Both the position numbers and the translations under genes were made by a program. A stretch of 64,000 bases of DNA, taken from sequence record OQ703618.1; one strand, written 5' to 3'. Shown here piece after piece: positions 1-64,000 of the stretch. Source of the stretch: Escherichia phage GADS24. The notes below the pieces were generated by a model. That model was given only the letters and a program-made list of their open reading frames with translations. It did no database searches and was not told the origin of the DNA. Positions within the stretch are counted from its first letter, which is position 1. Each line of letters opens with the position of its first letter.

Positions 1-297
1 GCGAACTGCATAACCGGATACACGGATGGTCAGCTGCGGATATTTTTCCGGATGCTTAACTGCATCTTCCAGAGTTTCACGACGCAGAACGTTAACGTTC
101 AGGTGTTGACCACCTTCAATTTTAACTTTAGGTTGATGTTCAATTTCAATTTCACGGGCATTCAAACCGTAGAAAATTTCCGGGTCTACAATAGCGTCTT
201 CTTTAAAAGTCTTAGAGACGATAATCCGGGCTTGAGTACCGTCTTCAAAATAAATAGTGCCTTTATGTGCACCTTCAAGAATTTGATATGCTTTCAT
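1..297 (-). CDS. GrcA/YfiD-like autonomous glycyl-radical cofactor (T4 Y06I-like); 3' end beyond window start
   Basis: Minus-strand ORF from ATG at 295-297 with GAGG SD; translation ends ...[40 protein letters not shown], matching the E. coli GrcA glycyl-radical motif; frame runs off the window edge. Confidence 0.8.
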
Positions 298-303
298 ATA
301 ACC

Positions 304-612
304 TCAATTAGAAAATAAATTTATCCAAGTCTTTTCTTTAATCAAAAATGGGTCGGAATTAAACGCCATTAAACTTTGAGTGATTAATCCCTTAAATGGC
401 CCATCAATAAATTCCATTTTGAAATGCGGAATACTAGTCATTAACCGTGTATTAGGAGCAGTACAAAGAACATGCTGCCCTGCGAACGGACCTTTAGTCA
501 AACGATATCGTTTAGGTTTAAAATGGTAGATCTCGTAATTTTCTACAAGAGCCCTTTTATTGCATACTGGGCTGTTATAACAATACTCAAAAACTTCAAT
601 AGTGGTCATCAT
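304..612 (-). CDS. hypothetical protein (102 aa)
   Basis: ORF track 304..675; likely start at ATG 610-612, which overlaps the upstream TGA (ATGATGA). Confidence 0.45.
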   Translation of the reverse strand: MMTTIEVFEYCYNSPVCNKRALVENYEIYHFKPKRYRLTKGPFAGQHVLCTAPNTRLMTSIPHFKMEFIDGPFKGLITQSLMAFNSDPFLIKEKTWINLFSN

Positions 613-1148
613 TGCATTCCAATCACAAAAAATTGAGGACGAGCAATACCGCCGATGCAATATTTGCTTTTGCAACAGTACTGTACTGATTTAATATGGA
701 CATTGTAAATCTTATCCATATCAGGAGCTTTAATAGGCTCGTCAATTATATACAGAATACGAGAAAGCGTTAATCCACGGAATTTAGAACCTTCATTGCC
801 AATAAAACTACGGACAGAATCAGTAAATAAACGGAATCGAATATCGTCGCTAGAATAACGAGAAAATTCTTTTTTAATATTGTCAGCAGAAATTTTAGAA
901 TAAGCTGAAGTATTAGAAAGAACAATAACTGTTCCACCATCGTGCAGCCAATTAACGGCAAAATTAGTTACTGCAGTTGATTTACCGGATTGTCTGCCAC
1001 CATCTAAACGAAGTGTACAGTACTGCTTGAGTACGTCTTCAAATGGTGGGATATAACCGTTCTTACAAATTTCTTCTACTCTAGCATCAGAATGGTGTGT
1101 AAAAGCATTCATCAGGGATAGATAAGGTCCAGTTAAAAATGTTCTCAT
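609..1148 (-). CDS. P-loop NTPase-like hypothetical protein
   Basis: Walker A-like GGRQSGKST and Walker B-like ILYIIDE; start moved to ATG 1146-1148 preceded by AAGAGAAATAAT SD-like sequence. Confidence 0.5.
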   Translation of the reverse strand: MRTFLTGPYLSLMNAFTHHSDARVEEICKNGYIPPFEDVLKQYCTLRLDGGRQSGKSTAVTNFAVNWLHDGGTVIVLSNTSAYSKISADNIKKEFSRYSSDDIRFRLFTDSVRSFIGNEGSKFRGLTLSRILYIIDEPIKAPDMDKIYNVHIKSVQYCCKSKYCIGGIARPQFFVIGMQ

Positions 1149-1320
1149 ATTATTTCTCTTAAGGTTTGGGCCATTCCGTGGCACATGTTATGTCCTTCGA
1201 CTCGCTATGTAAACCCATTACCGCATTGCGCTCGACCTTATTACAGGTTGGAAAAGGTACATCACTCAGAGGACTCGACGTTCATGAGGAGAGGTTGCGT
1301 TTCCCTTTATTAGGCAAGAA

Positions 1321-1650
1321 TTATACTCTAGGCTTTTGAGCTTGTTTGGTATTGGATTCCCATGCGGCTTTGGTAATTTTGTTAGCGGCATAACCAAAGG
1401 CATTAGATAGAACACCTTTAGAGTTGAATACATCCAATCCAATAAGTACACCGGCTGTGTTAAATTTAGGAGCAAAGTACGCATTAGTTTTAGAAAGAGC
1501 TTTTTTCAATTCAGGGTCTTGAACCAAGCCATCAAAAATGCCTTTACTATTTACTTTATATGTTACTTTGGGATTTTTACCTTCTTCGATAGCAGCTTTC
1601 TGTTCCGCAGATAATGTAACTTCAGTGATAAACTCTTGATATGTTTTCAT
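1321..1650 (-). CDS. internal protein (IP)-like, capsid-targeting N-terminus
   Basis: Begins MKTYQEFITE, as in T4 IPI/II/III; AGGAA SD; lies in the denV/e neighbourhood. Confidence 0.65.
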   Translation of the reverse strand: MKTYQEFITEVTLSAEQKAAIEEGKNPKVTYKVNSKGIFDGLVQDPELKKALSKTNAYFAPKFNTAGVLIGLDVFNSKGVLSNAFGYAANKITKAAWESNTKQAQKPRV

Positions 1651-1675
1651 TTTGTTCCTATTGTTTTAATTTATG

Positions 1676-1990
1676 TTATTCTTTAGGGAAGTTTTTAGAG
1701 TATGCATCGTAAAGTTTATTACCAATACGGCGGAAGACTTTAGCTGCAAAACGGTTTTCAGGGTTTTTAATCATGATTTGCATCATGTAAGTTCCTGCAT
1801 CCGAAAGAGCTTCTTCATAGTACCCATTAATTTCTTTAAGAGTCCTACGTTTACCACCAGGACCATCAACAGTAATTTTCCATTTACCTGTAGAAGTGCG
1901 GCTCGGTGGCTCAACTTGTTCAATCCAAATATAACCACCTTCAACGCGTTGGTTGGCGGATTCTGCAATAAATTCTTTATACGTTTTCAT
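1676..1990 (-). CDS. internal protein (IP)-like, capsid-targeting N-terminus
   Basis: Begins MKTYKEFIAE; AAGGAAA SD; GTTTAC-18-TATAAT promoter upstream. Confidence 0.65.
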   Translation of the reverse strand: MKTYKEFIAESANQRVEGGYIWIEQVEPPSRTSTGKWKITVDGPGGKRRTLKEINGYYEEALSDAGTYMMQIMIKNPENRFAAKVFRRIGNKLYDAYSKNFPKE

Positions 1991-2018
1991 TTTTGTTTCC
2001 TTGTTTGTTTTGATAAAG

Positions 2019-2051
2019 TAATTATACTATATTAATACTTAAGCGTAAACA
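2019..2051 (-). promoter_or_regulatory. sigma70/T4 early-type promoter (GTTTAC -35, 18 nt, TATAAT -10)
   Basis: Minus strand reads GTTTAC (rc of 2045-2050), 18-nt spacer, TATAAT (rc of 2021-2026); upstream of IP-like gene 1676..1990. Confidence 0.5.
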
Positions 2052-2053
2052 AT

Positions 2054-2314
2054 TTAAGCTTTACCGCCAGAAATAATTCCGAAGTTGTTAAAATCGTATC
2101 CAATATCGTCAACATCTACTTTAGGGCTTGCTACAACATAAGCAATTTCACTACGTTTTGCATAGGTGTTGATTTCTTTACCATCGCCACCTAAGAAAAA
2201 ATACCCATTACGTTTTAATGAGCCAAAGTCTTCCGCATCACCAATGAAAGCTTTAACTTTAAATTTAGGACCTTTGGCATCTGCTTCAGCGATAAATTCT
2301 TGATACATTTTCAT
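2054..2314 (-). CDS. internal protein (IP)-like, capsid-targeting N-terminus
   Basis: Begins MKMYQEFIAE; SD AAGGA overlaps the denV stop. Confidence 0.65.
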   Translation of the reverse strand: MKMYQEFIAEADAKGPKFKVKAFIGDAEDFGSLKRNGYFFLGGDGKEINTYAKRSEIAYVVASPKVDVDDIGYDFNNFGIISGGKA

Positions 2315-2320
2315 TTTTCC

Positions 2321-2734
2321 TTAGTAAATTGATTTACCATAGTATTTGTACCAAGTAGGACGTTGAGCAATTTTTTCATCTAAGCGTGCTTGACTTATCG
2401 CAATGGACGCTTCGGACGGGACATAATTATTACGAAATTCGGCAGGGATGTCGGAAATATCCTGGACAGTCGTGTCCTTGATTTTGAAACCACGTTTCAA
2501 GCATTCAGCGATTAGCTCGATTTGACGTAAACGTAAAAATTCGAGTTTGTCGTAAAAGAATGTTACGTGACCTGTGCCTAAGATAAATGTTGGAGAGATT
2601 TTAAAATCCTTTACACGTTTACCGTTTTGAACATGTTTACGGACTGCACCAAATACGCGTGGTAATTCACGATACTCAGCCATAAGATGTTGGTCGGTCA
2701 GTTCAGAAACAAGTGTTAAATTGATACGAGTCAT
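2321..2734 (-). CDS. denV: endonuclease V (pyrimidine-dimer DNA glycosylase)
   Basis: [12 protein letters not shown]...[19 protein letters not shown]...[10 protein letters not shown] matches T4 DenV; start placed at MTRINL ATG (2732-2734) with GGAGGA SD. Confidence 0.9.
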
Positions 2735-2792
2735 AATTTCCTCCAAGTAGTTGATGAATGTATAGTATCAAAGTCCTTGGAGGAAGTAAACA

Positions 2793-3074
2793 CTATTTTT
2801 CTGAAGCGCCTGAAATATATTTTTCAAGACGTTGTTTCATCAGCGAGCCGTTCTTAGCGATTTCTTCCGGTTTATCGCACATACGCAACAAGGCTTCAAG
2901 CTTAACGATATCGCTGGTACGTTCAAATTTGCGAGTATCTATCTTACTAGCAAGTTCAGAAATACGTGCTAATAGACTTTCGGCTTCAACCAAAGCTGCA
3001 CCTAGCTTAGTTGCAAATGTGTCAGTAGCTTCGTTAAGAATAGATTCTGATAAAAATTCACTATATGTTTTCAT
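2793..3074 (-). CDS. internal protein (IP)-like, capsid-targeting N-terminus
   Basis: Begins [10 protein letters not shown] at ATG 3072-3074, overlapping the e stop (ATGA); ORF track has a 5-codon upstream extension. Confidence 0.65.
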
Positions 3075-3559
3075 ATATACGCTTTCCAAGTTCCTGTTTT
3101 AAATGTTGAGATTACGCGTTTCGCGCGATTAGGTGTCTGACGATACCATTTAGATTGGGCTAGATTTACTGCCGCTTCATCCCAACGTTTCTGTTGAAGC
3201 ATACGAAGAGAATTAGTAAAACCAGCGACGCCTGCTACACCCATTTGGAAGACCATATTGACCAATGCACATCGACGAACCGCATCTAAAGAATCATATA
3301 CCGGTTTAAGTTTAGCATTACCCAAGATTCCGCGAACGGCTTTATCAACGTCTTCATTAAATAGCTTTTCAGCCTCATCAAGGGTAATTGTACCGTTGCA
3401 TTTACGTCCGATCATTCTGTCAAGTTCAGCTTTAGCTACGGCTAAAGACGGGTTCTTTGTTACTAAATGGCCTATGCCAATCGTCCAAAAGCCTTCAGTG
3501 TCTTTGTATAAAGACAGTCTAAGACCTTCGTCATTACGAAGCATTTCAAATATATTCAT
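3071..3559 (-). CDS. e: endolysin (T4 lysozyme, muramidase)
   Basis: [15 protein letters not shown]...TIGIGHL...TGTW near-identical to T4 lysozyme; start at MNIF ATG (3557-3559) with GGGAGG SD. Confidence 0.95.
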
Positions 3560-3596
3560 AATACCTCCCACGTTTATAGGAGGTATTTATTACTTA
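3560..3596 (-). promoter_or_regulatory. RBS-sequestering stem-loop upstream of e with TATAAACG/TATAAGTA late-promoter-like motifs
   Basis: 8-bp inverted repeat ATACCTCC (3561-3568) / GGAGGTAT (3578-3585) includes the e Shine-Dalgarno; minus strand carries TATAAACG in the loop. Confidence 0.45.
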
Positions 3597-4052
3597 TAGG
3601 AGGGTAGTGAGCACCTTATATAATGATTTGCCCATTACATATTCCCATTGAGAAGGTTTAATTAAAGCGAATGCATCAAATTCAGGAATCTGTCGTCCGT
3701 CTGGGAAGGTATGATAGGAATTACAAACACTGTTTCTGAATTGCTCGTGCTCTACAGGGATGGTATATAGGAACAGATGAATATTCTTATTGTCTGAGTA
3801 ATGATGTTCACCTAGGTCTTTCAGGAAGGCAGGGACATATTGTGTGAACCCAGTTTCTTCTTCGCATTCACGAATAGCGGCTTCAATAGGAGATTCACCG
3901 GGCTCGACACGACCTTTAGGAATATCCCACCGATGAGCTAAAGAACCTTTAGGACGAGAACCAGTTACACGCCCCATGAATAATTCTTTATCTTCTGTAA
4001 GGAAAATAATACCGGCCGATAGTTCTTTCACTTTATTTTTCTTACTCATCAT
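3594..4052 (-). CDS. nudE: Nudix hydrolase
   Basis: Nudix box GRVEPGESPIEAAIRECEEETG (Gx5Ex7REUxEExGU); immediately downstream of e on minus strand as in T4. Confidence 0.85.
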   Translation of the reverse strand: MMSKKNKVKELSAGIIFLTEDKELFMGRVTGSRPKGSLAHRWDIPKGRVEPGESPIEAAIRECEEETGFTQYVPAFLKDLGEHHYSDNKNIHLFLYTIPVEHEQFRNSVCNSYHTFPDGRQIPEFDAFALIKPSQWEYVMGKSLYKVLTTLL

Positions 4053-4278
4053 CTCGGTCCCATGATTTGGACATTAATTCGGACATAAATTCTTCAATGC
4101 GCGTTTCTTTAGATGGACTTTCACTATCAGATATTTGGACCATATAATCAGAAATAGGTCGGAACATATCCAAGTCGCTTTCTAAATCTTCTTTGATTTT
4201 CTCTTCTGACGTTCCGGTATCATAGGAATACAGATAAGAATCACATGATTCTGATTTAATGTAAATTGCTATACTCAT
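4042..4278 (-). CDS. hypothetical small acidic protein
   Basis: ORF track 4042..4293; likely start at ATG overlapping upstream TGA (ATGA) with AGGAA SD. Confidence 0.4.
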   Translation of the reverse strand: MSIAIYIKSESCDSYLYSYDTGTSEEKIKEDLESDLDMFRPISDYMVQISDSESPSKETRIEEFMSELMSKSWDRDDE

Positions 4279-4766
4279 CTCAAATTCCTGCATTCGGTAA
4301 TAAAACGTTCAACTTCATTATTCTTGGCTTTTATCTTGTCTTTACGTTCCTGTAAACTACTTTTAATAAGACTAATAATGATGCCTATAGTACCTCCACC
4401 AATAATACCACCAACAACACTTATGATACTAGATGCTAATAAGATAGCGATAATATCAACAAAACCGAAAGAACTCACCTTAGTACTAAAAAACCATACC
4501 GACGGTACAAATATAATCCATCCTGTTATCCATTGGCACTTATTGAAAAACTTTTCAAGCTCAGCTTGAGTTGTTCGTATTACTTCATCGATAGGTTGAT
4601 ATCCATTAATGTATCTGTTCACGATAATACCTGCTGGCTGGTCGATTTTAAATTCTTGGCAAATACGTTTCACTAAGTAGGATGGACATCCTGTCCAATC
4701 TACTGAATAGTATGAAATACCTTCATTGCCATCGTCTATATTAGACCAATATGTTTTGTTAATCAT
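4275..4766 (-). CDS. hypothetical membrane protein with C-terminal FIxECR tail
   Basis: Hydrophobic, Gly-rich C-terminal half; ends ...ERFITECRNLR; start overlaps upstream stop (TAATG). Confidence 0.5.
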   Translation of the reverse strand: MINKTYWSNIDDGNEGISYYSVDWTGCPSYLVKRICQEFKIDQPAGIIVNRYINGYQPIDEVIRTTQAELEKFFNKCQWITGWIIFVPSVWFFSTKVSSFGFVDIIAILLASSIISVVGGIIGGGTIGIIISLIKSSLQERKDKIKAKNNEVERFITECRNLR

Positions 4767-5452
4767 TACCAGCCTTCCATAGGGAATTCCAGATAAACTT
4801 GAGCATTGACACGAATTTCATTGGTAATCTTTTTAACTCGGTCTGTATTACGAGATACACGTCCGAACCAACGCCACCCATTACTAATTGCACGAGAACC
4901 AGTGTGCCATGTTTGCCAATCAAACTGAAGAAGAGTACGATCTGGAGCTTCCCATTTCTCTAGTTCACCTTTTTCAATTTTTTCGAGGACTTCTTTGTGC
5001 CACTGACGATAGATAAGTTCGCCATCAGGAATCTGACTGAACTCTGCAGTTCCTGTTGCAAAATGAGTAGGACACACGTCAGCGTTAACAAGACCAAGAA
5101 TATGTTCAGAATGGTAACGAGGGTTATCATAATCAGGTTGTCCTGCAGTAATAAAGTGTTGACCAACCGGAATATCCGGTCGTGGTACATCATCATGGTG
5201 ATAACCTGGGATAGCAGGGTACCAACCAGGCATCAGCATGTGGACTCGTGAATCAAATACAACCTGGTCGGTGTTCCAATCATCTGGCAAGTTCATGATG
5301 AAGCTGCGAGTAATAGGACCACCATTATTATAAGCAAATTCTAAACTACAGTTGAAGAACATAGGCTCGTTTTTAATCTGGTCATTTTTAATCGCGTGAG
5401 CAAAACCACCTACTGCACGAGCTTGACTATTAAACACTTTAGAACTATTCAT
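4766..5452 (-). CDS. hypothetical protein, His/Asp-rich (possible metal-binding)
   Basis: 228-aa ORF containing GYHHDD...H...H; GAGG SD. Confidence 0.5.
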   Translation of the reverse strand: MNSSKVFNSQARAVGGFAHAIKNDQIKNEPMFFNCSLEFAYNNGGPITRSFIMNLPDDWNTDQVVFDSRVHMLMPGWYPAIPGYHHDDVPRPDIPVGQHFITAGQPDYDNPRYHSEHILGLVNADVCPTHFATGTAEFSQIPDGELIYRQWHKEVLEKIEKGELEKWEAPDRTLLQFDWQTWHTGSRAISNGWRWFGRVSRNTDRVKKITNEIRVNAQVYLEFPMEGW

Positions 5453-5453
5453 A

Positions 5454-5759
5454 TTATTTTCCTCGACATTCTTTAATGAAATTTTCTAGATTGGTAGATT
5501 CAATAGCTTTTTTACGAGCTTCTGCGTGTTCTTCTTCGGACAATTTACGTTTATAATTGACCCAGACATTATGGTCGAAACCAGACGTGGCATATAATAA
5601 CAAAGCTCCGACGAATAATAAAAACGGTGATAAGAATACAAAACCAGGAACACCATCCATATCGTAAGCCTTTTGTAATACTGCAACAGAAAGAGATGCG
5701 TAAAAAGGTGATGCAAGTATTGTTAAAAGACCGATTCGATTGGTTTCTGTTAATTTCAT
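5454..5759 (-). CDS. hypothetical membrane protein with C-terminal ENFIKECR tail
   Basis: Two predicted TM segments; ends ...LENFIKECRGK; CATGAGGAGAATATT-ATG RBS; promoter/stem-loop cassette upstream. Confidence 0.5.
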   Translation of the reverse strand: MKLTETNRIGLLTILASPFYASLSVAVLQKAYDMDGVPGFVFLSPFLLFVGALLLYATSGFDHNVWVNYKRKLSEEEHAEARKKAIESTNLENFIKECRGK

Positions 5760-5826
5760 AATATTCTCCTCATGTTTTAATAGGACTACTATAACATAGT
5801 CCTATAATTGTGTAAACAGTTTTGTG
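5760..5826 (-). promoter_or_regulatory. PeSL-like early promoter/stem-loop cassette
   Basis: Minus strand: GTTTAC (rc 5812-5817), 18 nt, TATAGT; 8-bp perfect inverted repeat TAGGACTA (5781-5788)/TAGTCCTA (5798-5805); conserved RBS CATGAGGAGAATATTATG. Confidence 0.55.
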
Positions 5827-5829
5827 AAG

Positions 5830-6786
5830 TTATTTGAAAGGTTTTACCATATGGAAATTTTGTTTGAAACGTTTGACGTAATCGTCATGTCCTAAGCTTT
5901 GGTACATACTTACTACTTTGCTGTAGTTTTCCCAGGCATACTCACGGAACCAGCCGGAGGTTATGCTTGTGCAGACTTTTTCTAATGCCATCATAAAACT
6001 GGCTTCAGGGTTAATTTTAAAGTCATTAGGAATCTGAGAACGTTCTAATGCTAGTACACATGATTCTTCATATACACCGGCCAATTTGACCATTTCTGGT
6101 AATGATTCGAACTTCTCGCGTGAGGTCATGACTTCAGAACCGTCTTTCATATAAAATGTATACGCTGGCCGGTCTGTTAGTGCAATGGCTTCATGAATAG
6201 TATCATGGTCATATGTATAGATGTCATCTTTAAAGAACGCACTTTTAGAAGTGTCAAGAACTGGGTGAGCATAGTTCAAGGTTTCTTTCTGGCGTTTCAG
6301 CATAATTTCAGTAAGTTCATCGTTCAGTGTAACACCTTTACCACGAAGATACTGAATATGGTTCATAGTCTTTAAAAAGAATGGATTATTTTTCTTGAAA
6401 CGATGAGACATCTTAATTGCAAGACATATCTCAGGAGTTGCCCAATAAAACCCGGTCAAACGATCTTTAGTCAAATTTTTCTTGGCGTATTTTAAAAGGT
6501 CATAAGAAGACGTGAAATCTTCAGGAGTGAGTTCACCTACTAATTCGCGGACATTAGTGATTGCCGGAACAATATATGCTTCAAAATGAGTTTCGCGTCC
6601 ATTATGGAAGCATTTGAAAACTTGGACATCAGGGTTATCTTGATGAACATATACACCCATCATTTGATTTTTGAATGCATTCCAAGAACCTTGGTCTGCA
6701 ATAAAGTCCCAGTCACTATTTTTGATAGCGTTAGAATCAATAAGACCATGATAGTGAAGTGCACGAGAACCAATAACTAACATCAT
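5830..6786 (-). CDS. hypothetical protein with nucleotidyltransferase-fold-like N-terminus
   Basis: 318 aa; N-terminus LVIGSRALHYHGLIDSNAIKNSDWDFIAD resembles the hG[GS]...[DE]h[DE]h pol-beta NTase signature; GAGGAAAATATT-ATG RBS. Confidence 0.5.
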   Translation of the reverse strand: MMLVIGSRALHYHGLIDSNAIKNSDWDFIADQGSWNAFKNQMMGVYVHQDNPDVQVFKCFHNGRETHFEAYIVPAITNVRELVGELTPEDFTSSYDLLKYAKKNLTKDRLTGFYWATPEICLAIKMSHRFKKNNPFFLKTMNHIQYLRGKGVTLNDELTEIMLKRQKETLNYAHPVLDTSKSAFFKDDIYTYDHDTIHEAIALTDRPAYTFYMKDGSEVMTSREKFESLPEMVKLAGVYEESCVLALERSQIPNDFKINPEASFMMALEKVCTSITSGWFREYAWENYSKVVSMYQSLGHDDYVKRFKQNFHMVKPFK

Positions 6787-6814
6787 AATATTTTCCTCGG
6801 ATTAATTCATTAAC

Positions 6815-7054
6815 TTAAATTTCACGACATGCGATATTATATTCATCCCAGAGGTCATCATGTGAAGCCTCTACCAATGGAACGATTGTACCATTTATGT
6901 CTTCATTATAAGGGCAAATTGTGCAGTGTGCATCTTCAAATCGGATGCCTTTGTGTTCAGATTTTTTATAACGCATATCGAATATCTTTGCAAACTTTTC
7001 ACGAGTAATGGTTTTACCAACCACTTTAGTTCCTATACTTTCATAATAAATCAT
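6815..7054 (-). CDS. hypothetical protein
   Basis: ORF track 6815..7066; start likely at MIYY ATG with GGAG SD. Confidence 0.4.
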   Translation of the reverse strand: MIYYESIGTKVVGKTITREKFAKIFDMRYKKSEHKGIRFEDAHCTICPYNEDINGTIVPLVEASHDDLWDEYNIACREI

Positions 7055-7066
7055 TGTGGACTCCAT

Positions 7067-7116
7067 TTAATTTGATAGGACTACTATAACATAGCCCTAT
7101 CTTGTTGTAAACTGTT
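7067..7116 (-). promoter_or_regulatory. PeSL-like early promoter/stem-loop cassette
   Basis: TGATAGGACTACTATAACATAG core shared with cassette at 5781; GTTTAC (rc 7107-7112); imperfect stem TAGGACTA/TAGCCCTA. Confidence 0.5.
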
Positions 7117-7314
7117 TTAGCAAGAATAACTAGACGATACCCAGCCTTGAACAGTGATACTATTGTTGGATAATGAGATCGCGTTCTGGAGATTCAGACC
7201 TGCGTTATCTTCAATCCATAATGTAACTTCTTCGCGTTCTTCTGTTGCAATTTGGAACAGGTTTTCCAGAGCAGCTACTGCCGTACGTACAGCACAATCT
7301 AATTCACGAGACAT
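7117..7314 (-). CDS. small protein, GW[VI][SA]SS..C paralogue family member
   Basis: Ends ...QGWVSSSYSC; similar to the next two ORFs. Confidence 0.45.
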   Translation of the reverse strand: MSRELDCAVRTAVAALENLFQIATEEREEVTLWIEDNAGLNLQNAISLSNNSITVQGWVSSSYSC

Positions 7315-7323
7315 ATGATTTCC

Positions 7324-7596
7324 TTAGCAAGTGTGAGAAGATGCAATCCAACCACCAGTTTCGAGGCTCAGGTTGTAGTCGTATTGGTAAACGTCGGCCC
7401 ATTCAGCATAGCCGTTTTTTGTACAACGTTCAAGATCGGCTTTAAGCTGTCCGGGTGAATGATAAGTTCCACCCATACCATAAGCTGGATACAAGTCGAA
7501 TGTTGTGTTTTGTTTATCAGCGATTTCTTTGGCAGCCTCAATAGCTGCATAGATTTTTGCTACAGCTTCAGCCAGTTCGGTTTGTTCTTTAGACAT
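7324..7596 (-). CDS. small protein, GW[VI][SA]SS..C paralogue family member
   Basis: Ends ...GGWIASSHTC; junction TGCTAAGGAAATCATATG. Confidence 0.5.
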   Translation of the reverse strand: MSKEQTELAEAVAKIYAAIEAAKEIADKQNTTFDLYPAYGMGGTYHSPGQLKADLERCTKNGYAEWADVYQYDYNLSLETGGWIASSHTC

Positions 7597-7605
7597 AATG
7601 ATTCC

Positions 7606-7911
7606 TTAGCACAAAGCAGAAGACGAAACCCAAGCACCTTCAGTAATAACGTAACCATTACCTTCACGCTTAACATCGCCACCATTATTTTCAATTTCAT
7701 TTTTCATCCACTGGGATACGATTTCACCCTTAGGATAATAAGTACGACCGCTACCATAATCACCTACAGAAAATGATACGGCATATTGGTCTGCGATCTT
7801 TGTTGCTTCTTCTTCGATACGTTCAGCTTGATTCAGAAGTTTATAAATTGCATCTGAAGCGGATTTGGCATCGTTAAACTCTGGTACTTTAATTTCAATA
7901 ATCTTACTCAT
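7606..7911 (-). CDS. small protein, GW[VI][SA]SS..C paralogue family member
   Basis: Ends ...GAWVSSSALC; start overlaps upstream stop (ATGA). Confidence 0.5.
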   Translation of the reverse strand: MSKIIEIKVPEFNDAKSASDAIYKLLNQAERIEEEATKIADQYAVSFSVGDYGSGRTYYPKGEIVSQWMKNEIENNGGDVKREGNGYVITEGAWVSSSALC

Positions 7912-8267
7912 TTTCTACATTCCTTAATAAAGTTTTCGATTGTTTCATTTTCACGTTTAGCTAAAAGTTCATTATAACTAACCATTTGAGAAGCGTAAAC
8001 CTTTTTATTTTTCTTGTTATGGTTTATAAAATCGTAGTAAAAATAGACTACAGTACAAAATGATGCGATGGATGCAAAGGCTTGGGTATACCGTAAGTCC
8101 TGCCATTGGTCTGTGAATCCACCAGTGTTCCCTATAAATCCTAACACAACGCCGTCAATAAGAAATCCAACTAATCCAAAGGCAAATCCCATGCCAATAC
8201 TCATAATAAAAATTAGAATGTTCTCACCAAGAGAAGGCCGTACGGTTAAGAGTTGAGGCTTTTGCAT
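7908..8267 (-). CDS. hypothetical membrane protein with C-terminal ENFIKECR tail
   Basis: Hydrophobic N-terminal half; ends ...IENFIKECRK. Confidence 0.5.
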   Translation of the reverse strand: MQKPQLLTVRPSLGENILIFIMSIGMGFAFGLVGFLIDGVVLGFIGNTGGFTDQWQDLRYTQAFASIASFCTVVYFYYDFINHNKKNKKVYASQMVSYNELLAKRENETIENFIKECRK

Positions 8268-8641
8268 CTTATTTCCTTAACGAATTCCATAGCTTCTTCG
8301 TATTCATACTTTTTAACAGCTTCATTATACTGAGCTTGGGCTTTTGCGCACTGAACTTTCCATTCTCTTAATCTGGCTCTGTGATGTCGTCCTTGGTACC
8401 AATATCCCACCCAGTTAATAGGCATTAATAAAAATGGTACAATAAACGACCCGGGTATAATAAGTAAAAACACTGCATCAGACGATATAACTCCACTAGA
8501 ATCTAAAACAGCTCCTATAATCATAAAGATTAAAAATGCTAAAGCTAAAATAGGGCCAAACAACACTTCATTAGGAATTAATTTACGTTTGTATTCGTAT
8601 GCCCAGGGCTTAATTGGCATGTACAGGGTTGGCTTTGACAT
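8246..8641 (-). CDS. hypothetical membrane protein
   Basis: ORF track 8246..8671; start moved to ATG 8639-8641 (MSKPTLY) with GGAATGTAGAGAAT SD region; hydrophobic core; ends ...EFVKEIRCKSLNS. Confidence 0.45.
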   Translation of the reverse strand: MSKPTLYMPIKPWAYEYKRKLIPNEVLFGPILALAFLIFMIIGAVLDSSGVISSDAVFLLIIPGSFIVPFLLMPINWVGYWYQGRHHRARLREWKVQCAKAQAQYNEAVKKYEYEEAMEFVKEIRCKSLNS

Positions 8642-9215
8642 ATTCTCTACATTCCATAATAAATTGCTCAAGGATTAAATTGTTAGTGAAATTAGGACTA
8701 ACAACCATGGTTTCATAAAGCGCATCAATAGCACTTAAAGCATCAACTCTCTTAAGCAAAGGCTTGCCTTCATACATAGTTTCAGAATCGACGATTAATG
8801 TAAAGTAATATTTTTTATTATCGACTAGAACTTCAGTATCGATATAAAACATGTTAGACCTTAAAAGCTTATCTCTAAAGCCTATGTAATCATCTGAACG
8901 TTCGCTGATATATTCCCATTCAGTGTTTAAACAACAAACAGACCATGTAGGAGCAACGAAATCAGTAAATCTAATATCATGGTCTGCAACTAGTTTAGCA
9001 ATAGCTCCGATATCATGAATCATAATACCTGGGGCTAATAAAGATTTTCGGTTATTTGCATATTCAGTTGTCTCATAAGAAGACGACCAGTACCATTTAC
9101 GTCCAGTTGCAACATATCGTAATGAATCAACTAAAGACGTAGGTGGATTTACCTTATTTCGGAACTCTTCGAACATTGAGTCAATATCATTATTTTGGTT
9201 TCGCATGTTAACTCC
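8610..9215 (-). CDS. hypothetical protein
   Basis: ORF track 8610..9227; start moved to ATG 9213-9215 with AAGGAG SD; C-terminal region contains EQFIMECR. Confidence 0.5.
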   Translation of the reverse strand, partial: GVNMRNQNNDIDSMFEEFRNKVNPPTSLVDSLRYVATGRKWYWSSSYETTEYANNRKSLLAPGIMIHDIGAIAKLVADHDIRFTDFVAPTWSVCCLNTEWEYISERSDDYIGFRDKLLRSNMFYIDTEVLVDNKKYYFTLIVDSETMYEGKPLLKRVDALSAIDALYETMVVSPNFTNNLILEQFIMECREYVKANPVHAN

Positions 9216-9228
9216 TTTATTATCCAAA

Positions 9229-9247
9229 AGGAGGACCGGAGTCCTCC
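9229..9247 (-). terminator. GC hairpin (GGAGGAC-CGGA-GTCCTCC), candidate terminator
   Basis: 7-bp stem with tetraloop between genes 9256..9849 and 8610..9215; short T-run follows on minus strand. Confidence 0.35.
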
Positions 9248-9255
9248 GTATTATT

Positions 9256-9849
9256 TTATTTCAAAGAGTTAATATATTCTTGTACATCAGCAGAAGTGGT
9301 TTCGACACCAGCTGGAGTGCCATTGAACGTTTCAACACGAGTCAGAGTGTCTTCGATATCAACCTTAGTCAGTGCAGCGATTTCAATTACATCATCAGCC
9401 GTAGAGATACCAAGGGCATTGGCTGCTCGAGTTTCACGAATGTATTCGAGTTTGATTGCCAGATTCTGACGAGCATCATCAAGTTCAACCACCTTACGAG
9501 CAATTTCAATTCGCATAGCAGCATACCCGTCAGCTTTTGTATTAAGTTGTTCGGCAGTTCGACGATACAGAAGACCAAGCTTAGCATGCATGGTAACATC
9601 TTGTCCTTCAGCCAGGAGCTTACGAATTTCACGTTCCTTAGAAGCGGCTTGTTTGTTCTTTTCATTAACAAGTTCGCGAATACGTTTTTCTTCATTAATA
9701 GATTTAACAGAAGCCGTTTTTAGTTCTTTGATCTGGGTAATCAACTTATCTGCAGCTGCGTTATACTGTTCTTCGACAGTCAGATTTTTAGCCATAGCAG
9801 TACCCAGTTTAGTGCGGATGAATTCAACAAGTTTCTTCAGTGTGTTCAT
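9256..9849 (-). CDS. hypothetical coiled-coil protein
   Basis: Start at MNTLKK ATG (9847-9849) with AAAGGT SD; composition strongly helical/charged. Confidence 0.5.
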
Positions 9850-9884
9850 ATTATTACCTTTCAATTGGTGGTTTATTATCCAAT

Positions 9885-9919
9885 GAGAGCATTATACTCT
9901 GCTCTCAAGAGTTTGTAAA
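9885..9919 (-). promoter_or_regulatory. sigma70-type promoter (TTTACA-17-TATAAT) with -10 inside a stem-loop
   Basis: Minus strand TTTACA (rc 9914-9919), 17 nt, TATAAT (rc 9891-9896); stem GAGAGC (9885-9890)/GCTCTC (9901-9906) encloses the -10. Confidence 0.5.
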
Positions 9920-10147
9920 TTATTTTTTAATCAAATTGACATAAAATTCTGCATCTTCAGGGTGCATGCCTTCGCAGTATTCTTCAACCATGAACTTCTT
10001 AACAGCTTCATAAGGACCACTCAGATTAAGCTCAGTTGTCCAGAACTTGGAATCTTGGACTGAATCGATACGAACTTCAGGGTGACGGTTGCGAATAACT
10101 TCTTCTGTGTATTCATAATCAACGACATCAATACTAACTGTAGCCAT
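9920..10147 (-). CDS. hypothetical protein (75 aa)
   Basis: ORF track; GAGGAAAAC SD; promoter cassette upstream. Confidence 0.45.
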   Translation of the reverse strand: MATVSIDVVDYEYTEEVIRNRHPEVRIDSVQDSKFWTTELNLSGPYEAVKKFMVEEYCEGMHPEDAEFYVNLIKK

Positions 10148-10210
10148 TTTGTTTTCCTCTTGATTTGATAGGACTACTATAACATAAACTTACTTAGATG
10201 TAAATTATTT
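10148..10210 (-). promoter_or_regulatory. PeSL-like cassette (degenerate stem)
   Basis: TGATAGGACTACTATAACATA core (10167-10187); ATTTAC -35-like (rc 10199-10204). Confidence 0.4.
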
Positions 10211-10358
10211 CAACGTCACCTTTAGCTGCTTTATAACCTTCAGCCCAAGATACAACAGAGTTTTTATCTGAGGATTCAAATTCAGGCATTGGACTTTCAC
10301 CAATATTCACACAGTATGTTTCTTCATTTTCATCGAACCAAATAATTAAAGTAGTCAT
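10194..10358 (-). CDS. hypothetical small protein (54 aa, below ORF-track cutoff)
   Basis: ATG 10356-10358 preceded by GAGGAG SD inside the 43-nt cassette shared with 47260..47302; translation MTTLIIWFDENEETYCVN... Confidence 0.35.
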   Translation of the reverse strand: MTTLIIWFDENEETYCVNIGESPMPEFESSDKNSVVSWAEGYKAAKGDVEIIYI

Positions 10359-10398
10359 TTTGTTTACTCCTCTGTAGTTGATAAGTCTATAGTATCAC
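10356..10398 (-). repeat. 43-nt cassette identical to 47260..47302 (-10/RBS/start-codon module)
   Basis: CATTTTGTTTACTCCTCTGTAGTTGATAAGTCTATAGTATCAC is identical at both loci; minus strand reads ...TGATACTATAGACTTATCAACTACAGAGGAGTAAACAAAATG. Confidence 0.8.
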
Positions 10399-10425
10399 CA
10401 TCCTTGGTGCTTGTACATCATTATT

Positions 10426-10731
10426 TTAATTTTTCCAACTTAACAACTTGTAGTATCCTTCATTCATACGTGGTTTATCCCAAGAAATACTAATATATGA
10501 TTCACTGTCAATAGAAGTCGCCGGGTTTTTCTCTACCGTAAGACCTTCACTTTCCAGCCATTCAATAGTATTTGCGCATAAATCTGAAGAACACCTAATC
10601 GGAAACCGGCAAGATTTTTCACCTTTAGCTGCAGTGTTATACATCTTTTCTAAAATACGCTTTTGCACGTTTTTAAAAATAGTTTCGGCAGATTCTTCAG
10701 ATTTTTTATTCAGTTCAGTGTAAAGACTCAT
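10426..10731 (-). CDS. hypothetical protein (101 aa)
   Basis: ORF track 10426..10773; start moved to ATG 10729-10731 with CATGAGGAGAATATT RBS identical to that of gene 5454..5759. Confidence 0.5.
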   Translation of the reverse strand: MSLYTELNKKSEESAETIFKNVQKRILEKMYNTAAKGEKSCRFPIRCSSDLCANTIEWLESEGLTVEKNPATSIDSESYISISWDKPRMNEGYYKLLSWKN

Positions 10732-10795
10732 AATATTCTCCTCATGTTTTTTAATAGGACTATAGTAACACATCTAGGGAAGAAGTAAACAACTT
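10732..10795 (-). promoter_or_regulatory. PeSL-like early promoter cassette
   Basis: GTTTAC (rc 10785-10790), 17 nt, TACTAT; TAGGACTATAGTAACA core. Confidence 0.45.
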
Positions 10796-10805
10796 TTTCA
10801 GTAAG

Positions 10806-10838
10806 TTATAAACCCCCTAAAGGGACCCGAAGGTCCCC
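10806..10838 (-). terminator. rho-independent terminator (GGGACC-TTCG-GGTCCC + TTTAGGGGGTTTAT)
   Basis: 6-bp GC stem 10822-10837 with tetraloop; T-rich tail on minus strand, directly after the stop of 10844..11470. Confidence 0.5.
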
Positions 10839-10843
10839 ATTCT

Positions 10844-11470
10844 TTACTTACGAGTTTTTGCATACTGAGCAGCATCAGCAGCCAAACGACCTGCCTGACG
10901 AAGTTTTTCTTTAATCGCATCGTGAAGTGGTTGAGTATACTTCAAACCTTCGATAGTCAAATAAAGACGATAAAGGTCTGGGGTATCAAGGTTGTTGATA
11001 TGTTGACCATTGCGAAGAATATTGAATTCACGAACGAGTGAAGATGTATCGGATTCAATATCACGAACAAGCGAAGATAGTTGTTTATATTTTTTTTCCA
11101 GGCTAGAAGTATCAAACTTAAGAGCAGGAGCTTTAGGAGTTGCTTTTACTTCAGGCTTAGGCTCAGGTTTTGCTATTGCTTTAGGGGTCGCAGGTTTAGG
11201 AACGGTAGGAGCAGGTTTTACTTTAGGCGAACCAGATTTAGCAGGAACACCACCACTAACAATATCTTTGAATGCTTTAGAAGCTCTGTAATATTCTTTT
11301 TGGCTCGAAGTGTCGATACCGTACATGGCTTGAACGTTTTTGAAAAACTCTGTACTAGTTTTTGTACCAGAAATAGCATCATAAGCAGCTCGCCATTTCT
11401 CTTTTGTCATACGTACACCGGCTTCGGTGATTACTTCCGTTTCGGCTAAAAATTCATTAAAAGTATACAT
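10844..11470 (-). CDS. internal protein (IP)-like with capsid-targeting N-terminus and Pro/Ala/Lys-rich linker
   Basis: Begins MYTFNEFLAE; central PKVKPAPTVPKPATPKAIAKPEPKPEVKATPKAPA; late promoter TATAAATA about 36 nt upstream. Confidence 0.6.
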   Translation of the reverse strand: MYTFNEFLAETEVITEAGVRMTKEKWRAAYDAISGTKTSTEFFKNVQAMYGIDTSSQKEYYRASKAFKDIVSGGVPAKSGSPKVKPAPTVPKPATPKAIAKPEPKPEVKATPKAPALKFDTSSLEKKYKQLSSLVRDIESDTSSLVREFNILRNGQHINNLDTPDLYRLYLTIEGLKYTQPLHDAIKEKLRQAGRLAADAAQYAKTRK

Positions 11471-11505
11471 CGATGGTCCTTAGAAAGTAGGTTTATTGTT
11501 TACTA

Positions 11506-11513
11506 TATTTATA
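11506..11513 (-). promoter_or_regulatory. T4 late promoter TATAAATA (minus strand)
   Basis: Plus tatttata at 11506-11513 = TATAAATA on minus, upstream of IP-like gene start 11470. Confidence 0.55.
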
Positions 11514-11544
11514 CAAAAAAAAGCCCCAACCTTTCGGAAGGGGC
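11514..11544 (-). terminator. candidate rho-independent terminator
   Basis: GC-rich imperfect hairpin 11523-11544 followed on minus strand by T8 (rc of A-run 11515-11522). Confidence 0.45.
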
Positions 11545-11574
11545 TATATACCTTGTCGGGGTTTCCACCTACTA

Positions 11575-11740
11575 GGTAAGTGTTTGTACGAAACGCCGGG
11601 ATTTGAACCCGGTTATTAAGTAGTTGACGCTACTCAATATTTTTAAAAGGCCATATCTCGACCATATCCGAACGTTCCGTCAAAAACGCTACTCGGCTTA
11701 CGGCAAAGATATTTCCTCGAATCGTTAATTAGGTGCGCCG
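11575..11740 (-). ncRNA. candidate small stable RNA with tRNA-like T-arm (rnaC/rnaD-like) or tRNA remnant
   Basis: Minus strand carries CCGGG-TTCAAAT-CCCGG (rc of 11596-11612); no canonical D/anticodon arms or 7-bp acceptor stem found by hand; lies 3' of the tRNA genes, where T4 has species 1/2 RNAs. Confidence 0.25.
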
Positions 11741-11847
11741 TTTCTGCTGTGATGTAAGGGGATATTAACAAATCGTAAAGATTTATTAAGACCAGTCCTT
11801 ACTCAGGGAACATCAGTCCGACGACTTGCCGGTAGCGACCCGGCTTC

Positions 11848-12192
11848 TTATTTTGGCATATCATCAATTTGCTCTCGACGCCGACGCCATAGATTAATCG
11901 CTTCATAAACACATTCAGCATTTGGTATATGGCGACAATAGTATAGTGATTCGCGTTTCTGGAATCGATGTTGTAATGGAATTTCGTTTAAAAGGTCTTT
12001 ACGGTCAAAGTATTCAAAACTAGTTAACCCGGAACGGTTTTTAAGAAACTTCCAATGGCCGAATTCATTTTGGAAATAAACGTAATCAGCGTGTTGATAT
12101 AACGAATTAATCAACCGGTCGGAAATAACTGTATCCTGTTCGTTAAAATAAAACGTTAAATCATGAACTACTAGATAAATATTGCCTTTCAT
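11848..12192 (-). CDS. hypothetical protein (114 aa)
   Basis: ORF track 11848..12240; start moved to ATG 12190-12192 (MKGNIYL) with GTGAGGAAAAT SD so it does not overlap tRNA-Arg. Confidence 0.45.
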   Translation of the reverse strand: MKGNIYLVVHDLTFYFNEQDTVISDRLINSLYQHADYVYFQNEFGHWKFLKNRSGLTSFEYFDRKDLLNEIPLQHRFQKRESLYYCRHIPNAECVYEAINLWRRRREQIDDMPK

Positions 12193-12210
12193 ATTTTCCT
12201 CACTTAAAGT

Positions 12211-12287
<77 letters not shown>

Positions 12288-12290
12288 GAT

Positions 12291-12365
12291 TGGTGACCCT
12301 GGCTGGTTTCGATCCAGCTACCTATCAGTTATGAGCTGACAGCTCTCCCATTGAGCTACAGGGCC
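12291..12365 (-). tRNA. tRNA with CAT anticodon (Met, or Ile if lysidine-modified)
   Basis: Hand-folded 75 nt: acceptor GGCCCTG/CAGGGTC, D-arm GCTC-AATGGGA-GAGC, anticodon stem GTCAG/CTGAT with loop CT-CAT-AA, T-arm GCTGG-ATCGAAA-CCAGC, encoded ACCA. Confidence 0.8.
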
Positions 12366-12444
12366 TAAATAACTTTCTATTATGAAAGGCACTTTAGAGT
12401 ACCTTTGGTAATAGAGGGTATGAATTAATAATAACACATAATTC

Positions 12445-12960
12445 TTAAAGCAAATCAATCATTTTAACAGTTGGTAAAACAATTTCCTTTTCAATATAAG
12501 CAAATTCGACACGTTCAACTACACGCAAGAAATCGTAATCATAATATTCAGAAGCGTGGCCGAGAATATCAATAAGGCCTTTGGATACCTCATCACCTTT
12601 CACAAAGAACAGGTCGAATACACGCGATTCGTCTTCTTCAGATTTATTACCAAGGTCGACTTCAATATCAAAGACCTTTTTAATGAATTCTGGATAAAGC
12701 TGGTCTGAGAACAGTCCTTCAACCAAGTATTCATAGATTAAAAGTGAGCAATCACTGAACGGTGTATTACCACAGTAACGTTCAGCTTTAGTGCTAGAAT
12801 GACGACTCTTAAATTTCTTCAAGAGATATTTAAACTGTTGGAGCTCATGCTCTTCTACACCAAATAATGTTTTGGTTTTATAGTTGTCACCGTCATTTTC
12901 CCAAGTAGTGACATCAATTACGTAACCTTTAGGAATTGTACTGCCTAAACAAATATTCAT
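12445..12960 (-). CDS. hypothetical protein (171 aa)
   Basis: ORF track; tightly packed with the two genes upstream. Confidence 0.5.
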   Translation of the reverse strand: MNICLGSTIPKGYVIDVTTWENDGDNYKTKTLFGVEEHELQQFKYLLKKFKSRHSSTKAERYCGNTPFSDCSLLIYEYLVEGLFSDQLYPEFIKKVFDIEVDLGNKSEEDESRVFDLFFVKGDEVSKGLIDILGHASEYYDYDFLRVVERVEFAYIEKEIVLPTVKMIDLL

Positions 12961-12964
12961 TTAT

Positions 12965-13255
12965 TCACCGTACCATATTAATGTAATTATATTCAATGCA
13001 ACGTAATTTCAAAGGATTCTTGAAAATATCATATTCAAGAGGACCTGATTCAGTTTCAATAAAGAAATCAAAGTTCACACTATTAAATTTGCGGTCTTCC
13101 CAAAGTAATTTAACCTGTGAAGATGAACGGTCGACGTAAACCTTTTCAACTTCAAAATTAGTCAAAATACCATAGTAATCGACTAGTGCTTTAGCTGCAC
13201 GTTGATCGCTTTCATATCCATTCTCGACAGATTTTACTTTAGCATAAAGAATCAT
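12965..13255 (-). CDS. hypothetical protein (96 aa)
   Basis: ORF track; overlaps upstream gene by 4 nt. Confidence 0.5.
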   Translation of the reverse strand: MILYAKVKSVENGYESDQRAAKALVDYYGILTNFEVEKVYVDRSSSQVKLLWEDRKFNSVNFDFFIETESGPLEYDIFKNPLKLRCIEYNYINMVR

Positions 13256-13614
13256 GAGTGTTCCACCACTTCAAAAGTATGTGCATTGACAATCTGATAC
13301 CAGTCAAAATTTTCTTCAGCATTTTTGTAGATTTCACGAAGAGCTTCAACAGTTTTTCCTGTAGCAACAAGATCGTCAATACCGCCAAGAGGATAACAGT
13401 CGTAACCAGCAAACAGAAGGAAATTAATAGTTTCTGTAGGTTCTGGATGCAGAACACCGTTATCGTCTACCACTTCAAAGAAAATGTAAGAAGGAGTACA
13501 AGTTTTAATCCAGGCCCAAGCTTGAGCTGCTGAATCAAATGGTCTGCGTATCAAACGACAATCCGGGTCTTTAGAAGGATTTGCTTCAAAATCCGCATAT
13601 ACGTGATATTTCAT
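13252..13614 (-). CDS. hypothetical protein (about 120 aa)
   Basis: ORF track 13252..13632; probable start at MKYHVY ATG. Confidence 0.45.
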   Translation of the reverse strand: MKYHVYADFEANPSKDPDCRLIRRPFDSAAQAWAWIKTCTPSYIFFEVVDDNGVLHPEPTETINFLLFAGYDCYPLGGIDDLVATGKTVEALREIYKNAEENFDWYQIVNAHTFEVVEHS

Positions 13615-13615
13615 T

Positions 13616-13822
13616 TTACTCACCTTTTGCAATTTTATCCATAACGATAGCGATTAAGCCGATTAGAAATGCTACTACCAATGAGATAGAATTTTCTGTT
13701 GTTGTCAGTAGTCCACAAATGAATCCTACAAACATCGAAAAACTAAAAGCCATTGAAGCAATTACTACAGCAACATTACGAATCAGTTCAGCGCGTTTCA
13801 TTTTATTTCTCCATTTACTCAT
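13616..13822 (-). CDS. small membrane protein (68 aa)
   Basis: Single long hydrophobic segment; promoter cassette directly upstream. Confidence 0.4.
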   Translation of the reverse strand: MSKWRNKMKRAELIRNVAVVIASMAFSFSMFVGFICGLLTTTENSISLVVAFLIGLIAIVMDKIAKGE

Positions 13823-13871
13823 TTGTTTTGATAGGACTACTATAACATAATCCTATCAGCATGTAAACTAC
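13823..13871 (-). promoter_or_regulatory. PeSL-like early promoter/stem-loop cassette
   Basis: GTTTAC (rc 13863-13868), 17 nt, TTATAG; TGATAGGACTACTATAACATAATCCTATC inverted repeat. Confidence 0.5.
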
Positions 13872-14159
13872 TTACAGAAGAGTTTTTGCAATAATTTTAA
13901 GCTGAGCTACAGAAATATGCTTAGCTTTAAACAGTGCAGTCTCTTCAGCCGGAGAGATAACAATAGTAGCGCCATCTTTCTTAGCAGACCATCCATCCCC
14001 TAAGTAAACAGTACCTTTTACTTCTTCGCCGTCAACCAGACTAATCATTGGTTTACCCTCACGTCCTTTATTTGCTTTAATAACTTCGGAAGTAAGGGTT
14101 GCTTCGGTCAGAGTAGAAACGTTAGCATCAGGTGATATAAATTCTTTATAGGTTTTCAT
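13872..14159 (-). CDS. internal protein I-like (IP with capsid-targeting N-terminus)
   Basis: Begins MKTYKEFIS; 95 aa like T4 IPI precursor; adjacent to 57B as ipI is in T4. Confidence 0.6.
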   Translation of the reverse strand: MKTYKEFISPDANVSTLTEATLTSEVIKANKGREGKPMISLVDGEEVKGTVYLGDGWSAKKDGATIVISPAEETALFKAKHISVAQLKIIAKTLL

Positions 14160-14236
14160 TTTATTTCCTTGAGGTCGTTTATTTGATAGGATGATAGTAA
14201 CACGCCATCATCCTTATGTAAACTGTTTTTGTGAAA
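14160..14236 (-). promoter_or_regulatory. PeSL-like early promoter/stem-loop cassette
   Basis: GTTTAC (rc 14218-14223), 17 nt spacer; inverted repeat GGATGATAG (14189-14197)/CCATCATCC (14204-14212). Confidence 0.45.
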
Positions 14237-14922
<686 letters not shown>

Positions 14923-14926
14923 TTTA

Positions 14927-15661
14927 TTACCTTAAGATTGTTTCAATTTTAGAATAAAGCTCTTCTAAAGAGCCGTCGTTTGTAATAACTAAATCGCCTT
15001 CTTCAATAGGCAACCCAGCTTCTGTAATATGTTTATCGGTGGATTCCGTACCAGAGCGAACCACATGAATAACTGTAGCACCCATCGCTCTAGCGGTTTC
15101 CATTTCATGGACTTGGCGTGTATCGGTTACAACATAGTAATCGAAATCACTTCCAATATAATCCATATAGTTTAATGCAAAAAGTTTAACCCAATACATA
15201 CGGTCAAATAAATTAACGACAACATCCGTACCGAGGGCTTGCATAAGACGGCGGATTGACCATGTGTCGTTGATATTATTTATAGCTTCACGCAGGGCTT
15301 CATATGGTTTAATATCTAGATATGAATACCCACCTTCTAATGATGATAATACTTTAACATTATTAATTGGTAAATATTGACTTTGTAAATAAATTAGCGC
15401 TTCTTCCATTAATTCAATAACATCCAACTTATTGATATTTAATGGTGTTTCACGGTCGTATCCAACACCTTCGAAGTATTCATATTTCAACTCAGTGAAT
15501 ACATCAGGGTTTTCGGCATGTCTACGCCCCCAGGCTATTGCTAGAGCGTCTTTAATAGGATATGCCAATTGGTATTTTACGGATTTAAAGTTTGAATTGA
15601 TGTAATCAGCAGTGGTGTCTTTACCACTACGTTTGATGCCGCTTAAAAAGATTAGCTCCAT
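14927..15661 (-). CDS. 1: deoxynucleoside monophosphate kinase
   Basis: MELIFLSGIKRSGKDTTADYI...DRMYWVKLFAL...HEMETARAMGATVIHVVR matches T4 gp1. Confidence 0.9.
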   Translation of the reverse strand: MELIFLSGIKRSGKDTTADYINSNFKSVKYQLAYPIKDALAIAWGRRHAENPDVFTELKYEYFEGVGYDRETPLNINKLDVIELMEEALIYLQSQYLPINNVKVLSSLEGGYSYLDIKPYEALREAINNINDTWSIRRLMQALGTDVVVNLFDRMYWVKLFALNYMDYIGSDFDYYVVTDTRQVHEMETARAMGATVIHVVRSGTESTDKHITEAGLPIEEGDLVITNDGSLEELYSKIETILR

Positions 15662-15714
15662 AGGTTTTCCTCATATAATTTATGAGTGATTATAACATAC
15701 GGAGCTAGAAGCGA

Positions 15715-16299
15715 TTAACGCAAGGAAGGGTGTCTAGAAATGGATTTAGATTCGACTGCTTGACGTGGTTGTTGAGATACAATGACTTCGCCATCCTTTT
15801 CTATCGTCATATACGCGTAGTGAATAGTTGCTACGCACGTAACGGCAGGGTCGGAGTCTTCGGTGTAACTAAATTCAATTTCACTCAAATCAGAAATCCA
15901 TGGTTTATAGAAATTTGCCGTCAAAACTACTTCAGTCTTATTGTTGTTTAAAATGTGCAAAGTAACAAACTCAGGACCATCTGAGTGGGCCGTATTATGT
16001 CCGGTTATATAGTTATTAGTGCTGAGCATCCATTTATACATGTTCATCCAGGACGTCATGTCTTCATCAACTATAAATCGTACAACAAAAGGGTCGTATT
16101 CAAATGTGGTGCCTGCACGCATTGCACGTCCTAACCCCATTGTGCCTGTAACAGTTTCAACAACAGGAATTCTCACACCTGGCAATGGAGCCGTTTGGGC
16201 ATTGAGCACAAAACCCGAAGTTCGTGTACTATCTGGGATATCCACAACAAAGTTTGTTATATTTGTTTGGTTAAAAATCTGTCTCGCTGGACGAGTCAT
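15715..16299 (-). CDS. 3: tail completion / sheath stabiliser protein (gp3-like)
   Basis: Position between genes 1 and 2; start placed at ATG 16297-16299 with GAGGTG SD. Confidence 0.65.
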   Translation of the reverse strand: MTRPARQIFNQTNITNFVVDIPDSTRTSGFVLNAQTAPLPGVRIPVVETVTGTMGLGRAMRAGTTFEYDPFVVRFIVDEDMTSWMNMYKWMLSTNNYITGHNTAHSDGPEFVTLHILNNNKTEVVLTANFYKPWISDLSEIEFSYTEDSDPAVTCVATIHYAYMTIEKDGEVIVSQQPRQAVESKSISRHPSLR

Positions 16300-16393
16300 A
16301 AGCACCTCAAAAACGCTTTAATAAAAATGCAGTATAATGGTTTTAGGTCTCTTCCATTAATCTGGTTCAACAGAAGAACAGAAGAGAATAGAA

Positions 16394-17215
16394 TTAAGAT
16401 TTCCAAACAGTATTCGCAGAGAAACGTTTTCCTTTTGACATAAACTGCTGAGTAGGTAACATGATTATGTTAGCCCAGTCTTTAGGAGCTATTTCTGTTA
16501 TTGTTCCTCTAATGTGGCCTGGCAGGTATGCTTTAATCATTTTGTCGGCACCTTGAAATCCTTTCACCTTGCTCCAGTCTATCTTCAACTTTGTGTTATT
16601 AGTAATAGTAGTTGTGCTAGCATATTGCTTCAGCAATTCTTCAAGAAACTGTTGACGTGCTTTAGGTGGGATATAGTGCAAGTTTAACCCATACATCAAA
16701 TTATGTTTACCTAATCCTAAATAAATAATCAAAGGATATCGGTCCCAATACGGCAGAGTATCTTTATGTTTAGCATCATACACGTAAGTATAAATTTTGC
16801 CTGGCGTAGGCTTGACTACTTTATGACCTTTTACACTTTTCTTAATTGTTTCAACAAACCACTTAGATGATTTGTTGTTTACTGCTGCGCCTTCATTTCT
16901 AATCTTTTCTCGTATTGAACTGCGAAACGAGTTTATCATCAGAAGTTGACGTTCTTGCTTATTGAGTTTATTTTTAGGTTTAGATTCAAGCGTTTCAATT
17001 TTCTGTGCAGTCTTAATAGATGATGCATATCTAGACATTGCAGATGTAAACGACGAGTATTTTATTCCTTTTGATTCTGCAAATGCTTTTGCAGTGATTC
17101 CTTTCTCTTTAGCTTTCTTGTATTCTAATCCTATCTCAATCCATTTTCTTTCATTCATAGACTGAGCAATCTTAGGGGCTTGTACGCCTTCAGATATAAT
17201 TTGGAATATGCTCAT
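16394..17215 (-). CDS. 2: DNA end-protector protein (gp2-like)
   Basis: 273 aa (T4 gp2 about 274 aa); basic; positional. Confidence 0.7.
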
Positions 17216-17862
17216 TCAACTTTCCTCATTTTACAATTATCACCATGCCAACGTTTATAAGGCGCAGGTTTACATTCTATACCGCAGTATTGGCATATCT
17301 TATTAGGAGTATTTAAGTATCCTAATCTCATGTTTTCCTTTTCTTCAGGAGTTCTATTTCGTCCTGTAAGAGTATTTTTTATTTTGTCTCTAATCTCTTT
17401 AGGCATTATCCTGCCTCGGCCTGCTTTACCTATTTTAGCTTTATGCTCTTCGGATAATTTCTTACCCTTCTTAGCTAAACTCATTTTCTTTTTAGATTCT
17501 TCGGAAATAGGACCTAATTTTCTACCTCTGGATGAATCGCCTATTCTTTTTCGCACATCAATAGAACGGCCTCGTCCTCCCTTTCCTCCTAGGTCTATAT
17601 TATATGTATCTTCTCTATCCACAAAAGATTGATCAACTAATTCCGCTTCCTTTTGGAAAGCCATTTCTTCATTTAGTAATTCGTCACCGGTATCATACAC
17701 ATATAATACTTCTTTTACAAAATTATCTAATCCGTATTTAGCATGGGCTTTTAAGATAATTTTACCTGTTCCTTTATAAGAATCATCCGGATTATTAGTT
17801 TTATGAACACCTATATAAATTTTATTATTTACGATGTTAGTTATTTTATATACAGTATACAT
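17212..17862 (-). mobile_element. free-standing GIY-YIG homing endonuclease (Seg/I-TevI-like) inserted between genes 2 and 4
   Basis: N-terminus VYKITNIVNNKIYIGVHKT (GIY...YIG); Lys/Arg-rich NUMOD-like repeats; C-terminal Cys/His cluster; T4 has no gene here. Confidence 0.8.
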
Positions 17863-17863
17863 A

Positions 17864-18313
17864 TCATCCCTTATATCCTAAACGACGTAAACCGTCTTCT
17901 GTGAGAATTCTGAATTTAATATTTCTTTTAGCCGCTAATGCTGACGCCGCTTTCCATTTATCACAGTTCACAGACCACACGTAGATCTCGTTCATATAAC
18001 GTTTCTTTGCTGCGGTAGTAAGATTTGCAGGCTTAATAGGTGGTTGAGTTTCTTTCTTTGGTTTTATTTCTACAAAGAACTCTTGACCTGATGCATCTTT
18101 CATCCATATATCCATAAAGTATCGACGTTTTTTACCTTCAGCATTACAAAAATATGGAATTACTGCTGTTTCACTACCCCATGCAATAATTTCTGGATTT
18201 TTATCCAACCATTCGAAAAAGAATTTTTCCCAGTTTGAACGATACGTTATTTTGGTATGGTCTCCACGGTATTTTTTTAAATTTTTTGGGACCCATTTAC
18301 CAGAGTAGGCCAT
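17864..18313 (-). CDS. 4: head completion protein
   Basis: MAYSGKWVPKNLKKYRGD...ILTEDGLRRLGYKG matches T4 gp4; start moved to ATG 18311-18313 with AAGGAGGA SD. Confidence 0.85.
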   Translation of the reverse strand: MAYSGKWVPKNLKKYRGDHTKITYRSNWEKFFFEWLDKNPEIIAWGSETAVIPYFCNAEGKKRRYFMDIWMKDASGQEFFVEIKPKKETQPPIKPANLTTAAKKRYMNEIYVWSVNCDKWKAASALAAKRNIKFRILTEDGLRRLGYKG

Positions 18314-18324
18314 GTTGTCCTCCT

Positions 18325-18347
18325 TATAAATAGTATTATTATTTATA
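18325..18347. promoter_or_regulatory. divergent late promoters: TATAAATA plus strand 18325-18332 (gene 53), minus strand 18340-18347 (gene 4)
   Basis: Exact TATAAATA on each strand, each 25-45 nt upstream of its start codon. Confidence 0.55.
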
Positions 18348-18374
18348 CCAATTTCATATTGGAAGGAGACTATC

Positions 18375-18950
18375 TTGTTATTTACATTCTTCGACCCAAT
18401 AGGATATAGTGCTAAAACAGTTGATAAGAATGCACCTACTATTCCTATGACAGACATATTTCGTAACTATAAAGAGTACTTTAAGCGTGTGGCTGCCAAT
18501 TATAGATTACGTTCTTATTATATTAAAGGCTCTCCGCGTCCTGAAGAACTAGCAAACATAATTTATGGCAACCCTCAATTATACTGGGTCCTTTTGATGT
18601 GTAATGACAACTATGATCCGTATTATGGTTGGATTACATCTCAGGAAGCAGCGTATCAAGCTTCTATTCAGAAATATGCTAATGCCGGCGGCGACCAAGT
18701 TCTTTATCATATCAATGAAAATCGTGAGAAATTTTACAATTTGGTTTCATATCCGGACGAGCCTTTAGTGTGGTATGATAAAGGTGATGAAGCTCGTAAG
18801 TATCCGCAATATAAAGGACCTTTAGCTGCAGTAGATACTTATGAAGCGGCAGTATTAGATAATGAAAAACTTCGTAAAATAAAAATTGTTGCAAAAGAAG
18901 ATATAAACTCGTTTATCACAGATTTGATTCGTGAGATGGAGATTGCATAA
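18375..18950 (+). CDS. 53: baseplate wedge protein gp53
   Basis: MLFTFFDPIGY...WITSQEAAYQASIQKY matches T4 gp53; apparent TTG start 6 nt after GGAAGGAGA. Confidence 0.85.
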   Translation: MLFTFFDPIGYSAKTVDKNAPTIPMTDIFRNYKEYFKRVAANYRLRSYYIKGSPRPEELANIIYGNPQLYWVLLMCNDNYDPYYGWITSQEAAYQASIQKYANAGGDQVLYHINENREKFYNLVSYPDEPLVWYDKGDEARKYPQYKGPLAAVDTYEAAVLDNEKLRKIKIVAKEDINSFITDLIREMEIA

Positions 18951-20683
18951 TGGAAATGATTAGCAGTAGCCTTAATTGGTTCGTGGGTGTTGTCGAGGAC
19001 AGAATGGACCCATTAAAACAAGGGCGAGTTCGAGTTCGAGTCGTTGGTCTTCATCCGGCACAGAGAGCACAAGGTGATGTACAAGGTATTCCTACAGAAA
19101 AACTTCCATGGATGACTGTTATTCAACCTATTACGTCTGCATCAATGTCAGGTATTGGTGGTTCTGTTACAGGTCCTGTTGAAGGAACTCGAGTATATGG
19201 TCATTTCTTAGACAAATGGAAAACAAACGGGATTGTACTTGGCACATATGGCGGAATTGTACGTGAAAAGCCTAATAAACTTGAAGGTTTTTCAGACCCG
19301 ACAGGTCAGTATCCGCGTCGTTTAGGTAATGATACGAACGTGTTAAACCAAGGTGGTGAAGCTGGTTATTATTCGAACTCTAACGTAATTCAAGATAACA
19401 ACTTGGATTATGGTATAAACCCAGACGATACAGATTTAGCAAATATTCCAGAAGATGATGACCCTAATTTTACAATAACAGAAATGTTACGTCGTGACGA
19501 AGGTCTTCGTGATAAAGTGTATTGGGACCATCTCGGGTATCCTACAGTAGGTATTGGACACCTTATCGTAATGGAAAAGACCCGAGATATGTCTCGAATT
19601 AATAAATTGTTATCTGATCAAGTAGGGCGTGAAGTAACAGGAAATCCGGGAACTATTACATTAGAAGAAGCAACAGCGTTATTTGAGAAGGACCTTGCTA
19701 AGATGCAGAAAGACATTCGTTCTAATTCTAAAGTAGGTCCTGTTTATGCTAAAATGAACAGATCTCGCCAAATGGCATTAGAAAACATGTGCTTCCAAAT
19801 GGGCGTTGGTGGTGTAGCAAAATTCAATACTATGCTTAAAGCAATGGCCGATGGTGATTGGAAAACCGCATACAAATCCGGACGCGATTCATTATGGTTC
19901 CAACAGACTAAAGGACGCGCTTCACGTGTAACAACAATTATTTTAACCGGTAACATGGAATCATACGGTGTTCCTGTTAAAACACCGCCTTCACCAGGAG
20001 TTGGTGCCGATTTAGTTACTAGAAATACCGATCCAGAAGACCCGGCTGGTCCTCCTGTTCCGTTAGATTCACGTATCCTTTTTAAAGAACCGGAATCAAG
20101 TTATCGTGGTGAGTATCCATACGTTCATGCTATGGAAACAGAAAGTGGCCATATCCAAGAATTTGACGATACTCCAGGTAATGAACGTTACCGCTTAGTT
20201 CATCCAACAGGGTCATATGAGGAAGTTTCTCCGTCTGGGCGTCGTACTCGTAAAACTGTAGAAGACCTTTTTGACATCACTAATGGCGATGGGAACTTCT
20301 TGATTTCTGGTGATAAACTTGTTAACGTTGGTGCTAATGAAATATATTATAACATGGCAGACCGCCTCCATCAAATAGACGGCAATGACACAATCTTTAT
20401 TCGTGGTAATCAAACTAAAACTGTTGAAGGCGATGGAACTCTTTACGTTAAGGGCAATATCAAAATAGTTGTTGACGGAAATGCAGATATTCTTGTTAAA
20501 GGTGATGCTAAAACTCAGGTCGAAGGGAATCATGATTACACCGTCAACGGAAACGTTAAATGGACTGTTAATGGTAATGTTGATATGACTGTTGCCGGGG
20601 ATTGGGCAGAAACAATGTCTACAATGAGCTCAGTAGCTTCAGGACAATACACTGTTGACGGATCTCGTATTGATATTGGGTAA
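18950..20683 (+). CDS. 5: baseplate hub / tail lysozyme and cell-puncturing device gp5
   Basis: MEMISSSLNWFVGVVEDRMDPLKQGRVRVRVVG..., central lysozyme domain, C-terminal VxGxxxxx beta-helix repeats. Confidence 0.95.
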   Translation: MEMISSSLNWFVGVVEDRMDPLKQGRVRVRVVGLHPAQRAQGDVQGIPTEKLPWMTVIQPITSASMSGIGGSVTGPVEGTRVYGHFLDKWKTNGIVLGTYGGIVREKPNKLEGFSDPTGQYPRRLGNDTNVLNQGGEAGYYSNSNVIQDNNLDYGINPDDTDLANIPEDDDPNFTITEMLRRDEGLRDKVYWDHLGYPTVGIGHLIVMEKTRDMSRINKLLSDQVGREVTGNPGTITLEEATALFEKDLAKMQKDIRSNSKVGPVYAKMNRSRQMALENMCFQMGVGGVAKFNTMLKAMADGDWKTAYKSGRDSLWFQQTKGRASRVTTIILTGNMESYGVPVKTPPSPGVGADLVTRNTDPEDPAGPPVPLDSRILFKEPESSYRGEYPYVHAMETESGHIQEFDDTPGNERYRLVHPTGSYEEVSPSGRRTRKTVEDLFDITNGDGNFLISGDKLVNVGANEIYYNMADRLHQIDGNDTIFIRGNQTKTVEGDGTLYVKGNIKIVVDGNADILVKGDAKTQVEGNHDYTVNGNVKWTVNGNVDMTVAGDWAETMSTMSSVASGQYTVDGSRIDIG

Positions 20684-20686
20684 TAT

Positions 20687-21202
20687 ATGGCACAAATACT
20701 TCCTTTAAATACCGACTTAGGAGAAGACATGGAAGGGGCGTCTATTGACGTCCTTTTTACTCCACAGTTAGAAACAACCGAAACTTTAGTGTCAATAAAT
20801 ATAACAGATTATGAACCGACACAAGGCATTACGGTAGATGGTAATCGTTTACATGGAACATATGAAAGTGTGTTTAGCTTTTCTTCGGATGCATTGAAAT
20901 ACCGATTAAATGATGATTTTGAAACCTCATCTTCATGGGATGATTTACCAAAAGATGAATCCACACAGTTATATTTGTGGAGAGCTCCTCAGAATCTTCG
21001 TAAAGTGTTTAGTTATACGGTTGAAATGATTTATAACCACCAAGAAGAAAGTTCATCAGGCGGTTCTGGAAGTGATTCTGGTACAGAACCTCCACCGGCT
21101 CCAGTACAAAAAACTCTTACTAAGGTTTATACAAAAACTATAGTAGGAAATTGGAGCAAATGGGCTCATCAATTACGAAACTATGTTTATGCGAGGCCGT
21201 GA
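20687..21202 (+). CDS. 5.1: gp5.1-like protein
   Basis: 171 aa between 5 and 5.4; positional. Confidence 0.65.
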
Positions 21203-21204
21203 AA

Positions 21205-21498
21205 ATGTCTGGCTTAAGTTACGACAAGTGCGTTACAACAGGTCATGAAGCATGGCCTCCTACTGTAATAAATGCTTCCCAATCTAAAGTGTTCACCGGC
21301 GGTATTCCTGTTCTTGTGGCAGGAGACCAAATAACACCTCATACAGAAATTAAAAAACCATACGAGACTCATGGAGGTGTTACTGAACCTCGTACATCTA
21401 AAGTATACGTCACCGGTAAAAAGGCCGTTCAAATGGCTGACCCAATTTCATGCGGGGATACTGTTTCTCAGGCCTCGTCAAAAGTCTTTATAAAATAG
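21205..21498 (+). CDS. 5.4: PAAR-repeat spike-tip protein gp5.4
   Basis: 97 aa from MSGLSYDKC with GAGG SD; size and position as T4 gp5.4. Confidence 0.75.
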
Positions 21499-21506
21499 GA
21501 ATTAAA

Positions 21507-23480
21507 ATGGCAAACACTCCTGTAAATTATCAATTAACCCGAACAGCGAATGCTATTCCCGAGATTTTTATCGGGGGCACATTTGCCGAAATCAAACAGA
21601 ACATTATCGAATGGCTCAACGGACAGAATGAATTTCTTGATTATGATTTTGAAGGTTCGCGTTTAAACGTATTGTGTGACCTTTTAGCATATAACACTCT
21701 TTACATCCAACAGTTCAGTAATAGTGCAGTGTATGAAAGTTTTATGCGTACTGCAAACTTGCGTAGTTCTGTCGTACAAGCGGCTCAAGATAACGGATAT
21801 CTGCCTTCATCTAAATCAGCAGCACAAACAGAAATTATGCTCACATGTACGGATGCATTAAATAGAAACTATATCACCATTCCACGTGGCACTCGTTTCT
21901 TAGCATACGCTAAAGATACTTCTGTTAACCCGTATAACTTTGTTTCTACTGAAGATGTCATTGTAGTTAAAGACAAAAATAACCAATATTTTCCACGTCT
22001 TCGATTAGCTCAAGGACGTATTGTTCGAACTGAATTAACATTTGATAGATTAAAACCTATCATTATTCGTGATAAGAATATTGACCGTAATTTGGTTAAG
22101 TTGTATGTTGACGGAGCAGAATGGATTAACTGGACTCGTAAGTCGATGGTTCACGCTGGTTCTACGTCAACAATCTATTATATGCGTGAAACAGTTGATG
22201 GGAACACCGAATTTTATTTTGGTGAAGGCGAAATCTCTATTAACACATCAGAAGGTGCGTTAACATCTAACTATATTGGCGGCCTTAAACCTGTTCAGGG
22301 TTCTAAAATCGTAATTGAGTATATTTCTACTAACGGCGCAGATGCTAACGGTGCTGTGGGATTTTCTTATGCTGACACATTAGCTAATATAACGGTAATC
22401 GATATTAACGAGAACCCTAGCAATAACCCAGACTTTGTTGGGGCTGATGGCGGCGGCGACCCTGAAGATATTGAACGTATCCGCGAATTAGGCACAATTA
22501 AACGCGAAACTCAACAACGTTGTGTAACCGCTTCCGACTATGACACATTCGTCTCTGAACGGTTTGGTTCTATTATTCAAGCGGTTCAAACATTCACAGA
22601 TTCATCTAAACCCGGGTACGCATATATTGCTGCTAAGCCTAAATCTGGATTGTATTTGACTTCTGTTCAACGTGATGATATCAAAAACTATTTGAATGAT
22701 TATAACTTAGGGACTATTACACCTGTTGTTATTTCGCCTGATTATTTGTTTATCAAAATGAATATCAAAGTTACATACGCGTTGAATAAACTCCAAGAAT
22801 CAGAACAATATCTTGAAGGGCAAATTATTAATAAAATTGACCGATACTATATTGAAGATGTAGAAATTTTTAACTCATCGTTTGCAAAATCTAAAATGCT
22901 AACTTATGTTGATGATGCAGATATTTCTATTATTGGTTCTTCAGCTACTATTCAAATGGTTCGCGAAGTACAAAACTTCTATAAAACGCCTGAGGCCGGT
23001 ATTAAATACAATAATCAGATTAAAGATAGATCGATGGAATCTAATATATTCTCGTTTGATTCGCACAGACCTAATCCAGAAAATGCAAACGAAACTATTA
23101 AATACGGTGTTCGCATAGTATCTTCTGACCGTAATGACCGTGGCATAGGTCAAGTTATTATTGGTCCATTTGCGGACGGTGATGTTGTTGAAAACGAAAA
23201 TATACAACCTTATACAGGTAATGATTTTAATAAACTTACTGTTACTGACGGACGAAACAAATACTATTCAATTGGTGAAGTGAATTATCCTGCCGATTCG
23301 ATTTATTGGAACATTGCTAAAATTGACCTCACTTCAGATCGTTTTGAAGTTCAAACAATTGAACTTTATTCCGACCCTGCAGATGATATTATTTTTACAA
23401 AGGATGGTTCTTTAATCGTATTCGAAAATGACTTACGTCCTCAGTACTTAACTATAGATTTGGAGCCTATTTCACAATGA
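21507..23480 (+). CDS. 6: baseplate wedge protein gp6
   Basis: MANTPVNYQLTRTANAIPEIF... as T4 gp6. Confidence 0.9.
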   Translation: MANTPVNYQLTRTANAIPEIFIGGTFAEIKQNIIEWLNGQNEFLDYDFEGSRLNVLCDLLAYNTLYIQQFSNSAVYESFMRTANLRSSVVQAAQDNGYLPSSKSAAQTEIMLTCTDALNRNYITIPRGTRFLAYAKDTSVNPYNFVSTEDVIVVKDKNNQYFPRLRLAQGRIVRTELTFDRLKPIIIRDKNIDRNLVKLYVDGAEWINWTRKSMVHAGSTSTIYYMRETVDGNTEFYFGEGEISINTSEGALTSNYIGGLKPVQGSKIVIEYISTNGADANGAVGFSYADTLANITVIDINENPSNNPDFVGADGGGDPEDIERIRELGTIKRETQQRCVTASDYDTFVSERFGSIIQAVQTFTDSSKPGYAYIAAKPKSGLYLTSVQRDDIKNYLNDYNLGTITPVVISPDYLFIKMNIKVTYALNKLQESEQYLEGQIINKIDRYYIEDVEIFNSSFAKSKMLTYVDDADISIIGSSATIQMVREVQNFYKTPEAGIKYNNQIKDRSMESNIFSFDSHRPNPENANETIKYGVRIVSSDRNDRGIGQVIIGPFADGDVVENENIQPYTGNDFNKLTVTDGRNKYYSIGEVNYPADSIYWNIAKIDLTSDRFEVQTIELYSDPADDIIFTKDGSLIVFENDLRPQYLTIDLEPISQ

Positions 23481-26400
23481 CAGTAAAAGCGCCAGCAGTC
23501 ACAAGTCTCAGAATATCCAAGTTGTCCGCTAACCAAGTTCAAATACGCTGGGATGACGTTGGTGCTAATTTCTACTATTTTGTAGAAATCGCTGAGACTA
23601 AAACGGCAGACGGGGAAATAATTCCCCCTGCCAGCTACAGATGGATAAATTTAGGATATACTCCTAATAGCAACTGGTTCGAAAATAGCTTAGACCCATT
23701 AACTTCTTATATTATTCGTGTATCAACTGCCGCCGAAGGCTTCGAGAGGTCTGATTGGGTATATACCGAAATATTTGAATCATTTCAGACTAACGCGTAT
23801 ACATTTCAACATATGATTGAAATGCAATTGGCTAACACTTTTATTAGAGAAAAATTTACAAATAACAACATGGCTTATGTCGATTTTAATAACGACACTA
23901 TAATGGCAGCTCTAATGAATGAATCGTTCCAATTTAGCCCTGCTTATGCGGATATTTCATCTATTAAAAATTTCATTATTGGCGAAAATGAGTATCATGA
24001 AATTCAAGGTTCGATTCAACAGGTGTGTCATGATATAAACCGTGTTTATTTGATGGAATCTGAAGGAATTCTTTATTTGTTTGAACGGTATCAGCCTGTG
24101 GTTAAAGTCTCTAATGATAAGGGACAAACCTGGAAATCGGTTAAATTGTTTAATGACCGTGTAGGGTACCCTGTATCAAGAACAGTGTATTACCAGACAG
24201 ATTACACCACGTATGTTCTTGGGTATGATAAATTATTTTACGGCCGTAAATCAACAGACATTCGTTGGTCTGCTGATGATGTGAGATTTAGTTCTCAAGA
24301 TATAACATTTGCTAAAATTGGCGACCAGTTAAATTTAGGATTTGATGTAGAAATATTTGGTAACTACGCATCATTACCTGCTAACGTATCACGTATTGCA
24401 GAAGCTATCGTTTGCAATGACGATTATGTATACGTTGCTGCTCGAGATAAAGTTCGTTTTATTAAAACTAGTAATGCCCCTATTGATTCAGACCCGTTAT
24501 CTCCGACGTATTCCGAACGTTTGTTTGAACAAGAAACATTTAACATCACAGGTAACCCTAAGGCAGTTTGCTATAAAATGGATTCTGTCGGTGGTAAAAT
24601 ATTTGCACTGATTATCGGTGAAGTTGTTAATCTTAATGACGACCCGAGGACCACTCCTATTGTTGATTCTGCTGATAAGGGTATTTACGTTCTAGACCAT
24701 GATGCTGGCACATTTAAACGTGTGTTTGGTAATACTGAAGAAGAACGCCGTCGTATTGAACCTGGGTACACCAGTATGTCTACTGATGGTGTTGAGTTAT
24801 CTATTTCATCTAGTAATTTTAAATTTTTAGAATCAGACATTGTTGATGACCCAAAAACACAAGTCAAGTACGGTTTAATCGGTGCTGTTAAATACGAGTA
24901 TCCTCGCGAATGGTTGGCCGATAAACATTATCATATGATGTCATTTATTTCAACTGAAGACTCTCAATGGGAATCGTTCACTCCTCAACCGATGGAATAC
25001 TATGCTGAGCCATTCTTTAGTTATTCTAGAAAGTCTGGTACTCGATGCTGGATTAATAACTCAGACAAGGCCGTTGTAATTTATTCTGATTTACTTTACA
25101 CTAAGGTTATTGAGAATCATCCACTTAGTTCTTCAGACCGTGAAGTTCATGAATATTGGAAGGACGGTGACTGTACAATAGTGATGCCTAACGTGGATTT
25201 CACCGGATTTAAAAAATATGCATCTGGCATGATTTTCTATAAAGCATCAGGTGAGATTATTTCTTATTATGATTTTAGTTACCGTGTTAGAGATAATGTT
25301 TCTATAATTTGGAAGCCTACTAATATATTCTTAACAGCATCGTTACAAAACCAAGAAAAAGATACCACATGGACTCCTGTGGAAGAGAATGGTATTGCGG
25401 ACCCAGATTTACGTCCATTGCTCACTACAATGATGCCAGAGTCTTATCTTTTAGATAATACAAACTTCGAAGCATTCTGTGAGGCTTATATCCAGTATCT
25501 TTCTGACGGCTATGGGACCCATTATAACAACCTTTTAAATCTTATTAAAAATCAATATCCGCGCGAAGAACATGCGTGGGAATATTTATGGTCTGAGATT
25601 TATAAACGAAACATTTACTTAAACGCAGAAAAACGCGATTTAGTGTCTCGTTTCTTTGAATCAAGAAGTTATGACTTCTATTCAACTAAAGGAACTGAAG
25701 CATCATATAAATTCTTGTTTAAAGTGCTTTATAACGAAGATGTTGAAATTGAAATTGAATCTAGTTCCGGGACCGAATATGATATCGTCATTGAATCTGA
25801 TTCGTTGACAGAAGATTTGGTCGGACAAACCATATACACCGCTACAGGACGTTGTAATGTGACGTATATCGAGAGAAGTTACTCTAAAGGTAAATTACAA
25901 TGGACTGTAACAATTCACAACCTCTTAGGTCGTTTAATCCAAGGACAGGAAGTTAAAGCTGAAAGACTCCCTGGTTTTGAAGGTGAAATTGTTCGCGGTA
26001 TTAAAGGTAAAGAGCTTTCTCAGAACAACATCGATTACATAAATCGTGGTAGAGCATACTACGTAATGAAGATTAAATCTAAACTTCCATCATCTCGTTG
26101 GAAATCAGACGTATTACGTTTTGTTCATCCGGTTGGATTTGGATTTATCGCAATTACCCTTCTCACAATGTTTATTAACACCGGATTAACACTTAAACAT
26201 GTTGAAACCATTATTAATAAATACAAAAACTATAAGTGGGATTCTGGATTACCAACTAAATATGCAGACCGAGTGGCTAAATTAGACCCACAAGGAAATG
26301 TTGAGTTTGACCCTATTACAGGTAAAGCTATATATGAAATAGGCCCTATGGCTGGTCAAGATTATCCATTGCCTGAAGATTATAACTCTGAAAACAATAA

Positions 26401-26575
26401 CTCCATATTTCAAGGTCAACTTCCATCGGAACGACGTAAACTGATGAGCCCATTATTTGATGCGTCCGGAACAACATTCTCTAGATTTAGAGATTTGGTT
26501 GAACAACGGTTAATCGATAATGTAGGAAATCCAAGAGACCCCGTGAATCCACCACAGGTTAAATTAGATGAATGA
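23477..26575 (+). CDS. 7: baseplate wedge initiator gp7
   Basis: 1032 aa, same length and position as T4 gp7. Confidence 0.9.
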   Translation: MTVKAPAVTSLRISKLSANQVQIRWDDVGANFYYFVEIAETKTADGEIIPPASYRWINLGYTPNSNWFENSLDPLTSYIIRVSTAAEGFERSDWVYTEIFESFQTNAYTFQHMIEMQLANTFIREKFTNNNMAYVDFNNDTIMAALMNESFQFSPAYADISSIKNFIIGENEYHEIQGSIQQVCHDINRVYLMESEGILYLFERYQPVVKVSNDKGQTWKSVKLFNDRVGYPVSRTVYYQTDYTTYVLGYDKLFYGRKSTDIRWSADDVRFSSQDITFAKIGDQLNLGFDVEIFGNYASLPANVSRIAEAIVCNDDYVYVAARDKVRFIKTSNAPIDSDPLSPTYSERLFEQETFNITGNPKAVCYKMDSVGGKIFALIIGEVVNLNDDPRTTPIVDSADKGIYVLDHDAGTFKRVFGNTEEERRRIEPGYTSMSTDGVELSISSSNFKFLESDIVDDPKTQVKYGLIGAVKYEYPREWLADKHYHMMSFISTEDSQWESFTPQPMEYYAEPFFSYSRKSGTRCWINNSDKAVVIYSDLLYTKVIENHPLSSSDREVHEYWKDGDCTIVMPNVDFTGFKKYASGMIFYKASGEIISYYDFSYRVRDNVSIIWKPTNIFLTASLQNQEKDTTWTPVEENGIADPDLRPLLTTMMPESYLLDNTNFEAFCEAYIQYLSDGYGTHYNNLLNLIKNQYPREEHAWEYLWSEIYKRNIYLNAEKRDLVSRFFESRSYDFYSTKGTEASYKFLFKVLYNEDVEIEIESSSGTEYDIVIESDSLTEDLVGQTIYTATGRCNVTYIERSYSKGKLQWTVTIHNLLGRLIQGQEVKAERLPGFEGEIVRGIKGKELSQNNIDYINRGRAYYVMKIKSKLPSSRWKSDVLRFVHPVGFGFIAITLLTMFINTGLTLKHVETIINKYKNYKWDSGLPTKYADRVAKLDPQGNVEFDPITGKAIYEIGPMAGQDYPLPEDYNSENNNSIFQGQLPSERRKLMSPLFDASGTTFSRFRDLVEQRLIDNVGNPRDPVNPPQVKLDE

Positions 26576-27572
26576 TTCAAGTGTTATCTATCGTGCAATA
26601 GTTACATCAAAATTTAGAACAGAGAAAATGCTGAATTTTTATAATTCAGTTGGGGATGGAGATGATAAAAACTCCATTTATATTACGTTTGGACGTTCAG
26701 AGCCTTGGGCGTCAAATGAAAATGAGGTGGGCTTCGCCCCACCTTATCCTACAGATTCTGTTCTTGGTGTTACTGATATGTGGACCCATATGATGGGTAC
26801 AGTTAAAGTTTTACCTTCAATGTTAGATTCTGTTATTCCTAGACGTGATTGGGGAGATGTGCGATATCCAGACCCTTACACGTTTAGAATTAACGATATA
26901 GTCGCATGTAATACTGCTCCTTACAACGCGACAGAAGTTGGAGCTGGTTGGTTAATTTACCGTTGTTTAGATGTCCCTGACGTAGGGCTCTGTTCAATAG
27001 AATCTTTAGATAATAAAGATGAATGTCTTAAATTAGGCGGTAAATGGACTCCGTCTGTTCGTTCTATGTCTCCTCCTGAAGGCAGAGGCGATGCTAATGG
27101 GGTTATCGAAACCGGTGATGGATATATTTGGGAATATCTTTATGAGATTCCTGCCGATGTGTCAATTAACCGTTGCACTAATGAATATCTTGTAGTTCCA
27201 TGGCCGGAAGAAATTAAAGAAGACCCCACCCGTTGGGGATATGAAAATAACTTAACTTGGCAACAAGACGACTACGGCTTGATTTACCGTGTTAAAGCCA
27301 ATACGATGCGGTTTAAAGCATATTTTGATTCTGTTTATTTCCCTGAGGCAGCTTTGCCTGGTAACAAGGGTTTTAGACAGATATCAATTATCGCAAACCC
27401 GCTAGAAGCTAAGAAAAATCCAAATGACCCTAATGTTAAAGCAGAAAAGGATTATTACGACCCTAGAGACCTGCAGCGTCATTCTGGTGAAATGATTTAT
27501 ATGGAAAACCGACCACCTGTTATTATGGCAATGGACCAAACAGAAGAAATTAACATTTTGTTTATGTTTTAA
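26568..27572 (+). CDS. 8: baseplate wedge protein gp8
   Basis: 334 aa as T4 gp8. Confidence 0.9.
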   Translation: MNDSSVIYRAIVTSKFRTEKMLNFYNSVGDGDDKNSIYITFGRSEPWASNENEVGFAPPYPTDSVLGVTDMWTHMMGTVKVLPSMLDSVIPRRDWGDVRYPDPYTFRINDIVACNTAPYNATEVGAGWLIYRCLDVPDVGLCSIESLDNKDECLKLGGKWTPSVRSMSPPEGRGDANGVIETGDGYIWEYLYEIPADVSINRCTNEYLVVPWPEEIKEDPTRWGYENNLTWQQDDYGLIYRVKANTMRFKAYFDSVYFPEAALPGNKGFRQISIIANPLEAKKNPNDPNVKAEKDYYDPRDLQRHSGEMIYMENRPPVIMAMDQTEEINILFMF

Positions 27573-27575
27573 TTA

Positions 27576-27600
27576 GGGAGCCTTCGGGCTCCCATTTTTG
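27576..27600 (+). terminator. rho-independent terminator (GGGAGCC-TTCG-GGCTCCC + ATTTTTG)
   Basis: 7-bp GC stem with UUCG tetraloop then T5, just after gene 8. Confidence 0.7.
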
Positions 27601-27604
27601 TATC

Positions 27605-27612
27605 TATAAATA
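27605..27612 (+). promoter_or_regulatory. T4 late promoter TATAAATA (gene 9)
   Basis: Exact TATAAATA about 34 nt upstream of gene 9 ATG. Confidence 0.6.
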
Positions 27613-27645
27613 GAATTATAATATAGGACAACAAAAGGCAGAATT

Positions 27646-28518
27646 ATGGCATTTTTTAAGCAAACTCCTAAACAATTAATCGATACTGGCGAAATTGGTA
27701 ATGCCTCAACAGGTGATATCTTATTCGACGGTGGTAATAAAATAAATGACGATATCAACGCTATTTACAACGCATTTGGCGATCAACGTAAAATGGCTGT
27801 AGCAGATGGAACCGGACCTACAGGTCAAACTATTCATGCCACAGGTTATTATCAAAAAGGAAAGGCGGTCGATTATCAAACTCCTATTAAACCCGGCACC
27901 ATGCATGATATTGATGCCTCTGATGGCGGTGTGATTGTTATTATTGACCGTCCTGAATTAGGTGACTCTGTAGAATTCATAAACTCTAATGGGTCTATTT
28001 CTGTTAACAATCCTTTAAGTATCCAAGTAACTGATGGTTCAATTAAAGGTGTTCTTAATAATCTTGTTATTTCCACCCCTTATACTCATGTTGTTCTTCG
28101 TTGTATTGAACTTAATGGGCCAACTTCAGTATGGAATTATTCTACTGATAGCATGTTTGGGCAGAAAGAATCTCCTGTCGATGGGACTTGGAGTCTTACA
28201 GGAAACACCGTTTCTATTCCTCTGTTTTATCGCACAGATTATAACATGGCTAAATTGCTTGTTACATGCCAATCCGCTGACGGTAGAAAAATAAAAACAT
28301 GCGAAATAAATATTCTAATAGATACAATTAACTCAGAAGTTCTTTCTACCGAATTTGCAGTAATGCGAGTTGGTAATGTAGATGAAACCGACGAGATTGC
28401 TAATATTAGCTTTAGTATTATTAACAACTTTGCTACTATGACGATTACATCCGATATTATTGGATTACGTTCAGCAGTTAAAATTATCTCAACTCAGAAA
28501 ATTGGGGTCGCTCAATAA
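27646..28518 (+). CDS. 9: baseplate long-tail-fibre attachment protein gp9
   Basis: 290 aa; MAFFKQTPKQLIDTGEIGNASTGDILFDGGNKIN... Confidence 0.9.
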   Translation: MAFFKQTPKQLIDTGEIGNASTGDILFDGGNKINDDINAIYNAFGDQRKMAVADGTGPTGQTIHATGYYQKGKAVDYQTPIKPGTMHDIDASDGGVIVIIDRPELGDSVEFINSNGSISVNNPLSIQVTDGSIKGVLNNLVISTPYTHVVLRCIELNGPTSVWNYSTDSMFGQKESPVDGTWSLTGNTVSIPLFYRTDYNMAKLLVTCQSADGRKIKTCEINILIDTINSEVLSTEFAVMRVGNVDETDEIANISFSIINNFATMTITSDIIGLRSAVKIISTQKIGVAQ

Positions 28519-30323
28519 TGAAACAAAATATTAAAATTGGTAACGTCGTTGATGACGGACAAGGCGATTACCTTCGTCGAGGTGGTGAAAAAATAAATGA
28601 GAACTTCGACGAAATCTATTATGAATTAGGTGATGGTGAAGTTCCTTACGCCGCTGGCGCATGGAAGACTTATGATGCGGCTGATGGTCTTAATCTTAAG
28701 GCTGCTTGGGGTAAATCTTATGCAATTAATACTACTTCTGGGCGAGTTTCGGTAAATCTTCCTAAAGGGACAATTGCAGACTATAATAAAGTTATTCGTG
28801 CCCGTGACGTATTTGCAACTTGGAACATTAACCCTGTTACTTTAATTCCGGCAAACGGAGACACGATTAAAGGTTCTTCATCTCCGGTAGAAATTAACGT
28901 TCAGTTCTCTGATTTAGAATTAGTTTATTGTGCTCCTGGACGTTGGGAATACATCAAGAACAAACAAATTGATAAAATAGTTAGCTCTGACATTAGTAAT
29001 GTTGCTCGTAGAGAATATCTGGTTGAAACCCAAGGTCAGACCGATTTCATGGATGTTTTTAATGGGACCTCTTATAACGTTAACAACATTCGCGTAAAAC
29101 ATCGCGGTAACGAATTGTATTATGGTGATGTATTCAGTGATAATAGTGATTTTGGTTCTCCGGGCGCTAATCCTGGTGAACTGGTTGCACTTGATGGATT
29201 TAATATTAGATTACGCCAACCATGTAATGTTGGCGACACCGTACAAATTGAGACGTTCCTAGATGGTGTTTCTCAGTGGCGTAGTTCATATACTCGACGC
29301 CAAGTTCGCATTTTAGATAGTAAATTGACTGCTAAAAAGTCTATTGATGGAAGTATTTACGTCACTGATTTGAGTACGTTCCGGTCTATTCCATTTACAG
29401 CATTTGGTGTTAATCCTACGGAGCCACCTAACCCTAATTCGTTAGAAGTTCGCTTCAATGGTATTCTCCAAGAATTAGCTGGTACTGTTGGAACTCCTAT
29501 TTTCCGTTGTGAAGGTGTGGATGCTGATTCTGAAGAGTCATGCGCTAATCTCGGTGGGACATGGACTCAATCGTATACAGATTATGCGATTGAATATACC
29601 GATAATATCCCTAGCGCAATTCTGTTTGACCGTCAATTTGAAGACCAAGACATTATTACCATCACATGGTTTAATAACGATTTAGGAACTCTTCTTGAAA
29701 TGGAAGAAATCCTTGATGTCGCTGATGAGAAATATGTTTCTCAAGGGTCTAACATTGAAATTACTGGTGACGTTGCATTAACCGATTTCGATAAAATTGG
29801 ATGGCCTAATGTAGAACCTGTTCCTAAATATGAACGTGAATTCTCAACTATCTCAGCAATATTTGATTCAATTTATCCTGTCGGGACTATTTACGAAAAT
29901 GCGGTTAACCCTAATAATCCGGCAACTTATTTAGGTTTTGGTTCGTGGAAAATTTGGGGACAAGGCAAAGTATTAGCAGGTTGGAATGATGACGCGTCAG
30001 ATCCTAATTTTGCATTAAATAATAATGACCTTGACATCAATGGTAACCCTACTCATACCGCAGGTGGGACCGTTGGTGTAACAACCATCACATTAGAAAA
30101 TGCTGATTTACCAGCTACACAAACCGATGAAAAGGTTCTTATTTCTGATGATAATGGTACAGTAATTATAGGCGGTTGTCAATATGACCCAGATGAAGAA
30201 GGACCTATTTACACTAAATATCGTGAAGACCATGCAAAGACTAATGGATCTCATGTTCCAGCGCGTTCTATAACTAATATTCAGCCATCTATAACTGTAT
30301 ACCGTTGGGTAAGGATTGCATAA
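28518..30323 (+). CDS. 10: baseplate wedge / short-tail-fibre attachment gp10
   Basis: 601 aa; N-terminus paralogous to gp9 (GDxLRxGGxKIN). Confidence 0.9.
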
Positions 30324-30982
30324 TGACTGTACTTAATACAAAGGCGGGAGTTATTTCCCGTCATGCTGATTTTTTGAATTACAGAAAAAATCCAGCTCAA
30401 ATTGATGTTTTAAACAACCAAGCTGTAGGTTCCGTGACTATTTCTCAGTTAGCTCGCGGTTTTTATGATGCTAACGTAGAATCTGCAATAAATGATGTCC
30501 ATAATATGGCACGAGCTGATATTGGTACTGTTGTCACAAACACTTCAGGTGTATCGCCTGAAGGTGCAGCACAAGTTGATTATTGGACTTTTTCTGGTGA
30601 TGTTCTCGACGATACTTTGGCCCCTGGAACGCCGGTCGTTATTAACGTATTTGGACTTGCTGTTAAAGCAACAATCGGTATGACTGATAACGAATTAACG
30701 GCACAAGTTCGTATAGCTTTACAAGAAGCCATTGCTAATCAAATCGCTATTTCTTCTTATAAAGACCATCCATCCGAAGGTAATAAACTTCAGGTGACAT
30801 ATTTAGATAACCAACGTCATGTGTTGCCAACATATGCTTCGTTTGGTGTAACAATTTCGCAAGAAATTTTGTCTGAAGCAAAATCCGGATACGGAACATG
30901 GAATTTATTAGGTGCCCAAACGGTTACTCTTGATAACCATGATACTCCTACCGTTTTCTACCACTTTGTGAGAGCCTCATGA
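30323..30982 (+). CDS. 11: baseplate wedge protein gp11
   Basis: 219 aa from MTVLNTKAG; TAATG overlap with gene 10. Confidence 0.85.
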
Positions 30983-32562
30983 GTAATAACAATACATACC
31001 AACACGTTTCAAATGAATCTATTTACGTTGAATTCGACCCTACTGGGTCGAATTTTCCAGATACGGTCACTAATGTCCAAGCCGCATTAGCTGCTATTTC
31101 TCCTTCAGGTGTTAACGGCGTCCCGGAAGCAACAACTACTACACCAGGAATTATTCAAATAGCTACTCCACAAGAAGTTATTGATGGATTAGATAATAGT
31201 AAAGCTGTTACTCCGGCATCACTGAATGCTCGTCTACAATATCCTAATGCAACCGAAACTCAATATGGCTTAACTCGTTATGCTACTGAAGACGAAGCAG
31301 TAACCGGAGCTATTGACGATGCATCAATTACTCCGCTTAAATTGAATCAAAAAATAGACAATGTATTTCAGACAAAAGTGTCAACAGAAGCAACAAATGG
31401 TGTAATTAAAATTTCAACTTCTGCTGCGGCATTAGCTGGTTCTGACGATACGACGGCAATGACTCCGTTAAAAACGCAACAATTAGCAATTAAACTTATT
31501 TCGCAAATTGCTCCAAATAATAGTGACGCCACCGAATCTATTACAGGTGTTGTTCGTTTGGCTACAGTTGCTCAAGCACAACAAGGCACCCTGCGTGAAG
31601 GCTATGCAATTTCACCTTATACCTTTATGAATTCAGTAGCATCAGAAACTAATAAAGGTGTCGTTAAACTAGGGACACAGACTGAAGTAAATAGTAACAA
31701 CTCTTCAGCTGTAGTGACCGGCGCAACATTAAACGGACGCGGGGCTACAACTTCTTTACGTGGAGTTGTTCGTTTAACTACACAAGCGGGTAGCCAATCA
31801 GGTGGTGATGGTTCTTCTGCCCTTGCTTGGAATGCTGATGTTATCCACCAACGAGGCGGACAAACTATTAATGGTACGCTTCGCATTAATAATACGTTGA
31901 CGGTCGGTTCTGGTGGCGCTAATATAACTGGTAATGTCAATATGTCTGGTGGTTATATTCAAGGCAATCGTATTGTGACTCAAAATGAATTAGACCGAAT
32001 TCTTCCAGTTGGCGCTATTACAATGTGGGCTGCAGATAGTTTACCGAGTTCTGACTGGCGCTTCTGTCACGGTGGGACCGTTTCTGCTTCAGAATGTCCA
32101 GTATATGCTTCCAGAATTGGGACACGATATGGTGGTAGTTCTTCTAACCCAGGCTTGCCTGATATGCGTGGATTATTTGTTCGCGGCTCAGGACGTGGTA
32201 ACCATTTAACTAACCCTAATGTTAATGGTAATGACCAATTCGGTAAGCCTCGTCTGGCGGTAGGTTGTACCGGTGGATATGTTGGTGAAGTGCAAAAACA
32301 ACAGATGTCATATCATAAGCATGCTGGCGGTTTTGGTGAACATGACGATGCAGGAGCATTCGGTAATACTCGTCGTTCAAACTTTGTTGGTACTCGTAAA
32401 GGACTTGACTGGGATAACCGTTCGTATTTTACTAACGATGGATATGAAATTGATCCAGCGTCTCAGCGTAACTCTAAATATACCCTGAATCGTCCAGAAT
32501 TAATTGGAAATGAAACTCGCCCATGGAATATTTCTTTAAACTATATCATTAAGGTAAAATAA
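30979..32562 (+). CDS. 12: short tail fibre gp12
   Basis: 527 aa as T4 gp12. Confidence 0.9.
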
Positions 32563-34010
32563 TGACTGATATAACTCTGGTAGATTTACCATATGTTGAC
32601 GGCCCGCCAGACGCGGGTCAGAGTCGTATTGAATGGATTAAAAACGATGAAGAAATAACAGGTGCTGACACAAAATACGGTTCTGAAGGTGTAATGAACC
32701 GTCCTATTGTTGAAGTTCAACGTAACGTAGAAGCGTTAGATGTTAATATTAAAACTATAGCATCTTCTTTGAATACAGCCAATGAAGATATCAAAGCTAT
32801 TCAAGGTATTTTAGATGTTTCTGGGGATGTTGATGCTCTTGCACAGATAGGCCAGAACACCCAAGATATCGATGTCATTAAAGTCACAGTTCAAACCCAT
32901 GCTAGTGAATTGAATGATTTGAATGAACATATTGATGCGAATACTGATGATATTGGTGTTTATAATCAGGAAACAGATTCAGTTTATAGAACGGTTCGTA
33001 ACGACCTGCTTTGGATTAAAAATGAATTAGGACAATATACCGGTCAAGATATTAATGGGGTTCCTACTCCAGGAAATGATAGCACTGGTATGAAACGCCG
33101 TATTATGACTAATAGCTCCGTAATTGTTGACCACGGTGTTCGATTAACTGATTTAGAAACTAAATTTGCTGATTCTGACGTCGGCTCTTTAACTATTGAA
33201 GTCGAACACTTGCGCGAAGAAATGGGGCCTCGCACTTCTTTCACTACTCCAGTGTTTAGTCGTCTTTCCGGTATTGATTTAACTTTGTCGCGTCAAAATG
33301 CTGACTTGGATGGCATTAAACAGTCTATTGGGTATCCTAATACGACTTCTATTATTACTACCACTAATGCAAATAGTTCAGCAATAAATGACATTAATCT
33401 TGAGCTCAATCAATCAGGTGGTATTAAACCTCGTTTGACTACGGTAGAAACTGCCATTGGCGCTGATGATTTGCCTACTACAATCCAAGGACGTATTAAA
33501 CTCAATACTGATGCTATCGGAGCATTGAATACTGTTGTCGGCTCTGATTCTTCGTCAGGATTGCGTTTTAATGTGTCATGGTTAAATAACGTAGTTGGTG
33601 TTGACGCTTCAGGTGGGAAACCGGAACCAGACGGCTCTTTGCTTTATCGTACTCGAGAGCTTGAAGGAACTATCGGTGGGCTGAGTAATGACATTCAGAA
33701 CATTCAAACTGATGTTGGGACTAATTCCACAGGAATTAAGGGTTCTGTAAACACATTAAATACTCTTATAAATGGCACCAACCCAAATGGTTCGACTGTT
33801 GAAGAACGCGGTATATTGCCTACAGTTAAAAGTCATGATACGACAATTAATGGTTTAACTTCTAGAATTGCTACTCTTGAAACTGATTTGGCCGCTGCAG
33901 AAGCTGAAATCCAAACTCTTAAGGACGCTGGATATATTGAAGATGCTCCTTCAGACGGTAAATTCTATGTTCGCAAAGATGGTGCATGGGTTGAACTTCC
34001 TACAGCTTAA
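32562..34010 (+). CDS. wac: fibritin (whisker antigen control)
   Basis: 482 aa coiled-coil; C-terminal foldon GYIEDAPSDGKFYVRKDGAWVELPTA. Confidence 0.92.
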   Translation: MTDITLVDLPYVDGPPDAGQSRIEWIKNDEEITGADTKYGSEGVMNRPIVEVQRNVEALDVNIKTIASSLNTANEDIKAIQGILDVSGDVDALAQIGQNTQDIDVIKVTVQTHASELNDLNEHIDANTDDIGVYNQETDSVYRTVRNDLLWIKNELGQYTGQDINGVPTPGNDSTGMKRRIMTNSSVIVDHGVRLTDLETKFADSDVGSLTIEVEHLREEMGPRTSFTTPVFSRLSGIDLTLSRQNADLDGIKQSIGYPNTTSIITTTNANSSAINDINLELNQSGGIKPRLTTVETAIGADDLPTTIQGRIKLNTDAIGALNTVVGSDSSSGLRFNVSWLNNVVGVDASGGKPEPDGSLLYRTRELEGTIGGLSNDIQNIQTDVGTNSTGIKGSVNTLNTLINGTNPNGSTVEERGILPTVKSHDTTINGLTSRIATLETDLAAAEAEIQTLKDAGYIEDAPSDGKFYVRKDGAWVELPTA

Positions 34011-34016
34011 TGAAAA

Positions 34017-34030
34017 GGGCCTTCGGGCCC
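34017..34030 (+). promoter_or_regulatory. GC hairpin with TTCG tetraloop after wac (possible weak terminator or processing element)
   Basis: GGGCC-TTCG-GGCCC; no T-run; followed by AAAGGA SD of gene 13. Confidence 0.4.
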
Positions 34031-34042
34031 TAAAGGATTTAT

Positions 34043-34969
34043 ATGTCAGGTTATAATGCACAAAACCCTAAAGAATTAAAGGATGTAATATTACGTCGTT
34101 TAGGCGCTCCTATTGTAAATGTTGAATTAACTACAGATCAAATTTATGATTGTATTTCACGAGCGTTAGAACTTTATGGCGAATACCATTTTGACGGGTT
34201 GAATAAAGGTTTCCATGTATTTTTTGTTGATGACGAAGAAAAATACCGTCACGGCGTATTTGATATGCGTGGTTCTAACGTATTTGCTGTAACAGGAATT
34301 ATAAGAACAAACGTTGGCTCTATTACTTCAATGGATGGTAATGCAACTTATCCATGGTTCACTGATTTCCTTTTAGGAATGGCCGGTGTTTCAGGTGGTA
34401 TGGGTAGTAATTGCGGTAAATTCTACGGGCCAAACGCTTTTGGCGCTGATCTCGGGTATTATTCTCAATTAGTATCTTATATGGGTATGCTTCAAGATAT
34501 GATTGCTCCTCTTCCAGATTTTTGGTTTAACTCTGCAAACGAGCAATTAAAAGTAATGGGTAACTTTAGACAGAAAGATGTCATTATCGTTGAATCGTAT
34601 GTTCGCTCTTATATCGAGACCCATAAGATGGTAGGAAATACAGTAGGGTACGGTCAAGTAGGTCCTCGTGATTCATGGTCTATTTCTGAACGTTATGATA
34701 ATCCAGACCATAATTTGGTCGGACGTCGAGTTGGTGAAGATCCTGCAACTAAACAAGGCGCATATAACAACCGCTGGGTTAAAGATTATGCAACTGCATT
34801 AGCTAAAGAGCTTAATGGACAAATTCTTGCTAAACATCAAGGTATGATGTTACCCGGTGGTGTCACTGTTGATGGTGTTCGATTAATTGAAGAAGCTCGT
34901 TTAGAGAAAGAAGCTTTACGAGAAGAGTTATATTTACTGGACCCTCCTGCAGGTATTTTGGTAGGTTAA
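34043..34969 (+). CDS. 13: head completion (neck) protein gp13
   Basis: 308 aa, position after wac. Confidence 0.85.
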
Positions 34970-34970
34970 T

Positions 34971-35735
34971 ATGGCAACTTATGATAAAAATCTTTTCGCC
35001 AAACTAGAAAATCGCGGTGGGTATTCTCAGACAAATGAGACTGAAATTCTCAATCCATTTGTCAATTTTAATAACTATGAGAATAGTCAGACATTAGCCG
35101 ATGTTCTAGTGGCAGAAAGCATACAGATGCGCGGTATTGAATGTTTTTATGTTCCACGTGAATATGTTGCCGTGGACCTTATCTTTGGTGAGGACCTTAA
35201 AAATAAATTTACTAAAGCATGGAAATTTGCTGCATATCTGAACTCTTTTGAAGGTTATGAAGGAGCGAAATCGTTCTTCAGCAACTTCGGAATGCAAGTT
35301 CAAGACGAAGTTACATTATCTATTAACCCGGGTCTTTTCAAACACCAGGTCAACAATCAGGAGCCTAAGGAAGGTGATTTAATATACTTCCCAATGGACA
35401 ACAGTTTGTTTGAGATTAACTGGGTTGAACCATATGACCCATTCTATCAAGTAGGTAAAAATGCGATTCGTAAAATTACTGCAGGCAAGTTTATTTACTC
35501 TGGTGAAGAAATCAATCCGGTGCTTCAGAAAAATGAAGGTATCAATATACCTGAATTTAGTGACTTGGAACTTAACCCTGTTAGAAATCTTGACGGTATC
35601 CATGACATTAATATCGATGAATATTCTGAAGTTGAGCAAATCAATTCAGAGGCAAGTGAATACGTTGAGCCGTACGTAGTAGTTAACAACCGTGGTAGAC
35701 AAAATTCACCATTTGACGATGGGTTTATGAATTAA
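34971..35735 (+). CDS. 14: head completion (neck) protein gp14
   Basis: 254 aa. Confidence 0.85.
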
Positions 35736-35784
35736 TAAATAGATAAGATAAAGCAAACACCGGTCGAAAGGCCGGTTAGGAGAA

Positions 35785-36609
35785 ATGATGTTTGGCTATT
35801 TTTACAACTCGTCGTTCAGGCGATATATCACAATGATGGGCGATTTGTTTTCAAATATCCAAGTTAACCGTCAATTGTCTACAGGCAATAAATTAATTAG
35901 AGTTCCTATTACGTATGCATCTAAAGAGCACTTTATGATGAAACTTAATAAATGGACCTCTATAAACTCACAAGAAGATGTGGCTAAAGTCGAAACTATT
36001 CTACCACGTATAAATCTCCAAATGGTAGATTTCGTTTATAACCCAACGTTTAAAACGAATATATTGAATAACTCTCTTTTGAGTAAATCGACTAAGGATA
36101 TTGTAGACCAATACAACCCATCACCAATTAAAATGATTTTTGAACTGAGCATCTTTACTCGTTATGAAGATGATATGTTCCAAATCGTTGAGCAAATTAT
36201 TCCATATTTTCAGCCGCATTTTAATACGACTATGATTGAGCAATATGGGCAGGATATTCCATTTGAAAGGGATATTAAAGTCGTATGGATGGCAGCAGCA
36301 ATGGATGAACAAATAGACGGTGATAATTTATCTCGTCGACGTTTAGAGTGGTCATTAACATTTGAAGTAAATGGATGGATGTATCCTCCGGTAGGCGCAG
36401 CTGAAGGCCTTATTAAAACGACTTATCTTGATTTTCATGCTAATGAACGAGACCTTCAAACAGCCGCCAGCGTTTTTGAATCAGTTGATACAGAAATTAA
36501 ACCGAGAGACGTTGAAGCACAAGATTGGAATGGTGAAGTTGAACAAACTTATACTCATGATATTCCAATCCCGACTCCACCAACCCCTCCTGGTCCTAGA
36601 AAACAATAA
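35785..36609 (+). CDS. 15: tail sheath stabiliser / tail terminator gp15
   Basis: 274 aa. Confidence 0.85.
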   Translation: MMFGYFYNSSFRRYITMMGDLFSNIQVNRQLSTGNKLIRVPITYASKEHFMMKLNKWTSINSQEDVAKVETILPRINLQMVDFVYNPTFKTNILNNSLLSKSTKDIVDQYNPSPIKMIFELSIFTRYEDDMFQIVEQIIPYFQPHFNTTMIEQYGQDIPFERDIKVVWMAAAMDEQIDGDNLSRRRLEWSLTFEVNGWMYPPVGAAEGLIKTTYLDFHANERDLQTAASVFESVDTEIKPRDVEAQDWNGEVEQTYTHDIPIPTPPTPPGPRKQ

Positions 36610-38935
<2,326 letters not shown>

Positions 38936-38962
38936 AAATAAAGCAAATTAAGAGGAATTAAA

Positions 38963-40945
38963 ATGGCACTTCTCTCTCCGGGCGTTGAGCTCAAAGAAAC
39001 TACCGTACAGAGTACTGTAGTTAATAACTCCACTGGTACTGCTGCCCTGGCTGGAAAATTCCAATGGGGACCTGCATTCCAGATTAAACAAATCACTGAT
39101 GAAGTTGCATTGGTTGATATGTTTGGTACTCCTAATACGGATACAGCAGATTATTTCATGTCTGCTATGAACTTCCTTCAATACGGTAATGACCTTCGTG
39201 TTGTACGCGCAGTTGATCGTGATACTGCTAAGAACTCATCTCCTGTAGCAGGCAATATTGAATTCACAATCTCTGCTGCTGGTAGTAACTATGCAGTTGG
39301 TGATAAAATTATCGTTAAGTATTTGACCGAAACTGTTGAAGCAGATGGTTATGTCACTTCAGTTGATGTCGATGGTAAAATTCTTAACATTTATATCCCA
39401 ACTGGTAAAATTATTGCTCGTGCAAAAGAAATTAATGAATATCCGGCATTGGGTTCTAACTGGACCGCCGAAGTTGCCAGTTCTTCTTCTGGACTTTCTG
39501 GCGTTATTACAATTGGTTCTATCGTAACCGATTCGGGTATTCTGTTAACTGAAGTTGAAACTTCTGAAGAAGCTATTACTTCTCTAACTTTCCAAGAATC
39601 TATTAAAAAATATGGTGTCCCAGGCGTAGTTGCTCTTTATCCTGGTGAACTTGGTGACCAGCTCGAAATTGAAATCGTATCTAAAGCAGACTATGACAAA
39701 GGTGCTTCAGCCCAGTTAAAAATTTATCCTGATGGTGGTACTCGTGCATCTACGGCTAAAGCAATCTTTGGGTATGGCCCACAAACTGATGACCAATATG
39801 CAATTATCGTTCGTCGTAACGATGCAGTAGTTCAGAGCGTAGTTCTTTCTACTAAACGTGGTGAACGCGATATCTATGGTAGTAATATCTTTATTGATGA
39901 TTTCTTTGCTAAAGGCGCAAGCAATTATATTTTCGCTACTGCACAAGGTTGGCCAAAAGGTTTCTCCGGCGTAATCAAATTGGGTGGTGGCTTATCATCT
40001 AATGAAACGGTTGACGCTGGTGATTTAATGGAAGCTTGGGATTTGTTTGCCGACCGCGAATCTGTTAATGCGCAGTTGTTTATTGCCGGTTCTTGTGCAG
40101 GTGAATCTTTAGAAGTTGCTTCTACAGTTCAGAAACATGTTGTAGCAATTGGTGATTCTCGCCAAGATTGTTTGGTTCTTTGCTCACCGCCACGTGCAAC
40201 TATAGTCGGTATTCCTGTTAATCGTGCAGTTGATAATCTGGTTGATTGGCGTACTGCGTCAGGAACTTACACTGATAATAACTTTAATGTAAGTTCTACT
40301 TATGCTGCTATTGACGGTAACTATAAATATCAATATGACAAATATAATGATGTGAATCGTTGGGTTCCATTAGCTGCTGATATTGCTGGTCTTTGTGCTC
40401 GCACAGACAATATTTCTCAGCCTTGGATGTCTCCTGCTGGTTATAACCGTGGACAAATTCTTAACGTTATTAAGCTTGCAATTGAAACTCGTCAACCGCA
40501 GCGTGATCGTTTGTATCAGGAAGCTATTAACCCTGTTACTGGTACAGGTGGTGATGGGTATGTTCTGTATGGCGATAAAACTGCCACTTCTGTTCCTTCA
40601 CCGTTTGACCGTATTAACGTTCGTCGTTTGTTCAATATGGTTAAAACGAACATTGGTTCAGCATCTAAATATCGTCTGTTTGAATTGAACAACGCATTTA
40701 CCCGTTCTTCTTTCCGCACAGAGACTTCTCAATATCTACAGGGTATTAAAGCTCTTGGTGGTGTATATAACTTTAAAGTTGTTTGTGATACTACCAATAA
40801 CACCCCAGCAGTTATCGACCGTAATGAATTTGTAGCTACTTTCTACTTACAACCTGCCCGCTCGATAAATTATATTACGTTGAACTTTGTAGCAACAGCA
40901 ACTGGTGCCGATTTCGACGAACTAATTGGTGCTGTAGGTGGCTAA
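38963..40945 (+). CDS. 18: tail sheath protein gp18
   Basis: 660 aa; MALLSPGVELKETTVQS... Confidence 0.95.
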   Translation: MALLSPGVELKETTVQSTVVNNSTGTAALAGKFQWGPAFQIKQITDEVALVDMFGTPNTDTADYFMSAMNFLQYGNDLRVVRAVDRDTAKNSSPVAGNIEFTISAAGSNYAVGDKIIVKYLTETVEADGYVTSVDVDGKILNIYIPTGKIIARAKEINEYPALGSNWTAEVASSSSGLSGVITIGSIVTDSGILLTEVETSEEAITSLTFQESIKKYGVPGVVALYPGELGDQLEIEIVSKADYDKGASAQLKIYPDGGTRASTAKAIFGYGPQTDDQYAIIVRRNDAVVQSVVLSTKRGERDIYGSNIFIDDFFAKGASNYIFATAQGWPKGFSGVIKLGGGLSSNETVDAGDLMEAWDLFADRESVNAQLFIAGSCAGESLEVASTVQKHVVAIGDSRQDCLVLCSPPRATIVGIPVNRAVDNLVDWRTASGTYTDNNFNVSSTYAAIDGNYKYQYDKYNDVNRWVPLAADIAGLCARTDNISQPWMSPAGYNRGQILNVIKLAIETRQPQRDRLYQEAINPVTGTGGDGYVLYGDKTATSVPSPFDRINVRRLFNMVKTNIGSASKYRLFELNNAFTRSSFRTETSQYLQGIKALGGVYNFKVVCDTTNNTPAVIDRNEFVATFYLQPARSINYITLNFVATATGADFDELIGAVGG

Positions 40946-40956
40946 TAAGACGCCTG

Positions 40957-40985
40957 ATGGGCTATTTCGGTAGCCCATATAAATA
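40957..40985 (+). promoter_or_regulatory. hairpin ATGGGCTA-TTTCGG-TAGCCCAT overlapping late promoter TATAAATA (40978-40985)
   Basis: 8-bp stem after gene 18; TATAAATA begins at the last stem base; a second ATGGGC...GCCCAT hairpin at 41013-41040. Confidence 0.5.
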
Positions 40986-41058
40986 TAACTATATCGTTTA
41001 AAAATTAATTCTATGGGCATCCGGTTAATCCTGAGCCCATATTACTACAGAGGCTAAT

Positions 41059-41550
41059 ATGTTTGTAGATGACGTAACTCGTGCCTTCGAATCAGGTGAT
41101 TTCGCTCGCCCTAACCTATTCGAAGTAGAAATCTCTTATCTTGGGCAAAACTTTAGCTTCCAGTGTCGTGCTACGGCTCTTCCTGCTGCGATCGTTGAAA
41201 AGGTTCCTGTTTCTTATATGAACCGTAAAATTAACGTGGCTGGTGATCGTACATTCGATGATTGGACTATTACAGTAATGAACGATGATGCTCATAGCAT
41301 TCGTCAGAAATTTGTTGATTGGCAAGGTATTGCAGCAGGACAAGGTAATGAAATTACCGGCGGTAAACCTGCTGAATATAAAAAGACTGCTATCGTTCGT
41401 CAATTTGCTCGTGATGCTAAAACGGTCACTAAAGAAGTTGAAATTGTTGGCTTGTGGCCTACTAACGTTGGTGAAGTATCTCTTGACTGGGACAGCAATA
41501 ACGAGATTGAAACGTTCGAAGTAACTCTTGCTCTTGATTGGTGGGAATAA
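41059..41550 (+). CDS. 19: tail tube protein gp19
   Basis: 163 aa as T4 gp19. Confidence 0.95.
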   Translation: MFVDDVTRAFESGDFARPNLFEVEISYLGQNFSFQCRATALPAAIVEKVPVSYMNRKINVAGDRTFDDWTITVMNDDAHSIRQKFVDWQGIAAGQGNEITGGKPAEYKKTAIVRQFARDAKTVTKEVEIVGLWPTNVGEVSLDWDSNNEIETFEVTLALDWWE

Positions 41551-41556
41551 TCTGGT

Positions 41557-41572
41557 TGGGGAGAAATCCCCA
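41557..41572 (+). promoter_or_regulatory. GGGGA-GAAA-TCCCC hairpin after gene 19
   Basis: GNRA-tetraloop hairpin without T-run. Confidence 0.4.
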
Positions 41573-41598
41573 GCTTCCCGTGATGACGGAGAAGTCCA

Positions 41599-41606
41599 TA
41601 TAAATA
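41599..41606 (+). promoter_or_regulatory. T4 late promoter TATAAATA (gene 20)
   Basis: Exact TATAAATA 29 nt upstream of gene 20 ATG. Confidence 0.6.
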
Positions 41607-41634
41607 TAACTATAATTCCCATTCGGAGAATACA

Positions 41635-43206
41635 ATGAAATTTAATATCTTAAGTTTGTTTGCTCCATGGGCAAAAATGGACGAACGTGATTACAAAGAC
41701 CAAGAAAAAGAAAATTTAGAATCTATCACCACACCAAAATTGGACGATGGCGCTAAAGAATATGAAGTATCTGAAAATGAAGCACAGCAAACATATAATG
41801 CTATGTTTCAGAGAATGTTCGGTAGTCAAGAACCAGGGCTCAAGTCAACCCGTGAATTAATCGATACGTATCGAAATTTGATGACGAACTATGAAGTGGA
41901 TAACGCGGTCTCTGAAATAGTTTCTGATGCTATCGTATATGAAGATGATACAGAAGTCGTTTCTATAAATTTAGACAACACAAAATTTAGTCCAAATATC
42001 AAATCAATGATGTTGGATGAATTTAACGAAGTGTTAAATCATTTATCTTTCCAACGTAAAGGTTCAGATCATTTTAGACGTTGGTATGTGGATTCTCGAA
42101 TTTTCTTCCATAAAATTATTGACCCTAAACGCCCTAAAGAAGGTATTAAAGAGCTTCGTCGTTTAGACCCACGTCAAGTTCAATATGTCCGTGAAGTTAT
42201 TACAACCACTGAAGCTGGTGTTAAAATAGTCAAGGGTTATAAAGAATATTTCATTTATGACACATCACACGAATCTTATGCTTGTGATGGTCGCATATAT
42301 GAAGCTGGCACAAAAATAAAAATCCCTAAAGCCGCGATTGTTTATGCCCATTCTGGTTTAGTTGATTGTTGTGGTAAAAATATCATCGGTTATTTGCATC
42401 GGGCTATTAAGCCAGCAAACCAATTAAAACTTCTTGAAGATGCTGTTGTAATTTATCGTATTACTCGTGCTCCCGATCGTCGTGTATGGTACGTTGACAC
42501 AGGTAATATGCCTTCAAGAAAAGCAGCAGAACATATGCAACATGTTATGAATACAATGAAAAACCGTATTGCATATGATGCTACTACAGGCAAGATTAAA
42601 AACCAGCAGCATATTATGTCGATGACCGAAGATTATTGGTTACAACGACGTGATGGTAAAGCAGTAACAGAAGTTGACACATTACCAGGTGCAGATAATA
42701 CTGGAAATATGGAAGATGTACGTTGGTTCCGTAATGCGCTTTATATGGCTTTACGTATTCCTATTACCCGTATTCCAAGTGACCAAGGTGGTATACAGTT
42801 TGATGCTGGTACTTCTATTACACGAGATGAATTGTCATTTGGTAAATTTATTCGTGAACTGCAACATAAATTTGAAGAGATATTCCTAGACCCGCTTAAA
42901 ACTAATTTAATTCTTAAAGGAATTATTACAGAAGATGAGTGGAATGATGAAATAAATAATATTAAGATAAAATTTCATCGGGATAGTTATTTCTCGGAAT
43001 TAAAGGATGCTGAGATTCTGGAGCGTCGCATTAATATGCTTCAGATGGCCGAACCATTTATTGGTAAATATATTTCTCACAGAACAGCTATGAAAGATAT
43101 TCTTCAGATGTCTGACGAGGAAATTGAACAAGAGGCTAAGCAAATTGAAGAAGAGTCGAAAGAGGCTCGTTTCCAAGACCCCGACCAAGAACAAGAGGAT
43201 TTTTAA
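41635..43206 (+). CDS. 20: portal vertex protein gp20
   Basis: 523 aa. Confidence 0.95.
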
Positions 43207-43442
43207 TGGACGATTTAATTCAAGCTATTAAATCAAACGACCTCGTTGCTACTCGAAAGTTTTTTGAAAGTGCAATGGCAGAAAAAACGGTTCGTTTGAT
43301 TGAAGCACGCAAAGCAGAAATCGCTTCTCAATTTTTGATTGAAGGCGAAGAACCTGAAGAAGAAAAGAAAGCTAAAGCTTCGGAAGACGACGCTGATGAA
43401 GGCGATGACGATGAAGACGAAGATGATGAGGACGATGAATAA
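43206..43442 (+). CDS. 67: prohead core protein gp67
   Basis: 78 aa with acidic tail [11 protein letters not shown]; TAATG overlap with gene 20. Confidence 0.8.
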
Positions 43443-43867
43443 TGTATCTTATCCCTGAATCTTATGAATTGGTACTCGAAAATGTCGAAGCACTTATTCC
43501 TGAAGCACAGGGCCGAATCGATGCATTGTCTTCTGCTCTCGATATTGACGATATAAATACTATTATCGAGAACATGCTTGAAACTGAAACGGATTTAGCT
43601 GTTGCAATGGCTTCCATTATTAATGAAGAACAGTTAAATGAGTTTATCGTTAAACATGTTTCTTCTCGTGGTGAAGTCACCCGCACTAAAGACCGTAAAA
43701 CTCGTGAACGTAACGCGTTCCAAACAACTGGTCTTTCTAAAGCAAAACGTAGACAAATCGCTCGTAAGGTCGTTAAAGCTAAAAAAGCTAACCCTTCAGG
43801 CCAAGTTAAAGGCTTGCGTAAGCGTAAAAAAGCTCTTAAACGTCGTAAAGCATTAGGATTAAGCTAA
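43442..43867 (+). CDS. 68: prohead core protein gp68
   Basis: 141 aa, basic C-terminus. Confidence 0.8.
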
Positions 43868-44508
43868 TGAATAAACCCGAGTTACTTATTGAAACTTGGG
43901 GTCAACCTGGTGAGATTATTGATGGCGTTCCAATGTTGGAATCTCATGATGGAAAAGATTCTGGCTTAAAACCAGGGCTTTATATAGAAGGTATTTTTCT
44001 TCAGGCAGAGGTTGTTAACCGAAATAAACGTTTATATCCTAAACGTGTTTTGGAAAAAGCCGTAAGCGACTATATTAAAGAACAAGTCGCAACCAAACAA
44101 GCCCTTGGAGAATTAAATCATCCACCTCGTGCAAATGTTGACCCTATGCAAGCCGCTATCATTATTGAAGATATGTGGTGGAAAGGAAACGATGTATATG
44201 GACGTGCTAGAATTATTGAAGGTGACCATGGCCCCGGCGATAAATTAGCTGCTAATATACGAGCTGGTTGGATTCCAGGTGTTTCCTCTCGTGGTCTTGG
44301 TTCTTTAACCGACACCAATAAAGGGTACCGTATCGTGAACGAAGGATTTAAATTAACCGTCGGTGTAGATGCCGTATGGGGTCCTTCTGCTCCAGATGCT
44401 TGGGTTACTCCTAAACAAATATCAGAATCAGAAAATTCGGTGGAAATCACCAAAAACAGTGCTGACGAAGCATTTAAAGCTCTCGCAGAGAGTTTAAAAG
44501 CATTATAA
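43867..44508 (+). CDS. 21: prohead core protease gp21
   Basis: 213 aa, position before scaffold gene. Confidence 0.9.
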   Translation: MNKPELLIETWGQPGEIIDGVPMLESHDGKDSGLKPGLYIEGIFLQAEVVNRNKRLYPKRVLEKAVSDYIKEQVATKQALGELNHPPRANVDPMQAAIIIEDMWWKGNDVYGRARIIEGDHGPGDKLAANIRAGWIPGVSSRGLGSLTDTNKGYRIVNEGFKLTVGVDAVWGPSAPDAWVTPKQISESENSVEITKNSADEAFKALAESLKAL

Positions 44509-44511
44509 ATA
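44504..44511 (+). promoter_or_regulatory. T4 late promoter TATAAATA (gene 22)
   Basis: Exact TATAAATA 31 nt upstream of gene 22 ATG. Confidence 0.6.
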
Positions 44512-44541
44512 ATAATGTAATCTAAACCACAGGACACTAAA

Positions 44542-45354
44542 ATGATCAAAGAACAACTTTTGAAAGAAGCTCAGAACATCGAGACTTCAGTTGCTCTTAA
44601 TAGTGTTTTCGAATCAGTAGAACTGTCTCCGGACGTTAAAGCTAATTTCAGCACTGTATTCGAAGCCACCGTTAAGCAGGAAGCAGTCAAACTGGCTGAA
44701 TCTCATATCAAAGCCATCGCCGAAAAGGCCGAAGAAGAAGTTGAAAAGGCTAAAGAAGATGCTGAAGAGAAAGCTGATAAAAAATTGGCTGAACAAGCTT
44801 CTAAATTCCTGGACCATCTTGCAAAAGAATGGCTCGCAGAAAACCAAATCGCAGTTGATAAAGGCATTAAAGCTGATTTGTTCGAATCCATGCTTGGTGG
44901 TCTGAAAGAACTGTTTGTTGAACATAACGTTGTTGTTCCAGAAGAATCTGTAGATGTTGTAGCAGAAATGGAAGAAGAGCTGGCCGAACATAAAGAAGAA
45001 ACCGCTCGTTTGTTCGAAGAAGTTACCAAACGTGATGCATATATCAATTACGTTCAGCGTGAAACCGCTATTAATGAAAGCGTAAAAGACCTGACTGAAT
45101 CTCAGAAAGAAAAAGTTATTGGCCTGGTTGAAGGTATGGATTATTCTGACGCATTTGGTACTAAGTTAACTGCTATTGTAGAAATGGTTAAAGGTTCTAC
45201 TAAAGAAGAAGCCGCTATTACCGAAAGTATAAATACAGTTGACAATGACGCTGCCGGTCTTAATTTTGTTGCCGAAGCAGTTGACACTACCACAACTCAG
45301 GTAGAACAGAATTCTAATGTAAGTTTATATGCGAAAGTCGCATCTCGTTTCTAA
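44542..45354 (+). CDS. 22: prohead scaffold core protein gp22
   Basis: 270 aa, highly acidic and helical. Confidence 0.9.
   Translation: MIKEQLLKEAQNIETSVALNSVFESVELSPDVKANFSTVFEATVKQEAVKLAESHIKAIAEKAEEEVEKAKEDAEEKADKKLAEQASKFLDHLAKEWLAENQIAVDKGIKADLFESMLGGLKELFVEHNVVVPEESVDVVAEMEEELAEHKEETARLFEEVTKRDAYINYVQRETAINESVKDLTESQKEKVIGLVEGMDYSDAFGTKLTAIVEMVKGSTKEEAAITESINTVDNDAAGLNFVAEAVDTTTTQVEQNSNVSLYAKVASRF
45228..45235 (+). promoter_or_regulatory. T4 late promoter TATAAATA inside 3' end of gene 22 (candidate P23)
   Basis: Exact TATAAATA about 137 nt upstream of gene 23 ATG. Confidence 0.4.
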
Positions 45355-45371
45355 TTTAAAGGTTAACACAA

Positions 45372-46940
45372 ATGACTACTATCAAAACTAAAGCTCAGCT
45401 CGTAGACAAATGGAAAGAACTGCTGGAAGGTGAAGGCCTGCCGGAAATCGCTAATAGCAAGCAGGCTATTATCGCTAAAATCTTCGAAAACCAGGAAAAA
45501 GATTTCGAAGTATCCCCTGAATATAAAGACGAGAAAATCGCTCAGGCATTTGGTTCTTTCTTGACCGAAGCTGAAATTGGTGGTGACCACGGTTATAATG
45601 CTCAGAACATCGCAGCAGGTCAAACCTCTGGTGCGGTAACCCAGATTGGGCCAGCAGTTATGGGTATGGTTCGTCGTGCTATTCCTAATCTGATCGCTTT
45701 TGATATTTGTGGTGTTCAGCCTATGAACAGCCCTACCGGTCAGGTATTTGCTCTCCGTGCAGTATATGGTAAAGACCCTATCGCTGCTGGCGCTAAAGAA
45801 GCTTTCCATCCGATGTATGCCCCAGACGCGATGTTCTCTGGTCAGGGTGCTGCTAAGAAATTCCCAGCTCTGGCTGCTGACACTACTACTGTTGTAGGTG
45901 ATATCTATACTCACTTCTTCCAAGAAACTGGTACTGTATATCTGCAAGCTTCTGCTATCGTAACACTTGATTCTGGTGCAACTGATGCAGCTAAATTAGA
46001 TGCAGAAGTTAAGAAACAAATGGAAGCTGGTGCACTGGTAGAAATCGCTGAAGGTATGGCTACTTCTATCGCTGAACTCCAGGAAGGTTTCAACGGTTCT
46101 ACCGATAACCCATGGAACGAAATGGGCTTCCGTATCGATAAACAAGTTATCGAAGCTAAATCTCGCCAGCTGAAAGCTGCTTACTCTATCGAATTAGCAC
46201 AAGACCTCCGTGCAGTACACGGTATGGATGCTGATGCTGAACTGAGCGGTATTCTTGCTACTGAAATTATGCTAGAAATCAACCGTGAAGTTGTTGATTG
46301 GATTAACTACTCGGCACAGGTTGGTAAATCTGGTATGACCCTGACTCCGGGTTCTAAAGCTGGCGTATTTGACTTCCAGGACCCGATTGATATCCGTGGT
46401 GCTCGTTGGGCCGGTGAAAGCTTTAAATCTCTGTTGTTCCAGATTGATAAAGAAGCAGTTGAAATTGCTCGTCAAACCGGTCGTGGTGAAGGTAACTTCA
46501 TTATCGCTTCCCGTAACGTAGTTAACGTACTGGCTTCAGTTGACACTGGTATTTCTTACGCTGCACAGGGTCTGGCTTCTGGTTTTAATACCGACACTAC
46601 TAAGTCCGTATTTGCCGGTGTACTTGGTGGTAAATACCGCGTATACATCGACCAGTATGCTAAACAGGATTACTTCACCGTTGGTTACAAAGGCGCTAAC
46701 GAAATGGATGCAGGTATTTACTATGCTCCTTACGTTGCACTTACCCCACTGCGTGGTTCCGATCCTAAGAACTTCCAGCCGGTAATGGGCTTTAAAACTC
46801 GTTACGGTATCGGTGTTAACCCGTTTGCTGAAAGTTCCCTGCAGGCTCCAGGTGCTCGCATCCAGTCCGGTATGCCGTCTATCCTGAACAGCCTTGGTAA
46901 GAACGCTTACTTCCGCCGTGTATATGTAAAAGGCATCTAA
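45372..46940 (+). CDS. 23: major capsid protein gp23
   Basis: MTTIKTKAQLVDKWKELLEGEGLPEIANSKQAIIAKIFENQEKDF... near-identical to T4 gp23. Confidence 0.97.
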   Translation: MTTIKTKAQLVDKWKELLEGEGLPEIANSKQAIIAKIFENQEKDFEVSPEYKDEKIAQAFGSFLTEAEIGGDHGYNAQNIAAGQTSGAVTQIGPAVMGMVRRAIPNLIAFDICGVQPMNSPTGQVFALRAVYGKDPIAAGAKEAFHPMYAPDAMFSGQGAAKKFPALAADTTTVVGDIYTHFFQETGTVYLQASAIVTLDSGATDAAKLDAEVKKQMEAGALVEIAEGMATSIAELQEGFNGSTDNPWNEMGFRIDKQVIEAKSRQLKAAYSIELAQDLRAVHGMDADAELSGILATEIMLEINREVVDWINYSAQVGKSGMTLTPGSKAGVFDFQDPIDIRGARWAGESFKSLLFQIDKEAVEIARQTGRGEGNFIIASRNVVNVLASVDTGISYAAQGLASGFNTDTTKSVFAGVLGGKYRVYIDQYAKQDYFTVGYKGANEMDAGIYYAPYVALTPLRGSDPKNFQPVMGFKTRYGIGVNPFAESSLQAPGARIQSGMPSILNSLGKNAYFRRVYVKGI

Positions 46941-46964
46941 TCTTAATTGATTAAATCTTATTTT

Positions 46965-46990
46965 GGGAGACTTCGGTCTCCCATTTTTGG
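46965..46990 (+). terminator. rho-independent terminator (GGGAGAC-TTCG-GTCTCCC + ATTTTTGGTTTT)
   Basis: 7-bp stem with UUCG tetraloop and T-run after gene 23. Confidence 0.75.
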
Positions 46991-46992
46991 TT

Positions 46993-47262
46993 TTATTTCT
47001 GTGCAATTTCAATGTAAGTTTTCAAAATATTTTGCCAATTAGGCATACCTTCTTGGACATATGCCGGAGAACCATCTTTGTTTTTGAATGACGCAAGTTT
47101 ATCAGTGGCCCAATAACCTTTAGCTCGAGCTTCGGAATCAACTTTCATCCATACTTTGTTGAAGGCATTACCATTAACTTTTGCACCATATTTTTCTACT
47201 AACTTAACTGCTTCAGCTTCCAGAACTTTTAAAGTATCTCGTAAGAAACGTGCTTTAGTCAT
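46993..47262 (-). CDS. hypothetical protein (89 aa) at the position occupied by segD in T4
   Basis: Minus-strand ORF between 23 and 24; not GIY-YIG; preceded by the 43-nt cassette shared with 10356..10398. Confidence 0.5.
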   Translation of the reverse strand: MTKARFLRDTLKVLEAEAVKLVEKYGAKVNGNAFNKVWMKVDSEARAKGYWATDKLASFKNKDGSPAYVQEGMPNWQNILKTYIEIAQK

Positions 47263-47322
47263 TTTGTTTACTCCTCTGTAGTTGATAAGTCTATAGTATC
47301 ACATACCAAATACGTTGTAAAC
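47260..47322 (-). promoter_or_regulatory. PeSL-like promoter cassette; 47260..47302 identical to 10356..10398
   Basis: GTTTAC (rc 47317-47322), 18 nt, TACTAT, then the identical -10/RBS/ATG module. Confidence 0.55.
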
Positions 47323-47328
47323 AATCTT

Positions 47329-47336
47329 TATAAATA
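47329..47336 (+). promoter_or_regulatory. T4 late promoter TATAAATA (gene 24)
   Basis: Exact TATAAATA 28 nt upstream of gene 24 ATG. Confidence 0.6.
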
Positions 47337-47363
47337 ATCTATATCACATAAGGAAAAAATGCA

Positions 47364-48647
47364 ATGAGTAAAATCCAAAAATTATTGCGTGAATCTACAA
47401 CGTCTACTAGCAACTCAGTTGGTCGCCCAAATCTCGTTGCTTTGACTCGCGCTACGACTAAATTAATATATTCTGACATTGTAGCAACACAAAGAACTAA
47501 TCAACCTGTTGCTGCTTTTTATGGTATCAAATATCTTAACCCAGATAACGAATTCACATTTAAAACTGGTGCTACTTATGCAGGCGAAGTTGGATATGTG
47601 GACCGAGAAAAAATTACTGAGCTCACAGAAGAATCAAAAGTCACACTAAATAAAGGCGATTTTTTCAAATATAATAATATCGTCTATAAAGTGTTAGAAG
47701 ATACACCATTTGCAGATATTCAAGAAAGTGATCTAGAATTAGCTCTTCAGATTGCAGTCGTTCATTTAAAGGTACGGTTATTTTCAGATGCAGCGGTAAC
47801 AAGCAAATTTGAAAGCTCTGATAGCGAAATTTCTGATGCAAGATTCCAGATTAATAAATGGCAAACTTCAGTCAAATCTCGTAAACTTAAAACCGGCCTC
47901 ACGGTTGAATTAGCGCAAGATTTGGAAGCGAATGGATTTGATGCCCCTAACTTCTTAGAAGATTTGCTTGCTACTGAAATGGCTGATGAAATTAATAAAG
48001 ATATCCTTCAGTCTTTAATTACTGTATCGAAACGTTATAAAGTTACTGGAATTACTGACACCGGATTTATTGACTTGAGCTATGCATCCGCTCCAGAAGC
48101 AGGTCGTTCATTATATCGAATGGTGTGTGAAATGGTATCACACATTCAAAAAGAGACAACTTATACTGCAACGTTTTGTGTAGCCTCAGCTCGTGCAGCT
48201 GCTATTCTTGCTGCTTCTGGTTGGTTAAAACATAAGCCAGAAGATGACAAGTATCTTTCACAAAATGCTTATGGATTCTTGGCAAATGGATTACCTCTTT
48301 ACTGCGATACCAACAGTCCGTTAGATTATGTTATTGTGGGTGTTGTAGAAAATATCGGCGAAAAAGAAATTGTAGGGTCCATCTTTTATGCTCCATACAC
48401 TGAAGGAGTAGATTTAGATGACCCGGAACATGTTGGTGCATTTAAAGTTGTAGTTGATCCAGAAAGCTTGCAACCGTCTATCGGATTATTGGTTAGATAT
48501 GCTTTATCAGCAAATCCTTACACAGTAGCAAAAGACGAAAAAGAAGCGAGAATAATTGATGGTGGGGACATGGATAAAATGGCAGGACGTTCAGACTTGT
48601 CTGTTTTACTCGGTGTTAAATTGCCTAAAATTATTATAGATGAATAA
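47364..48647 (+). CDS. 24: capsid vertex protein gp24
   Basis: 427 aa, paralogue of gp23. Confidence 0.9.
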   Translation: MSKIQKLLRESTTSTSNSVGRPNLVALTRATTKLIYSDIVATQRTNQPVAAFYGIKYLNPDNEFTFKTGATYAGEVGYVDREKITELTEESKVTLNKGDFFKYNNIVYKVLEDTPFADIQESDLELALQIAVVHLKVRLFSDAAVTSKFESSDSEISDARFQINKWQTSVKSRKLKTGLTVELAQDLEANGFDAPNFLEDLLATEMADEINKDILQSLITVSKRYKVTGITDTGFIDLSYASAPEAGRSLYRMVCEMVSHIQKETTYTATFCVASARAAAILAASGWLKHKPEDDKYLSQNAYGFLANGLPLYCDTNSPLDYVIVGVVENIGEKEIVGSIFYAPYTEGVDLDDPEHVGAFKVVVDPESLQPSIGLLVRYALSANPYTVAKDEKEARIIDGGDMDKMAGRSDLSVLLGVKLPKIIIDE

Positions 48648-48648
48648 A

Positions 48649-48681
48649 CAAAAAAAAGGGACCGTAAGGTCCCTTTTTTTG
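48649..48681. terminator. bidirectional rho-independent terminator (A9 GGGACC-GTAA-GGTCCC T8)
   Basis: Symmetric A-run/stem/T-run between convergent genes 24 and rnlB. Confidence 0.8.
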
Positions 48682-49680
48682 TTATGATACTAATTCAATC
48701 CATGCAGGACGCAGAACATCTTGCACCATTCGGACTAATTCTTTCTTAACAAGATTCGGATTATCAGATGATGTTAATACAATACCTTCACGAGAAGTTT
48801 CTTCCAGAATATCTTGAACAGTCAATCCCATCACTTTACCAAAATCTTTTGGCGTTACAGTCCCAATCTTAGAAATCACATTATTAACACGATTTAATGT
48901 AACATAACAAGCTAGAACATCAAGCAAGTTTTTGTCAATTTCGGTTAATGGAACCTGAGTTTTAACAGGCTTATCAGACTTTTTCTTTTCACTGAATTTA
49001 GAGTTCTTGCACTTAATAGCTACACGAGTACCGTTTGGCAGCCATTTAGGGAAACAAGGCTTCAGAACATAACCTTCTGCAGTATTATCACCAATAACAT
49101 TAGCATCAAATACGCAATTATTTGCTTCGACAAGGTCTTCTGACGCAGTAGCATTATAAGCGGCTAAGACAGAATCAAGGTCGTTTGGAATCATGATAAG
49201 AGCATCAAATGTGCCACGTCCAAGCATTGGTGCCATTTTAAAACCGAATTCATTACAGAAATCTTGCATTTCGTAATCGGTCAAATACGTATTATCACCA
49301 CTTTCTGTATTGATAAGGATATCGAACACATAAAAATCTTTTTCACCGTAGTCAACACCTTTCTGGATTCCACCACCAGCGAATTCACCGAATACTTGAT
49401 ATGATACTGCTCGAGCCGTGTGCATGAATTCCTGAACGGCTTTAATAGCTTTATCATACTTCTTGAGTACGATTTCATAACCATAAAAATCTTCTGCTGG
49501 AAGAATAGGGCCTGTGCGCTTGGCGCATGTGACGTTGTCACGTTCAATTATTAACGAGAAGTTAGTCCCATGGATTTTCTCACGTGCTACCCAAACACCA
49601 GTAGTCAAACCATTAGTGTAGAGTTTTTCAATAAACTTAGAGTTGTAGTGGTTTTCAAGACTGCTGTATTTCTTAAACAT
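48682..49680 (-). CDS. rnlB: RNA ligase 2
   Basis: N-terminal KIHGTN nucleotidyl-lysine motif; 332 aa; position after gene 24 as in T4. Confidence 0.88.
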
Positions 49681-49796
49681 AAATCACCATTATAAATAAT
49701 ATCAAAATAATTAGCAGAGACTCTGTCTCTGACCCGATGTTTAATTTGAATGGGTATAACCTAGATTCATTATACCATCAAAAAATGTAAAGCATA

Positions 49797-50048
49797 TTAG
49801 AACTTGATTTCTATCCAATGACCATCACGCTGGTCGTGATTAATTTTATACTGAAAGCCATTATCACGTAACCACTGCCCGACTTGCTCGGTGATAGTTA
49901 AATCATTCTTTGATGGATAGTACGTGAATTGTGTCTGACCTTTGTCAGCGGCTTTCTCTGCCATCACAGAGAAGTTAGTAATAAAATCACTCAACAAATT
50001 AGCTTTAGTGGCCAGAGCCCTTTCTCTTAATTCCTGTGCAAAACTCAT
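49797..50048 (-). CDS. hypothetical protein (24.x-region)
   Basis: 83-aa ORF between rnlB and hoc. Confidence 0.5.
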   Translation of the reverse strand: MSFAQELRERALATKANLLSDFITNFSVMAEKAADKGQTQFTYYPSKNDLTITEQVGQWLRDNGFQYKINHDQRDGHWIEIKF

Positions 50049-50251
50049 TTCTTCACCTTTTTGTTAATCAAACGTTTACGGTATACAACTTTTTCTTTTG
50101 CTTTAAACTTTGACCGAGCTGTCTCGGCTTTAGTCCATAGTAATCCAACTTCTTTAGGTTGTAAACCAATTTTTTGAGCAATTTCTACGAATGAAAATCC
50201 CGCCTCGTGTAATGTATAAACTTCAACTTCAGCTCTCATAATCAATCCCAT
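50045..50251 (-). CDS. small HTH-like basic protein (24.x-region)
   Basis: 68 aa; AGFSFVEIAQKIGLQPKEVGLLWTKAE helix-turn-helix-like; basic tail. Confidence 0.45.
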   Translation of the reverse strand: MGLIMRAEVEVYTLHEAGFSFVEIAQKIGLQPKEVGLLWTKAETARSKFKAKEKVVYRKRLINKKVKK

Positions 50252-50300
50252 ATTATTTGGTTTGTGCCATTATATACATCAATCTCAAGTTGTGTTTTGT

Positions 50301-50333
50301 ATGCTTTAAAAACGAAGAAAGGGGCCGAAGCCC
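50301..50333 (-). terminator. rho-independent terminator after hoc (GGGGC-TTCG-GCCCC + T-rich)
   Basis: GC stem 50320-50333; minus strand continues TTTCTTCGTTTTT. Confidence 0.55.
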
Positions 50334-50340
50334 CTTACGA

Positions 50341-51471
50341 TTATGGATATGTATAGATGATACCAGTTTCCAAAGCAGTTTTATGGATGATGTATCCATT
50401 ACGTGATTCTTGAACATCAACTTCCGGATAATCTTTCATCATCTTCTGAAGCGTGTAACGATGCAAGTAGTACTTACTATCTGGATCTTCAGTTTTCCAA
50501 TCTTTACCTTCTTCAGCCATTTTTTGGATTTCATCCATAACCCACCATCCGCACCAGATGTAAGCTGAAGTACGATGTGGAAGAGGATGAACATAAGGTA
50601 GTTCACCTTCTGGTTCTGGAGCAACTTTATCAGTTACCTGAACTTGACCTTCTGCTGTAATAGTTTTGCTATCGTAATCAGTTGCTGTAATAGTTGCAGT
50701 AACTTCAATAGTTTGACTTCCAATAGATGAGGTATCAACAGTATATACATTAGTTGACCCTTCTACAGGAGAAGAATCTTTCTTCCACGAGTAAGTAATT
50801 TGTGCTGCGTCAGGTGCGCCAGTCACATTAGCCGTAAATGTAGCCGAAGCATCTTGTTGAACATTAATAGAAGGAGGAGTCAATGTAATCTGTGGATTCA
50901 TTGTCTTCTTATTAACAGTCAGTGATACTTCATTAGAAGTAACGCTCAGCGCATCATAATTTGCTGCAGTTACTTGAGCTACACACTTGATTTTTTTAAC
51001 TCCGCTTGTGGCAGGAGTGTAATTGAATGTAGCGCTAGTCGCTTCGCTCACAGGAGAATCGTCAACATACCATTGATACGTAGCAGATGCACCTGATGGC
51101 TGCGAAGCCAAAGCAGCAGTAAATTTAACAGCTGTTCCAATTACTCCTGCTGGAGGACTATTGGGAGTTACGGCTAATGTAGTCGTCTGGGTTTTGTTTT
51201 TGACTGTAATAGTTGTACTAATTTCAGCTGTTTCAGCTTCACTGTCAGGAACTGGATTTGTTGCAACTACTTTAATAGTTTTTTGTCCAGCAGGACCCTT
51301 TAATACATAACTAAAAGTTGCTGATGTTTCTTCCTGTGGAGCACCGTCTACAGTCCAAGCATATGTAATAGGACCATCTCCAGTTTGACCGCTGGGTGTA
51401 GCAGTAAACTGCTTAGTCTGATCTATAACTCCAGTAGGCGTTTTAGGAGTTATATCAACTGTAAAAGCCAT
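50341..51471 (-). CDS. hoc: highly immunogenic outer capsid protein Hoc
   Basis: MAFTVDITPKTPTGVIDQTKQFTATPSGQTG..., Ig-like repeats, C-terminal ...HKTALETGIIYTYP, near-identical to T4 Hoc. Confidence 0.92.
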   Translation of the reverse strand: MAFTVDITPKTPTGVIDQTKQFTATPSGQTGDGPITYAWTVDGAPQEETSATFSYVLKGPAGQKTIKVVATNPVPDSEAETAEISTTITVKNKTQTTTLAVTPNSPPAGVIGTAVKFTAALASQPSGASATYQWYVDDSPVSEATSATFNYTPATSGVKKIKCVAQVTAANYDALSVTSNEVSLTVNKKTMNPQITLTPPSINVQQDASATFTANVTGAPDAAQITYSWKKDSSPVEGSTNVYTVDTSSIGSQTIEVTATITATDYDSKTITAEGQVQVTDKVAPEPEGELPYVHPLPHRTSAYIWCGWWVMDEIQKMAEEGKDWKTEDPDSKYYLHRYTLQKMMKDYPEVDVQESRNGYIIHKTALETGIIYTYP

Positions 51472-51480
51472 AAGTTATCC

Positions 51481-52149
51481 TTATTTTAATGTTACGAAAG
51501 AAGAATTACGAGTTTCACGAATTAGAACTGATCCATCGCGATTAATATAATAAATTAAGCTAAATAATGTTTGGTGTGCAGACGCATGTTCAAAACTGGT
51601 TGGGCGAGATTTCCAATCAGGTGTTTCGGCTATCCATTGATAAATCCACCAAGGAACAGTAACATACCCTGGGCCTTTGCCTAATTTAATGAGTGTAGGA
51701 CTAAAATTTTCAGGCAGAACAAAATTTACTTCTTTATTTACTTCTGGCTCAGGCTCTTTTTCAGATTCAACAACCTGAGTAATTGCTTCTTCGAATTTAT
51801 CATGGTCGAATTCTTTTTCTTGTTCGACAACTTCTAATACTTCAACTTGTTCTGTTGGAGAATCAAACAACAGAATAGCTTCTTCTTTAACTTCTTCGTT
51901 GGTGAAATTAACACCGTCCACATCATCTGCGGCAGTAATTAAATCAGTGATAGATAATCCATCAGTTTCAGGTAATGGTTCATTAGCCAGTGCGTTAAGA
52001 GCTTCTTCGATATCAATAACAATATTATCGAATGATTTTGTTTTCTTAACACTAATACCAAATTGTGCCGCGTATTCAAACAGTTTAGCTTTGGCTTCCT
52101 TTTTATCAGAAAGAGCACGTAACTCTTCAATATAGTCTTTATCGATCAT
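51481..52149 (-). CDS. inh: Inh-like protein (inhibitor of prohead protease)
   Basis: 222 aa between hoc and uvsW as in T4; positional. Confidence 0.65.
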   Translation of the reverse strand: MIDKDYIEELRALSDKKEAKAKLFEYAAQFGISVKKTKSFDNIVIDIEEALNALANEPLPETDGLSITDLITAADDVDGVNFTNEEVKEEAILLFDSPTEQVEVLEVVEQEKEFDHDKFEEAITQVVESEKEPEPEVNKEVNFVLPENFSPTLIKLGKGPGYVTVPWWIYQWIAETPDWKSRPTSFEHASAHQTLFSLIYYINRDGSVLIRETRNSSFVTLK

Positions 52150-52162
52150 GGTATTTCCTCAT

Positions 52163-52170
52163 TATAAATA
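52163..52170 (+). promoter_or_regulatory. T4 late promoter TATAAATA (uvsW)
   Basis: Exact TATAAATA 30 nt upstream of uvsW ATG. Confidence 0.6.
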
Positions 52171-52199
52171 TAACTATATTTATTACATGGTAATTTGAC

Positions 52200-53714
52200 A
52201 TGACTGACATTAAAGTACATTTTTATGATTTTAGTCACGTGCGCATTGAATGCGACGAAAGTACGTTTTACGAACTTCGTGACTTTTTTAGCTTTGAAGC
52301 TGACGGGTATAAATTTAACCCAAAATATCGCTATGGGCAATGGGATGGTAGAATTCGACTTTTAGATTACAATCGTTTGTTACCATATGGGCTTGTAGGA
52401 CAAATAAAAAAGTTCTGTAACAATATGAGTTATTCTGTATGGATTGACCCTAAAATCTTTGAGACCGAAGACCTTACCAGGGAAGATTTTGACGCATGGC
52501 TTTCTAAACAAGAAATTTATTCGGGCAACTCCAAAATCGAACCACATTGGTATCAAAAAGATGCAGTATATGAAGGATTAGTTAATCGTCGTCGAATTTT
52601 AAACCTTCCGACATCAGCAGGTAAATCACTAATCCAAGCACTTTTAGCTCGATATTATCTAGAGAACTATGAAGGTAAAATTCTCATTATCGTCCCTACA
52701 ACAGCATTGACAACCCAGATGGCTAATGATTTTGTTGATTATCGCTTGTTTAGCCATTCGATGATTAAGAAAATTGGCGGCGGTGCTGATAAAGCGGACA
52801 GAGCTAAAAACGACGCTCCAATTATTGTTGGCACATGGCAAACGGTAGTTAAGCAGCCTAAAGAATGGTTCTCTCAGTTCGGTATGATGATGAACGATGA
52901 ATGCCACTTAGCAACAGGCAAAAGTATTTCTTCAATCATCTCTGGATTAAATAATTGCATGTTTAAATTCGGTTTATCTGGCTCATTAAGAGACGGAAAA
53001 GCCAACGTAATGCAGTACGTAGGTATGTTCGGCGAAATCTTCCGTCCTGTTAGCACGTCTAAATTAATGGAAGACGGGCAGGTAACTGAGCTTAAGATTA
53101 ATAGTATTTTCCTTCGTTATCCGGACGAATTCACCGTTAAATTAAAAGGTAAAACATACCAAGAAGAAGTTAAAATTATTACCGGACTAAAACGACGTAC
53201 AAAGTGGATTGCTCAACTTTCAGTCAAATTGGCTAAGAAAGACGAGAACGCCTTTGTAATGTTTAAACACGTTACGCACGGTAAAGAAATATTTGAAGCT
53301 ATTAAAGAGCTTGGATACGAAAAAGTTTATTACGTATCAGGTGAAGTTGATACTGAAACACGTAACGCGCTTAAAGTCATGGCAGAAAATGGCAAAGGCA
53401 TTATTATTGTCGCATCATATGGAGTATTCTCTACTGGTATTTCAGTCAAGAATCTTCATCATGTTATTTTCGCCCATGGTGTTAAATCAAAAATTATCGT
53501 ACTTCAAACCGTAGGTCGCGTGCTTCGTAAGCATGGGTCTAAAGCTGTTGCTACAGTTTGGGATCTCATCGATGACGCAGGTGTAAAACCTAAATCATTA
53601 AATACTAAAAAGAAGTATACTCATCTTAATTACTTGTTAAAACACGGTATTGATCGTATCCAACGTTACGCTGATGAGAAATTTAACTATGTAATGAAAA
53701 CAATTAATTTATAA
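52200..53714 (+). CDS. uvsW: UvsW DNA/RNA helicase
   Basis: SF2 helicase motifs (LPTSAGKS, DECH); 504 aa; close match to T4 UvsW. Confidence 0.92.
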   Translation: MTDIKVHFYDFSHVRIECDESTFYELRDFFSFEADGYKFNPKYRYGQWDGRIRLLDYNRLLPYGLVGQIKKFCNNMSYSVWIDPKIFETEDLTREDFDAWLSKQEIYSGNSKIEPHWYQKDAVYEGLVNRRRILNLPTSAGKSLIQALLARYYLENYEGKILIIVPTTALTTQMANDFVDYRLFSHSMIKKIGGGADKADRAKNDAPIIVGTWQTVVKQPKEWFSQFGMMMNDECHLATGKSISSIISGLNNCMFKFGLSGSLRDGKANVMQYVGMFGEIFRPVSTSKLMEDGQVTELKINSIFLRYPDEFTVKLKGKTYQEEVKIITGLKRRTKWIAQLSVKLAKKDENAFVMFKHVTHGKEIFEAIKELGYEKVYYVSGEVDTETRNALKVMAENGKGIIIVASYGVFSTGISVKNLHHVIFAHGVKSKIIVLQTVGRVLRKHGSKAVATVWDLIDDAGVKPKSLNTKKKYTHLNYLLKHGIDRIQRYADEKFNYVMKTINL

Positions 53715-53727
53715 GGGCTTCGGCCCT
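53714..53727 (+). promoter_or_regulatory. AGGGC-TTCG-GCCCT hairpin after uvsW
   Basis: GC tetraloop hairpin directly before the uvsW.1 RBS. Confidence 0.4.
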
Positions 53728-53739
53728 TAGGAGATAAAA

Positions 53740-53973
53740 ATGGTACTTGAATTTAAACAATTTTTATACGAAGCATCTATTGACGAATTCATGGGTAAAA
53801 TTGCTAGTTGTCATACCTTAGAAGGGCTTGAAGAATTGGAAGCTTATTATAAGAAACGTATAAAAGAAACGGAATTAAAAGATACAGATGATATTTCTGT
53901 CAGGGATGCCTTAGCAGGTAAGCGTGCCGAACTTGAAGGCGACGATGATGAGGATGAGGAAGAAGACTTCTAA
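53740..53973 (+). CDS. uvsW.1: UvsW.1-like small acidic protein
   Basis: 77 aa with acidic tail; position after uvsW. Confidence 0.7.
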   Translation: MVLEFKQFLYEASIDEFMGKIASCHTLEGLEELEAYYKKRIKETELKDTDDISVRDALAGKRAELEGDDDEDEEEDF

Positions 53974-53974
53974 T

Positions 53975-54005
53975 TAAAAAAAGGCCCGACCTTTTTGGAA
54001 GGGCC
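53975..54005 (-). terminator. rho-independent terminator (GGCCC...GGGCC, T-run on minus strand)
   Basis: Hairpin 53983-54005 followed on minus strand by T7; downstream of 54031..54198. Confidence 0.5.
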
Positions 54006-54030
54006 AAAACCATAGGCAAAAAAGGTAACA

Positions 54031-54198
54031 CTATAGTAAAAGTTGGGTTTCGTTCAATTGCTCTTCTGAACTTTCTGAAACCGGCATTTGTTGGACATAA
54101 TTATAACAAGGCCCAGGATGTGCCGGACCTTTGTCTGTTTCAACAACCAATGCAGAATCGATTGGAGTTTTACAGACAACACAAATCTTATCTGACAT
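54031..54198 (-). CDS. small Cys-containing protein (uvsY.-2-like; below ORF-track cutoff)
   Basis: 55-aa ORF MSDKICVVCKTPIDS...; start at ATG 54196-54198, 30 nt from the stop of 54231..54455. Confidence 0.45.
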   Translation of the reverse strand: MSDKICVVCKTPIDSALVVETDKGPAHPGPCYNYVQQMPVSESSEEQLNETQLLL

Positions 54199-54230
54199 GA
54201 TTGCCTCCTAAGTTGAAATTACATATCTAT

Positions 54231-54455
54231 TTATACCACTCGCATGCACATATCGATACCCATATCTTTTGTATAAAAATACTCGTCGATGTATCCAGCA
54301 AACTTCCCTTTAATATAAAGGACGTCTTCGCCACAAGGATGGTCTGCCAGAATACGAATATCCTGGCGACGTAGACGATACTTTTCCATTAAGAATTTAA
54401 TTTCGGTTTCAAATTCTTCATCATTATTAAAGGCATCTTCAATTGAATAACGCAT
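54231..54455 (-). CDS. uvsY.-1-like protein
   Basis: 74 aa, immediately downstream of uvsY. Confidence 0.6.
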   Translation of the reverse strand: MRYSIEDAFNNDEEFETEIKFLMEKYRLRRQDIRILADHPCGEDVLYIKGKFAGYIDEYFYTKDMGIDMCMRVV

Positions 54456-54868
54456 TATTGCCCCGCTTCAAATTCTCGCATATCTTGGATATGTTTAAGT
54501 GCAAAACTACGAGACTTAACTGCGTCAAGTGCACCACTACAGAACTCAAGTAAAATTCCCCAGTATTGTAAAGTAGTCTCTATTTTAAGCACATCTTTAT
54601 CTGCAGCCAGGACAGTTTTCATTTCAGATTTCTCGTATCGGTCCATACTGAATTCATCACCGTCACCTCGTCCCGAGTAGTAGTCTAATCTTGCTTTTAG
54701 AGCAGTTTTCTTCTGAGTCTCTATACGCAACATTTCTTTACGAATAAATGAATGCTTACGTAGCCATTTGCTGTATAACTTAACATTATTCGCCGTCTCA
54801 TATTGCAACTTTGTCGTATCAATAGCTAAGTCTGCGTCTAACTCTTCCTGTAAATCTTCCAGCTTCAT
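54455..54868 (-). CDS. uvsY: recombination mediator UvsY
   Basis: MKLEDLQEEL...TKLQYETANNV...LRIETQKK matches T4 UvsY; start moved to ATG 54866-54868. Confidence 0.85.
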   Translation of the reverse strand: MKLEDLQEELDADLAIDTTKLQYETANNVKLYSKWLRKHSFIRKEMLRIETQKKTALKARLDYYSGRGDGDEFSMDRYEKSEMKTVLAADKDVLKIETTLQYWGILLEFCSGALDAVKSRSFALKHIQDMREFEAGQ

Positions 54869-54948
54869 AATGTTCTCTCTTTTAACTAATAATCTCCCGG
54901 CTGTATCGGAAGGACCTAAAACCATTATACATAGGTTGCCTTGAAGCA

Positions 54949-55347
54949 TTACACTCTATTGCTTGATGCTAACTGAAGTTTGATTTGTTCGATATCATCA
55001 GGGTTATCTACGACCGAAAATCTAATCTCTACTATAACCGTATAGTCATCATATACTGGCGTTACACTTACAGAAAGTTTGTCGATGCGTGGCTCATAGT
55101 TACGGACGGCTGCCTGGATATTACGCTCAATCGTATCGGCTGTAAGTGGTGTCATGTTCTCGAAAAGTTCATCAACCAAATCGCATCCAAATTCAGGGTC
55201 GAAGGGGCGTGAGCCTTTTCTAGTTGTCACTATACCAAGAAGACTATTTTTAATAGAACGAAGTCCTACAGAACGAGCAACGTCCTTGTTCCAATCCATA
55301 CGCATTTCTGGGTCGATATCTGAATAAAGTTTATTGATATTGGACAT
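54949..55347 (-). CDS. 25: baseplate wedge protein gp25
   Basis: 132 aa as T4 gp25. Confidence 0.9.
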   Translation of the reverse strand: MSNINKLYSDIDPEMRMDWNKDVARSVGLRSIKNSLLGIVTTRKGSRPFDPEFGCDLVDELFENMTPLTADTIERNIQAAVRNYEPRIDKLSVSVTPVYDDYTVIVEIRFSVVDNPDDIEQIKLQLASSNRV

Positions 55348-55973
55348 TATAATAACTCAAAGAATTCTTTGAGGCCTCGTATTGTGTGAACGTGTGACGC
55401 CCCACATTTGGGACATTTAATAGGGGTTGCCAGATAAATTGATGGCGATACTAAAAGATTTTTAATATTGATCATGTCATCTTCTGTTATAAGGCCGTAA
55501 AGGTCGTTTATTTCTGCTTCAGTTAAATCTTCAACAGGGATGGACTCTCCATTGACAAAAACTGCCTCAATACATGAAGCAATCATTAATGCGATATTTT
55601 TATCGTCAAATAATTTAGGTTGACGGAACTTAATTTTAATACCACTGAACGAATACCAGGGATCGGCCTGTTCATCTAATTGAGTGTGCAATAAATTCAT
55701 ATAGACTTGAAATGAATGCCCACAGGAACAATTCCAGGTGTGTTCTTGATTCACTTCACCTAATGAATGTGCCCACAGATTTACCAACAATAACTCGGCT
55801 TCTTGTTTAGTCAAGTTTTTAGCGTTAGAGCAATTAGTGATAATATTGTTCACTGCTGATTCAATAGTACCGGTAGCGCGCGCACCTATGAGTCCTAAAT
55901 ATTCTTTTAAAGTAAAGGCTCTACAATTCACTTCTTTATCGCCTAAACGTACGGTAAACGTATATTTGTACAT
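55347..55973 (-). CDS. 26: baseplate hub protein gp26
   Basis: 208 aa; position. Confidence 0.85.
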   Translation of the reverse strand: MYKYTFTVRLGDKEVNCRAFTLKEYLGLIGARATGTIESAVNNIITNCSNAKNLTKQEAELLLVNLWAHSLGEVNQEHTWNCSCGHSFQVYMNLLHTQLDEQADPWYSFSGIKIKFRQPKLFDDKNIALMIASCIEAVFVNGESIPVEDLTEAEINDLYGLITEDDMINIKNLLVSPSIYLATPIKCPKCGASHVHTIRGLKEFFELL

Positions 55974-55991
55974 GTTAACTCCTTTATTGAG

Positions 55992-56003
55992 TATTTATAA
56001 ATA
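55992..56003. promoter_or_regulatory. palindromic divergent late promoters (TATTTATAAATA) for genes 26 and 51
   Basis: Plus-strand TATAAATA 55996-56003 (gene 51) and minus-strand TATAAATA 55992-55999 (gene 26) overlap by 4 nt. Confidence 0.6.
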
Positions 56004-56020
56004 ATAGAAAAGGAGTAATT

Positions 56021-56773
56021 ATGGCTAATATAATTCGTTGTAAATTACCGGATGGTGTTCATCGTTTTAAGCCGTTCACTGTGGCGGATTATAGAGACTT
56101 TTTACTAGTTAGAAATGATATCGAACATCGTTCGCCGCAAGAACAAAAAGAAATAATTGCCGATCTGATTGATGATTATTTTGGCGAGTACCCTAAAACA
56201 TGGCAACCATTTATATTCCTGCAAGTTTTTGCAGGCTCTATAGGCAAAACAAAAGTTCCCGTTATTTTCACTTGCCCTAAATGCTCTAAAGAAAAAACTG
56301 CACCATTTGAGATATATCAAAAAGAATTAGTCGAACCTGAACTTGATGTTGCTGGTATAAAAATACGTTTTTCTTTCCCTGAAAAGTTTTATGACAATAA
56401 AGCATTAATGATAAGTGAAAACATAAAAGAAATATATTATAATGACGAATGGTACCCATGGAATGATTTGACTGAAGAGAACCAAATCCAAGTAATAGAA
56501 GCAATAGACATTGACTCGCTCGAGAAGGTTATTGCTTCTATGAACCCTATTAATTTGACCCTTAGATTAGGTTGTTGTGAACGTCATGTTAAAACATATA
56601 CTGATATCTTAGAGGTTTTTAAATTGTTAGTTAACCCTGATGAGATTTTTACATTCTATCAGATAAACCATTCACTAGTAAAGAGTCAATACACATTGGA
56701 TTCTATTATGCAAATGATTCCTGTTGAACGTGGTATTGCTTTAACATTAGTAGAAAAGGACCATAAAAAATGA
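56021..56773 (+). CDS. 51: baseplate hub assembly protein gp51
   Basis: 250 aa. Confidence 0.85.
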
Positions 56774-57942
56774 CAGTATTCCAACGTCCAGGATATCCTA
56801 ACTTAAGCGTTAAATTATACCAAGATTATTCGGCTTGGCAAGAAAATAGATACGTTGAACTCGCAGCAACAATAACAACTTTAACCATGCGAGATTCGTT
56901 ATATGGAAGAAATGAAGGGATTCTTCAATTTTATGACACTAAAAACATTCACACTAAAATGGACGGTAGACAGATAGTCCAAATCTCTGTTTCAAATTCA
57001 AACACACCTCTCCAAGTTAGAACTCGAATTTACGGATGTAGACATTATTCTGTGTCTGTGGACTCAAAAGGTGACAATATTATTGCAATTGAGCTTGGAA
57101 CAATACATTCTATAGAGAACCTTAAATTTGGGCGACCATTCTTCTCAGACGCAGGAGAATCTATACGTGAAATGTTAGGTGTCATATATAAAGACCGTAC
57201 GTTAATTACTCCGCCAATAAACACTATTAACGCTTATGTTCCTGATATTCCTTGGACAAGCACATTTGATGATTATTTGGCATATGTCAGAGAATTAGGA
57301 CTTGCTACAGCGAGTGATAAGTTCGTATTCGTATGGCAAGATATTTTAGGCGTAAACATGATTGACTATGATACTCTTATTGGTCAGGAAGGCATTAAGA
57401 TGATTGTAGGCGAGCCAAATACTGTAGGTCAGTATATTCAAGAGCTTGAGTATCCATTAGTATGGGATTTCACCTGGATGACTAAAGCTAACCAATTTAC
57501 AAGAGACCCTATTAAAAACGCCACGATATTCGCTCATTCATTTTTAGATACATCTATTCCGGTTATTGTTACAGGTGATGGTGATAATGCTATTCTTGTG
57601 TCAAGATCCGGTGGATATTCCGAAATGACCTATCGTAATGGATTTGAAGAAGCAAGTCGTCTTCAGACAATGGCTCAATATGATGGATATGCTAAATGCA
57701 CTACTACAGGTAATTTTAACATAACGCCTGCTACTAAAATTATATTTGTTGACCAAAAGAACCAATTCAAATCCGAATTTTACGTCGATGAAGTTATTCA
57801 TGAGTTATCAAATAACAACTCACAAACTCATCTGTACATGTTTACCAACTCAATGGTGTTAGAACCTGTTAACCCAGTTAAGGTTAAAAATGAACTTAAA
57901 TCTGATTCTACCTCTAAAGAAAATAATTCTACCACAGTCTAA
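56770..57942 (+). CDS. 27: baseplate hub protein gp27
   Basis: 390 aa. Confidence 0.9.
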
Positions 57943-58423
57943 TAAAAAGGTAATGATTCCCAAATTAGGGCTCAAACATTATAATCTTTTAAAGGACGTT
58001 AAAGGTCCTGACGAAAACATGAAAATCTTAGCTGATTCTATTTGTAAAAATATGAGTCCTGCAGATTTTGATTTTGCATGTCTACACATATTGGAATTTA
58101 ATAACAAACTTAAGTCTGAAGTTGAAAAAGACGGATTCACTTATAAACTAGATGACGTCTACGTATGCCAACGAACAGAATTCCAATTTCAAGGTAATAC
58201 TTTTTATTTTAGACCACCAGGTAAATTTGAACAATTCGCTACAATTAGTGAAATGCTATCAAATTGCTTAATAAAAGTTAATGACGAAGAGAAAGAAATT
58301 TCTTTCCTTGAGATGCCTGCTTTTGTAATCAAATGGGCAGAAGACCTTTCGACAACTATTGCTATTCCAGGCCCTAATGGCCCTATTAAGGGTATAGCAG
58401 AAATTATTGGATTGCTTGAATGA
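57890..58423 (+). CDS. 28: baseplate hub distal protein gp28
   Basis: 177 aa overlapping the 3' end of gene 27. Confidence 0.85.
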
Positions 58424-60192
58424 AACCTGAAGAAATGAAATCCATGCGTAGAAATAAGGTCATTGCCGATAATAAACCACAAAAAGTAGCTGCAACAGCA
58501 GCTACCGATTCATTAGAAGCATTGAATGACATTTCAACAAAACTAGACGATGTCCAAGCCGCGTCTGAACTCACATCACAAAGTGTAGAAGATAAAGGCA
58601 ATGGAATTATTGAATCGATTGGAGACTTAAAGAATTCGACAGATAATACTGCTGAAGGCACAGAGCTTATCGCAGAAGTTATTGAAAAACAAACTGAAGT
58701 CGCTAAAAGTATAAACGAAGTTTCTAGTGCAATAAGCTCTAAGTTAGATCGATTAGCTACATTATTAGAGCAAAAATTACAAACATCTACCGCTATTCAA
58801 AATACAGGAGGCACCTCTCTTGAAGTAATTGAGAACGCAATACCTGTTAAAGTGGTTGAGAATGAAACTTCTGATGAGCTGTTTAAAGCATTACCTACGC
58901 CTGAAAAGATTGATAATAAGCCAGACGAAGATTTCTTCCCGGCCCCGGTTCAAGAAAGTGCTAATTCTACTTCCGATTCTAAAGGCGGAATTAGTTTTAA
59001 ATTGAGCGATAAAATTGCAATGCTCACCAAAACAGTTCAAACCGGGTTTAATAAATCAATATCAATTTCAGACAGAATTGCTGGAATGCTTTTCAAATAC
59101 ACTATAACGGCTGCTATTGAAGCAGCAAAAATGGCCGCACTTATTCTTGGTATTGTTATCGGTATTGATTTATTGATAGTCCATTTCAAATATTGGACAG
59201 ACAAGTTCACTTCTGCCTGGGATTTATTTGATGAAAACTTTACTAAATTCTCCGATGAAGCTAAAGAGTGGGGTAAATTCTTAAGTGATATATTCACTTC
59301 TATTGACTCGATAAAACAATTGTGGGAAGCTGGAGACTGGGGCGGTTTAACAGTTGCTATTGTCAAAGGTGTAGGAACAGCATTAATGAACTTAGGCGAA
59401 CTAATTCAATTAGGAATGGCTAAACTCTCCGCGTCTATATTGCGTGCTATAGGTTTTGGTGATACCGCGGACGAAATAGAAGGACGTGCTTTGGAAGGAT
59501 TCCAAGAAACTACTGGGAACAAATTAAAGAAAGAAGACCAAGAGAAAGTCGCTAAATATCAAATGAAACGTGACGATGGGGAATTAGGAACCGTTTCTAA
59601 AGGTCTTGATATGTTACAACGCGGCAAAACATTCGTTACTAACTGGGTTCGTGGTAATGACAATAAAGAAGAGTTTAGTACAAGCGATGAGCGTGCTGCG
59701 GAATCAGCAAAATTAAAAGAGTTACCTGAAGAGGAGCGTAAAGAGGCGTATATAAAAGCTAATGAAACTCGTGCGGCACTGGTTAGATTTGAGGATTATA
59801 TCGATAAAATCGATATGACTAATCCGGAAAATGCTAAAAACGTCGAGAAGTCTTATGCTGATTTAAGTAAACTTATTAAAGACCCTGAACTTAATAAAAC
59901 TCCTGTTGTTAAAAAGGAATTAGATGCTAGATTTGAAAAGCTAAATAATAAAATGGCTGAAGCCAAAAAGGCTCAGACGACAGTTAAGCCTGAATCTTCG
60001 ACTAAATCTCCGGAAGCAAAACAAGTTCAGTCAATAGAGAAAGGACGTGCTTCTGAATCTAAACAACAGCAACCGGTAGCGGCGATTAGTAACACAAATA
60101 ATGTCGTCAAAAAGAATACCGTAGTCCAGAATATGACCCCTGTAACAAGTACAACGGCTCCTGGAATTTTCCATGCCACCGGTGTTAATTAA
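58420..60192 (+). CDS. 29: baseplate hub / tail-length determinator gp29
   Basis: 590 aa. Confidence 0.9.
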   Translation: MKPEEMKSMRRNKVIADNKPQKVAATAATDSLEALNDISTKLDDVQAASELTSQSVEDKGNGIIESIGDLKNSTDNTAEGTELIAEVIEKQTEVAKSINEVSSAISSKLDRLATLLEQKLQTSTAIQNTGGTSLEVIENAIPVKVVENETSDELFKALPTPEKIDNKPDEDFFPAPVQESANSTSDSKGGISFKLSDKIAMLTKTVQTGFNKSISISDRIAGMLFKYTITAAIEAAKMAALILGIVIGIDLLIVHFKYWTDKFTSAWDLFDENFTKFSDEAKEWGKFLSDIFTSIDSIKQLWEAGDWGGLTVAIVKGVGTALMNLGELIQLGMAKLSASILRAIGFGDTADEIEGRALEGFQETTGNKLKKEDQEKVAKYQMKRDDGELGTVSKGLDMLQRGKTFVTNWVRGNDNKEEFSTSDERAAESAKLKELPEEERKEAYIKANETRAALVRFEDYIDKIDMTNPENAKNVEKSYADLSKLIKDPELNKTPVVKKELDARFEKLNNKMAEAKKAQTTVKPESSTKSPEAKQVQSIEKGRASESKQQQPVAAISNTNNVVKKNTVVQNMTPVTSTTAPGIFHATGVN

Positions 60193-60200
60193 GGATTATT

Positions 60201-61310
60201 ATGATTAGTGTAAAAGAAATAGTAGTAGATGCAAAGGATTTAAATAAAGCAATCCCAGTCTCAGAAAGTGCTGGGCAAAGCACTAAAACCGAAACAACTA
60301 CTAAAACTTATGTTGCTCAATTTCCTACAGGAAGAGCAGCCGGAAATGACTCCACAGGAGACTTCCAGGTAACAGACCTTTATAAGAATGGATTATTATT
60401 TACCGCGTACAATATGTCTGCACGCGATTCAGGATCCCTCAGGAATTTACGTCCAGCATATGCCGGCACTTCATCTAATGGTATCATATCAGATTTAACT
60501 GATAATGTGAAAGATGCAGTGACTAAATTCTCTAATGGGTTGCTTCCTGCTGGAGCTAATAAACCTACTATAAATAAAACTCCTGTTGCTAATATACTTT
60601 TGCCACGTTCCAAATCTGATGTTGATACAACTTCACATCGTTTTAATGATATCGGCGATAGCCTTATTACTAAAGGTGGAGGTACTGCTACGGGTGTTTT
60701 AAGTAACATTGCTTCTACTGCAGTTTTTGGTGCATTAGATTCTATTACTCAAGGGCTTATGGCTGATAATAACGAACAGATTTATACGACTTCTCGTAGT
60801 ATGTATGGCGGTGCTGAGAACCGTACTAAAGTCTTTACATGGGATTTAACTCCGCGTTCAACTGAAGACCTTATGGCTATTATAAACATTTACCAGTATT
60901 TTAACTATTTCTCATATGGTGAGACCGGTAAATCACAGTACGCCCAAGAGATTAAAAGTTATTTAGACGAATGGTACCGTTCAACGTTTATTGAGCCTAT
61001 GACGCCAGACGATGCAGTAAAAAATAAGACATTGTTTGAAAAGATTACTGCGTCATTAACAAATGTATTAGTTGTAAGCAACCCTACAATTTGGATGGTT
61101 AAAAACTTTGGTTATACGTCTAAATTTGATGGATTAACTGATGTATTTGGCCCATGTCAAATTCAAAGCGTACGTTTTGATAAAACTCCAAACGGACAAT
61201 TTAATGGACTCGCTGTTGCTCCTAACTTACCGTCAACATTTACGTTAGAGATAACAATGCGAGAAATTATTACATTAAACCGTTCTTCACTTTATGCGGG
61301 GACTTTCTAA
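60201..61310 (+). CDS. 48: baseplate-tail tube junction protein gp48
   Basis: 369 aa. Confidence 0.9.
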   Translation: MISVKEIVVDAKDLNKAIPVSESAGQSTKTETTTKTYVAQFPTGRAAGNDSTGDFQVTDLYKNGLLFTAYNMSARDSGSLRNLRPAYAGTSSNGIISDLTDNVKDAVTKFSNGLLPAGANKPTINKTPVANILLPRSKSDVDTTSHRFNDIGDSLITKGGGTATGVLSNIASTAVFGALDSITQGLMADNNEQIYTTSRSMYGGAENRTKVFTWDLTPRSTEDLMAIINIYQYFNYFSYGETGKSQYAQEIKSYLDEWYRSTFIEPMTPDDAVKNKTLFEKITASLTNVLVVSNPTIWMVKNFGYTSKFDGLTDVFGPCQIQSVRFDKTPNGQFNGLAVAPNLPSTFTLEITMREIITLNRSSLYAGTF

Positions 61311-62272
61311 TGTACTCTTTAGAAGAATTTAATAACCAAGCTATAAATGCAGATTTCCAACGAAACAATATGTTTAGTTGTGTATTTGCTACTACACCAT
61401 CGACTAAATCATCTTCACTAATTTCGTCAATTGGTAGTTTTGCTTATAATAACTTAGGGTTGAATTCTGATTGGTTAGGATTGACTCAAGGTGATATCAA
61501 TCAGGGCGTAACAACCCTGATTACAGCAGGAACACAGAAATTAATTCGAAAATCAGGTGTAAGTAAATATCTGATTGGAGCAATGAGTCAACGTACGGTA
61601 CAAAGCTTGTTAGGTGAGTTCACAGTAGGAGCTTATCTGATAGACTTCTTCAATATGGCATATAATAATACAGGTTTAATGATTTATTCTGTAAAAATGC
61701 CTGAGAACCGATTATCTTATGAAACAGATTTCAACTATAACTCACCGAACATCCGAATTACCGGTCGTGAAATGGACCCGTTAGTAATAAGCTTTAGAAT
61801 GGATTCTGAGGCATCTAACTTTAGAGCAATGCAAGACTGGGTAAACTCAGTCCAAGACCCTGTAACAGGTCTTCGTGCTTTACCACAAGACGTCGAAGCA
61901 GATATTCAGGTTAATTTACATGCACGAAATGGTTTACCACATACCGCTGTCATGTTCACCGGATGTATTCCTGTTAGTGTCTCTTCTCCTGAGTTAACGT
62001 ATGATGGTGATAATCAGATAACAGTTTTTGATGTAACATTTGCTTATCGCGTTATGCAATCAGGTGCTGTAAATAGACAGGCTGCTTTAGAATGGCTGGA
62101 ATCAGGACTTATTAGTAGTGTTTCAGGAATGTTTGGAAATAATCAGAATGATTCTGGTCTAGGAAGCGCAGTATCAAGACTTTCTAGATTAGGTGGGACT
62201 GCTGGAGGTGTGTCTAATATAAACACATTGACAGGTGTGGTGAATTCTGCGTCAAGAGTTTTAGGACTATAA
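61310..62272 (+). CDS. 54: baseplate-tail tube initiator gp54
   Basis: 320 aa. Confidence 0.9.
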   Translation: MYSLEEFNNQAINADFQRNNMFSCVFATTPSTKSSSLISSIGSFAYNNLGLNSDWLGLTQGDINQGVTTLITAGTQKLIRKSGVSKYLIGAMSQRTVQSLLGEFTVGAYLIDFFNMAYNNTGLMIYSVKMPENRLSYETDFNYNSPNIRITGREMDPLVISFRMDSEASNFRAMQDWVNSVQDPVTGLRALPQDVEADIQVNLHARNGLPHTAVMFTGCIPVSVSSPELTYDGDNQITVFDVTFAYRVMQSGAVNRQAALEWLESGLISSVSGMFGNNQNDSGLGSAVSRLSRLGGTAGGVSNINTLTGVVNSASRVLGL

Positions 62273-62278
62273 GAAAAA

Positions 62279-62310
62279 GGGAGACAACGTCTCCCTTTAG
62301 GGGTTTATTT
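62279..62310 (+). terminator. rho-independent terminator (GGGAGAC-AACG-GTCTCCC + TTTAGGGGTTTATTT)
   Basis: Same 7-bp stem sequence as the gene 23 terminator; T-rich tail. Confidence 0.65.
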
Positions 62311-62598
62311 ACGGAATGAAAGGAATGCCGGTGCTCGGAATGGAGTATCATCTTTAGAGTATTTAACTAATACGACCATTGGTACCTCTGTTTCTAAATG
62401 ACCTGTCACTACACCCATAAAAATTTGATCAGTGTGCTCAGGGTCACGAAAGTTTTTAAGAGGTTCCATAGCAATATGGAATGCACCTGGGAATACTCGA
62501 TTCAATTCGTCAATCACAGCTTCGTTAAAAACATCATCCGCTGGGATAGCATCTTCAACTACTAGTTCTTGACCATTAAAGCGAAGCATAGATTTCAT
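62305..62598 (-). CDS. hypothetical protein (alt-adjacent)
   Basis: ORF track 62305..62670; start moved to ATG 62596-62598 with CATGAGGAAAACGTT RBS. Confidence 0.5.
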   Translation of the reverse strand: MKSMLRFNGQELVVEDAIPADDVFNEAVIDELNRVFPGAFHIAMEPLKNFRDPEHTDQIFMGVVTGHLETEVPMVVLVKYSKDDTPFRAPAFLSFRK

Positions 62599-62657
62599 AA
62601 CGTTTTCCTCATGTTGTTGATGGGATGATAGTATCACACATCCATGTGTTTGTAAAC
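62599..62657 (-). promoter_or_regulatory. PeSL-like early promoter/stem-loop cassette
   Basis: GTTTAC (rc 62652-62657), 18 nt, TACTAT; stem GGATGATAG (62623-62631)/ATCACACATCC region. Confidence 0.45.
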
Positions 62658-64000
62658 TATCCTTGGACAAATTTAAACGGAACTGATTCTAAATCCATTA
62701 AAGATGCTAACAATTTCAATCCTTTAGGAGCACTAGTTTTTTCTACAAATGAGGAGAACGATACCGGCTCATCTGATTCGATTTCACCCGTCATAGCAAC
62801 CACCTCGCCTGTTTCCATGAGAACATCACCATCGTAAATGACAGCTTCGTCCAACTGGTCCGAGGACATGACTTCAGCTTGAATAAATTTAAGGTTGGAT
62901 TCTAAACCTGCACCAGTGTCAGATGACGCATCTGTAATTTTATTTATCTGCAAGAGAATGCCTCTAGGCAAAATAATTTCTTGCTCATTAGGGTGATTAC
63001 TCAACTGTCCCGGATAAATCACGTTAACTTTATGGGCGCCATCAATAGCCCATCCAACGTTAACACGGATTTGTTCTGGTGCATGCATAGCTGTTCTTAC
63101 TTGGCTAGGAGAAATAGTAACACCTTCGTCATTATTATCAATGTTAAGCTCTTTGCGAACTTCTTCAGGAGCAAGTCCAAGGGCAACGTTCTCTTTAAAC
63201 CCGCCGAAAATAATAGGAGCTAGTGAAGTGGAAACATAGTTTCTGAAGTAGAATACCTTATTTTTAACCATTGCTTCGTAAATAGGCATTCTGATAGACT
63301 GAGCTCTATATAACGTTAGTCCTTCAGGTAAACGGTCTCCATTTAAAAACGCTGAATCAAGACCATCAATAGCGCGTTTAACTTCATCTTCATCTGCAAC
63401 ATCGTAAAAATCCGGTTTATAACGACCTAACAACATATTATTGATATCGATATACGCAGAAGAGGCATATTCACGAATAGCTCGTTTTTCAGCAACAGAG
63501 TATTGTTTAGGGTCCCGATTCATTGTTATATTAAAGGTGCCTCTAGCCGATTCTCGTGCATAAGTATACATCACATTAGACAAGAACGCTGATTTACGTT
63601 GTTTCCAAGTTCTTTCAGATACTTCAGCTAAAACGTCGTCAGGCAGTTGGAAATTATCGCGTCTAAAATCTTCAAACCATTCGTCTTTAATAGAGTCTGC
63701 AATTTCATTTGCAGCTTCAACAAAAGCAGCTAATGCTTTAACAGATGTTGTTTTTTCGGTTTTAATTTTCTTAGCAAACTTTTCTAAAGTCGGCTTAATA
63801 ACACTACCATAAGAAACTTCATCGGCAAATTTAAAGGATTCATCAATACGATTATAAATCTTATTTTCGATATCAGCAACTAAAGTGCCTTTTGCTGTGG
63901 ACGATGCTTGAGCTAGTACAATTTCATATGCTTCAGGAAGTAATTCGGCTGTAGCTGGGCCACTAACTTCTTTAGCAGAATTTTCATATTTCTGGAATAA
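62657..64000 (-). CDS. alt: Alt ADP-ribosyltransferase (5'-truncated by window end)
   Basis: Frame is open from 62657 to the window end with no ATG/GTG/TTG between 63584 and 64000, so the N-terminus lies outside; gene order 54 ... alt as in T4. Confidence 0.8.
   Translation of the reverse strand, partial: LFQKYENSAKEVSGPATAELLPEAYEIVLAQASSTAKGTLVADIENKIYNRIDESFKFADEVSYGSVIKPTLEKFAKKIKTEKTTSVKALAAFVEAANEIADSIKDEWFEDFRRDNFQLPDDVLAEVSERTWKQRKSAFLSNVMYTYARESARGTFNITMNRDPKQYSVAEKRAIREYASSAYIDINNMLLGRYKPDFYDVADEDEVKRAIDGLDSAFLNGDRLPEGLTLYRAQSIRMPIYEAMVKNKVFYFRNYVSTSLAPIIFGGFKENVALGLAPEEVRKELNIDNNDEGVTISPSQVRTAMHAPEQIRVNVGWAIDGAHKVNVIYPGQLSNHPNEQEIILPRGILLQINKITDASSDTGAGLESNLKFIQAEVMSSDQLDEAVIYDGDVLMETGEVVAMTGEIESDEPVSFSSFVEKTSAPKGLKLLASLMDLESVPFKFVQG

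Follow-up and report, generated by a model that had tools for sequence, protein, structure and literature searches.

The window analysed here, a 64,000-nucleotide stretch of Escherichia phage GADS24 (OQ703618.1), begins within a gene whose product carries a glycyl-radical region identical to that of the E. coli protein GrcA (YfiD). This raises the question of what a bacterial protein domain does in a phage gene, and whether it was captured once or has been taken from the host again and again. Neither the gene nor its biochemical role is new: the T4 homolog, Y06I, was characterised in 2001, and the RefSeq product name for vs.6 of RB69 and T4 is 'autonomous glycyl radical cofactor GrcA'. In the searchable literature (subscription literature was outside the scope), we found no published description of a nucleotide mosaic, of gene conversion, or of host tracking in this gene. 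We conclude, with a probability of roughly 0.85, that window positions 1-297 are vs.6 of an RB69-like coliphage and encode most of a 120-residue spare part for pyruvate formate-lyase (PFL), in which the N-terminal half is specific to the phage lineage and the glycyl-radical cassette appears to have been overwritten repeatedly from the host.

The vs.6 gene of GADS24 and its relatives

The features of the locus are as follows.

1..297, minus strand: vs.6, the ortholog of T4 Y06I, encoding a GrcA-like autonomous glycyl-radical protein (from the translation, the alignment with RB69 and JN02, the identity to T4, Pfam, and TIGR04365).
118..297, minus strand: phage-specific N-terminal half, codons 1-60 (from GC, GC3, and the weak alignment with GrcA).
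1..117, minus strand: host-identical glycyl-radical cassette, codons 61-99, EGGQHL...RVSGYAVR (from the nucleotide match to E. coli grcA).
4..24, minus strand: glycyl-radical motif RVSGYAV (from the motif scan and the alignments with 6OWR and the PFL chain 1CM5).
302..305, minus strand: ribosome-binding site GAGG, 4 nt 5' of the ATG (from reading of the sequence; the arrangement is the same in RB69 and JN02).

The vs.6 gene runs on the minus strand as 99 uninterrupted codons from an ATG at window 297-295, and its protein begins MKAYQILEG. The ATG lies 6 nt past the stop codon of the upstream gene, vs.7, and the GAGG overlaps that stop (TGA, window 306-304); with its own ribosome-binding site, vs.6 is thus a stand-alone gene. 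The radical glycine is Gly95 (codon GGT, window 15-13); its counterparts in the alignments with 6OWR and 1CM5 are Gly102 (GrcA) and Gly734 (PflB). A six-frame scan of the 64 kb for RV[CS]GY gave a single occurrence, the one in vs.6. Pfam Gly_radical (PF01228) scores 62.3 bits on the GADS24 protein (E = 7e-17); this is far above the cut-off of 22.2, so the observation is real and beyond chance. The preliminary description had pointed to the RVSGYAV motif and to a C-terminal region essentially identical to GrcA, and the alignments that it proposed bear this out: residues 61-99 are identical to residues 68-106 of E. coli K-12 GrcA (39/39), and the match to T4 Y06I is 91/99.

The window contains 99 of the 120 codons, and its edge removes the final 21 codons and the stop. 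That the 3' end was missing had been noted, and it is the window edge that cuts the gene: the copies in Escherichia phages JN02 and RB69 are 363 nt (120 residues) long and finish with 21 more residues, so that the expected continuation in GADS24 is TTTAACTCTCTGACTCCGGAACAGCA(G/A)CGCGACGTTATCGCTCGTACCTTTACTGAGAGTCTATAA. Over window 1-3000, the nucleotide identity is 98.8% to JN02 and 97.6% to RB69, two phages of the genus Mosigvirus (Straboviridae), and we infer from these relatives that the last 21 codons of the GADS24 gene are probably as in theirs. A full-length gene without the radical glycine would have spoken against a GrcA-like protein; the closest relatives keep this glycine together with the complete GrcA C-terminus.

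The gene lies between vs.5 and vs.7 in the early cluster regB-vs.4-vs.5-vs.6-vs.7-vs.8-denV, and the order is the same in RB69, JN02, and T4. Both this position and the N-terminus MKAYQILEG place the GADS24 gene in the T4-type vs.6 orthologous group. Over the part inside the window, its protein is 99% identical to that of JN02, 98% to that of RB69, and 92% to that of T4 (NP_049730). The T4 protein, at the same position and also of 120 residues, has the phage-type N-terminal half and the E. coli-identical C-terminal cassette; it differs from the GADS24 protein at eight residues, seven of which are in the N-terminal half. The remaining one is residue 73, which is His in T4 and Arg in both GADS24 and E. 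coli. The final three vs.6 codons vary with the phage genus. The gene was conserved in all six T4-like genomes compared by Nolan et al. (2006, PMC1524935).

Other parts of the window gave several observations of their own. The vs.8 homologue (window 609-1148, minus strand) has a Walker-A-like GGRQSGKST in its translation and is variously named 'endoribonuclease', 'P-loop containing NTP hydrolase', or 'hypothetical protein' across phage records. Upstream of it is a 177-nt non-coding gap (window 1149-1325) with a GC content of 44-47%, above that of its surroundings; T4 does not have this gap, and its denV directly follows vs.8. The gap showed no sign of a structured RNA (fold z-score of +1.6, and no Rfam match at E <= 1). 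A scan of window 1-1700 for promoters and terminators, with shuffled sequences as the control, found 7 promoters where 5.6 were expected, which is not above chance. Four small tandem ORFs on the minus strand (window 1321-1650, 1676-1990, 2054-2314, and 2794-3075) have near-identical N-termini, which we take to resemble the capsid-targeting leader of the T4 internal head proteins; RefSeq applies the name 'internal head protein' to just two of the four RB69 counterparts and lists the others as hypothetical. Adjacent genes for tRNA-Arg(TCT) and tRNA-Met(CAT) at window 12211-12365 (minus strand) were the only Rfam and ARAGORN matches in the window.

In BLASTP, the GADS24 protein and E. coli K-12 GrcA are identical at 52 of 79 positions (E = 1e-35). 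The similarity is unevenly distributed: residues 22-60 share 13 of 40 positions with GrcA and residues 1-21 are unaligned, homology being detectable from about residue 21 (ARIIVSKT in one protein, ARCIVAKA in the other). A PDB search with the full-length RB69 protein gave GrcA/YfiD (6OWR) as the best match (E = 2e-42), followed by PFL (E = 4e-26), in which residues 57-120 of Vs.6 align with residues 696-759; other glycyl-radical enzymes of the PFL family rank next. None of the 33 PDB matches at E <= 1e-3 was an NrdD chain. In NCBIfam, the GrcA family (TIGR04365) was the top match, and all matches were to the PFL family, with no ribonucleotide reductase among them. The TIGR04365 scores (157.1 bits for full-length RB69 Vs.6 and 109.8 for the GADS24 protein as contained in the window) do not reach the equivalog cut-off of 170, in the case of RB69 because the N-terminal half has diverged. 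Vs.6 is nevertheless a small (~14 kDa) stand-alone protein that has RVSGYAV with the radical glycine and mimics the PFL C-terminus, as is characteristic of the GrcA/YfiD family (TIGR04365 / IPR011140).

Vs.6 falls 7 residues short of E. coli GrcA in length, and the alignable part of its N-terminal half shares only about 30% identity with GrcA, whereas the C-terminal residues match at 60 of 60 positions in JN02 and with one substitution each in RB69 and T4. The genomic contexts also differ: vs.6 is part of a phage early-gene cluster, and E. coli grcA lies beside ung and eamB. Compared with PflB (PDB 1CM5 and 1H16), Vs.6 corresponds over residues 57-120 to the glycyl-radical domain, the piece that a spare part replaces, and lacks the catalytic barrel of about 695 residues. 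At the positions where GrcA and PflB differ (PflB: TKEQQQDVITRTFTQSM), the phage protein goes with GrcA.

Homologues of vs.6 were found by tblastn in 1,588 phage records. The hosts of the T4-like carriers include Escherichia, Shigella, Klebsiella, Salmonella, Enterobacter, Citrobacter, Cronobacter, Yersinia, and Aeromonas, and the gene also occurs in T5-like Demerecviridae and in jumbo phages. The T5-like homologues (L094 and L095) begin MKAYQ like the T4-type proteins and unlike the bacterial MITGIQITKAAND, which suggests that the phage-specific N-terminal module has spread from phage to phage. The homologue in a jumbo Yersinia phage (L091) begins MTIKSIQIM and is more diverged. The deposited records disagree on the product, which is called GrcA or hypothetical in some and pyruvate formate-lyase, 2-ketobutyrate formate-lyase, formate acetyltransferase, or ribonucleotide reductase subunit in others; a single T2 record has it as 'tail sheath monomer'. 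These inconsistent annotations could be corrected in bulk.

A nucleotide mosaic with host grcA

At the nucleotide level, vs.6 is a sharp mosaic, with the junction at the first base of codon 61 (GAAGGTGGTCAACAC...). Codons 61-99 match E. coli K-12 grcA at 116 of 117 nt. The lone difference, CGT instead of CGC at Arg73, is itself a common E. coli allele, and the GADS24 cassette is identical (117/117 nt) to the grcA of many E. coli genomes. The 48 nt preceding the junction match at only 27 positions, and the change in identity is significant (Fisher p = 2e-12). The GC content changes as well, from 35.6% in the 5' half (GC3 of 25%) to 49.6% in the 3' part, against a window mean of 38%. In the full-length relatives, the cassette extends about 56-66 nt beyond the point corresponding to the window edge. 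Over the whole 3' segment, RB69 and T4 each match K-12 grcA at 179 of 183 nt and JN02 at 177 of 183, and the T4 cassette is identical to the CGT-type E. coli allele at 172 of 173 nt. The preliminary description had proposed that nucleotide identity to the host gene would date the acquisition; when this comparison was made, the 3' half alone proved host-like, with hardly a difference from the grcA alleles that E. coli carries today.

Such identity is not explained by a single ancient acquisition followed by purifying selection or codon bias. The same 60-residue segment is encoded in Citrobacter, Trabulsiella, Edwardsiella, Serratia, Huaxiibacter, and Pectobacterium by DNA that is 86-92% identical to that of E. 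coli, and the phages are separated from E. coli by a cassette dS of 0.03-0.15, as against 0.4-1.2 between enterobacterial genera. For the same cassette, dS between E. coli and a cryptic Escherichia clade is 0.07, on a level with the phage values, and between E. coli and Citrobacter, Klebsiella, and Salmonella it is 0.40, 0.78, and 1.1, respectively. Transfer in the opposite direction, from phage to E. coli, was also rejected: the two halves of E. coli grcA are equally diverged from sister taxa (dS of 0.067 and 0.069 to Escherichia sp. MOD1, and of 0.53 and 0.40 to Citrobacter), and the GC content of the cassette is host-like. As E. coli grcA itself is not a mosaic, the direction of transfer was from host to phage.

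Among the 1,503 phage records with a match to the E. coli cassette, the identity to it is 95-99% in 628, 90-95% in 18, 80-90% in 318, and 60-80% in 539; the distribution is clearly bimodal.

Probable repeated host input in E. coli and Klebsiella phages

Three sites at which E. coli is polymorphic, numbered 12, 39, and 102 within the 183-nt segment, show the E. coli variants again in the phages, in matching combinations. RB69 and JN02 have haplotype C39 (K-12 type), GADS24 and OES_C-2 have T39, Shigella phage SP21535 has G12+T39 (O157 type), and an IMG/VR contig (L104) has T39+A102 (ETEC/O104 type). On the E. coli side, the haplotype evidence comprises these three shared synonymous sites, with 4 matches observed where a rough estimate expects about 0.9, and parallel mutation could lie behind some of them.

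The evidence from Klebsiella is stronger. A metagenome scan with a degenerate pattern recovered 63 bacterial-type and 4 phage-type genes, and the commonest bacterial allele (21 loci) was that of K. pneumoniae (99.7% identity over 2 kb to CP125156.1). In a Klebsiella phage contig of 165.7 kb (L181), the cassette is identical to K. pneumoniae grcA at 158 of 158 nt; outside the cassette, 9 of the final 22 nt differ, and the upstream match is 22/60. The cassette of a close relative (L176) differs from that of L181 at 12 of 158 nt, as against 3 of 180 in the 5' half and none of 22 at the 3' end, and matches a different, Raoultella-like allele at 156 of 158 nt. The K. pneumoniae cassette is found at 95-99% identity in 80 phage records, those sampled being Klebsiella phages, and Escherichia phages match it at 84-88%. 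A further metagenome contig (L254) has a bacterial-type grcA with a GrcA-type body, in which the last ~17 residues are PflB-like (TKEQQQDVITRTFTQTM); a bacterium may have converted grcA with pflB in its own genome, or the contig may be chimeric through assembly.

No host-matching cassette was found in Slopekvirus, Pseudotevenvirus, Karamvirus, Krischvirus, Aeromonas phage 31, the jumbo Yersinia phage, or the T5-like phages, whose identity to the sampled bacterial alleles is at most ~85%; the alleles compared were those of sampled host species, a subset.

The alternative that survives best is one recent capture of E. coli grcA by a T-even phage, after which the chimera spread across phage genera by recombination between phages without ongoing conversion. 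The 5' junction is at the identical nucleotide in T4, RB69, JN02, and GADS24, as a single event would have it, although a junction common to all phages is expected anyway because the homology with grcA stops there. JN02 has three private synonymous changes that are absent from all 5,426 E. coli genomes compared, and two of them (A69 and A144) recur in other phages. Furthermore, RB69 and T4 are highly alike in an island that takes in the whole of vs.6 and thus the phage-specific half too, as phage-to-phage exchange would produce. In a sliding-window comparison of RB69 (L001, 2600-3700) with T4 (L004, 5250-6330), the identity is 90-100% in the vs.6 island and 55-85% in its flanks, and dS is 0.22 for vs.6 as a whole, 0.39 for the 5' half, and 0.10 for the cassette, against values from 0.8 to saturation in the flanking genes. 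Because the island spans vs.6, the whole gene has also moved between phage genera, relatively recently. A single capture nevertheless does not account for a Klebsiella phage cassette that is that of K. pneumoniae (158/158 nt) and not of E. coli, nor for two near-identical phage genes (L181 and L176) that bear the cassettes of two different bacterial alleles. The E. coli phages, for their part, have at least four E. coli haplotypes, and within Mosigvirus, GADS24 and EP32a differ at 5 of 117 nt in the cassette and at 2 of 180 in the 5' half. We therefore regard a single capture as unlikely.

The most economical reading of these alignments appears to be that, during infection, vs.6 undergoes recurrent gene conversion by the grcA of the host. 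Homologous recombination would time and again replace the cassette of about 158-175 nt with the allele of the current host, and the exchange would be confined to the stretch where vs.6 and grcA are similar enough to pair. As a consequence of such overwriting, the radical domain would stay identical to that of the host. In the T4-type phages of E. coli and Klebsiella, the cassette is thus probably a host-tracking one, while the N-terminal half and the last few codons seem to stay fixed.

The function of Vs.6 and the meaning of the mosaic

The preliminary description had named T4 Y06I as a homologue able to rescue oxygen-damaged PFL. By sequence and position, Y06I is the ortholog of GADS24 Vs.6, and the rescue is reported in PMC8683613. 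With reference to Wagner et al. (2001), that paper names just two PFL spare parts with biochemical validation, Y06I and E. coli YfiD/GrcA; they bind PFL that O2 has cleaved at Gly734, the PFL activase (PFL-AE) puts the radical on them, and activity is restored. YfiD's N-terminal half is needed for binding to cleaved PFL and for efficient activation (PMC8683613). As this half has diverged in the phage protein, its docking on cleaved PFL may differ from that of YfiD.

By analogy with this 92%-identical ortholog, GADS24 Vs.6 likely acts by the same spare-part mechanism. Oxygen would destroy the Gly734 radical of the host PFL and cut the chain there; the C-terminal domain of Vs.6, a copy of PFL residues ~696-759, would dock into the cleaved enzyme; and the host activase PflA, a radical SAM enzyme, would put a new glycyl radical on Gly95, so that the repaired PFL could again convert pyruvate to acetyl-CoA and formate. 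A T4-type phage would shut off host gene expression, and the infected cell would consequently make neither its own GrcA nor new PFL. Under these circumstances, the phage copy could keep the fermentative supply of acetyl-CoA and ATP going in the microaerobic gut. The benefit to the phage would then presumably be the support of host anaerobic metabolism during infection, as the preliminary description had suggested. A search of the accessible literature for phages mutated in vs.6 gave no in-vivo phenotype.

PFL is not the only conceivable partner. T4-type phages encode NrdD, which is likewise cleaved by oxygen, TdcE is a close paralogue of PflB, and structures of T4 NrdD are present in the PDB. 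That Vs.6 serves one of these other glycyl-radical enzymes, the phage NrdD or the host TdcE, is improbable. A role in nucleotide metabolism was proposed from the Gly_radical Pfam match (Nolan et al. 2006, PMC1524935), but the C-terminal domain of Vs.6 is identical to that of GrcA and aligns with the PFL domain as described above, the PDB and NCBIfam matches are free of NrdD and of ribonucleotide reductases, respectively, and Y06I is reported to work with PFL (PMC8683613). Vs.6 may, in addition to PFL, be used with TdcE.

Still less probable is a decoy, by which Vs.6, with its altered N-terminal half, would compete for PflA or for damaged PFL and so lower or redirect the PFL activity of the host. 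The N-terminal half is phage-specific, and the corresponding half of YfiD is the one that governs binding and activation (PMC8683613); moreover, T4-like and T5-like phages share the MKAYQ... start, the jumbo-phage version being more diverged. Against this, T4 Y06I, which has an N-terminus of the same type, is reported to restore PFL activity (PMC8683613), and a strictly kept, host-identical radical domain fits functional replacement better than an inhibitor.

We give hardly any credence to the idea that the ORF is a C-terminal nrdD exon, a fragment of a pseudogene, or contamination of the assembly by host DNA. All that speaks for it is that the window edge truncates the gene and that part of the DNA is identical to the host's. 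Against it, vs.6 has its own ribosome-binding site and ATG, an intact ORF of about 120 residues lies at the same place in T4, RB69, and JN02, more than 1,500 of ~1,590 phage records have a near-full-length match, and independent genomes show one and the same in-frame junction between phage and host sequence. The nrdD exon, which the preliminary description had allowed for, did not hold up: the protein has no similarity to NrdD, the upstream gene is vs.7, and the 64 kb contain no second glycyl-radical motif. An nrdD exon or a second glycyl-radical gene in the window is thus ruled out by the PDB matches and the motif scan.

A functional spare part with a cassette renewed from the host therefore remains our preferred reading. 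The mosaic appears to show, cleanly and in a form open to experiment, that gene conversion from host to phage is ongoing in the phage family that has been studied best, with a cassette boundary that coincides with the structured glycyl-radical domain. If this reading is true, the phage spare part would stay matched, synonymous sites included, to the protein with which the host PFL and its activase have evolved. The cassette might serve as a natural marker of the recent host of a phage, and it would offer a measure of recombination between a T4-type phage and the chromosome that is being degraded. The mosaic also raises the question of what role the separately conserved, phage-specific N-terminal half plays.

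Exchange of this kind is known from psbA of cyanophages, in which intragenic recombination between host and phage was reportedly described by Zeidner in 2005 and by Sullivan in 2006. In both cases, a phage would carry a metabolic gene of host origin that trades segments with host alleles. Unlike in psbA, the exchange in vs.6 would be confined to one sharply bounded cassette that corresponds to a functional domain; it is seen in T4-type phages of enterobacteria and gives 100% nucleotide identity to current host alleles.

Follow-up and report, generated by a model that had tools for sequence, protein, structure and literature searches.

Four open reading frames around denV in Escherichia phage GADS24 (sequence record OQ703618.1) begin with nearly the same ten residues and then part ways entirely, which raises the question of whether their products belong to the T4-type internal proteins, and what such an array would do for the phage. 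We addressed this question by computational analysis of a 64,000 nt stretch of GADS24 DNA (the window). The first 6 kb of the window show 97.3 % identity to Escherichia phage JN02 and 95.7 % identity to RB69, both Mosigvirus, and on this identity GADS24 is a Mosigvirus, an RB69-like phage of the T4 type. The locus is organized as follows:

1321–1650, minus strand: IPd, 109 aa, starting MKTYQEFITE, RB69ORF123c family
1676–1990, minus strand: IPc, 104 aa, starting MKTYKEFIAE, Ip10
2054–2314, minus strand: IPb, 86 aa, starting MKMYQEFIAE, RB69ORF125c family
2321–2734, minus strand: denV (endonuclease V, pyrimidine-dimer glycosylase), identified by phrog_1183 (E 1.5e-62), Pfam Pyr_excise and the RB69 annotation
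2793–3074, minus strand: IPa, 93 aa, Ip5 or 'internal head protein' family, orthologue of RB69ORF127c
3071–3559, minus strand: gene e (lysozyme), directly upstream of IPa

The interval 1321–3074 is bounded precisely by the stop codon of IPd at one end and the start codon of IPa at the other. We used the ATG at 3074 as the IPa start, as annotated in RB69; the mechanically called ORF begins at a TTG at 3089. Gene e falls just outside this interval; its stop codon and the start codon of IPa share bases in an ATGA. As the sequence-only reading had noted, there are four genes here with denV embedded among them: denV lies between IPa and IPb, and is not itself an internal protein. IPa, IPb, IPc and IPd are orthologues of RB69ORF127c, 125c, 124c and 123c, respectively, all of which are labelled 'hypothetical protein' in the original RB69 record. 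The array is positioned between e and vs.8, collinear with RB69, T4, VR20 and SP18, and occupies one of the two known ip loci of the Tevenvirinae (e-denV-vs.8, the other being 57B-tRNA). The gene order at the equivalent T4 locus is e-ipIII-ipII-denV-vs.8, so that T4 does have just two internal protein genes here, ipIII and ipII, between e and denV.

A search of the six-frame translation of the window with the leader motif M[KR]x[YF]xxF[ILVM]xE returned four matches, each of which was the start of one of these minus-strand ORFs, against a chance expectation of 0.01 matches per window (mean of 200 block shuffles). The observation that four ORFs share the T4 capsid-targeting N-terminus was thus borne out, and the motif occurs nowhere else in the window. 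At the DNA level the leader forms a 32 nt direct repeat in four copies that are 75–84 % identical. MKxYxEF is present in all four proteins, as are Tyr4, Phe7, Ile/Leu8 and Glu10. A candidate motif for the gp21 protease (I/L-x-E) is found at residues 8–10, as ITE in IPd, IAE in IPc and IPb, and LSE in IPa; IPa has a second candidate site, LNE at residues 13–15, that is conserved across its family. According to the findings of Mullaney & Black (1996) as relayed in PMC9026906, the first ten residues of T4 IPIII suffice for head packaging, with residues 4 and 7 acting in targeting and residues 8 and 10 in gp21 processing. Foreign proteins have been packaged in T4 by the ten-residue leader alone, and the structure to which the leader directs internal proteins is the gp22 scaffolding core (PMC9026906).

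The corresponding head machinery is encoded in the window, together with a fifth internal protein at the second ip locus:

13872–14159, minus strand: IPI homologue, 95 aa, 88 % identical to T4 IPI, with the leader MKTYKEFISPDANVSTLTE followed by A
43867–44499, plus strand: gp21 prohead protease homologue, found by tblastn, 88 % identical to T4 gp21 over 211 aa
44542–45351, plus strand: gp22 scaffolding-core homologue, found by tblastn, 77 % identical to T4 gp22 over 270 aa

Genes for gp68, gp67 and gp20 are also present in the window, and the gp21 homologue is the enzyme expected to trim the leaders. The predicted mature proteins would be 8.2–10.8 kDa in size (approximately 99 aa for IPd, 94 aa for IPc and 76 aa for IPb), with predicted pI values of 9.7 for IPd, 9.6 for IPc, 6.4 for IPb and 8.1 for IPa. 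A literature search found no virion proteome of any Mosigvirus. The key leader residues, the position in an ip locus, the presence of gp21 and gp22 genes, and the labels Ip10, Ip5 or internal head protein that other phage records already give to three of the families uphold the T4-type reading, and we consider it very probable that all four are packaged, processed and injected internal proteins.

The signals that could drive expression of the array are as follows:

2021–2049, minus strand: sigma-70-type promoter-like site TTTACG-17-TATAAT, upstream of IPc, from a consensus scan only (10/12 matches)
3560–3598, minus strand: leader of e, with the one-mismatch late-promoter-like octamers TATAAGTA and AATAAATA, and a hairpin that pairs with the Shine–Dalgarno sequence of e

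In T4, the equivalent place upstream of e holds two exact late promoters, TATAAATA. This exact T4 sequence is absent from positions 1–4300 of the window, where one-mismatch versions only were detected. The hairpin in the e leader has a predicted folding energy of −16.3 kcal/mol (z −3.1), and no convincing terminator was found downstream of IPd. The e leader is the likely origin of late transcripts that cover e and run on into the ip array. Such read-through is the likely expression route, because the array contains no exact late promoter, near-matches lie upstream of e, and the e stop codon overlaps the IPa start codon. Within the array, the site that most clearly resembles a promoter is the early-type (sigma-70) one ahead of IPc, through which some early expression may be added.

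An early promoter-like site and the lack of an exact late promoter within the array would fit a different explanation, in which the leaders are evolutionary remnants and the proteins are not packaged at all, acting only after their synthesis in the infected cell. A leaderless T4 Ip3 is still active when expressed in the host (PMC9391042), which is compatible with such a role. However, the leader is conserved at the amino acid level in all four proteins, and the same is true of at least 15 body families that otherwise have nothing in common, a pattern that implies selection on the leader itself; the sufficiency of ten residues for packaging foreign proteins in T4 (PMC9026906) points the same way. 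We therefore regard loss of packaging as barely plausible, and retain the reading of the four as packaged internal proteins.

With the leaders removed, BLASTP found no match and hhalign gave a probability below 3 % for every pair, both among the four bodies and between them and T4 IPI, IPII, IPIII, Ip7 and Bas37_0260; the description of the bodies as completely divergent was accurate. IPc and IPd were considered as paralogues, as both belong to phrog_3966 and their full-length sequences align in BLASTP with 32 % identity over 72 aa. This pairing was rejected: the probability given by hhalign falls to 0.1–0.2 % once the leader is removed, and the grouping in phrog_3966 is consequently driven by the leader. 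Bodies that matched known housekeeping folds would have spoken against the internal-protein reading; no match was found to Pfam, NCBIfam or PDB families. The AlphaFold2 (AF2) model of IPc is confident (pLDDT 84.5), with a beta-beta-beta-alpha-beta-beta arrangement, and a fold search with this model returned no significant relative and no matching solved fold. The AF2 model of IPd (pLDDT 52) was built on an alignment of three near-identical sequences only and is unusable for fold searching. The word-indexed homologue searches were shallow, yielding 2, 3 and 10 proteins.

Three of the four proteins could be placed in families that have already been named. The PHROGs match of IPa is phrog_3499, 'internal head protein' (E 1e-46), and UniRef/RefSeq uses that same name; identity is 89 % to the protein annotated 'ip5' in VR20 and, for the body alone, 100 % to the counterpart in Tequatrovirus Kha5h. 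IPa is also 47 % identical to Bas37_0261, which is encoded at the ipI locus and in which an ITE aligns with the LNE of IPa. IPb matches phrog_2667, 'internal head protein' (E 5e-20, residues 1–84), is 73 % identical to VR20 gp119 and SP18 gp123, and belongs to a family of 217 phage records, several of them annotated as internal head protein. IPc is 95 % identical to Ip10 of phage Pol (CAA84455.1; 92 of 97 residues), falls in the same 90 % cluster, and is 72 % identical to Ip10 of SP18 and VR20. Its family comprises 189 phage records from Mosigvirus, Tequatrovirus (97 % identity in SH7), Gaprivervirus and Karamvirus. Judged by these identities, IPc is an allele of Ip10.

IPd is the least known of the four. 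All but one of the 90 phage records in its family are labelled 'hypothetical', the exception being an apparent misannotation as 'RNA polymerase ADP-ribosylase'; none of the 90 carries an 'internal protein' label, and the cluster names are likewise all hypothetical. The sole distant relative is PSD9_187, a leader-bearing Dhakavirus ORF at the same locus with 36 % identity. Searched exhaustively with HMMER against 1.84 billion representatives, the IPd body hit nothing beyond its own family and the Dhakavirus type except repetitive giant proteins, which we regard as compositional noise and not as relatives; no relative was found outside Mosigvirus and Dhakavirus. Our literature search found no discussion of RB69ORF123c–127c as internal proteins. 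We class IPd with the other internal proteins, as a member that lacks the annotation.

The sequence-only reading had also presented the arrangement as a departure from T4, and here it overstated the case. The annotation of Gaprivervirus VR20 reads e-ip5-denV-ip10-'internal head protein'-ip7-vs.8, again with denV placed within a group of four ip genes, an arrangement that is usual for both Mosigvirus and Gaprivervirus. To place the array in a broader setting, 80 denV loci were fetched from IMG/VR, approximately 36 of which came from T4-type phages. These T4-type loci carry between zero and four leader-bearing ORFs each, all on the denV strand, and together with the reference proteins the ORFs represent at least 15 unrelated body families. 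Phages with a denV 99 % identical to that of GADS24 have the order IPa-denV-IPb-IpIII, with or without IPd, so that close relatives carry IpIII in place of Ip10, and Mosigvirus PhAPEC2 has a remnant of IPb followed by IpIII. The IpIII versions in near relatives and the PhAPEC2 remnant indicate that cassettes move between phages both of one genus and of different genera. In RB69, the reference sequence shows apparent lesions in three of the orthologues (ORF123c, 124c and 127c), which suggests that phages can do without them, at any rate under laboratory conditions. Variation among ip cassettes has been on record since Repoila et al. (1994; cited in PMC12373910). The array is thus of a known kind, and its locus, its layout and three of its families already have descriptions or annotations.

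One explanation of what the array does for the phage is that the proteins are mainly structural: basic components of the head core, or DNA-associated proteins that aid assembly or packing, with any anti-defence role absent or secondary. Mature IPc and IPd are predicted to be basic, like T4 IPII and IPIII, and it has been reported both that T4 IPIII mutants are slower in head assembly and that the internal proteins of T4 bind to DNA in low-salt conditions (PMC9026906). This explanation sits poorly with IPb, which is neutral, and with IPa, which is nearly so, and with families that are present, absent or swapped among near-identical phages. Furthermore, T4 can grow without its internal proteins, all of which have now been assigned anti-restriction roles (PMC9026906, PMC12373910). 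We consider a mainly structural function very unlikely.

The reading that we prefer is that the four proteins are packaged, trimmed by gp21 and injected as blockers of host nucleases, likely type IV restriction enzymes. It is the best explanation of the locus, and we give it a probability of roughly 60 %. According to this model, the leader of approximately ten residues would bind each protein to the gp22 scaffolding core during head assembly, and gp21 would then cut after the Glu of [I/L]-x-E, at residue 10 in IPb, IPc and IPd, and at residue 10 and/or 15 in IPa. The mature proteins, of 8–11 kDa, would remain in the head alongside the DNA and enter the cell with it. Each body would bind and block one host nuclease that attacks the modified-cytosine DNA of the phage, the likely targets being GmrSD- or McrBC-like type IV restriction enzymes, and the four unrelated bodies would cover four different enzyme variants. 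The analysis itself establishes the leaders with their key residues, the locus, the gp21 and gp22 genes, the swapping of cassettes and the absence of a housekeeping fold; packaging, cleavage and injection are inferred, and the anti-restriction role and its targets even more so.

The proposed function rests on analogy, because none of the bodies is homologous to a characterized inhibitor. Also weighing against the model are the negative results with ip4–10 described below, the lack of an exact late promoter at positions 1–4300, the early type of the clearest promoter-like site in the array, and the lesions in three of the RB69 orthologues. T4 Ip1, Ip2 and Ip3 are inhibitors of three different GmrSD type IV restriction enzymes, one each, and do not protect against one another's targets, the target of Ip2 being ECOR21 GmrSD and that of Ip3 being ECOR17 GmrSD (PMC12373910). 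The leader-bearing protein Bas37_0260 inhibits McrBC (HIDEN-SEQ preprint, 10.1101/2025.11.20.689424). As these known inhibitors are also mutually unrelated, the absence of homology is no argument against a like function. The DNA of RB69 contains arabinosyl-hmC and is restricted by GmrSD-family enzymes (PMC6024577). For any given one of the four proteins, we put the odds of its being a type IV restriction inhibitor at about even.

It is also conceivable that the proteins are packaged and injected, and that their targets lie elsewhere, in other defence systems or in host takeover. The packaged ADP-ribosyltransferase Alt of T4 is an example of the latter kind of action. The bodies are unrelated to all characterized inhibitors, and Silas et al. 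found no reproducible inhibition when ip4–10, a set whose names cover the Ip5 and Ip10 families, were set against further GmrSD variants (PMC12373910 supplement), in tests that used T2, T4 and T6 and not an arabinosyl-hmC phage (PMC12373910). Other nucleases, such as the END nucleases, also attack the hypermodified DNA of Mosigvirus (PMC12191111). On the other side, targets are known only for Ip1, Ip2, Ip3 and the Bas37 protein Bas37_0260, and all of these are type IV restriction enzymes; moreover, proteins of 8–11 kDa that lack an enzymatic fold are more likely to be binders than enzymes. Targets other than type IV restriction nucleases are, in our judgement, unlikely for the array. With respect to IPd, we speculate that it could inhibit, after injection, a defence that has yet to be tied to internal proteins, for example a nuclease or glycosylase recognizing arabinosyl-hmC DNA, or a system outside the type IV restriction enzymes, although we think this an unlikely role.

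The array is of interest because internal proteins arrive with the DNA, before phage gene expression, and are in this sense the first phage molecules to meet host immunity. The four proteins combine families without an assigned target with a lineage whose DNA modification is unusual (arabinosyl-hmC in RB69), and are for this reason reasonable candidates for new pairs of inhibitor and nuclease. They are also candidates for explaining the host range of Mosigvirus phages used in therapy. The existence of the array, its layout and its likely role are not new; its value is as a well-defined list of candidates for anti-restriction work, IPd above all.

Compared with known systems, the closest parallel is T4 IPII and IPIII, which are encoded at the same locus and on the same strand, have an identical or nearly identical leader (MKTYQEFIAE) with the same I-x-E motif, resemble IPc and IPd in size and basic charge, and are served by the same gp21/gp22 machinery. 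The differences are that their bodies have no detectable similarity to those of IPa–IPd, and that T4 has two genes with denV downstream of the array, whereas GADS24 has four with denV inside. Between IPc and Ip10 of phage Pol, which is also annotated in SP18, VR7 and VR20, there is essentially no difference, and the locus is the same. IPa shares the conserved [I/L]-x-E at residues 13–15 with the Ip5 type, the name resting on a GenBank note in VR20 ('ip5, similar to T6 Ip5') and not on the sequence of T6 Ip5; its Tequatrovirus relatives, such as Bas37_0261, are found in the other ip locus (57B-tRNA). T4 IPI (Ip1), the inhibitor of the GmrSD enzyme of strain CT596, follows the same logic of packaging and processing, with a propeptide of 19 residues; GADS24 has its own IPI homologue, and none of the four bodies resembles IPI. 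Bas37_0260 has the same leader, is small and is encoded in an ip locus, with a body unlike all four. Finally, the Dar proteins of phage P1 are likewise packaged in the capsid, injected, and shield the incoming DNA from restriction, as is proposed for internal proteins; they differ in being unrelated proteins that follow another packaging route and target type I restriction.

Three of the four internal-protein (ip) orthologues in the RB69 reference sequence carry lesions, as seen when RB69 (AY303349, 2821-4575) is compared with 1321-3074 of the window. In RB69 ORF127c, leader residues 5-12 are scrambled by a -1/+1 double frameshift; a +1 G insertion in ORF124c cuts the conserved C-terminus short; and in ORF123c the cleavage-site Glu10 is replaced by Ala. 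Unlike the RB69 reference, the window retains all four ip genes intact. The RB69 lesions could have accumulated as a laboratory stock decayed, or they could be errors made in the 2003 sequencing.

The array adjoins the lysozyme gene e, where two features were identified.
3560-3598, minus strand: hairpin in the e leader, 12 bp, AUACCUCCUAUAAACGUGGGAGGUAU, -16.3 kcal/mol, z -3.1
3071-3074: ATGA, in which the stop codon of e overlaps the start codon of IPa
The Shine-Dalgarno sequence of e is predicted to be paired within the hairpin, and near-consensus late promoter octamers lie directly upstream, an arrangement that resembles the known translational block on early transcripts of T4 gene e. The ATGA overlap, which is also annotated in RB69, VR20, PhAPEC2, Kha5h and CC31, suggests that the first ip gene is translationally coupled to the lysozyme gene.

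A fifth internal protein is encoded elsewhere in the window.
13872-14159, minus strand: IPI homologue in the second ip locus, 88% identity to T4 IPI
Its leader, MKTYKEFISPDANVSTLTE, ends at an LTE processing site (residues 17-19) and is followed by A; residues 8-10 are ISP, and the gene was therefore not caught by the initial leader regular expression.

The PHROGs group phrog_3966 ('unknown function') matches both 1321-1650 and 1676-1990, placing the Ip10 and RB69ORF123c families together despite their unrelated bodies. This grouping appears to be driven by the common leader, such that PHROG-based annotation will miss as well as merge internal proteins.

In T4-type phages from IMG/VR and GenBank, denV is flanked by many more leader-bearing ORFs with unrelated bodies. 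These fall into no fewer than 15 families, of which several lack a name. Examples, among others, in these comparison sequences are:
L008, 1693-1983
L015, 652
L016, 3544
L021, 3666
L024, 3653
L031, 4427
L035, 4417
Amongst the Karamviruses, the side of denV that carries the Ip10 homologue differs between phages.

Two further features were annotated outside the array.
609-1184, minus strand: vs.8 homologue (phrog_1488), downstream of the ip array
12211-12365, minus strand: tRNA genes Arg-tct and Met-cat, the only two in the window
The vs.8 homologue showed weak P-loop/AAA and terminase-N matches, sub-threshold in Pfam, and its relatives are labelled 'p-loop containing nucleoside triphosphate hydrolase' (one record) or 'endoribonuclease' (others). 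The number of tRNA genes is the same as the two reported for RB69, whereas T4 has eight.

Follow-up and report, generated by a model that had tools for sequence, protein, structure and literature searches.

The 64-kb window analyzed in this study (the whole stretch of DNA that was examined) belongs to a Mosigvirus, an RB69-like T4-type phage. The five tailed open reading frames (ORFs) that a sequence-only reading had listed were all found, on the minus strand, and they correspond to homologues of e.2, RB69ORF133c, e.3, e.4 and e.5 (Table 1). The start of the e.5 homologue was moved to the ATG at 9206, which is kept in relatives, because no start codon is present at the earlier coordinate, 9215. 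Two hydrophobic segments (possibly three in e.2) followed by a Lys/Arg-rich stretch were found in four of the five proteins and none in e.5, which agrees with the earlier statement that four of the carriers are membrane proteins; in e.2, an N-terminal soluble domain precedes the two to three transmembrane (TM) segments and the tail. Judged by the positive-inside rule, the Lys/Arg-rich stretch behind the TM segments would place the tails of the membrane proteins in the cytoplasm. In the PHROG and Pfam results, each window protein matched a family of its own clearly and over its full length; these families are separate and all without assigned function, and none in the results examined linked the carriers or flagged a common tail.

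Table 1. Positions of the tailed genes and neighboring features in the window.
Feature	Position	Strand	Product	Family	C-terminal tail	Motif codons
e.2 homologue	4275..4766	-	163 aa	phrog_2203	...VERFITECRNLR-stop; also given as ...NNEVERFITECRNLR	4287-4310
RB69ORF133c homologue	5454..5759	-	101 aa, 2 TM	phrog_9798	...LENFIKECRGK-stop; also given as ...STNLENFIKECRGK	5463-5486
PeSL-type elements	~5776-5830 and 7066-7112					
e.3 homologue	7908..8267	-	119 aa, 2 TM	phrog_2330	...IENFIKECRK-stop; also given as ...NETIENFIKECRK	7914-7937
e.4 homologue	8246..8641	-	131 aa, 2 TM	phrog_2604	...MEFVKEIRCKSLNS-stop (variant); also given as ...EEAMEFVKEIRCKSLNS	8267-8284 (FVKEIR)
e.5 homologue	8610..9206	-	198 aa, soluble	phrog_2607, PF26876	...LEQFIMECREYVKANPVHAN-stop; also given as ...NNLILEQFIMECREYVKANPVHAN	8646-8669
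e.6	9256..9849	-	197 aa, predicted long helical hairpin		look-alike C-terminus	9259-9285
Frd.3-like ORF	9920..10147	-	75 aa		...DAEFYVNLIKK	

The tail comprises approximately 10 residues with the consensus Φ(L/I/F/V)-[E/N/D]-x-[F/W]-[I/V]-x-x-C-R-(K/R/E/G). Its strict form, E.F[IV].ECR, matched 4 times in the 127,996 six-frame positions of the 64 kb, with 0.0017 matches expected from residue frequencies (Poisson P ~4e-13; none in 40 shuffles), and all four matches lay 1-11 codons upstream of the stop of a long ORF; a chance origin of the motif in the window is excluded. In the e.4 variant, F-V-K-E-I-R, the register is unchanged and Cys is replaced by Ile, and tails of the e.4 ortholog group read FVKE[I/S]R or FIKEVR. 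Only seven contiguous genes of the 64-kb window (4275-10147) fitted a loosened tail pattern; besides the five carriers and e.6, the sole further ORF among them, the Frd.3-like one, is an uncertain member of the tail family.

The breadth of the motif was surveyed with the pattern [FW][IV]xxCR in 1,541 ORFs from 38 related loci. The 107 matches all lay within 20 residues of the C-terminus, with none elsewhere, and all but one mapped 0-7 kb downstream of the e.6 start, giving 2-5 such proteins per phage. Moreover, two positions outside the search pattern were also restricted, position -3 being L/I/F/V/M in 74 and position -2 being E/N/D in 62 of the 80 distinct tails. The distance from motif to stop varied from 0 to 15 codons, a basic residue after the Arg was common, many tails ended in basic residues, and in several families the Cys position, with the register unchanged, was taken by I, M, V, A or S (FIKNVR, FVMEMR, FIQGIR and FIESAR). 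The motif is real, and it is specific for the C-terminal position and for the e.6-side cluster. The observation behind the sequence-only reading is confirmed, the shared tail being wider than had been claimed, and its interpretation is partly supported; no earlier description of the tail was found in the literature searched.

The tails lie close to the starts of the following genes. The e.2 stop overlaps the next ATG (4278) as ATGA, the e.3 ATG (8267) falls at the e.4 tail, and the final 11 e.5 codons overlap the e.4 start (ATG 8641). It had been proposed that the KECR codons double as the Shine-Dalgarno sequence of the next gene. This applies to e.3 and e.4, where AAGGAA, the K-E codons, stands 8 nt and 5 nt, respectively, upstream of the next ATG (7911 after e.3), but not to the other three genes: in e.2 and ORF133c the Shine-Dalgarno sequence, (G)AGGAA, is formed by the motif Arg codon and the following codon (GAGGAA in the post-motif Arg-Gly-Lys codons of ORF133c, with the next gene starting at 5452), and e.5 offers just a weak GGAA or GAG. 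These arrangements, together with the tightness of most junctions (median of 8 nt from the motif Arg codon to the next ATG among 99 distinct junctions), would suit a constraint at the RNA level, in which the codons are kept as the Shine-Dalgarno sequence and A/U-rich start of a coupled gene and the peptide is a by-product. However, only the synonymous sites vary. Among the 80 distinct tails, both Cys codons (TGC 42, TGT 38), both Phe codons (TTT 57, TTC 23) and all six Arg codons (CGT 27, AGA 21, AGG 17, CGA 7, CGC 7 and CGG 1) occurred, with up to five Arg codons in one ortholog group alone. Furthermore, the would-be Shine-Dalgarno residues, the two middle positions of F-I-x-x-C-R, were the most variable, K-E being one of many pairs. 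The next ATG was located from -7 to +84 nt relative to the Arg codon, and in about 12 of the 99 junctions it lay at least 45 nt away with its own promoter and Shine-Dalgarno sequence; in Aeromonas phage AS-gz, a gap of 80 nt follows the 3' end of the tagged gene. No Rfam match was found. An RNA-level constraint is therefore largely refuted and is extremely improbable. The free synonymous variation, the free middle residues and the variable start spacing place the selection on the tail at the amino-acid level, independent of the ribosome-binding site. The earlier claim that conservation goes beyond the needs of ribosome binding thus holds, since codons vary while residues are kept, and a full explanation by the ribosome-binding site fails. 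The same variation in pairs and spacing, including the AS-gz gap, contradicts the suggested co-evolution with translational coupling; the overlap of tails with next starts results from tight packing of genes around a C-terminal peptide and is not why that peptide is conserved.

The peptide might also act while still in the ribosome, where pausing or arrest would tune termination-reinitiation or the exposure of the downstream start and, in the membrane carriers, could respond to membrane insertion. SecM, MifM and VemP are regulatory arrest peptides of this kind, known as monitoring substrates. They resemble the membrane carriers in layout, being small membrane-targeted proteins with an N-terminal TM segment and a conserved C-terminal motif a few nucleotides before the next start, and the common sequence of Cys, Arg and a basic residue would also be in keeping with such a signal. 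However, the identical tail is carried by soluble proteins, neither its distance to the stop nor that to the next start is fixed, no hairpin sequestering the ribosome-binding site is apparent, and the motif is present also where no coupled gene follows. Moreover, a ribosome paused at Cys-Arg would mask rather than free most downstream starts, and a nascent-peptide signal is accordingly quite improbable.

The tag carriers in the 38 loci fell into approximately 17 BLAST groups by body sequence, soluble as well as 2-TM. The soluble carriers, of 92-273 aa, include the e.5-type protein, whose gene came after e.6 in all phages examined. Once the tails were stripped, most groups had no detectable homology with one another, and few profile-profile links were obtained (e.4 with c98 and e3likeB; e.5 with e5likeA). 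The carriers do not, as had been thought, form a family of small membrane proteins; since proteins of that class diverge fast, the bodies may nevertheless share ancestry. Within body-defined ortholog groups, the motif was kept in essentially all full-length members. In the alignment of 35 e.5-type sequences, which had a mean column conservation of 0.39, F-i-x-x-C-R was the best-conserved window, and the only columns conserved at 90% or more were F, C, R and one Asn.

Of all genes in the cluster, e.6 is the best conserved, and a tagged e.5-type gene always follows it. This pair was found in Tequatrovirus, Mosigvirus, Dhakavirus, Kanagawavirus and others, and in other genomic contexts in Aeromonas AS-gz (tail EMFVDYCRR) and in Pseudotevenvirus GAP161 and CfP1 (tail EKFIHSCKK). 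Across distant lineages in which F, C and R are invariant, e.6 identity is just 31-55%. In addition, the C-terminus of e.6 itself has a look-alike design, Φ-x-acidic-aromatic-[IL]-x-x-Φ-basic, with Leu at the Cys position; a generalised pattern fitted the e.6 tails of 26 of 26 loci and none of 771 background ORFs.

The tail is probably the end of an amphipathic α-helix with Φ, Phe, Ile/Val and Cys on one face. The positions of these residues (i, i+3, i+4 and i+7, then Arg) are compatible with a helix, and in an AF2 model of e.5 a helix at residues 177-192 spans the motif with moderate confidence (model pLDDT of 62); when the hydrophobic moment of the five tails in the window was tested, only that of e.3 was significant, and a fold search with the e.5 model gave no informative match. 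We propose that the tail is a shared docking or assembly helix, apparently undescribed, on early proteins of T4-like phages whose genes lie between e.6 and nudE, a proposal that stands about an even chance of being correct. Each phage has one soluble e.5-type protein and several 2-TM inner-membrane proteins whose tails would face the cytoplasm; the tails would bind one common site, which could lie within the tagged proteins themselves or on a single partner from phage or host, and so join the soluble carrier or carriers to the membrane-bound ones in a membrane-associated complex early in infection. Within genomes, concordance at the residue before Cys was detected (P ~0.002); it came largely from three related T-even lineages and therefore lends weak support to co-evolution with a partner. 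A comparable logic is known from the PspB/PspC-PspA and ESCRT-III/Vipp1 systems, in which small proteins of the inner membrane expose amphipathic helices to the cytoplasm and are encoded beside a long helical-hairpin protein; in the cluster, the predicted long helical hairpin is e.6. A single-sequence AF2 model of e.6 was indeed a hairpin with Vipp1/PspA as best PDB fold matches, but the Foldseek E-values (0.005-0.1) fall short of significance, and a helical hairpin is a shape that many folds resemble. Sequence similarity of e.6 to PspA_IM30 was not found, and the PspB/PspC tails, unlike those of the cluster, are not known to carry F-I-x-x-C-R.

Cys is an odd residue for a contact that is hydrophobic only, and the fact that it hardly varies is a hint of chemistry outside the docking model. 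Cys-Arg might serve as a metal ligand (shared Zn or Fe-S), a redox or thiol site, or the target of a modifying enzyme, and such chemistry could also be the means by which docking tails join. Both residues are invariant in approximately 17 groups amid variable neighbors, and the cluster also contains another family, whose members end in W-[VI]-S-S-S-x-x-C-stop; the two features both suggest a thiol-based function. However, whole families exchange Cys for I, M, V, A or S (such as FVKEIR and FVKESR in e.4), the e.6 look-alike has Leu, T4 retains the tails without having the SSxxC family, and no redox or metal domain was detected. A function centered on Cys is rather improbable.

The capsid-targeting sequence (CTS) of T4, MKTYxEF[IL]xE, is the N-terminal leader (MKTYQEFIAE) of internal proteins; it sends soluble proteins to the prohead, and the gp21 protease cuts it at [IL]-x-E, after the invariant Glu. 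Like the tail, it is a short conserved peptide on unrelated, rapidly exchanged phage proteins with an F-[IL]-x-E core behind an aromatic or hydrophobic and an acidic residue. The CTS genes are neighbors of the tail cluster, and the conserved DNA that encodes the leader also serves as a handle for recombination when cassettes are exchanged. The tail could accordingly be imagined as a sorting or degradation signal, a C-terminal counterpart of the CTS or a tag for a host protease. The T-even tails, Φ-[EN]-x-F-I-x-E|C-R, do resemble the Y-x-E-F-[IL]-x-E leader of the same loci, internal-protein genes flank the cluster, and the basic ends of many tails would suit a tag. Nevertheless, the CTS is N-terminal, cleaved and devoid of Cys-Arg, whereas the tail is C-terminal with an invariant Cys-Arg, and the Glu required by gp21 is not kept outside the T-even lineages (Q, G, Y, H, M, S, N and others). 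The carriers are mostly early integral membrane proteins, improbable as capsid cargo, and 0-15 residues to the true C-terminus are atypical for C-degrons. A sorting or degradation role is very improbable.

The tails might, finally, be a relic of descent, in which tandem duplications and the in-frame recombination of cassettes spread one ancestral gene end, which has no shared present-day function and evolves slowly under the double constraint of coding and of the neighboring start region. The strict clustering and adjacency of the carriers, the varying number of tagged genes (2-6 per phage), the profile links between some groups and directly observed recombination between tails are in its favor. 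However, F, C and R do not vary even among lineages with strongly diverged e.6, although synonymous changes there have reached saturation, a combination that requires lasting purifying selection on the peptide; even without an overlapping start region, the motif is kept, and it is the best-conserved segment of the e.5-type family. Descent without function is thus unlikely. The start region of the next gene lies within the tail DNA or right beside it, and this DNA, being repeated, has served as a junction for in-frame loss, and probably gain, of cluster genes. The promoter-stem-loop (PeSL) cassettes, repeated elements of the hyperplastic regions of T4-type phages (PMC2839356, PMC4122927), are likewise short gene-boundary repeats of the same kind of variable region, through which genes are gained and lost as modules, and elements of this type occur in the cluster. 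They are non-coding promoter/terminator units kept as DNA, whereas the tail is coding and is kept as a peptide with divergent codons. One recombination event at the tails was shown: in locus L011, e.2 has been precisely deleted via a crossover within TGCAGGAAA, which is common to the e.3 and e.2 tails.

In the window, the sequence-only reading had described five open reading frames (ORFs), now identified as e.2, RB69ORF133c (ORF133c), e.3, e.4 and e.5, as one family of small membrane proteins sharing a C-terminal tail. The tails were found again when the sequence was reread, and the motif is not a product of chance: when all 64 kb were translated in six frames, E.F[IV].ECR matched four times, compared with 0.0017 expected and none in 40 shuffles, and all four matches lie 1-11 codons upstream of the stop of a long ORF. 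A loosened tail pattern recovered only seven ORFs in the whole 64-kb window, which were contiguous from 4275 to 10147. Hydropathy agreed that four of the five are membrane proteins: ORF133c, e.3 and e.4 have two transmembrane (TM) segments each, and e.2 has two or three; e.5 is soluble, and its ORF was retained with the start moved from 9215 to the ATG at 9206, which is kept in relatives. Because a Lys/Arg-rich stretch follows the TM segments, the tails of e.2, ORF133c, e.3 and e.4 are predicted to be cytoplasmic by the positive-inside rule. The idea of a single family did not hold, since pairwise BLAST of the five window proteins aligned only their last 9-30 residues. Nor are all carriers small membrane proteins, as soluble carriers of 92-273 aa without a hydrophobic segment were present in every phage examined.

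The stretch 4000-9300 showed 95-97% identity to the genomes of Mosigvirus (RB69/JS09-like T4-type phages), and gene names were assigned through annotated relatives and T4 itself; every gene of this region is on the minus strand. Each of the five window ORFs gave a full-length significant profile match to its own ortholog group, and the gene order from e.6 through the tagged genes to nudE and e was the same in the window, in annotated relatives and in T4. ORF133c was restricted to Mosigvirus-type phage records from E. coli and Shigella. Database matches (PHROG and others) placed each window protein in a separate family without a function, and scans of ten cluster proteins with Pfam, NCBIfam and PADLOC returned only DUF7275/DUF7277 on a 318-aa neighbour and no function for the five ORFs. 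The label 'sulfurtransferase', which a few GenBank records (e.g. vB_Eco_F27) give to the 2-TM protein e.4, was rejected as annotation noise without family-scan support. In the e.2-e.8 block of T4 and its relatives, the sole function assigned is that of nudE (e.1), a Nudix hydrolase (PMC9503650).

Locations of the features discussed, in window positions unless another locus is named
Feature	Position	Strand	Remarks
e.2	4275-4766	minus	phrog_2203, E 6.6e-54
RB69ORF133c	5454-5759	minus	phrog_9798, 4.3e-65
e.3	7908-8267	minus	phrog_2330, 1.8e-49; tblastn match to T4 e.3
e.4	8246-8641	minus	phrog_2604, 4.3e-60
e.5	8610-9206	minus	phrog_2607, 4.1e-94; tblastn match to T4 e.5
e.6	9256-9849	minus	flanks the tagged-gene cluster on one side
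nudE	3594-4052		flanks the cluster on the other side
lysozyme e	3071-3571		flanks the cluster on the same side as nudE
ORF resembling internal proteins	2793-3089	minus	has a capsid-targeting leader; adjoins lysozyme e
228-aa soluble protein	4766-5452	minus	inside the cluster; phrog_1843; 76-89% identity across genera; absent from T4
318-aa soluble protein	5830-6786	minus	inside the cluster; DUF7277 and DUF7275; well conserved; absent from T4
Proteins ending G-x-W-[VI]-S-S-S-x-x-C	7606-7911, 7324-7596, 7117-7314	minus
The same, in two related loci	L004 2183-3221; L008 4935-6558
Paired stem-loops	about 5776-5830 and 7066-7112	minus	overlap T4-type early promoters
Further promoters of similar sequence	9919-9891 and 10204-10176
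GC-rich hairpin and T-run	9230-9247		between e.6 and e.5; terminator-like on both strands
Split e.2 of T4	L002 (MT984581.1) 6360-6847
Precise deletion of e.2	L011 (IMGVR_UViG_2974787500_000001) 11880-12010		Tequatrovirus
e.4/e.3 internal deletions	L003 (PTE-Eco05) 5629-6090; L010 11240-11700		Mosigvirus
e.4 labelled 'sulfurtransferase'	L043 5045-5440

A search of T4 found the same tails on its e.5 (...EKFVKECREYVK...), e.4 (...KFVKESRCK...) and e.3 (...KEFVIDCRKIK), and NNFITECRKLK is encoded directly upstream of nudE. In the T4 record used, an A-run of e.2 has lost 1 nt and the gene is split (A5 versus A6 in other Tequatroviruses, where intact e.2 has 162 aa); the annotated T4 e.2 is a protein of 102 aa without the tail, the tail-coding part falls in the 'intergenic' stretch before nudE, and the annotated nudE start (MQEIKM...) is an ATG within the Glu-Cys codons of the e.2-tail sequence. 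Anchored on an alignment of e.6, 34 loci with an e.6 identity between 100% and 55% were fetched from IMG/VR, and annotated loci of Dhakavirus, Kanagawavirus and others were added. Among 1,541 ORFs of 38 loci, [FW][IV]xxCR occurred 107 times; every occurrence lay within 20 residues of the C-terminus, and, with a single exception, the gene bearing it begins 0-7 kb downstream of e.6. Each phage had 2-5 strict carriers plus variants, and these comprised soluble e.5-type proteins (154-273 aa), small soluble proteins (92-162 aa) and many 2-TM proteins (88-197 aa). Wider searches yielded little: a tail profile (query of at least 40 aa, E up to 10) against a set of 5.8 billion proteins gave 12 candidates with four weak matches, all e.5 fragments, and so offered no view of the motif beyond T4-like phages; an e.3 search of the same set found close relatives only; and an HMMER search of 1.84 billion representatives, seeded with the e.5 alignment, gave five matches, all e.5, and no distant relatives.

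With the tails removed, the carrier bodies fell into about 17 BLAST groups, and profile-profile comparison by hhalign gave links within e.4/c98/e3likeB and within e.5/e5likeA, whereas no further pair reached a probability of 35%. In ortholog groups built from the body alone, essentially every full-length member retained the motif. The best-supported reading is that the tail is a C-terminal tag at the level of protein: a short amphipathic helix in which Phe, Ile/Val, Cys and Arg do not vary, found on soluble as well as membrane proteins that are unrelated to one another but encoded in a single early gene cluster. That the tail is instead a relic of common descent without any shared function appears unlikely. 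Literature searches on e.3-e.6, T4 small membrane proteins, promoter-stem-loop (PeSL) cassettes and phage PspA turned up papers on PeSL cassettes but none that describes the tail. Across many Straboviridae genera, most products of the e.2-e.8 region share this conserved C-terminal tag.

The makeup of the motif was derived from 80 distinct tails. Relative to the aromatic residue at position 0 (F, or W in some families), position -3 was L/I/F/V/M in 74 of 80 tails and position -2 was E/N/D in 62 of 80; position +1 was I (63), V (14) or L (3), positions +2 and +3 (x1 and x2) were free, with K-E just one among many pairs, and C and R at +4 and +5 were often followed by K, R, E or G at +6. The hydrophobic positions -3, 0, +1 and +4 have the i, i+3, i+4, i+7 spacing of one α-helix face. 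In agreement, an AF2 model of e.5 predicted, with moderate confidence, a helix over residues 177-192 that includes F182-R187; a hydrophobic-moment test on the window tails reached significance for e.3 only. The tail was the single most conserved window of the highly divergent e.5-type family, and in the e.2 family it equalled an N-terminal motif in this respect. Variant families replaced Cys with I, M, V, A or S and kept the register (FVKEIR, FIKNVR, FVMEMR, FIQGIR, FIESAR), and Arg was replaced by K in FIKECK. The window e.4 tail, M-E-F-V-K-E-I-R-C-K, corresponds to FVKESR in T4 and FIKEVR in Dhakavirus. This comparison shows that e.4 has the motif in an unchanged register, where I, S or V replaces Cys, and not a shifted Cys-Arg. 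A role of the tail in cysteine chemistry, which would be compatible with the tag reading, seems quite improbable.

The sequence-only reading had also proposed that part of the motif doubles as the Shine-Dalgarno sequence of the next gene and that the tail co-evolves with translational coupling. The doubling was correct for e.3 and e.4; at e.2 and ORF133c the Arg codon together with the following codon provides the Shine-Dalgarno sequence. Its further statement that conservation extends beyond the ribosome-binding site (RBS) was upheld, because the codons vary synonymously. The Cys codons were TGC (42) and TGT (38), the Phe codons TTT (57) and TTC (23), ATT, ATC and ATA were all used for Ile, and all six Arg codons occurred (CGT 27, AGA 21, AGG 17, CGA 7, CGC 7, CGG 1), five of them within the e.2 family alone. 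The positions that would hold AAGGAA were the most variable of the motif, and the place of the next ATG ranged from 7 nt within the motif to 84 nt past the Arg codon. About 12 of 99 distinct junctions had this ATG at least 45 nt away, preceded by a Shine-Dalgarno sequence of its own or by an early promoter, and the Aeromonas phage AS-gz has an 80-nt gap after a tagged gene. A scan of 3000-10500 against Rfam gave no family match. It is therefore extremely unlikely that RBS constraint alone explains the conservation, as neither conserved synonymous sites nor a fixed spacing to the downstream start codon was seen. The overlap with start regions thus reflects tight gene packing around a C-terminal peptide, and the proposed tie to translational coupling was abandoned. 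Control of downstream translation by the nascent peptide would resemble the arrest peptides SecM, MifM and VemP in layout; however, the e.5-type and other soluble carriers have no TM segment, unlike what those peptides require, and the tail spacing is not fixed, which makes this explanation very unlikely.

For the tag reading, the most economical mechanism would be a common docking or assembly helix. The tagged proteins would bind the same site, either on each other or on one partner, and in this way the 2-TM proteins would hold the soluble e.5-type protein, and possibly e.6 as well, against the inner membrane on its cytoplasmic side. A soluble tagged protein directly followed e.6 in all 14 representative loci tabulated, from about a dozen lineages. 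The e.6 and tagged e.5-type pair was also present, among nrd genes, in the Tulanevirus AS-gz (...RIEMFVDYCRR...) and in the Pseudotevenviruses GAP161 and CfP1 (...MEKFIHSCKK...), where none of the other downstream genes examined had the tail; the pair is therefore the conserved core. The shared tag and the constant pairing of e.6 with a tagged e.5-type gene unite about 20 orphan families, unrelated to each other, in a single system open to testing, for which a single tag peptide could serve as bait, mutational target or search key.

The e.6 protein, called a 'host specificity protein' in some GenBank records, ends in [VIL]-x-[ED]-Y-[IL]-x-S-L-K. The pattern [LIVFM]..[FWY][ILV]..[CLIMV][RK] was present in its last 14 residues in 26 of 26 loci, compared with 0 of 771 ORFs outside the cluster. 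Despite this look-alike tail, e.6 is not translationally coupled to e.5, because a terminator-like hairpin (GGAGGAC...GTCCTCC, then a T-run) lies between them. In a single-sequence AF2 model of e.6, helices 2-80 and 86-161 form a long hairpin (pLDDT >90 for residues 30-130), whose best Foldseek matches in the PDB were Vipp1/PspA of the ESCRT-III superfamily at a non-significant E of 0.005-0.1; this predicted likeness is a lead only. At the sequence level, an identification of e.6 as PspA had no support: Pfam, including PspA_IM30 and Snf7, gave no match even at E up to 10, and hhalign gave a probability of 0.2% against an E. coli PspA sequence that may be approximate. A bolder alternative takes e.6 as a phage PspA/Vipp1 (ESCRT-III-like) polymer and the tails as copies of its C-terminal helix. 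The tagged 2-TM proteins and one soluble e.5-type protein would then be interchangeable plug-in adaptors, whose F-I-x-x-C-R helix would enter the groove that normally takes the Y-[IL]-x-S-L-K helix of the neighbouring e.6 subunit, so that plugged tails would anchor, nucleate or cap the polymer at the inner membrane. As a whole this is rather unlikely. If true, the e.6-nudE region would be a modular phage-borne system of membrane remodelling or maintenance, with adaptors exchanged through recombination at the tag.

In a Tequatrovirus (locus L011), a crossover inside the 9-nt TGCAGGAAA (Cys-Arg-Lys) that the e.3 and e.2 tails have in common has removed e.2 precisely: the left side of the junction matches the e.3 tail and the right side the e.2-nudE junction, and the hybrid tail ...FVIDCRKLK joins the nudE start directly. 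Repeated tail DNA can thus remove a gene in frame with coupling to the next gene preserved. In some Mosigviruses (PTE-Eco05 and phiE142-type), internal deletions in e.4 and e.3 removed the TM regions and left both tail-coding ends intact. Recent gene conversion among tails is argued against by the divergence of tail codons within one genome. Within genomes, only x2 was concordant (P about 0.002; Glu in T-even genomes), and this is weak evidence because the T-even lineages that drive the signal are related. The tail coding sequence doubles as an in-frame recombination junction, a property that bears on the way in which hyperplastic regions can acquire and shed genes while reading frames and translational coupling stay intact.

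The capsid-targeting leader of T4 internal proteins, MKTYxEF[IL]xE, is N-terminal and has its cleavage Glu at [IL]-x-E. In concept it is the nearest analogue of the tail: both are shared terminal peptides on exchangeable proteins, and the leader Y-x-E-F-[IL]-x-E, with its F-[IL]-x-E core, resembles the T-even tail Φ-[EN]-x-F-I-x-E. They differ in terminus, cleavage Glu and cargo. An ORF with such a leader adjoins lysozyme e in the window. That the tail itself is a degron or a capsid-targeting-like signal is highly improbable; all 107 occurrences lay within 20 residues of the C-terminus, whereas the leader directly follows Met, and of 80 distinct tails only 27 had E at x2, the counterpart of the cleavage Glu. 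A gp21 cleavage site or leader analogue was set aside, as the x2 Glu is not kept outside T-even lineages. After this leader, the tail is a second case in which T4-type phages put one short terminal peptide to repeated use. PeSL cassettes, non-coding elements with an early promoter in a stem-loop, have been described for T4-type hyperplastic regions (PMC2839356, PMC4122927). Like the tail, they have a role in modular shuffling; the tail, however, lies inside coding sequence, and PeSL-like elements sit elsewhere in the cluster. Two near-identical stem-loops (TAGGACTA...TAGTCCTA) with PeSL architecture overlap early promoters GTTTACA-N17-TATAGT, and similar promoters occur at two further sites of the window.

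A second tail family was observed in the same cluster. It consists of small soluble proteins ending in G-x-W-[VI]-S-S-S-x-x-C-stop (WVSSSALC, WIASSHTC, WVSSSYSC), of which T4 has none, whereas phages of Mosigvirus, Dhakavirus, Kanagawavirus and others have 3-5 copies each. Their stop is often TAA followed by GGA, the Shine-Dalgarno sequence of the next gene.

Follow-up and report, generated by a model that had tools for sequence, protein, structure and literature searches.

Composite elements joining a promoter, a stem-loop, a Shine-Dalgarno (SD) sequence and an ATG (PeSL elements) were described in phages RB49 and phi1, where ORFans lie between two elements, sites lacking the ORF have a single chimeric element, and crossovers map between the -10, the SD and the ATG (Arbiol et al., 2010; PMC2839356). 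[quoted passage not shown] The T-even elements were considered by the same authors as analogues of the RB49 ones, not homologues, and the version found at internal-protein (IP) loci had been pointed out in 1994 (Repoila et al., 1994, cited after Arbiol et al., 2010) and again in 2010. In T4/PST the PeSL consensus is TTTACW-N17-TAYWAT, and the elements, including "degraded" halves, carry A/T-rich variable stems with SD and start codon at the 3' end, cluster in hyperplastic regions and adjoin indels between close relatives (Comeau, Arbiol and Krisch, 2014; PMC4122927). The Mosigvirus/RB69 lineage was not part of that analysis.

The DNA analysed here (the window, 64,000 nucleotides of Escherichia phage GADS24, OQ703618.1) belongs to a Mosigvirus-like (RB69-like) T4-type coliphage of the same subfamily as T4/PST, and its small-gene region is the e-tRNA-ipI hyperplastic region. 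An initial annotation had proposed at least six promoter/stem-loop cassettes in this region. All six are real and lie on the minus strand, with -35 elements starting at 5817, 7112, 10205, 10790, 13868 and 14223, and four more (9920, 10418, 2050 and 47322) had been overlooked. Nine of the ten cassettes are located at 2-14.3 kb of the window, the exception being cassette J. They are listed below with the ORFs they are predicted to drive.

Cassette A, 5757..5842, minus strand: -35 GTTTAC 5817-5812; -10 TATAGT 5793-5788; hairpin arms 5805-5796 and 5789-5780 (-12.8 kcal/mol, z -2.9); SD GAGGAG; ATG 5759; 101-aa ORF 5454-5759.
Cassette B, 7052..7137, minus strand: -35 7112-7107; -10 7088-7083; hairpin 7101-7074 with a G.U pair (-16.0 kcal/mol, z -5.8); SD GGAG; true ATG 7054; ORF ending at 6815.
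Cassette C (not listed earlier), 9847..9945, minus strand: -35 ATTTAC 9920-9915; -10 TATAAT 9896-9891; promoter scoring 11/12 to the sigma-70 consensus; hairpin TGAGAGCA/TGCTCTCA at 9907-9900 and 9891-9884 (-13.8 kcal/mol, z -4.2); ATG 9849; e.6 homologue.
Cassette D (half cassette), 10145..10225, minus strand: -35 ATTTAC 10205-10200; -10 TATAGT 10181-10176; 3' arm TAGTCCTAT present, 5' arm lost, hairpin absent on folding (z -0.3); ATG 10147; frd.3 homologue 9920-10147.
Cassette E (not listed earlier), 10356..10441, minus strand: -35 ATGTAC 10418-10413; -10 TACTAT 10394-10389; no hairpin; SD GAGGAG; ATG 10358; 54-aa ORF 10194-10358.
Cassette F (half cassette), 10729..10812, minus strand: -35 10790-10785; 17-nt spacer; -10 TACTAT 10767-10762; no hairpin; ATG 10731; preceded by a G+C-rich hairpin at 10837-10822.
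Cassette G, 13799..13890, minus strand: -35 13868-13863; -10 13844-13839; hairpin 13857-13830 with a U.G pair (-15.7 kcal/mol, z -4.6); SD GGAG; true ATG 13801; tRNA.4 homologue.
Cassette H, 14157..14245, minus strand: -35 14223-14218; -10 TACTAT 14199-14194; hairpin GGATGATGG/CTATCATCC at 14214-14205 and 14197-14188 (-14.3 kcal/mol, z -4.0); ATG 14159; ipI (MKTYKEFI... leader).
Cassette I (outside the range noted earlier), 1988..2075, minus strand: -35 2050-2045; -10 TATAAT 2026-2021; no hairpin; ATG 1990; another IP-type ORF (MKTYKEFI...).
Cassette J (outside the range noted earlier), 47260..47345, minus strand: -35 47322-47317; -10 47298-47293; no hairpin; ATG 47262; 89-aa ORF without known function, antisense between genes 23 and 24.

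A composite pattern, in which the -35 and the -10 are 17-18 nt apart and YTATYAA follows, is found nine times in the window, always on the minus strand, against 0.01 expected from 200 Markov simulations, and the 17-mer ATAGGACTACTATAACA with up to three mismatches gives five matches against 0.30 expected (five or more in 0/100 shuffles). The similarity of the copies reaches well outside the hexamers, with alignments of 46-66 nt at 68-81% identity. The layout fits the definition of PeSL elements (Arbiol et al., 2010; Comeau et al., 2014), with every feature that can be read from the sequence being present. The elements are thus very probably T-even-type PeSL cassettes at which relatives gain, lose or swap small genes, and they constitute a new instance of an already described mechanism, not a new kind of element. 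As in T4/PST, the stems are A/T-rich and variable, SD and start codon lie at the 3' end and half elements occur; TACTAT and TATAAT fit the published -10 consensus exactly and TATAGT at 5/6 positions. The -35 GTTTAC, which departs from the TTGACA of RB49, had been assigned to all six listed sites and is present at five, 10205 having ATTTAC.

The inverted repeat that had been placed within the spacer has only its 5' arm there; the first four bases of the -10 are in the loop and the 3' arm extends from -8 to about +2. This position agrees with the commonest one in RB49/phi1, and the stem likewise spans the spacer and the -10 in the T4 e-ipI promoters, whereas a PST figure legend places the stem-loops just upstream of the promoter (PMC4122927). 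Nor is a single repeat shared by all sites, as had been suggested: the ATAGGACTA/TAGTCCTAT palindrome is complete at three of the listed sites only. Stable hairpins are formed at 5817, 7112 and 13868 with the ATAGGACTAT stem and at 14223 with a different one, and the stem of the unlisted 9920 site differs again while occupying the same place as the other cassette stems. Overall, 5/8 cassettes in the range noted earlier fold at -12.8 to -16 kcal/mol (z -2.9 to -5.8). At 10205 and 10790 the 3' arm alone remains, and D lost its 5' arm because the stop codon of the upstream ORF sits in the spacer. No hairpin was found at D, E and F (3/8 in range, "half PeSLs"), nor at I and J, therefore the stem-loop is not obligatory. 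Across the window and 11 relatives there are 73 unique cores, and their energies are distributed bimodally, 37 at -10.5 kcal/mol or below and 36 at -8.2 kcal/mol or above.

The stems covary: at least six distinct sequences are found, and four of these share a register in which paired cells amount to 93%, compared with 32-58% for slid partners, and 5/11 pairs change on both sides. Cells changed on both sides number 19 against 4.7 in shuffles (19 reached in 0/500). One-sided changes are almost all G.U, the sense-strand excess of G.U over A.C changes not being significant when counted as events (7 vs 3, P = 0.17). The T4 promoters of ipI, ipII, ipIII, denV, e.7 and frd.2 show the same design with other stems. 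This diversity makes it extremely unlikely that the palindromes are operators of a dimeric sequence-specific DNA-binding protein, for instance an early-promoter shut-off factor: such a protein would need a conserved half-site, whereas the stems are unrelated in sequence, change in a compensatory or G.U-type one-sided manner, occupy two or three registers and are missing from half of the promoters. Inverted repeats that are perfect over 9-10 bp and have the -10 at their centre do resemble operator geometry, and a 2010 review still called the mechanism of T4 early-transcription shut-off unknown.

PeSL hairpins were originally defined as rho-independent terminators insulating each cassette, and the RB49 stem-loop PeSL211/210 lowered lacZ read-through to the same extent as rrnB T1 did (Arbiol et al., 2010; PMC2839356). 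The hairpins of the window are located 20-30 nt past the upstream stop codon, which speaks for such a function; however, their A/T-rich stems contain 3-4 G-C pairs, and the sequence after them is CAAA or TAAA instead of a U-run. Since they lack U-tracts they are not canonical terminators. A terminator scan flagged none of the cassette hairpins, and TransTerm, which found terminators inside many RB43 promoters, gave none at the RB69 orthologues; together with the missing U-tracts, these results leave the "terminator" half of the definition unsupported here. Canonical terminators stand separately nearby (e.g., 9247-9230), as does the G+C-rich hairpin before cassette F, and termination by the cassette stems is considered rather unlikely. 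A transcript from the cassette's own promoter would begin inside the 3' arm, so the full hairpin could form only in upstream read-through RNA or in single-stranded or cruciform DNA. Our best guess is that it may act as a barrier, attenuator or 3'-end stabiliser of upstream transcripts rather than as a canonical intrinsic terminator.

Promoter activity is suggested by the consensus match and by published predictions for RB69 and T4. The orthologues of A, B, C and D are the RB69 early promoters Pe:67959, 69254, 72069 and 72354, and those of E, G and H are Pe:72567, 76459 and 77187 (Nolan et al., 2006; PMC1524935). They were treated there as promoters only; the promoter passages of that article do not mention recombination, and a search of its text did not find the term stem-loop. 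Downstream of the promoters, the conserved ribosome-binding site attributed to all sites is restricted to block CATGAGGAGAATATTATG, common to 5817 and 10790 only, and the leader plus SD of A and F are identical over 23 nt. E and J share 47 identical nt, from -14 to the second codon. For 7112 and 13868 the true start is in each case the second ATG (7054 and 13801, respectively), hence the GGAG at these sites is the SD sequence.

Gene content was compared with 11 relatives and differs exactly at the cassettes, where small genes are gained, lost or swapped, in agreement with the view of the flanked ORFs as exchanged cargo. Twenty-two indel or replacement breakpoint sites were scored in 13 kb, blind to direction as insertion and deletion are not separable and with the same event in several relatives possibly reflecting a single ancestral one; 9/22 fall in strictly defined cassettes, which make up 5.2% of the 13 kb (P = 7e-7), and 10/22 when the start codon of G is corrected. 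Breakpoints outside cassettes (12/22) lie within the tRNA segment, at the terminator of rnaC or inside ORFs; several tRNA-segment indels are not cassette-associated, and one insert at a non-cassette breakpoint is a homing-endonuclease-like gene.

At cassette A an indel breakpoint (5811-5817) corresponds to an extra 66-aa ORF in 8/11 relatives. In the insert-bearing relatives, A lines up first with the left part of one cassette and then with the right part of the cassette that follows. Cassette B shows no indel among the 11 relatives sampled. JN02 carries a 291-bp insert with an extra ORF at cassette C (breakpoint 9911-9925), and D has a breakpoint at 10184. 308Ecol101PP, G53 and SHSML-52-1 lack the 54-aa ORF between E and D, and their crossover points differ. 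In five relatives the 208-aa ORF that lies upstream of F, with its stop about 50 nt before the -35 of F, is swapped; the breakpoints are at 10796 (JK45, AV110, SHSML-52-1, JM10) and 10745 (RB69). At G a 75-nt alignment overlap (13796-13870) flanks an 87-aa ORF inserted in four relatives, with the full cassette duplicated on both sides of it; SHSML-52-1 has a different IP gene here and ipI is swapped in JM10. At H, RB69 has an extra IP gene bordered by a 55-nt overlap (14137-14191). These overlaps of 55-75 nt indicate that duplicated cassettes flank the inserts.

It could be argued that these are ordinary conserved early promoters, alike through selection on the consensus, and that indels map to them only since a viable whole-gene indel has to end between genes. 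T4 early promoters are known for extended consensus regions, 58 early promoters were predicted across the RB69 genome, and the -35, TGn, -10 and +1 (CTATCAA) are the best-conserved columns of the cassette alignment. This explanation is nevertheless given little probability: identity reaches non-promoter positions (palindromic spacers, the 23-nt and 47-nt leader blocks, first codons), cassettes are duplicated around inserts, the phiD1 module described below ends within cassettes, and enrichment holds even against an intergenic-junction null, 7/9 gene-scale events lying at the 8/28 gene junctions that bear a cassette (P = 0.003).

As PeSL elements, each cassette would be a strong T4-class early promoter for the host sigma-70 RNA polymerase, in which an A/T-rich UP-like flank precedes GTTTAC and a spacer of 17-18 nt separates this hexamer from the -10 (TGn-TATAGT or TACTAT); the promoter is joined to a short leader bearing the SD sequence. 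About half of the copies also have a 9-13 bp hairpin, formed by a 5' arm within the spacer and a 3' arm over the -10/+1. The small ORF behind each cassette would get its own early expression signal, and crossovers within cassettes could delete, insert or replace whole ORF-plus-promoter modules leaving neighbouring genes undamaged. As dispersed repeats of 45-75 nt that share one orientation, the cassettes probably serve the phage recombination system as homology patches. That exchange depends on a dedicated enzyme targeting the hairpin or cruciform (a homing endonuclease, endonuclease VII or another site- or structure-specific enzyme), and not on general homologous recombination, was raised as a possibility earlier (Arbiol et al., 2010; PMC2839356); in line with it, -12T and -11A are in the loop in all five stem types examined and two events (A, C) have an alignment overlap of just 7-15 nt, at the -35. 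Such an enzyme is very unlikely here, as the hairpin-less D, E and F are breakpoints as often as hairpin-bearing cassettes, crossover points spread from the UP region to the first codons, homology of less than 50 bp suffices for T4-type recombination, no recombinase gene accompanies the cassettes and the sole nuclease-like insert sits at a non-cassette site.

Like integron gene cassettes and lambdoid "morons", the modules are accessory genes that come singly, each with its own promoter, and are inserted as units at recurrent sites; unlike them, they lack both an integrase and an attC site, the repeats on either side are the expression signals themselves and exchange appears to be based on general homology. 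As in the T-even IP-locus elements, H and I precede internal-protein genes sharing the MKTYKEFI leader, and the extra or swapped IP genes of RB69, JM10 and SHSML-52-1 have breakpoints in promoter, leader and first codons. In contrast to those elements, the cassettes also flank non-IP ORFs across the e-tRNA segment and the ORF between genes 23 and 24, therefore the family is not confined to IP loci. Of the nine cassettes at 2-14.3 kb of the window, none adjoins a conserved late gene, and the cargo ORFs gave no match to any family of known function.

One module recurs at another locus in another genus: a 352-bp cassette-ORF-cassette unit at ~68 kb in Mosigvirus is found at ~52 kb in the Tequatrovirus phiD1, 91% identical, with unrelated neighbouring genes and homology that stops inside the cassettes. 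A homologue of the 87-aa ORF lies between gene 52 and motA in the Dhakavirus IME08, flanked by three repeated cassettes. The frd.3 homologue behind cassette D is 59% identical to T4 frd.3, which in T4 occupies a different locus, adjoining gene 32.

The early-promoter cassettes of phage GADS24 are T-even-type PeSL (promoter-early stem-loop) cassettes in an RB69-like phage and represent a new, well-documented set within a published class. The stretch 5000-15000 was matched by 919 phage records in megablast, the best matches being the Mosigvirus (RB69-like) coliphages TU01, JN02, HX01 and JS09 (95-98% identity); at least 129 Mosigvirus records span the region. The gene order of this minus-strand early region, taken from annotated relatives and RB69, is e/nudE - e.2..e.8 - frd.3 - rnaC/rnaD - tRNA-Arg/Met - tRNA.2-4 - ipI - 57B - 57A - gene 1. 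The segment from e through the tRNAs to ipI is one of the classical T-even hyperplastic regions and holds one of the two internal protein (IP) loci. The cassettes are given below by the first position of the -35, together with the hairpins predicted by folding.

A: 5817, minus strand, strong hairpin (stem common to A, B and G)
B: 7112, minus strand, strong hairpin (same stem)
C: 9920, minus strand, strong hairpin (third stem); not listed in the initial annotation
D: 10205, minus strand, no hairpin
E: 10418, minus strand, no hairpin; not listed in the initial annotation
F: 10790, minus strand, no hairpin
G: 13868, minus strand, strong hairpin (same stem as A and B)
H: 14223, minus strand, strong hairpin (different stem)
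I: 2050, upstream of another IP-type ORF, no hairpin
J: 47322, minus strand, no hairpin; the ORF that it drives (89 aa, function unknown) is antisense and sits in the interval from gene 23 to gene 24

The six minus-strand sites of the initial annotation (A, B, D, F, G and H) are all present and their copies align past the hexamers, a repeat finder grouping them into families of 52-66 nt with 68-81% identity. The members of that set are real; the whole family has more members and is less uniform than was first described. With up to 3 mismatches allowed, 5 copies of a 17-mer core were counted where chance predicts 0.3. The pattern [AG]T[TG]TAC-N17-18-TAYWDT-N3-6-YTATYAA has 9 occurrences, every one on the minus strand; simulations gave 0.01. 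In a generic sigma-70 scan the cassettes were among the highest-ranking matches, scoring 10-11 of 12 and mostly having the TG of an extended -10, and the overall count of promoter-like matches in the region was not above chance. Cassette J and its ORF (46993-47345, minus strand) lie between major capsid gene 23 (45372-46940, plus strand) and vertex gene 24 (47364-48647, plus strand), and J shares with E, 37 kb apart, a stretch of 47 identical nt that begins at the -10 and reaches the second codon.

PeSL elements are defined by a strong early promoter preceded by A/T-rich DNA, a stem-loop, and the SD and start codon (ATG) with which the following gene begins; the stem-loop may occupy five positions, mostly in the spacer or across the -10 (Arbiol, 2010; PMC2839356). 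They cluster in hyperplastic regions, adjoin ORFans and mark indels between close relatives (PMC2839356; PMC4122927). An extension to T4 and PST gave the consensus TTTACW-N17-TAYWAT with variable A/T-rich stems (Comeau, 2014; PMC4122927). The GADS24 cassettes carry predicted sigma-70-type promoters of the expected kind (TTTACA-N17-TATAGT, TATAAT or TACTAT), with consensus scores of 9-11 of 12 in six of the eight cassettes A-H and TG before the -10 in five (E and F unlisted). A+T makes up 68-88% of the 25 nt upstream in nine of the ten cassettes and 60% in D (window, 62%), and the motif TTCACAAAAC recurs in these flanks. An SD and a start codon occur at the 3' end of all ten, with 28-41 nt from -10 to ATG when corrected starts are used for B and G. 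Nine of the ten are found within 2-14.3 kb of the 64-kb window, in keeping with a hyperplastic location, and none of the cargo ORFs belongs to a Pfam family, the PHROGs that they matched being of unknown function. The stem-loop is present in A, B, C, G and H, with energies of -12.8 to -16 kcal/mol and z of -2.9 to -5.8; D, E, F, I and J have their counterpart in the "degraded" class of published PeSLs. Every feature of the definition that sequence can test was found, supporting the PeSL-like interpretation, and the sequence proxies for termination were negative.

Details of the proposed layout needed revision. The inverted repeat does not lie within the spacer: only its 5' arm (ATAGGACTAT) does, bases 1-4 of the -10 form part of the loop, and the 3' arm occupies -8 to about +2. 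The conserved RBS is a real block, CATGAGGAGAATATT, at 5817 and 10790, and is restricted to those two sites. The SD contains GGAG in A, B, E, F, G and J (6 of 10) and GGAA or GGTA in C, D, H and I. GGAG is the motif cleaved in early mRNAs by the T4 endoribonuclease RegB.

"PeSL-like" elements were seen at T-even IP loci by Repoila et al. (1994), according to the Discussion of Arbiol (2010; PMC2839356), where they are described as being built on early promoters of T4, with A/T-rich stems that are weaker, and as analogues and not homologues of the RB49 elements. The present cassettes resemble those elements, which stand before IP genes with a common N-terminal leader in a polymorphic locus: H and I precede ORFs starting MKTYKEFI, and IP genes have been gained or swapped in RB69, JM10 and SHSML-52-1. 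For RB69 the comparison drew on its published promoter list, in which the orthologues are predicted as early promoters (Nolan et al., 2006; PMC1524935). No publication tying PeSLs to RB69 or Mosigvirus was found in the literature searched. Since PeSL modular shuffling was published in 2010-2014, and for IP loci in 1994, the gain is incremental.

The proposal that gene content differs at the cassettes was borne out when 3500-16500 was aligned with ten Mosigvirus-like phages, RB69 and T4 and the junction sequences were inspected: insertions, losses and swaps were detected at A, C, E/D, F, G and H.

Differences between the window and its relatives in the minus-strand early region (window coordinates).
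5811-5817 (-35 of A): extra 262 bp in 8 of 11 relatives, a 66-aa ORF with its own cassette
9911-9925 (-35 of C): extra 291 bp in JN02, a 93-aa ORF
E-D interval: 54-aa ORF absent in three phages
Upstream edge of E: abutting difference of 29 bp versus 218 bp
10796 (6 nt upstream of the -35 of F; 10745 in RB69) to 11518: 208-aa ORF exchanged for other ORFs in five phages
G: inserted ORF of 87 aa in four phages, with a 75-nt alignment overlap around it
G, further events: other IP gene in SHSML-52-1; ipI swapped in JM10
H: additional IP gene in RB69, with a 55-nt alignment overlap around it (SD and first codons of the shared IP leader)
11853-12210 and 12486-13011: deletions in JM10, not at cassettes
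tRNA-Arg/tRNA-Met pair (12203-12290): insertions in two phages, AV110 and HY126, not at cassettes

The inserts are flanked by duplicated cassettes; published PeSL indels are described as leaving behind single or chimeric elements. Strictly defined cassettes occupy 5.2% of the region and contain 9 of the 22 breakpoint sites (P = 7e-7; 10 of 22 with the corrected start of G). Under a stricter gene-junction null, seven of the nine gene-scale events fall at the 8 cassette junctions among 28 (P = 0.003). Crossovers are spread over the entire cassette. At E/D, the deletion retained an E-type leader in 308Ecol101PP and a D-type leader in G53 and SHSML-52-1, implying at least two crossover points. A promoter cassette was sought at the distal end of the 10796-11518 swap and none was found; that end is the rnaC terminator.

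At A, the window, RB69, JM10 and AV110 have a single cassette; in the longer arrangement its left part is matched collinearly by the first cassette and its right part by the second. A simple recombinant of the two at the -35 is too simple an account, as the six bases of the spacer that follow the -35 are not the same (acaatt vs aaactg); given this mismatch, a double crossover or replacement that used the UP/-35 segment and the palindrome/-10 segment is an equally good fit. Identity to TU01 is 94.7% to the left of cassette A (5811-5817) and 98.3% to the right, a step that suggests a mosaic boundary produced by homologous recombination at the cassette. The insertions in the tRNA pair lie apart from the cassettes: AV110 carries at 8752-9285 a 177-aa T5orf172/MUG113 (GIY-YIG-like) endonuclease ORF, and HY126 at 9175-10050 an 874-bp insert bearing an extra tRNA-Asn.

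The modules also occur elsewhere. Copies of the 66-aa ORF with 95-97% identity are found in other phages, among them Tequatrovirus phiD1, where the ORF lies at ~52 kb, with a nucleotidyltransferase gene on one side and g098 on the other. The DNA in common is a 352-bp cassette-ORF-cassette unit with 91% identity (background identity of phiD1 to the window in the region, ~81%) and unrelated flanks; it extends from the UP/-35 of the first cassette to ~+2 of the second, which has the same ATAGGACTA/TAGTCCTAT hairpin. This module and the JN02 module at C both terminate in ...AAATAAGTGTACAAACT. The 87-aa ORF inserted at G is present in only 29 records, Mosigvirus-like; Dhakavirus IME08 carries a homologue of it (63%) in the interval from gene 52 to motA. 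That IME08 interval (1590-2260) contains three tandem cassettes with near-identical cores of ~60 nt, the ORF between the second and third having no RefSeq annotation. Cassette D is followed by an ORF with 59% identity to frd.3 of T4, a gene that in T4 adjoins gene 32 behind a hairpin-bearing early promoter. One module is thus common to different genera at different loci. A scan of IMG/VR for TTATAGTAGTCCTAT returned 63 stretches, nearly all lone scattered matches on unrelated-looking contigs and taken as chance, with several matches on only one 121-kb contig, an apparent relative, so that the sample was not enlarged.

These comparisons offer a clean sequence-level illustration of accessory genes in RB69-like therapeutic coliphages being swapped as promoter-bounded modules, with exchange both within and between the genera Mosigvirus, Tequatrovirus and Dhakavirus. 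The cassettes flag where gene content should vary between otherwise near-identical phages, and are natural landing sites for engineered insertions.

Seventy-three distinct cassette cores from the window and 11 relatives gave bimodal folding energies, 37 at or below -10.5 and 36 at or above -8.2 kcal/mol. At least six unrelated stem sequences occupy one position: ATAGGACTAT, TGAGAGCA, GGATGATGG, GGTCTGTAG, GATAGGGTAGTG (from SHSML-52-1) and GATGAGGTAGTG (from T4 ipI). The T4 promoters of ipII, ipIII, denV, e.7 and frd.2 have the same layout with still other stems. With four stems placed in one register, 93% of cells are paired, versus 32-58% with a slid partner. Both sides have changed in 5 of 11 stem pairs, the cells changed on both sides outnumber those of all 500 shuffles, and one-sided changes are almost all G.U. 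This covariation argues for selection of the hairpin as a sense-strand structure and against a sequence-specific operator. The sense RNA is stabler than the antisense in 34 of the 37 hairpin cores, which are non-independent; counted as events, G.U-preserving versus A.C-creating changes stand at ~7 to 3 (P = 0.17), a strand asymmetry that is suggestive only. The five stem types examined, from the window and relatives, all have -12T and -11A as loop bases and -7T as a stem base.

Experiments on RB49/phi1 reported promoter activity, terminator activity and mini-circles (Arbiol, 2010; PMC2839356), the mini-circles from recombining neighbour elements being demonstrated only for RB49/phi1 (PMC2839356). 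As Rho-independent terminators the GADS24 hairpins fail, their 3' arms being followed by CAAA, TAAA or TTGG and not by a U-run; a terminator scan flagged none of these A/T-rich stems. The TransTerm list for RB69 has no site at the orthologous positions, with many sites within RB43 promoters (Nolan et al., 2006; PMC1524935). The predicted hairpin is compensated over many stem sequences yet not terminator-like. A transcript from the cassette's own promoter would start inside the 3' arm, so the full hairpin would be expected only where RNA reads through from upstream, or in DNA that is single-stranded or cruciform. A further, rather improbable reading takes the hairpin, not as a terminator, but as a structure of conserved geometry that acts in the non-template strand or in read-through RNA. 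On that reading, cruciform or hairpin extrusion that tunes promoter opening or early-promoter shut-off is conceivable, as is cleavage by a nuclease that recognises structure, for example endonuclease VII; if a nuclease cuts the hairpins, the cassettes bearing them would be active recombination hot spots and not passive homology patches. A hairpin that spans the -10, is compensated and has no U-tract is in any case a well-defined, testable feature.

Other elements of the region were also noted. The stretch 11518-11853 (minus strand), between the 208-aa ORF and a 114-aa ORF, is non-coding with a strong terminator at its end and is 88.8% identical to the T4 rnaC/rnaD segment (species 1 and 2 RNA), in agreement with the T2L annotation. 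It matched no Rfam family, and an Rfam scan of 4000-16000 with E up to 1 gave only two tRNAs besides weak chance hits. Three tandem small ORFs on the minus strand (7606-7911, 7324-7596 and 7117-7314), each with a C-terminal GW(V/I)(S/A)SSxxC followed by a stop and with ~71% DNA identity among their 3' ends, look like tandem paralogues of unknown function. A near-consensus early promoter with no hairpin (GTTTAC-N18-TATAAT; 8000-7971, minus strand) is located within the ORF 7908-8267; it is kept in all relatives and corresponds to the low-scoring RB69 promoter Pe:70143.
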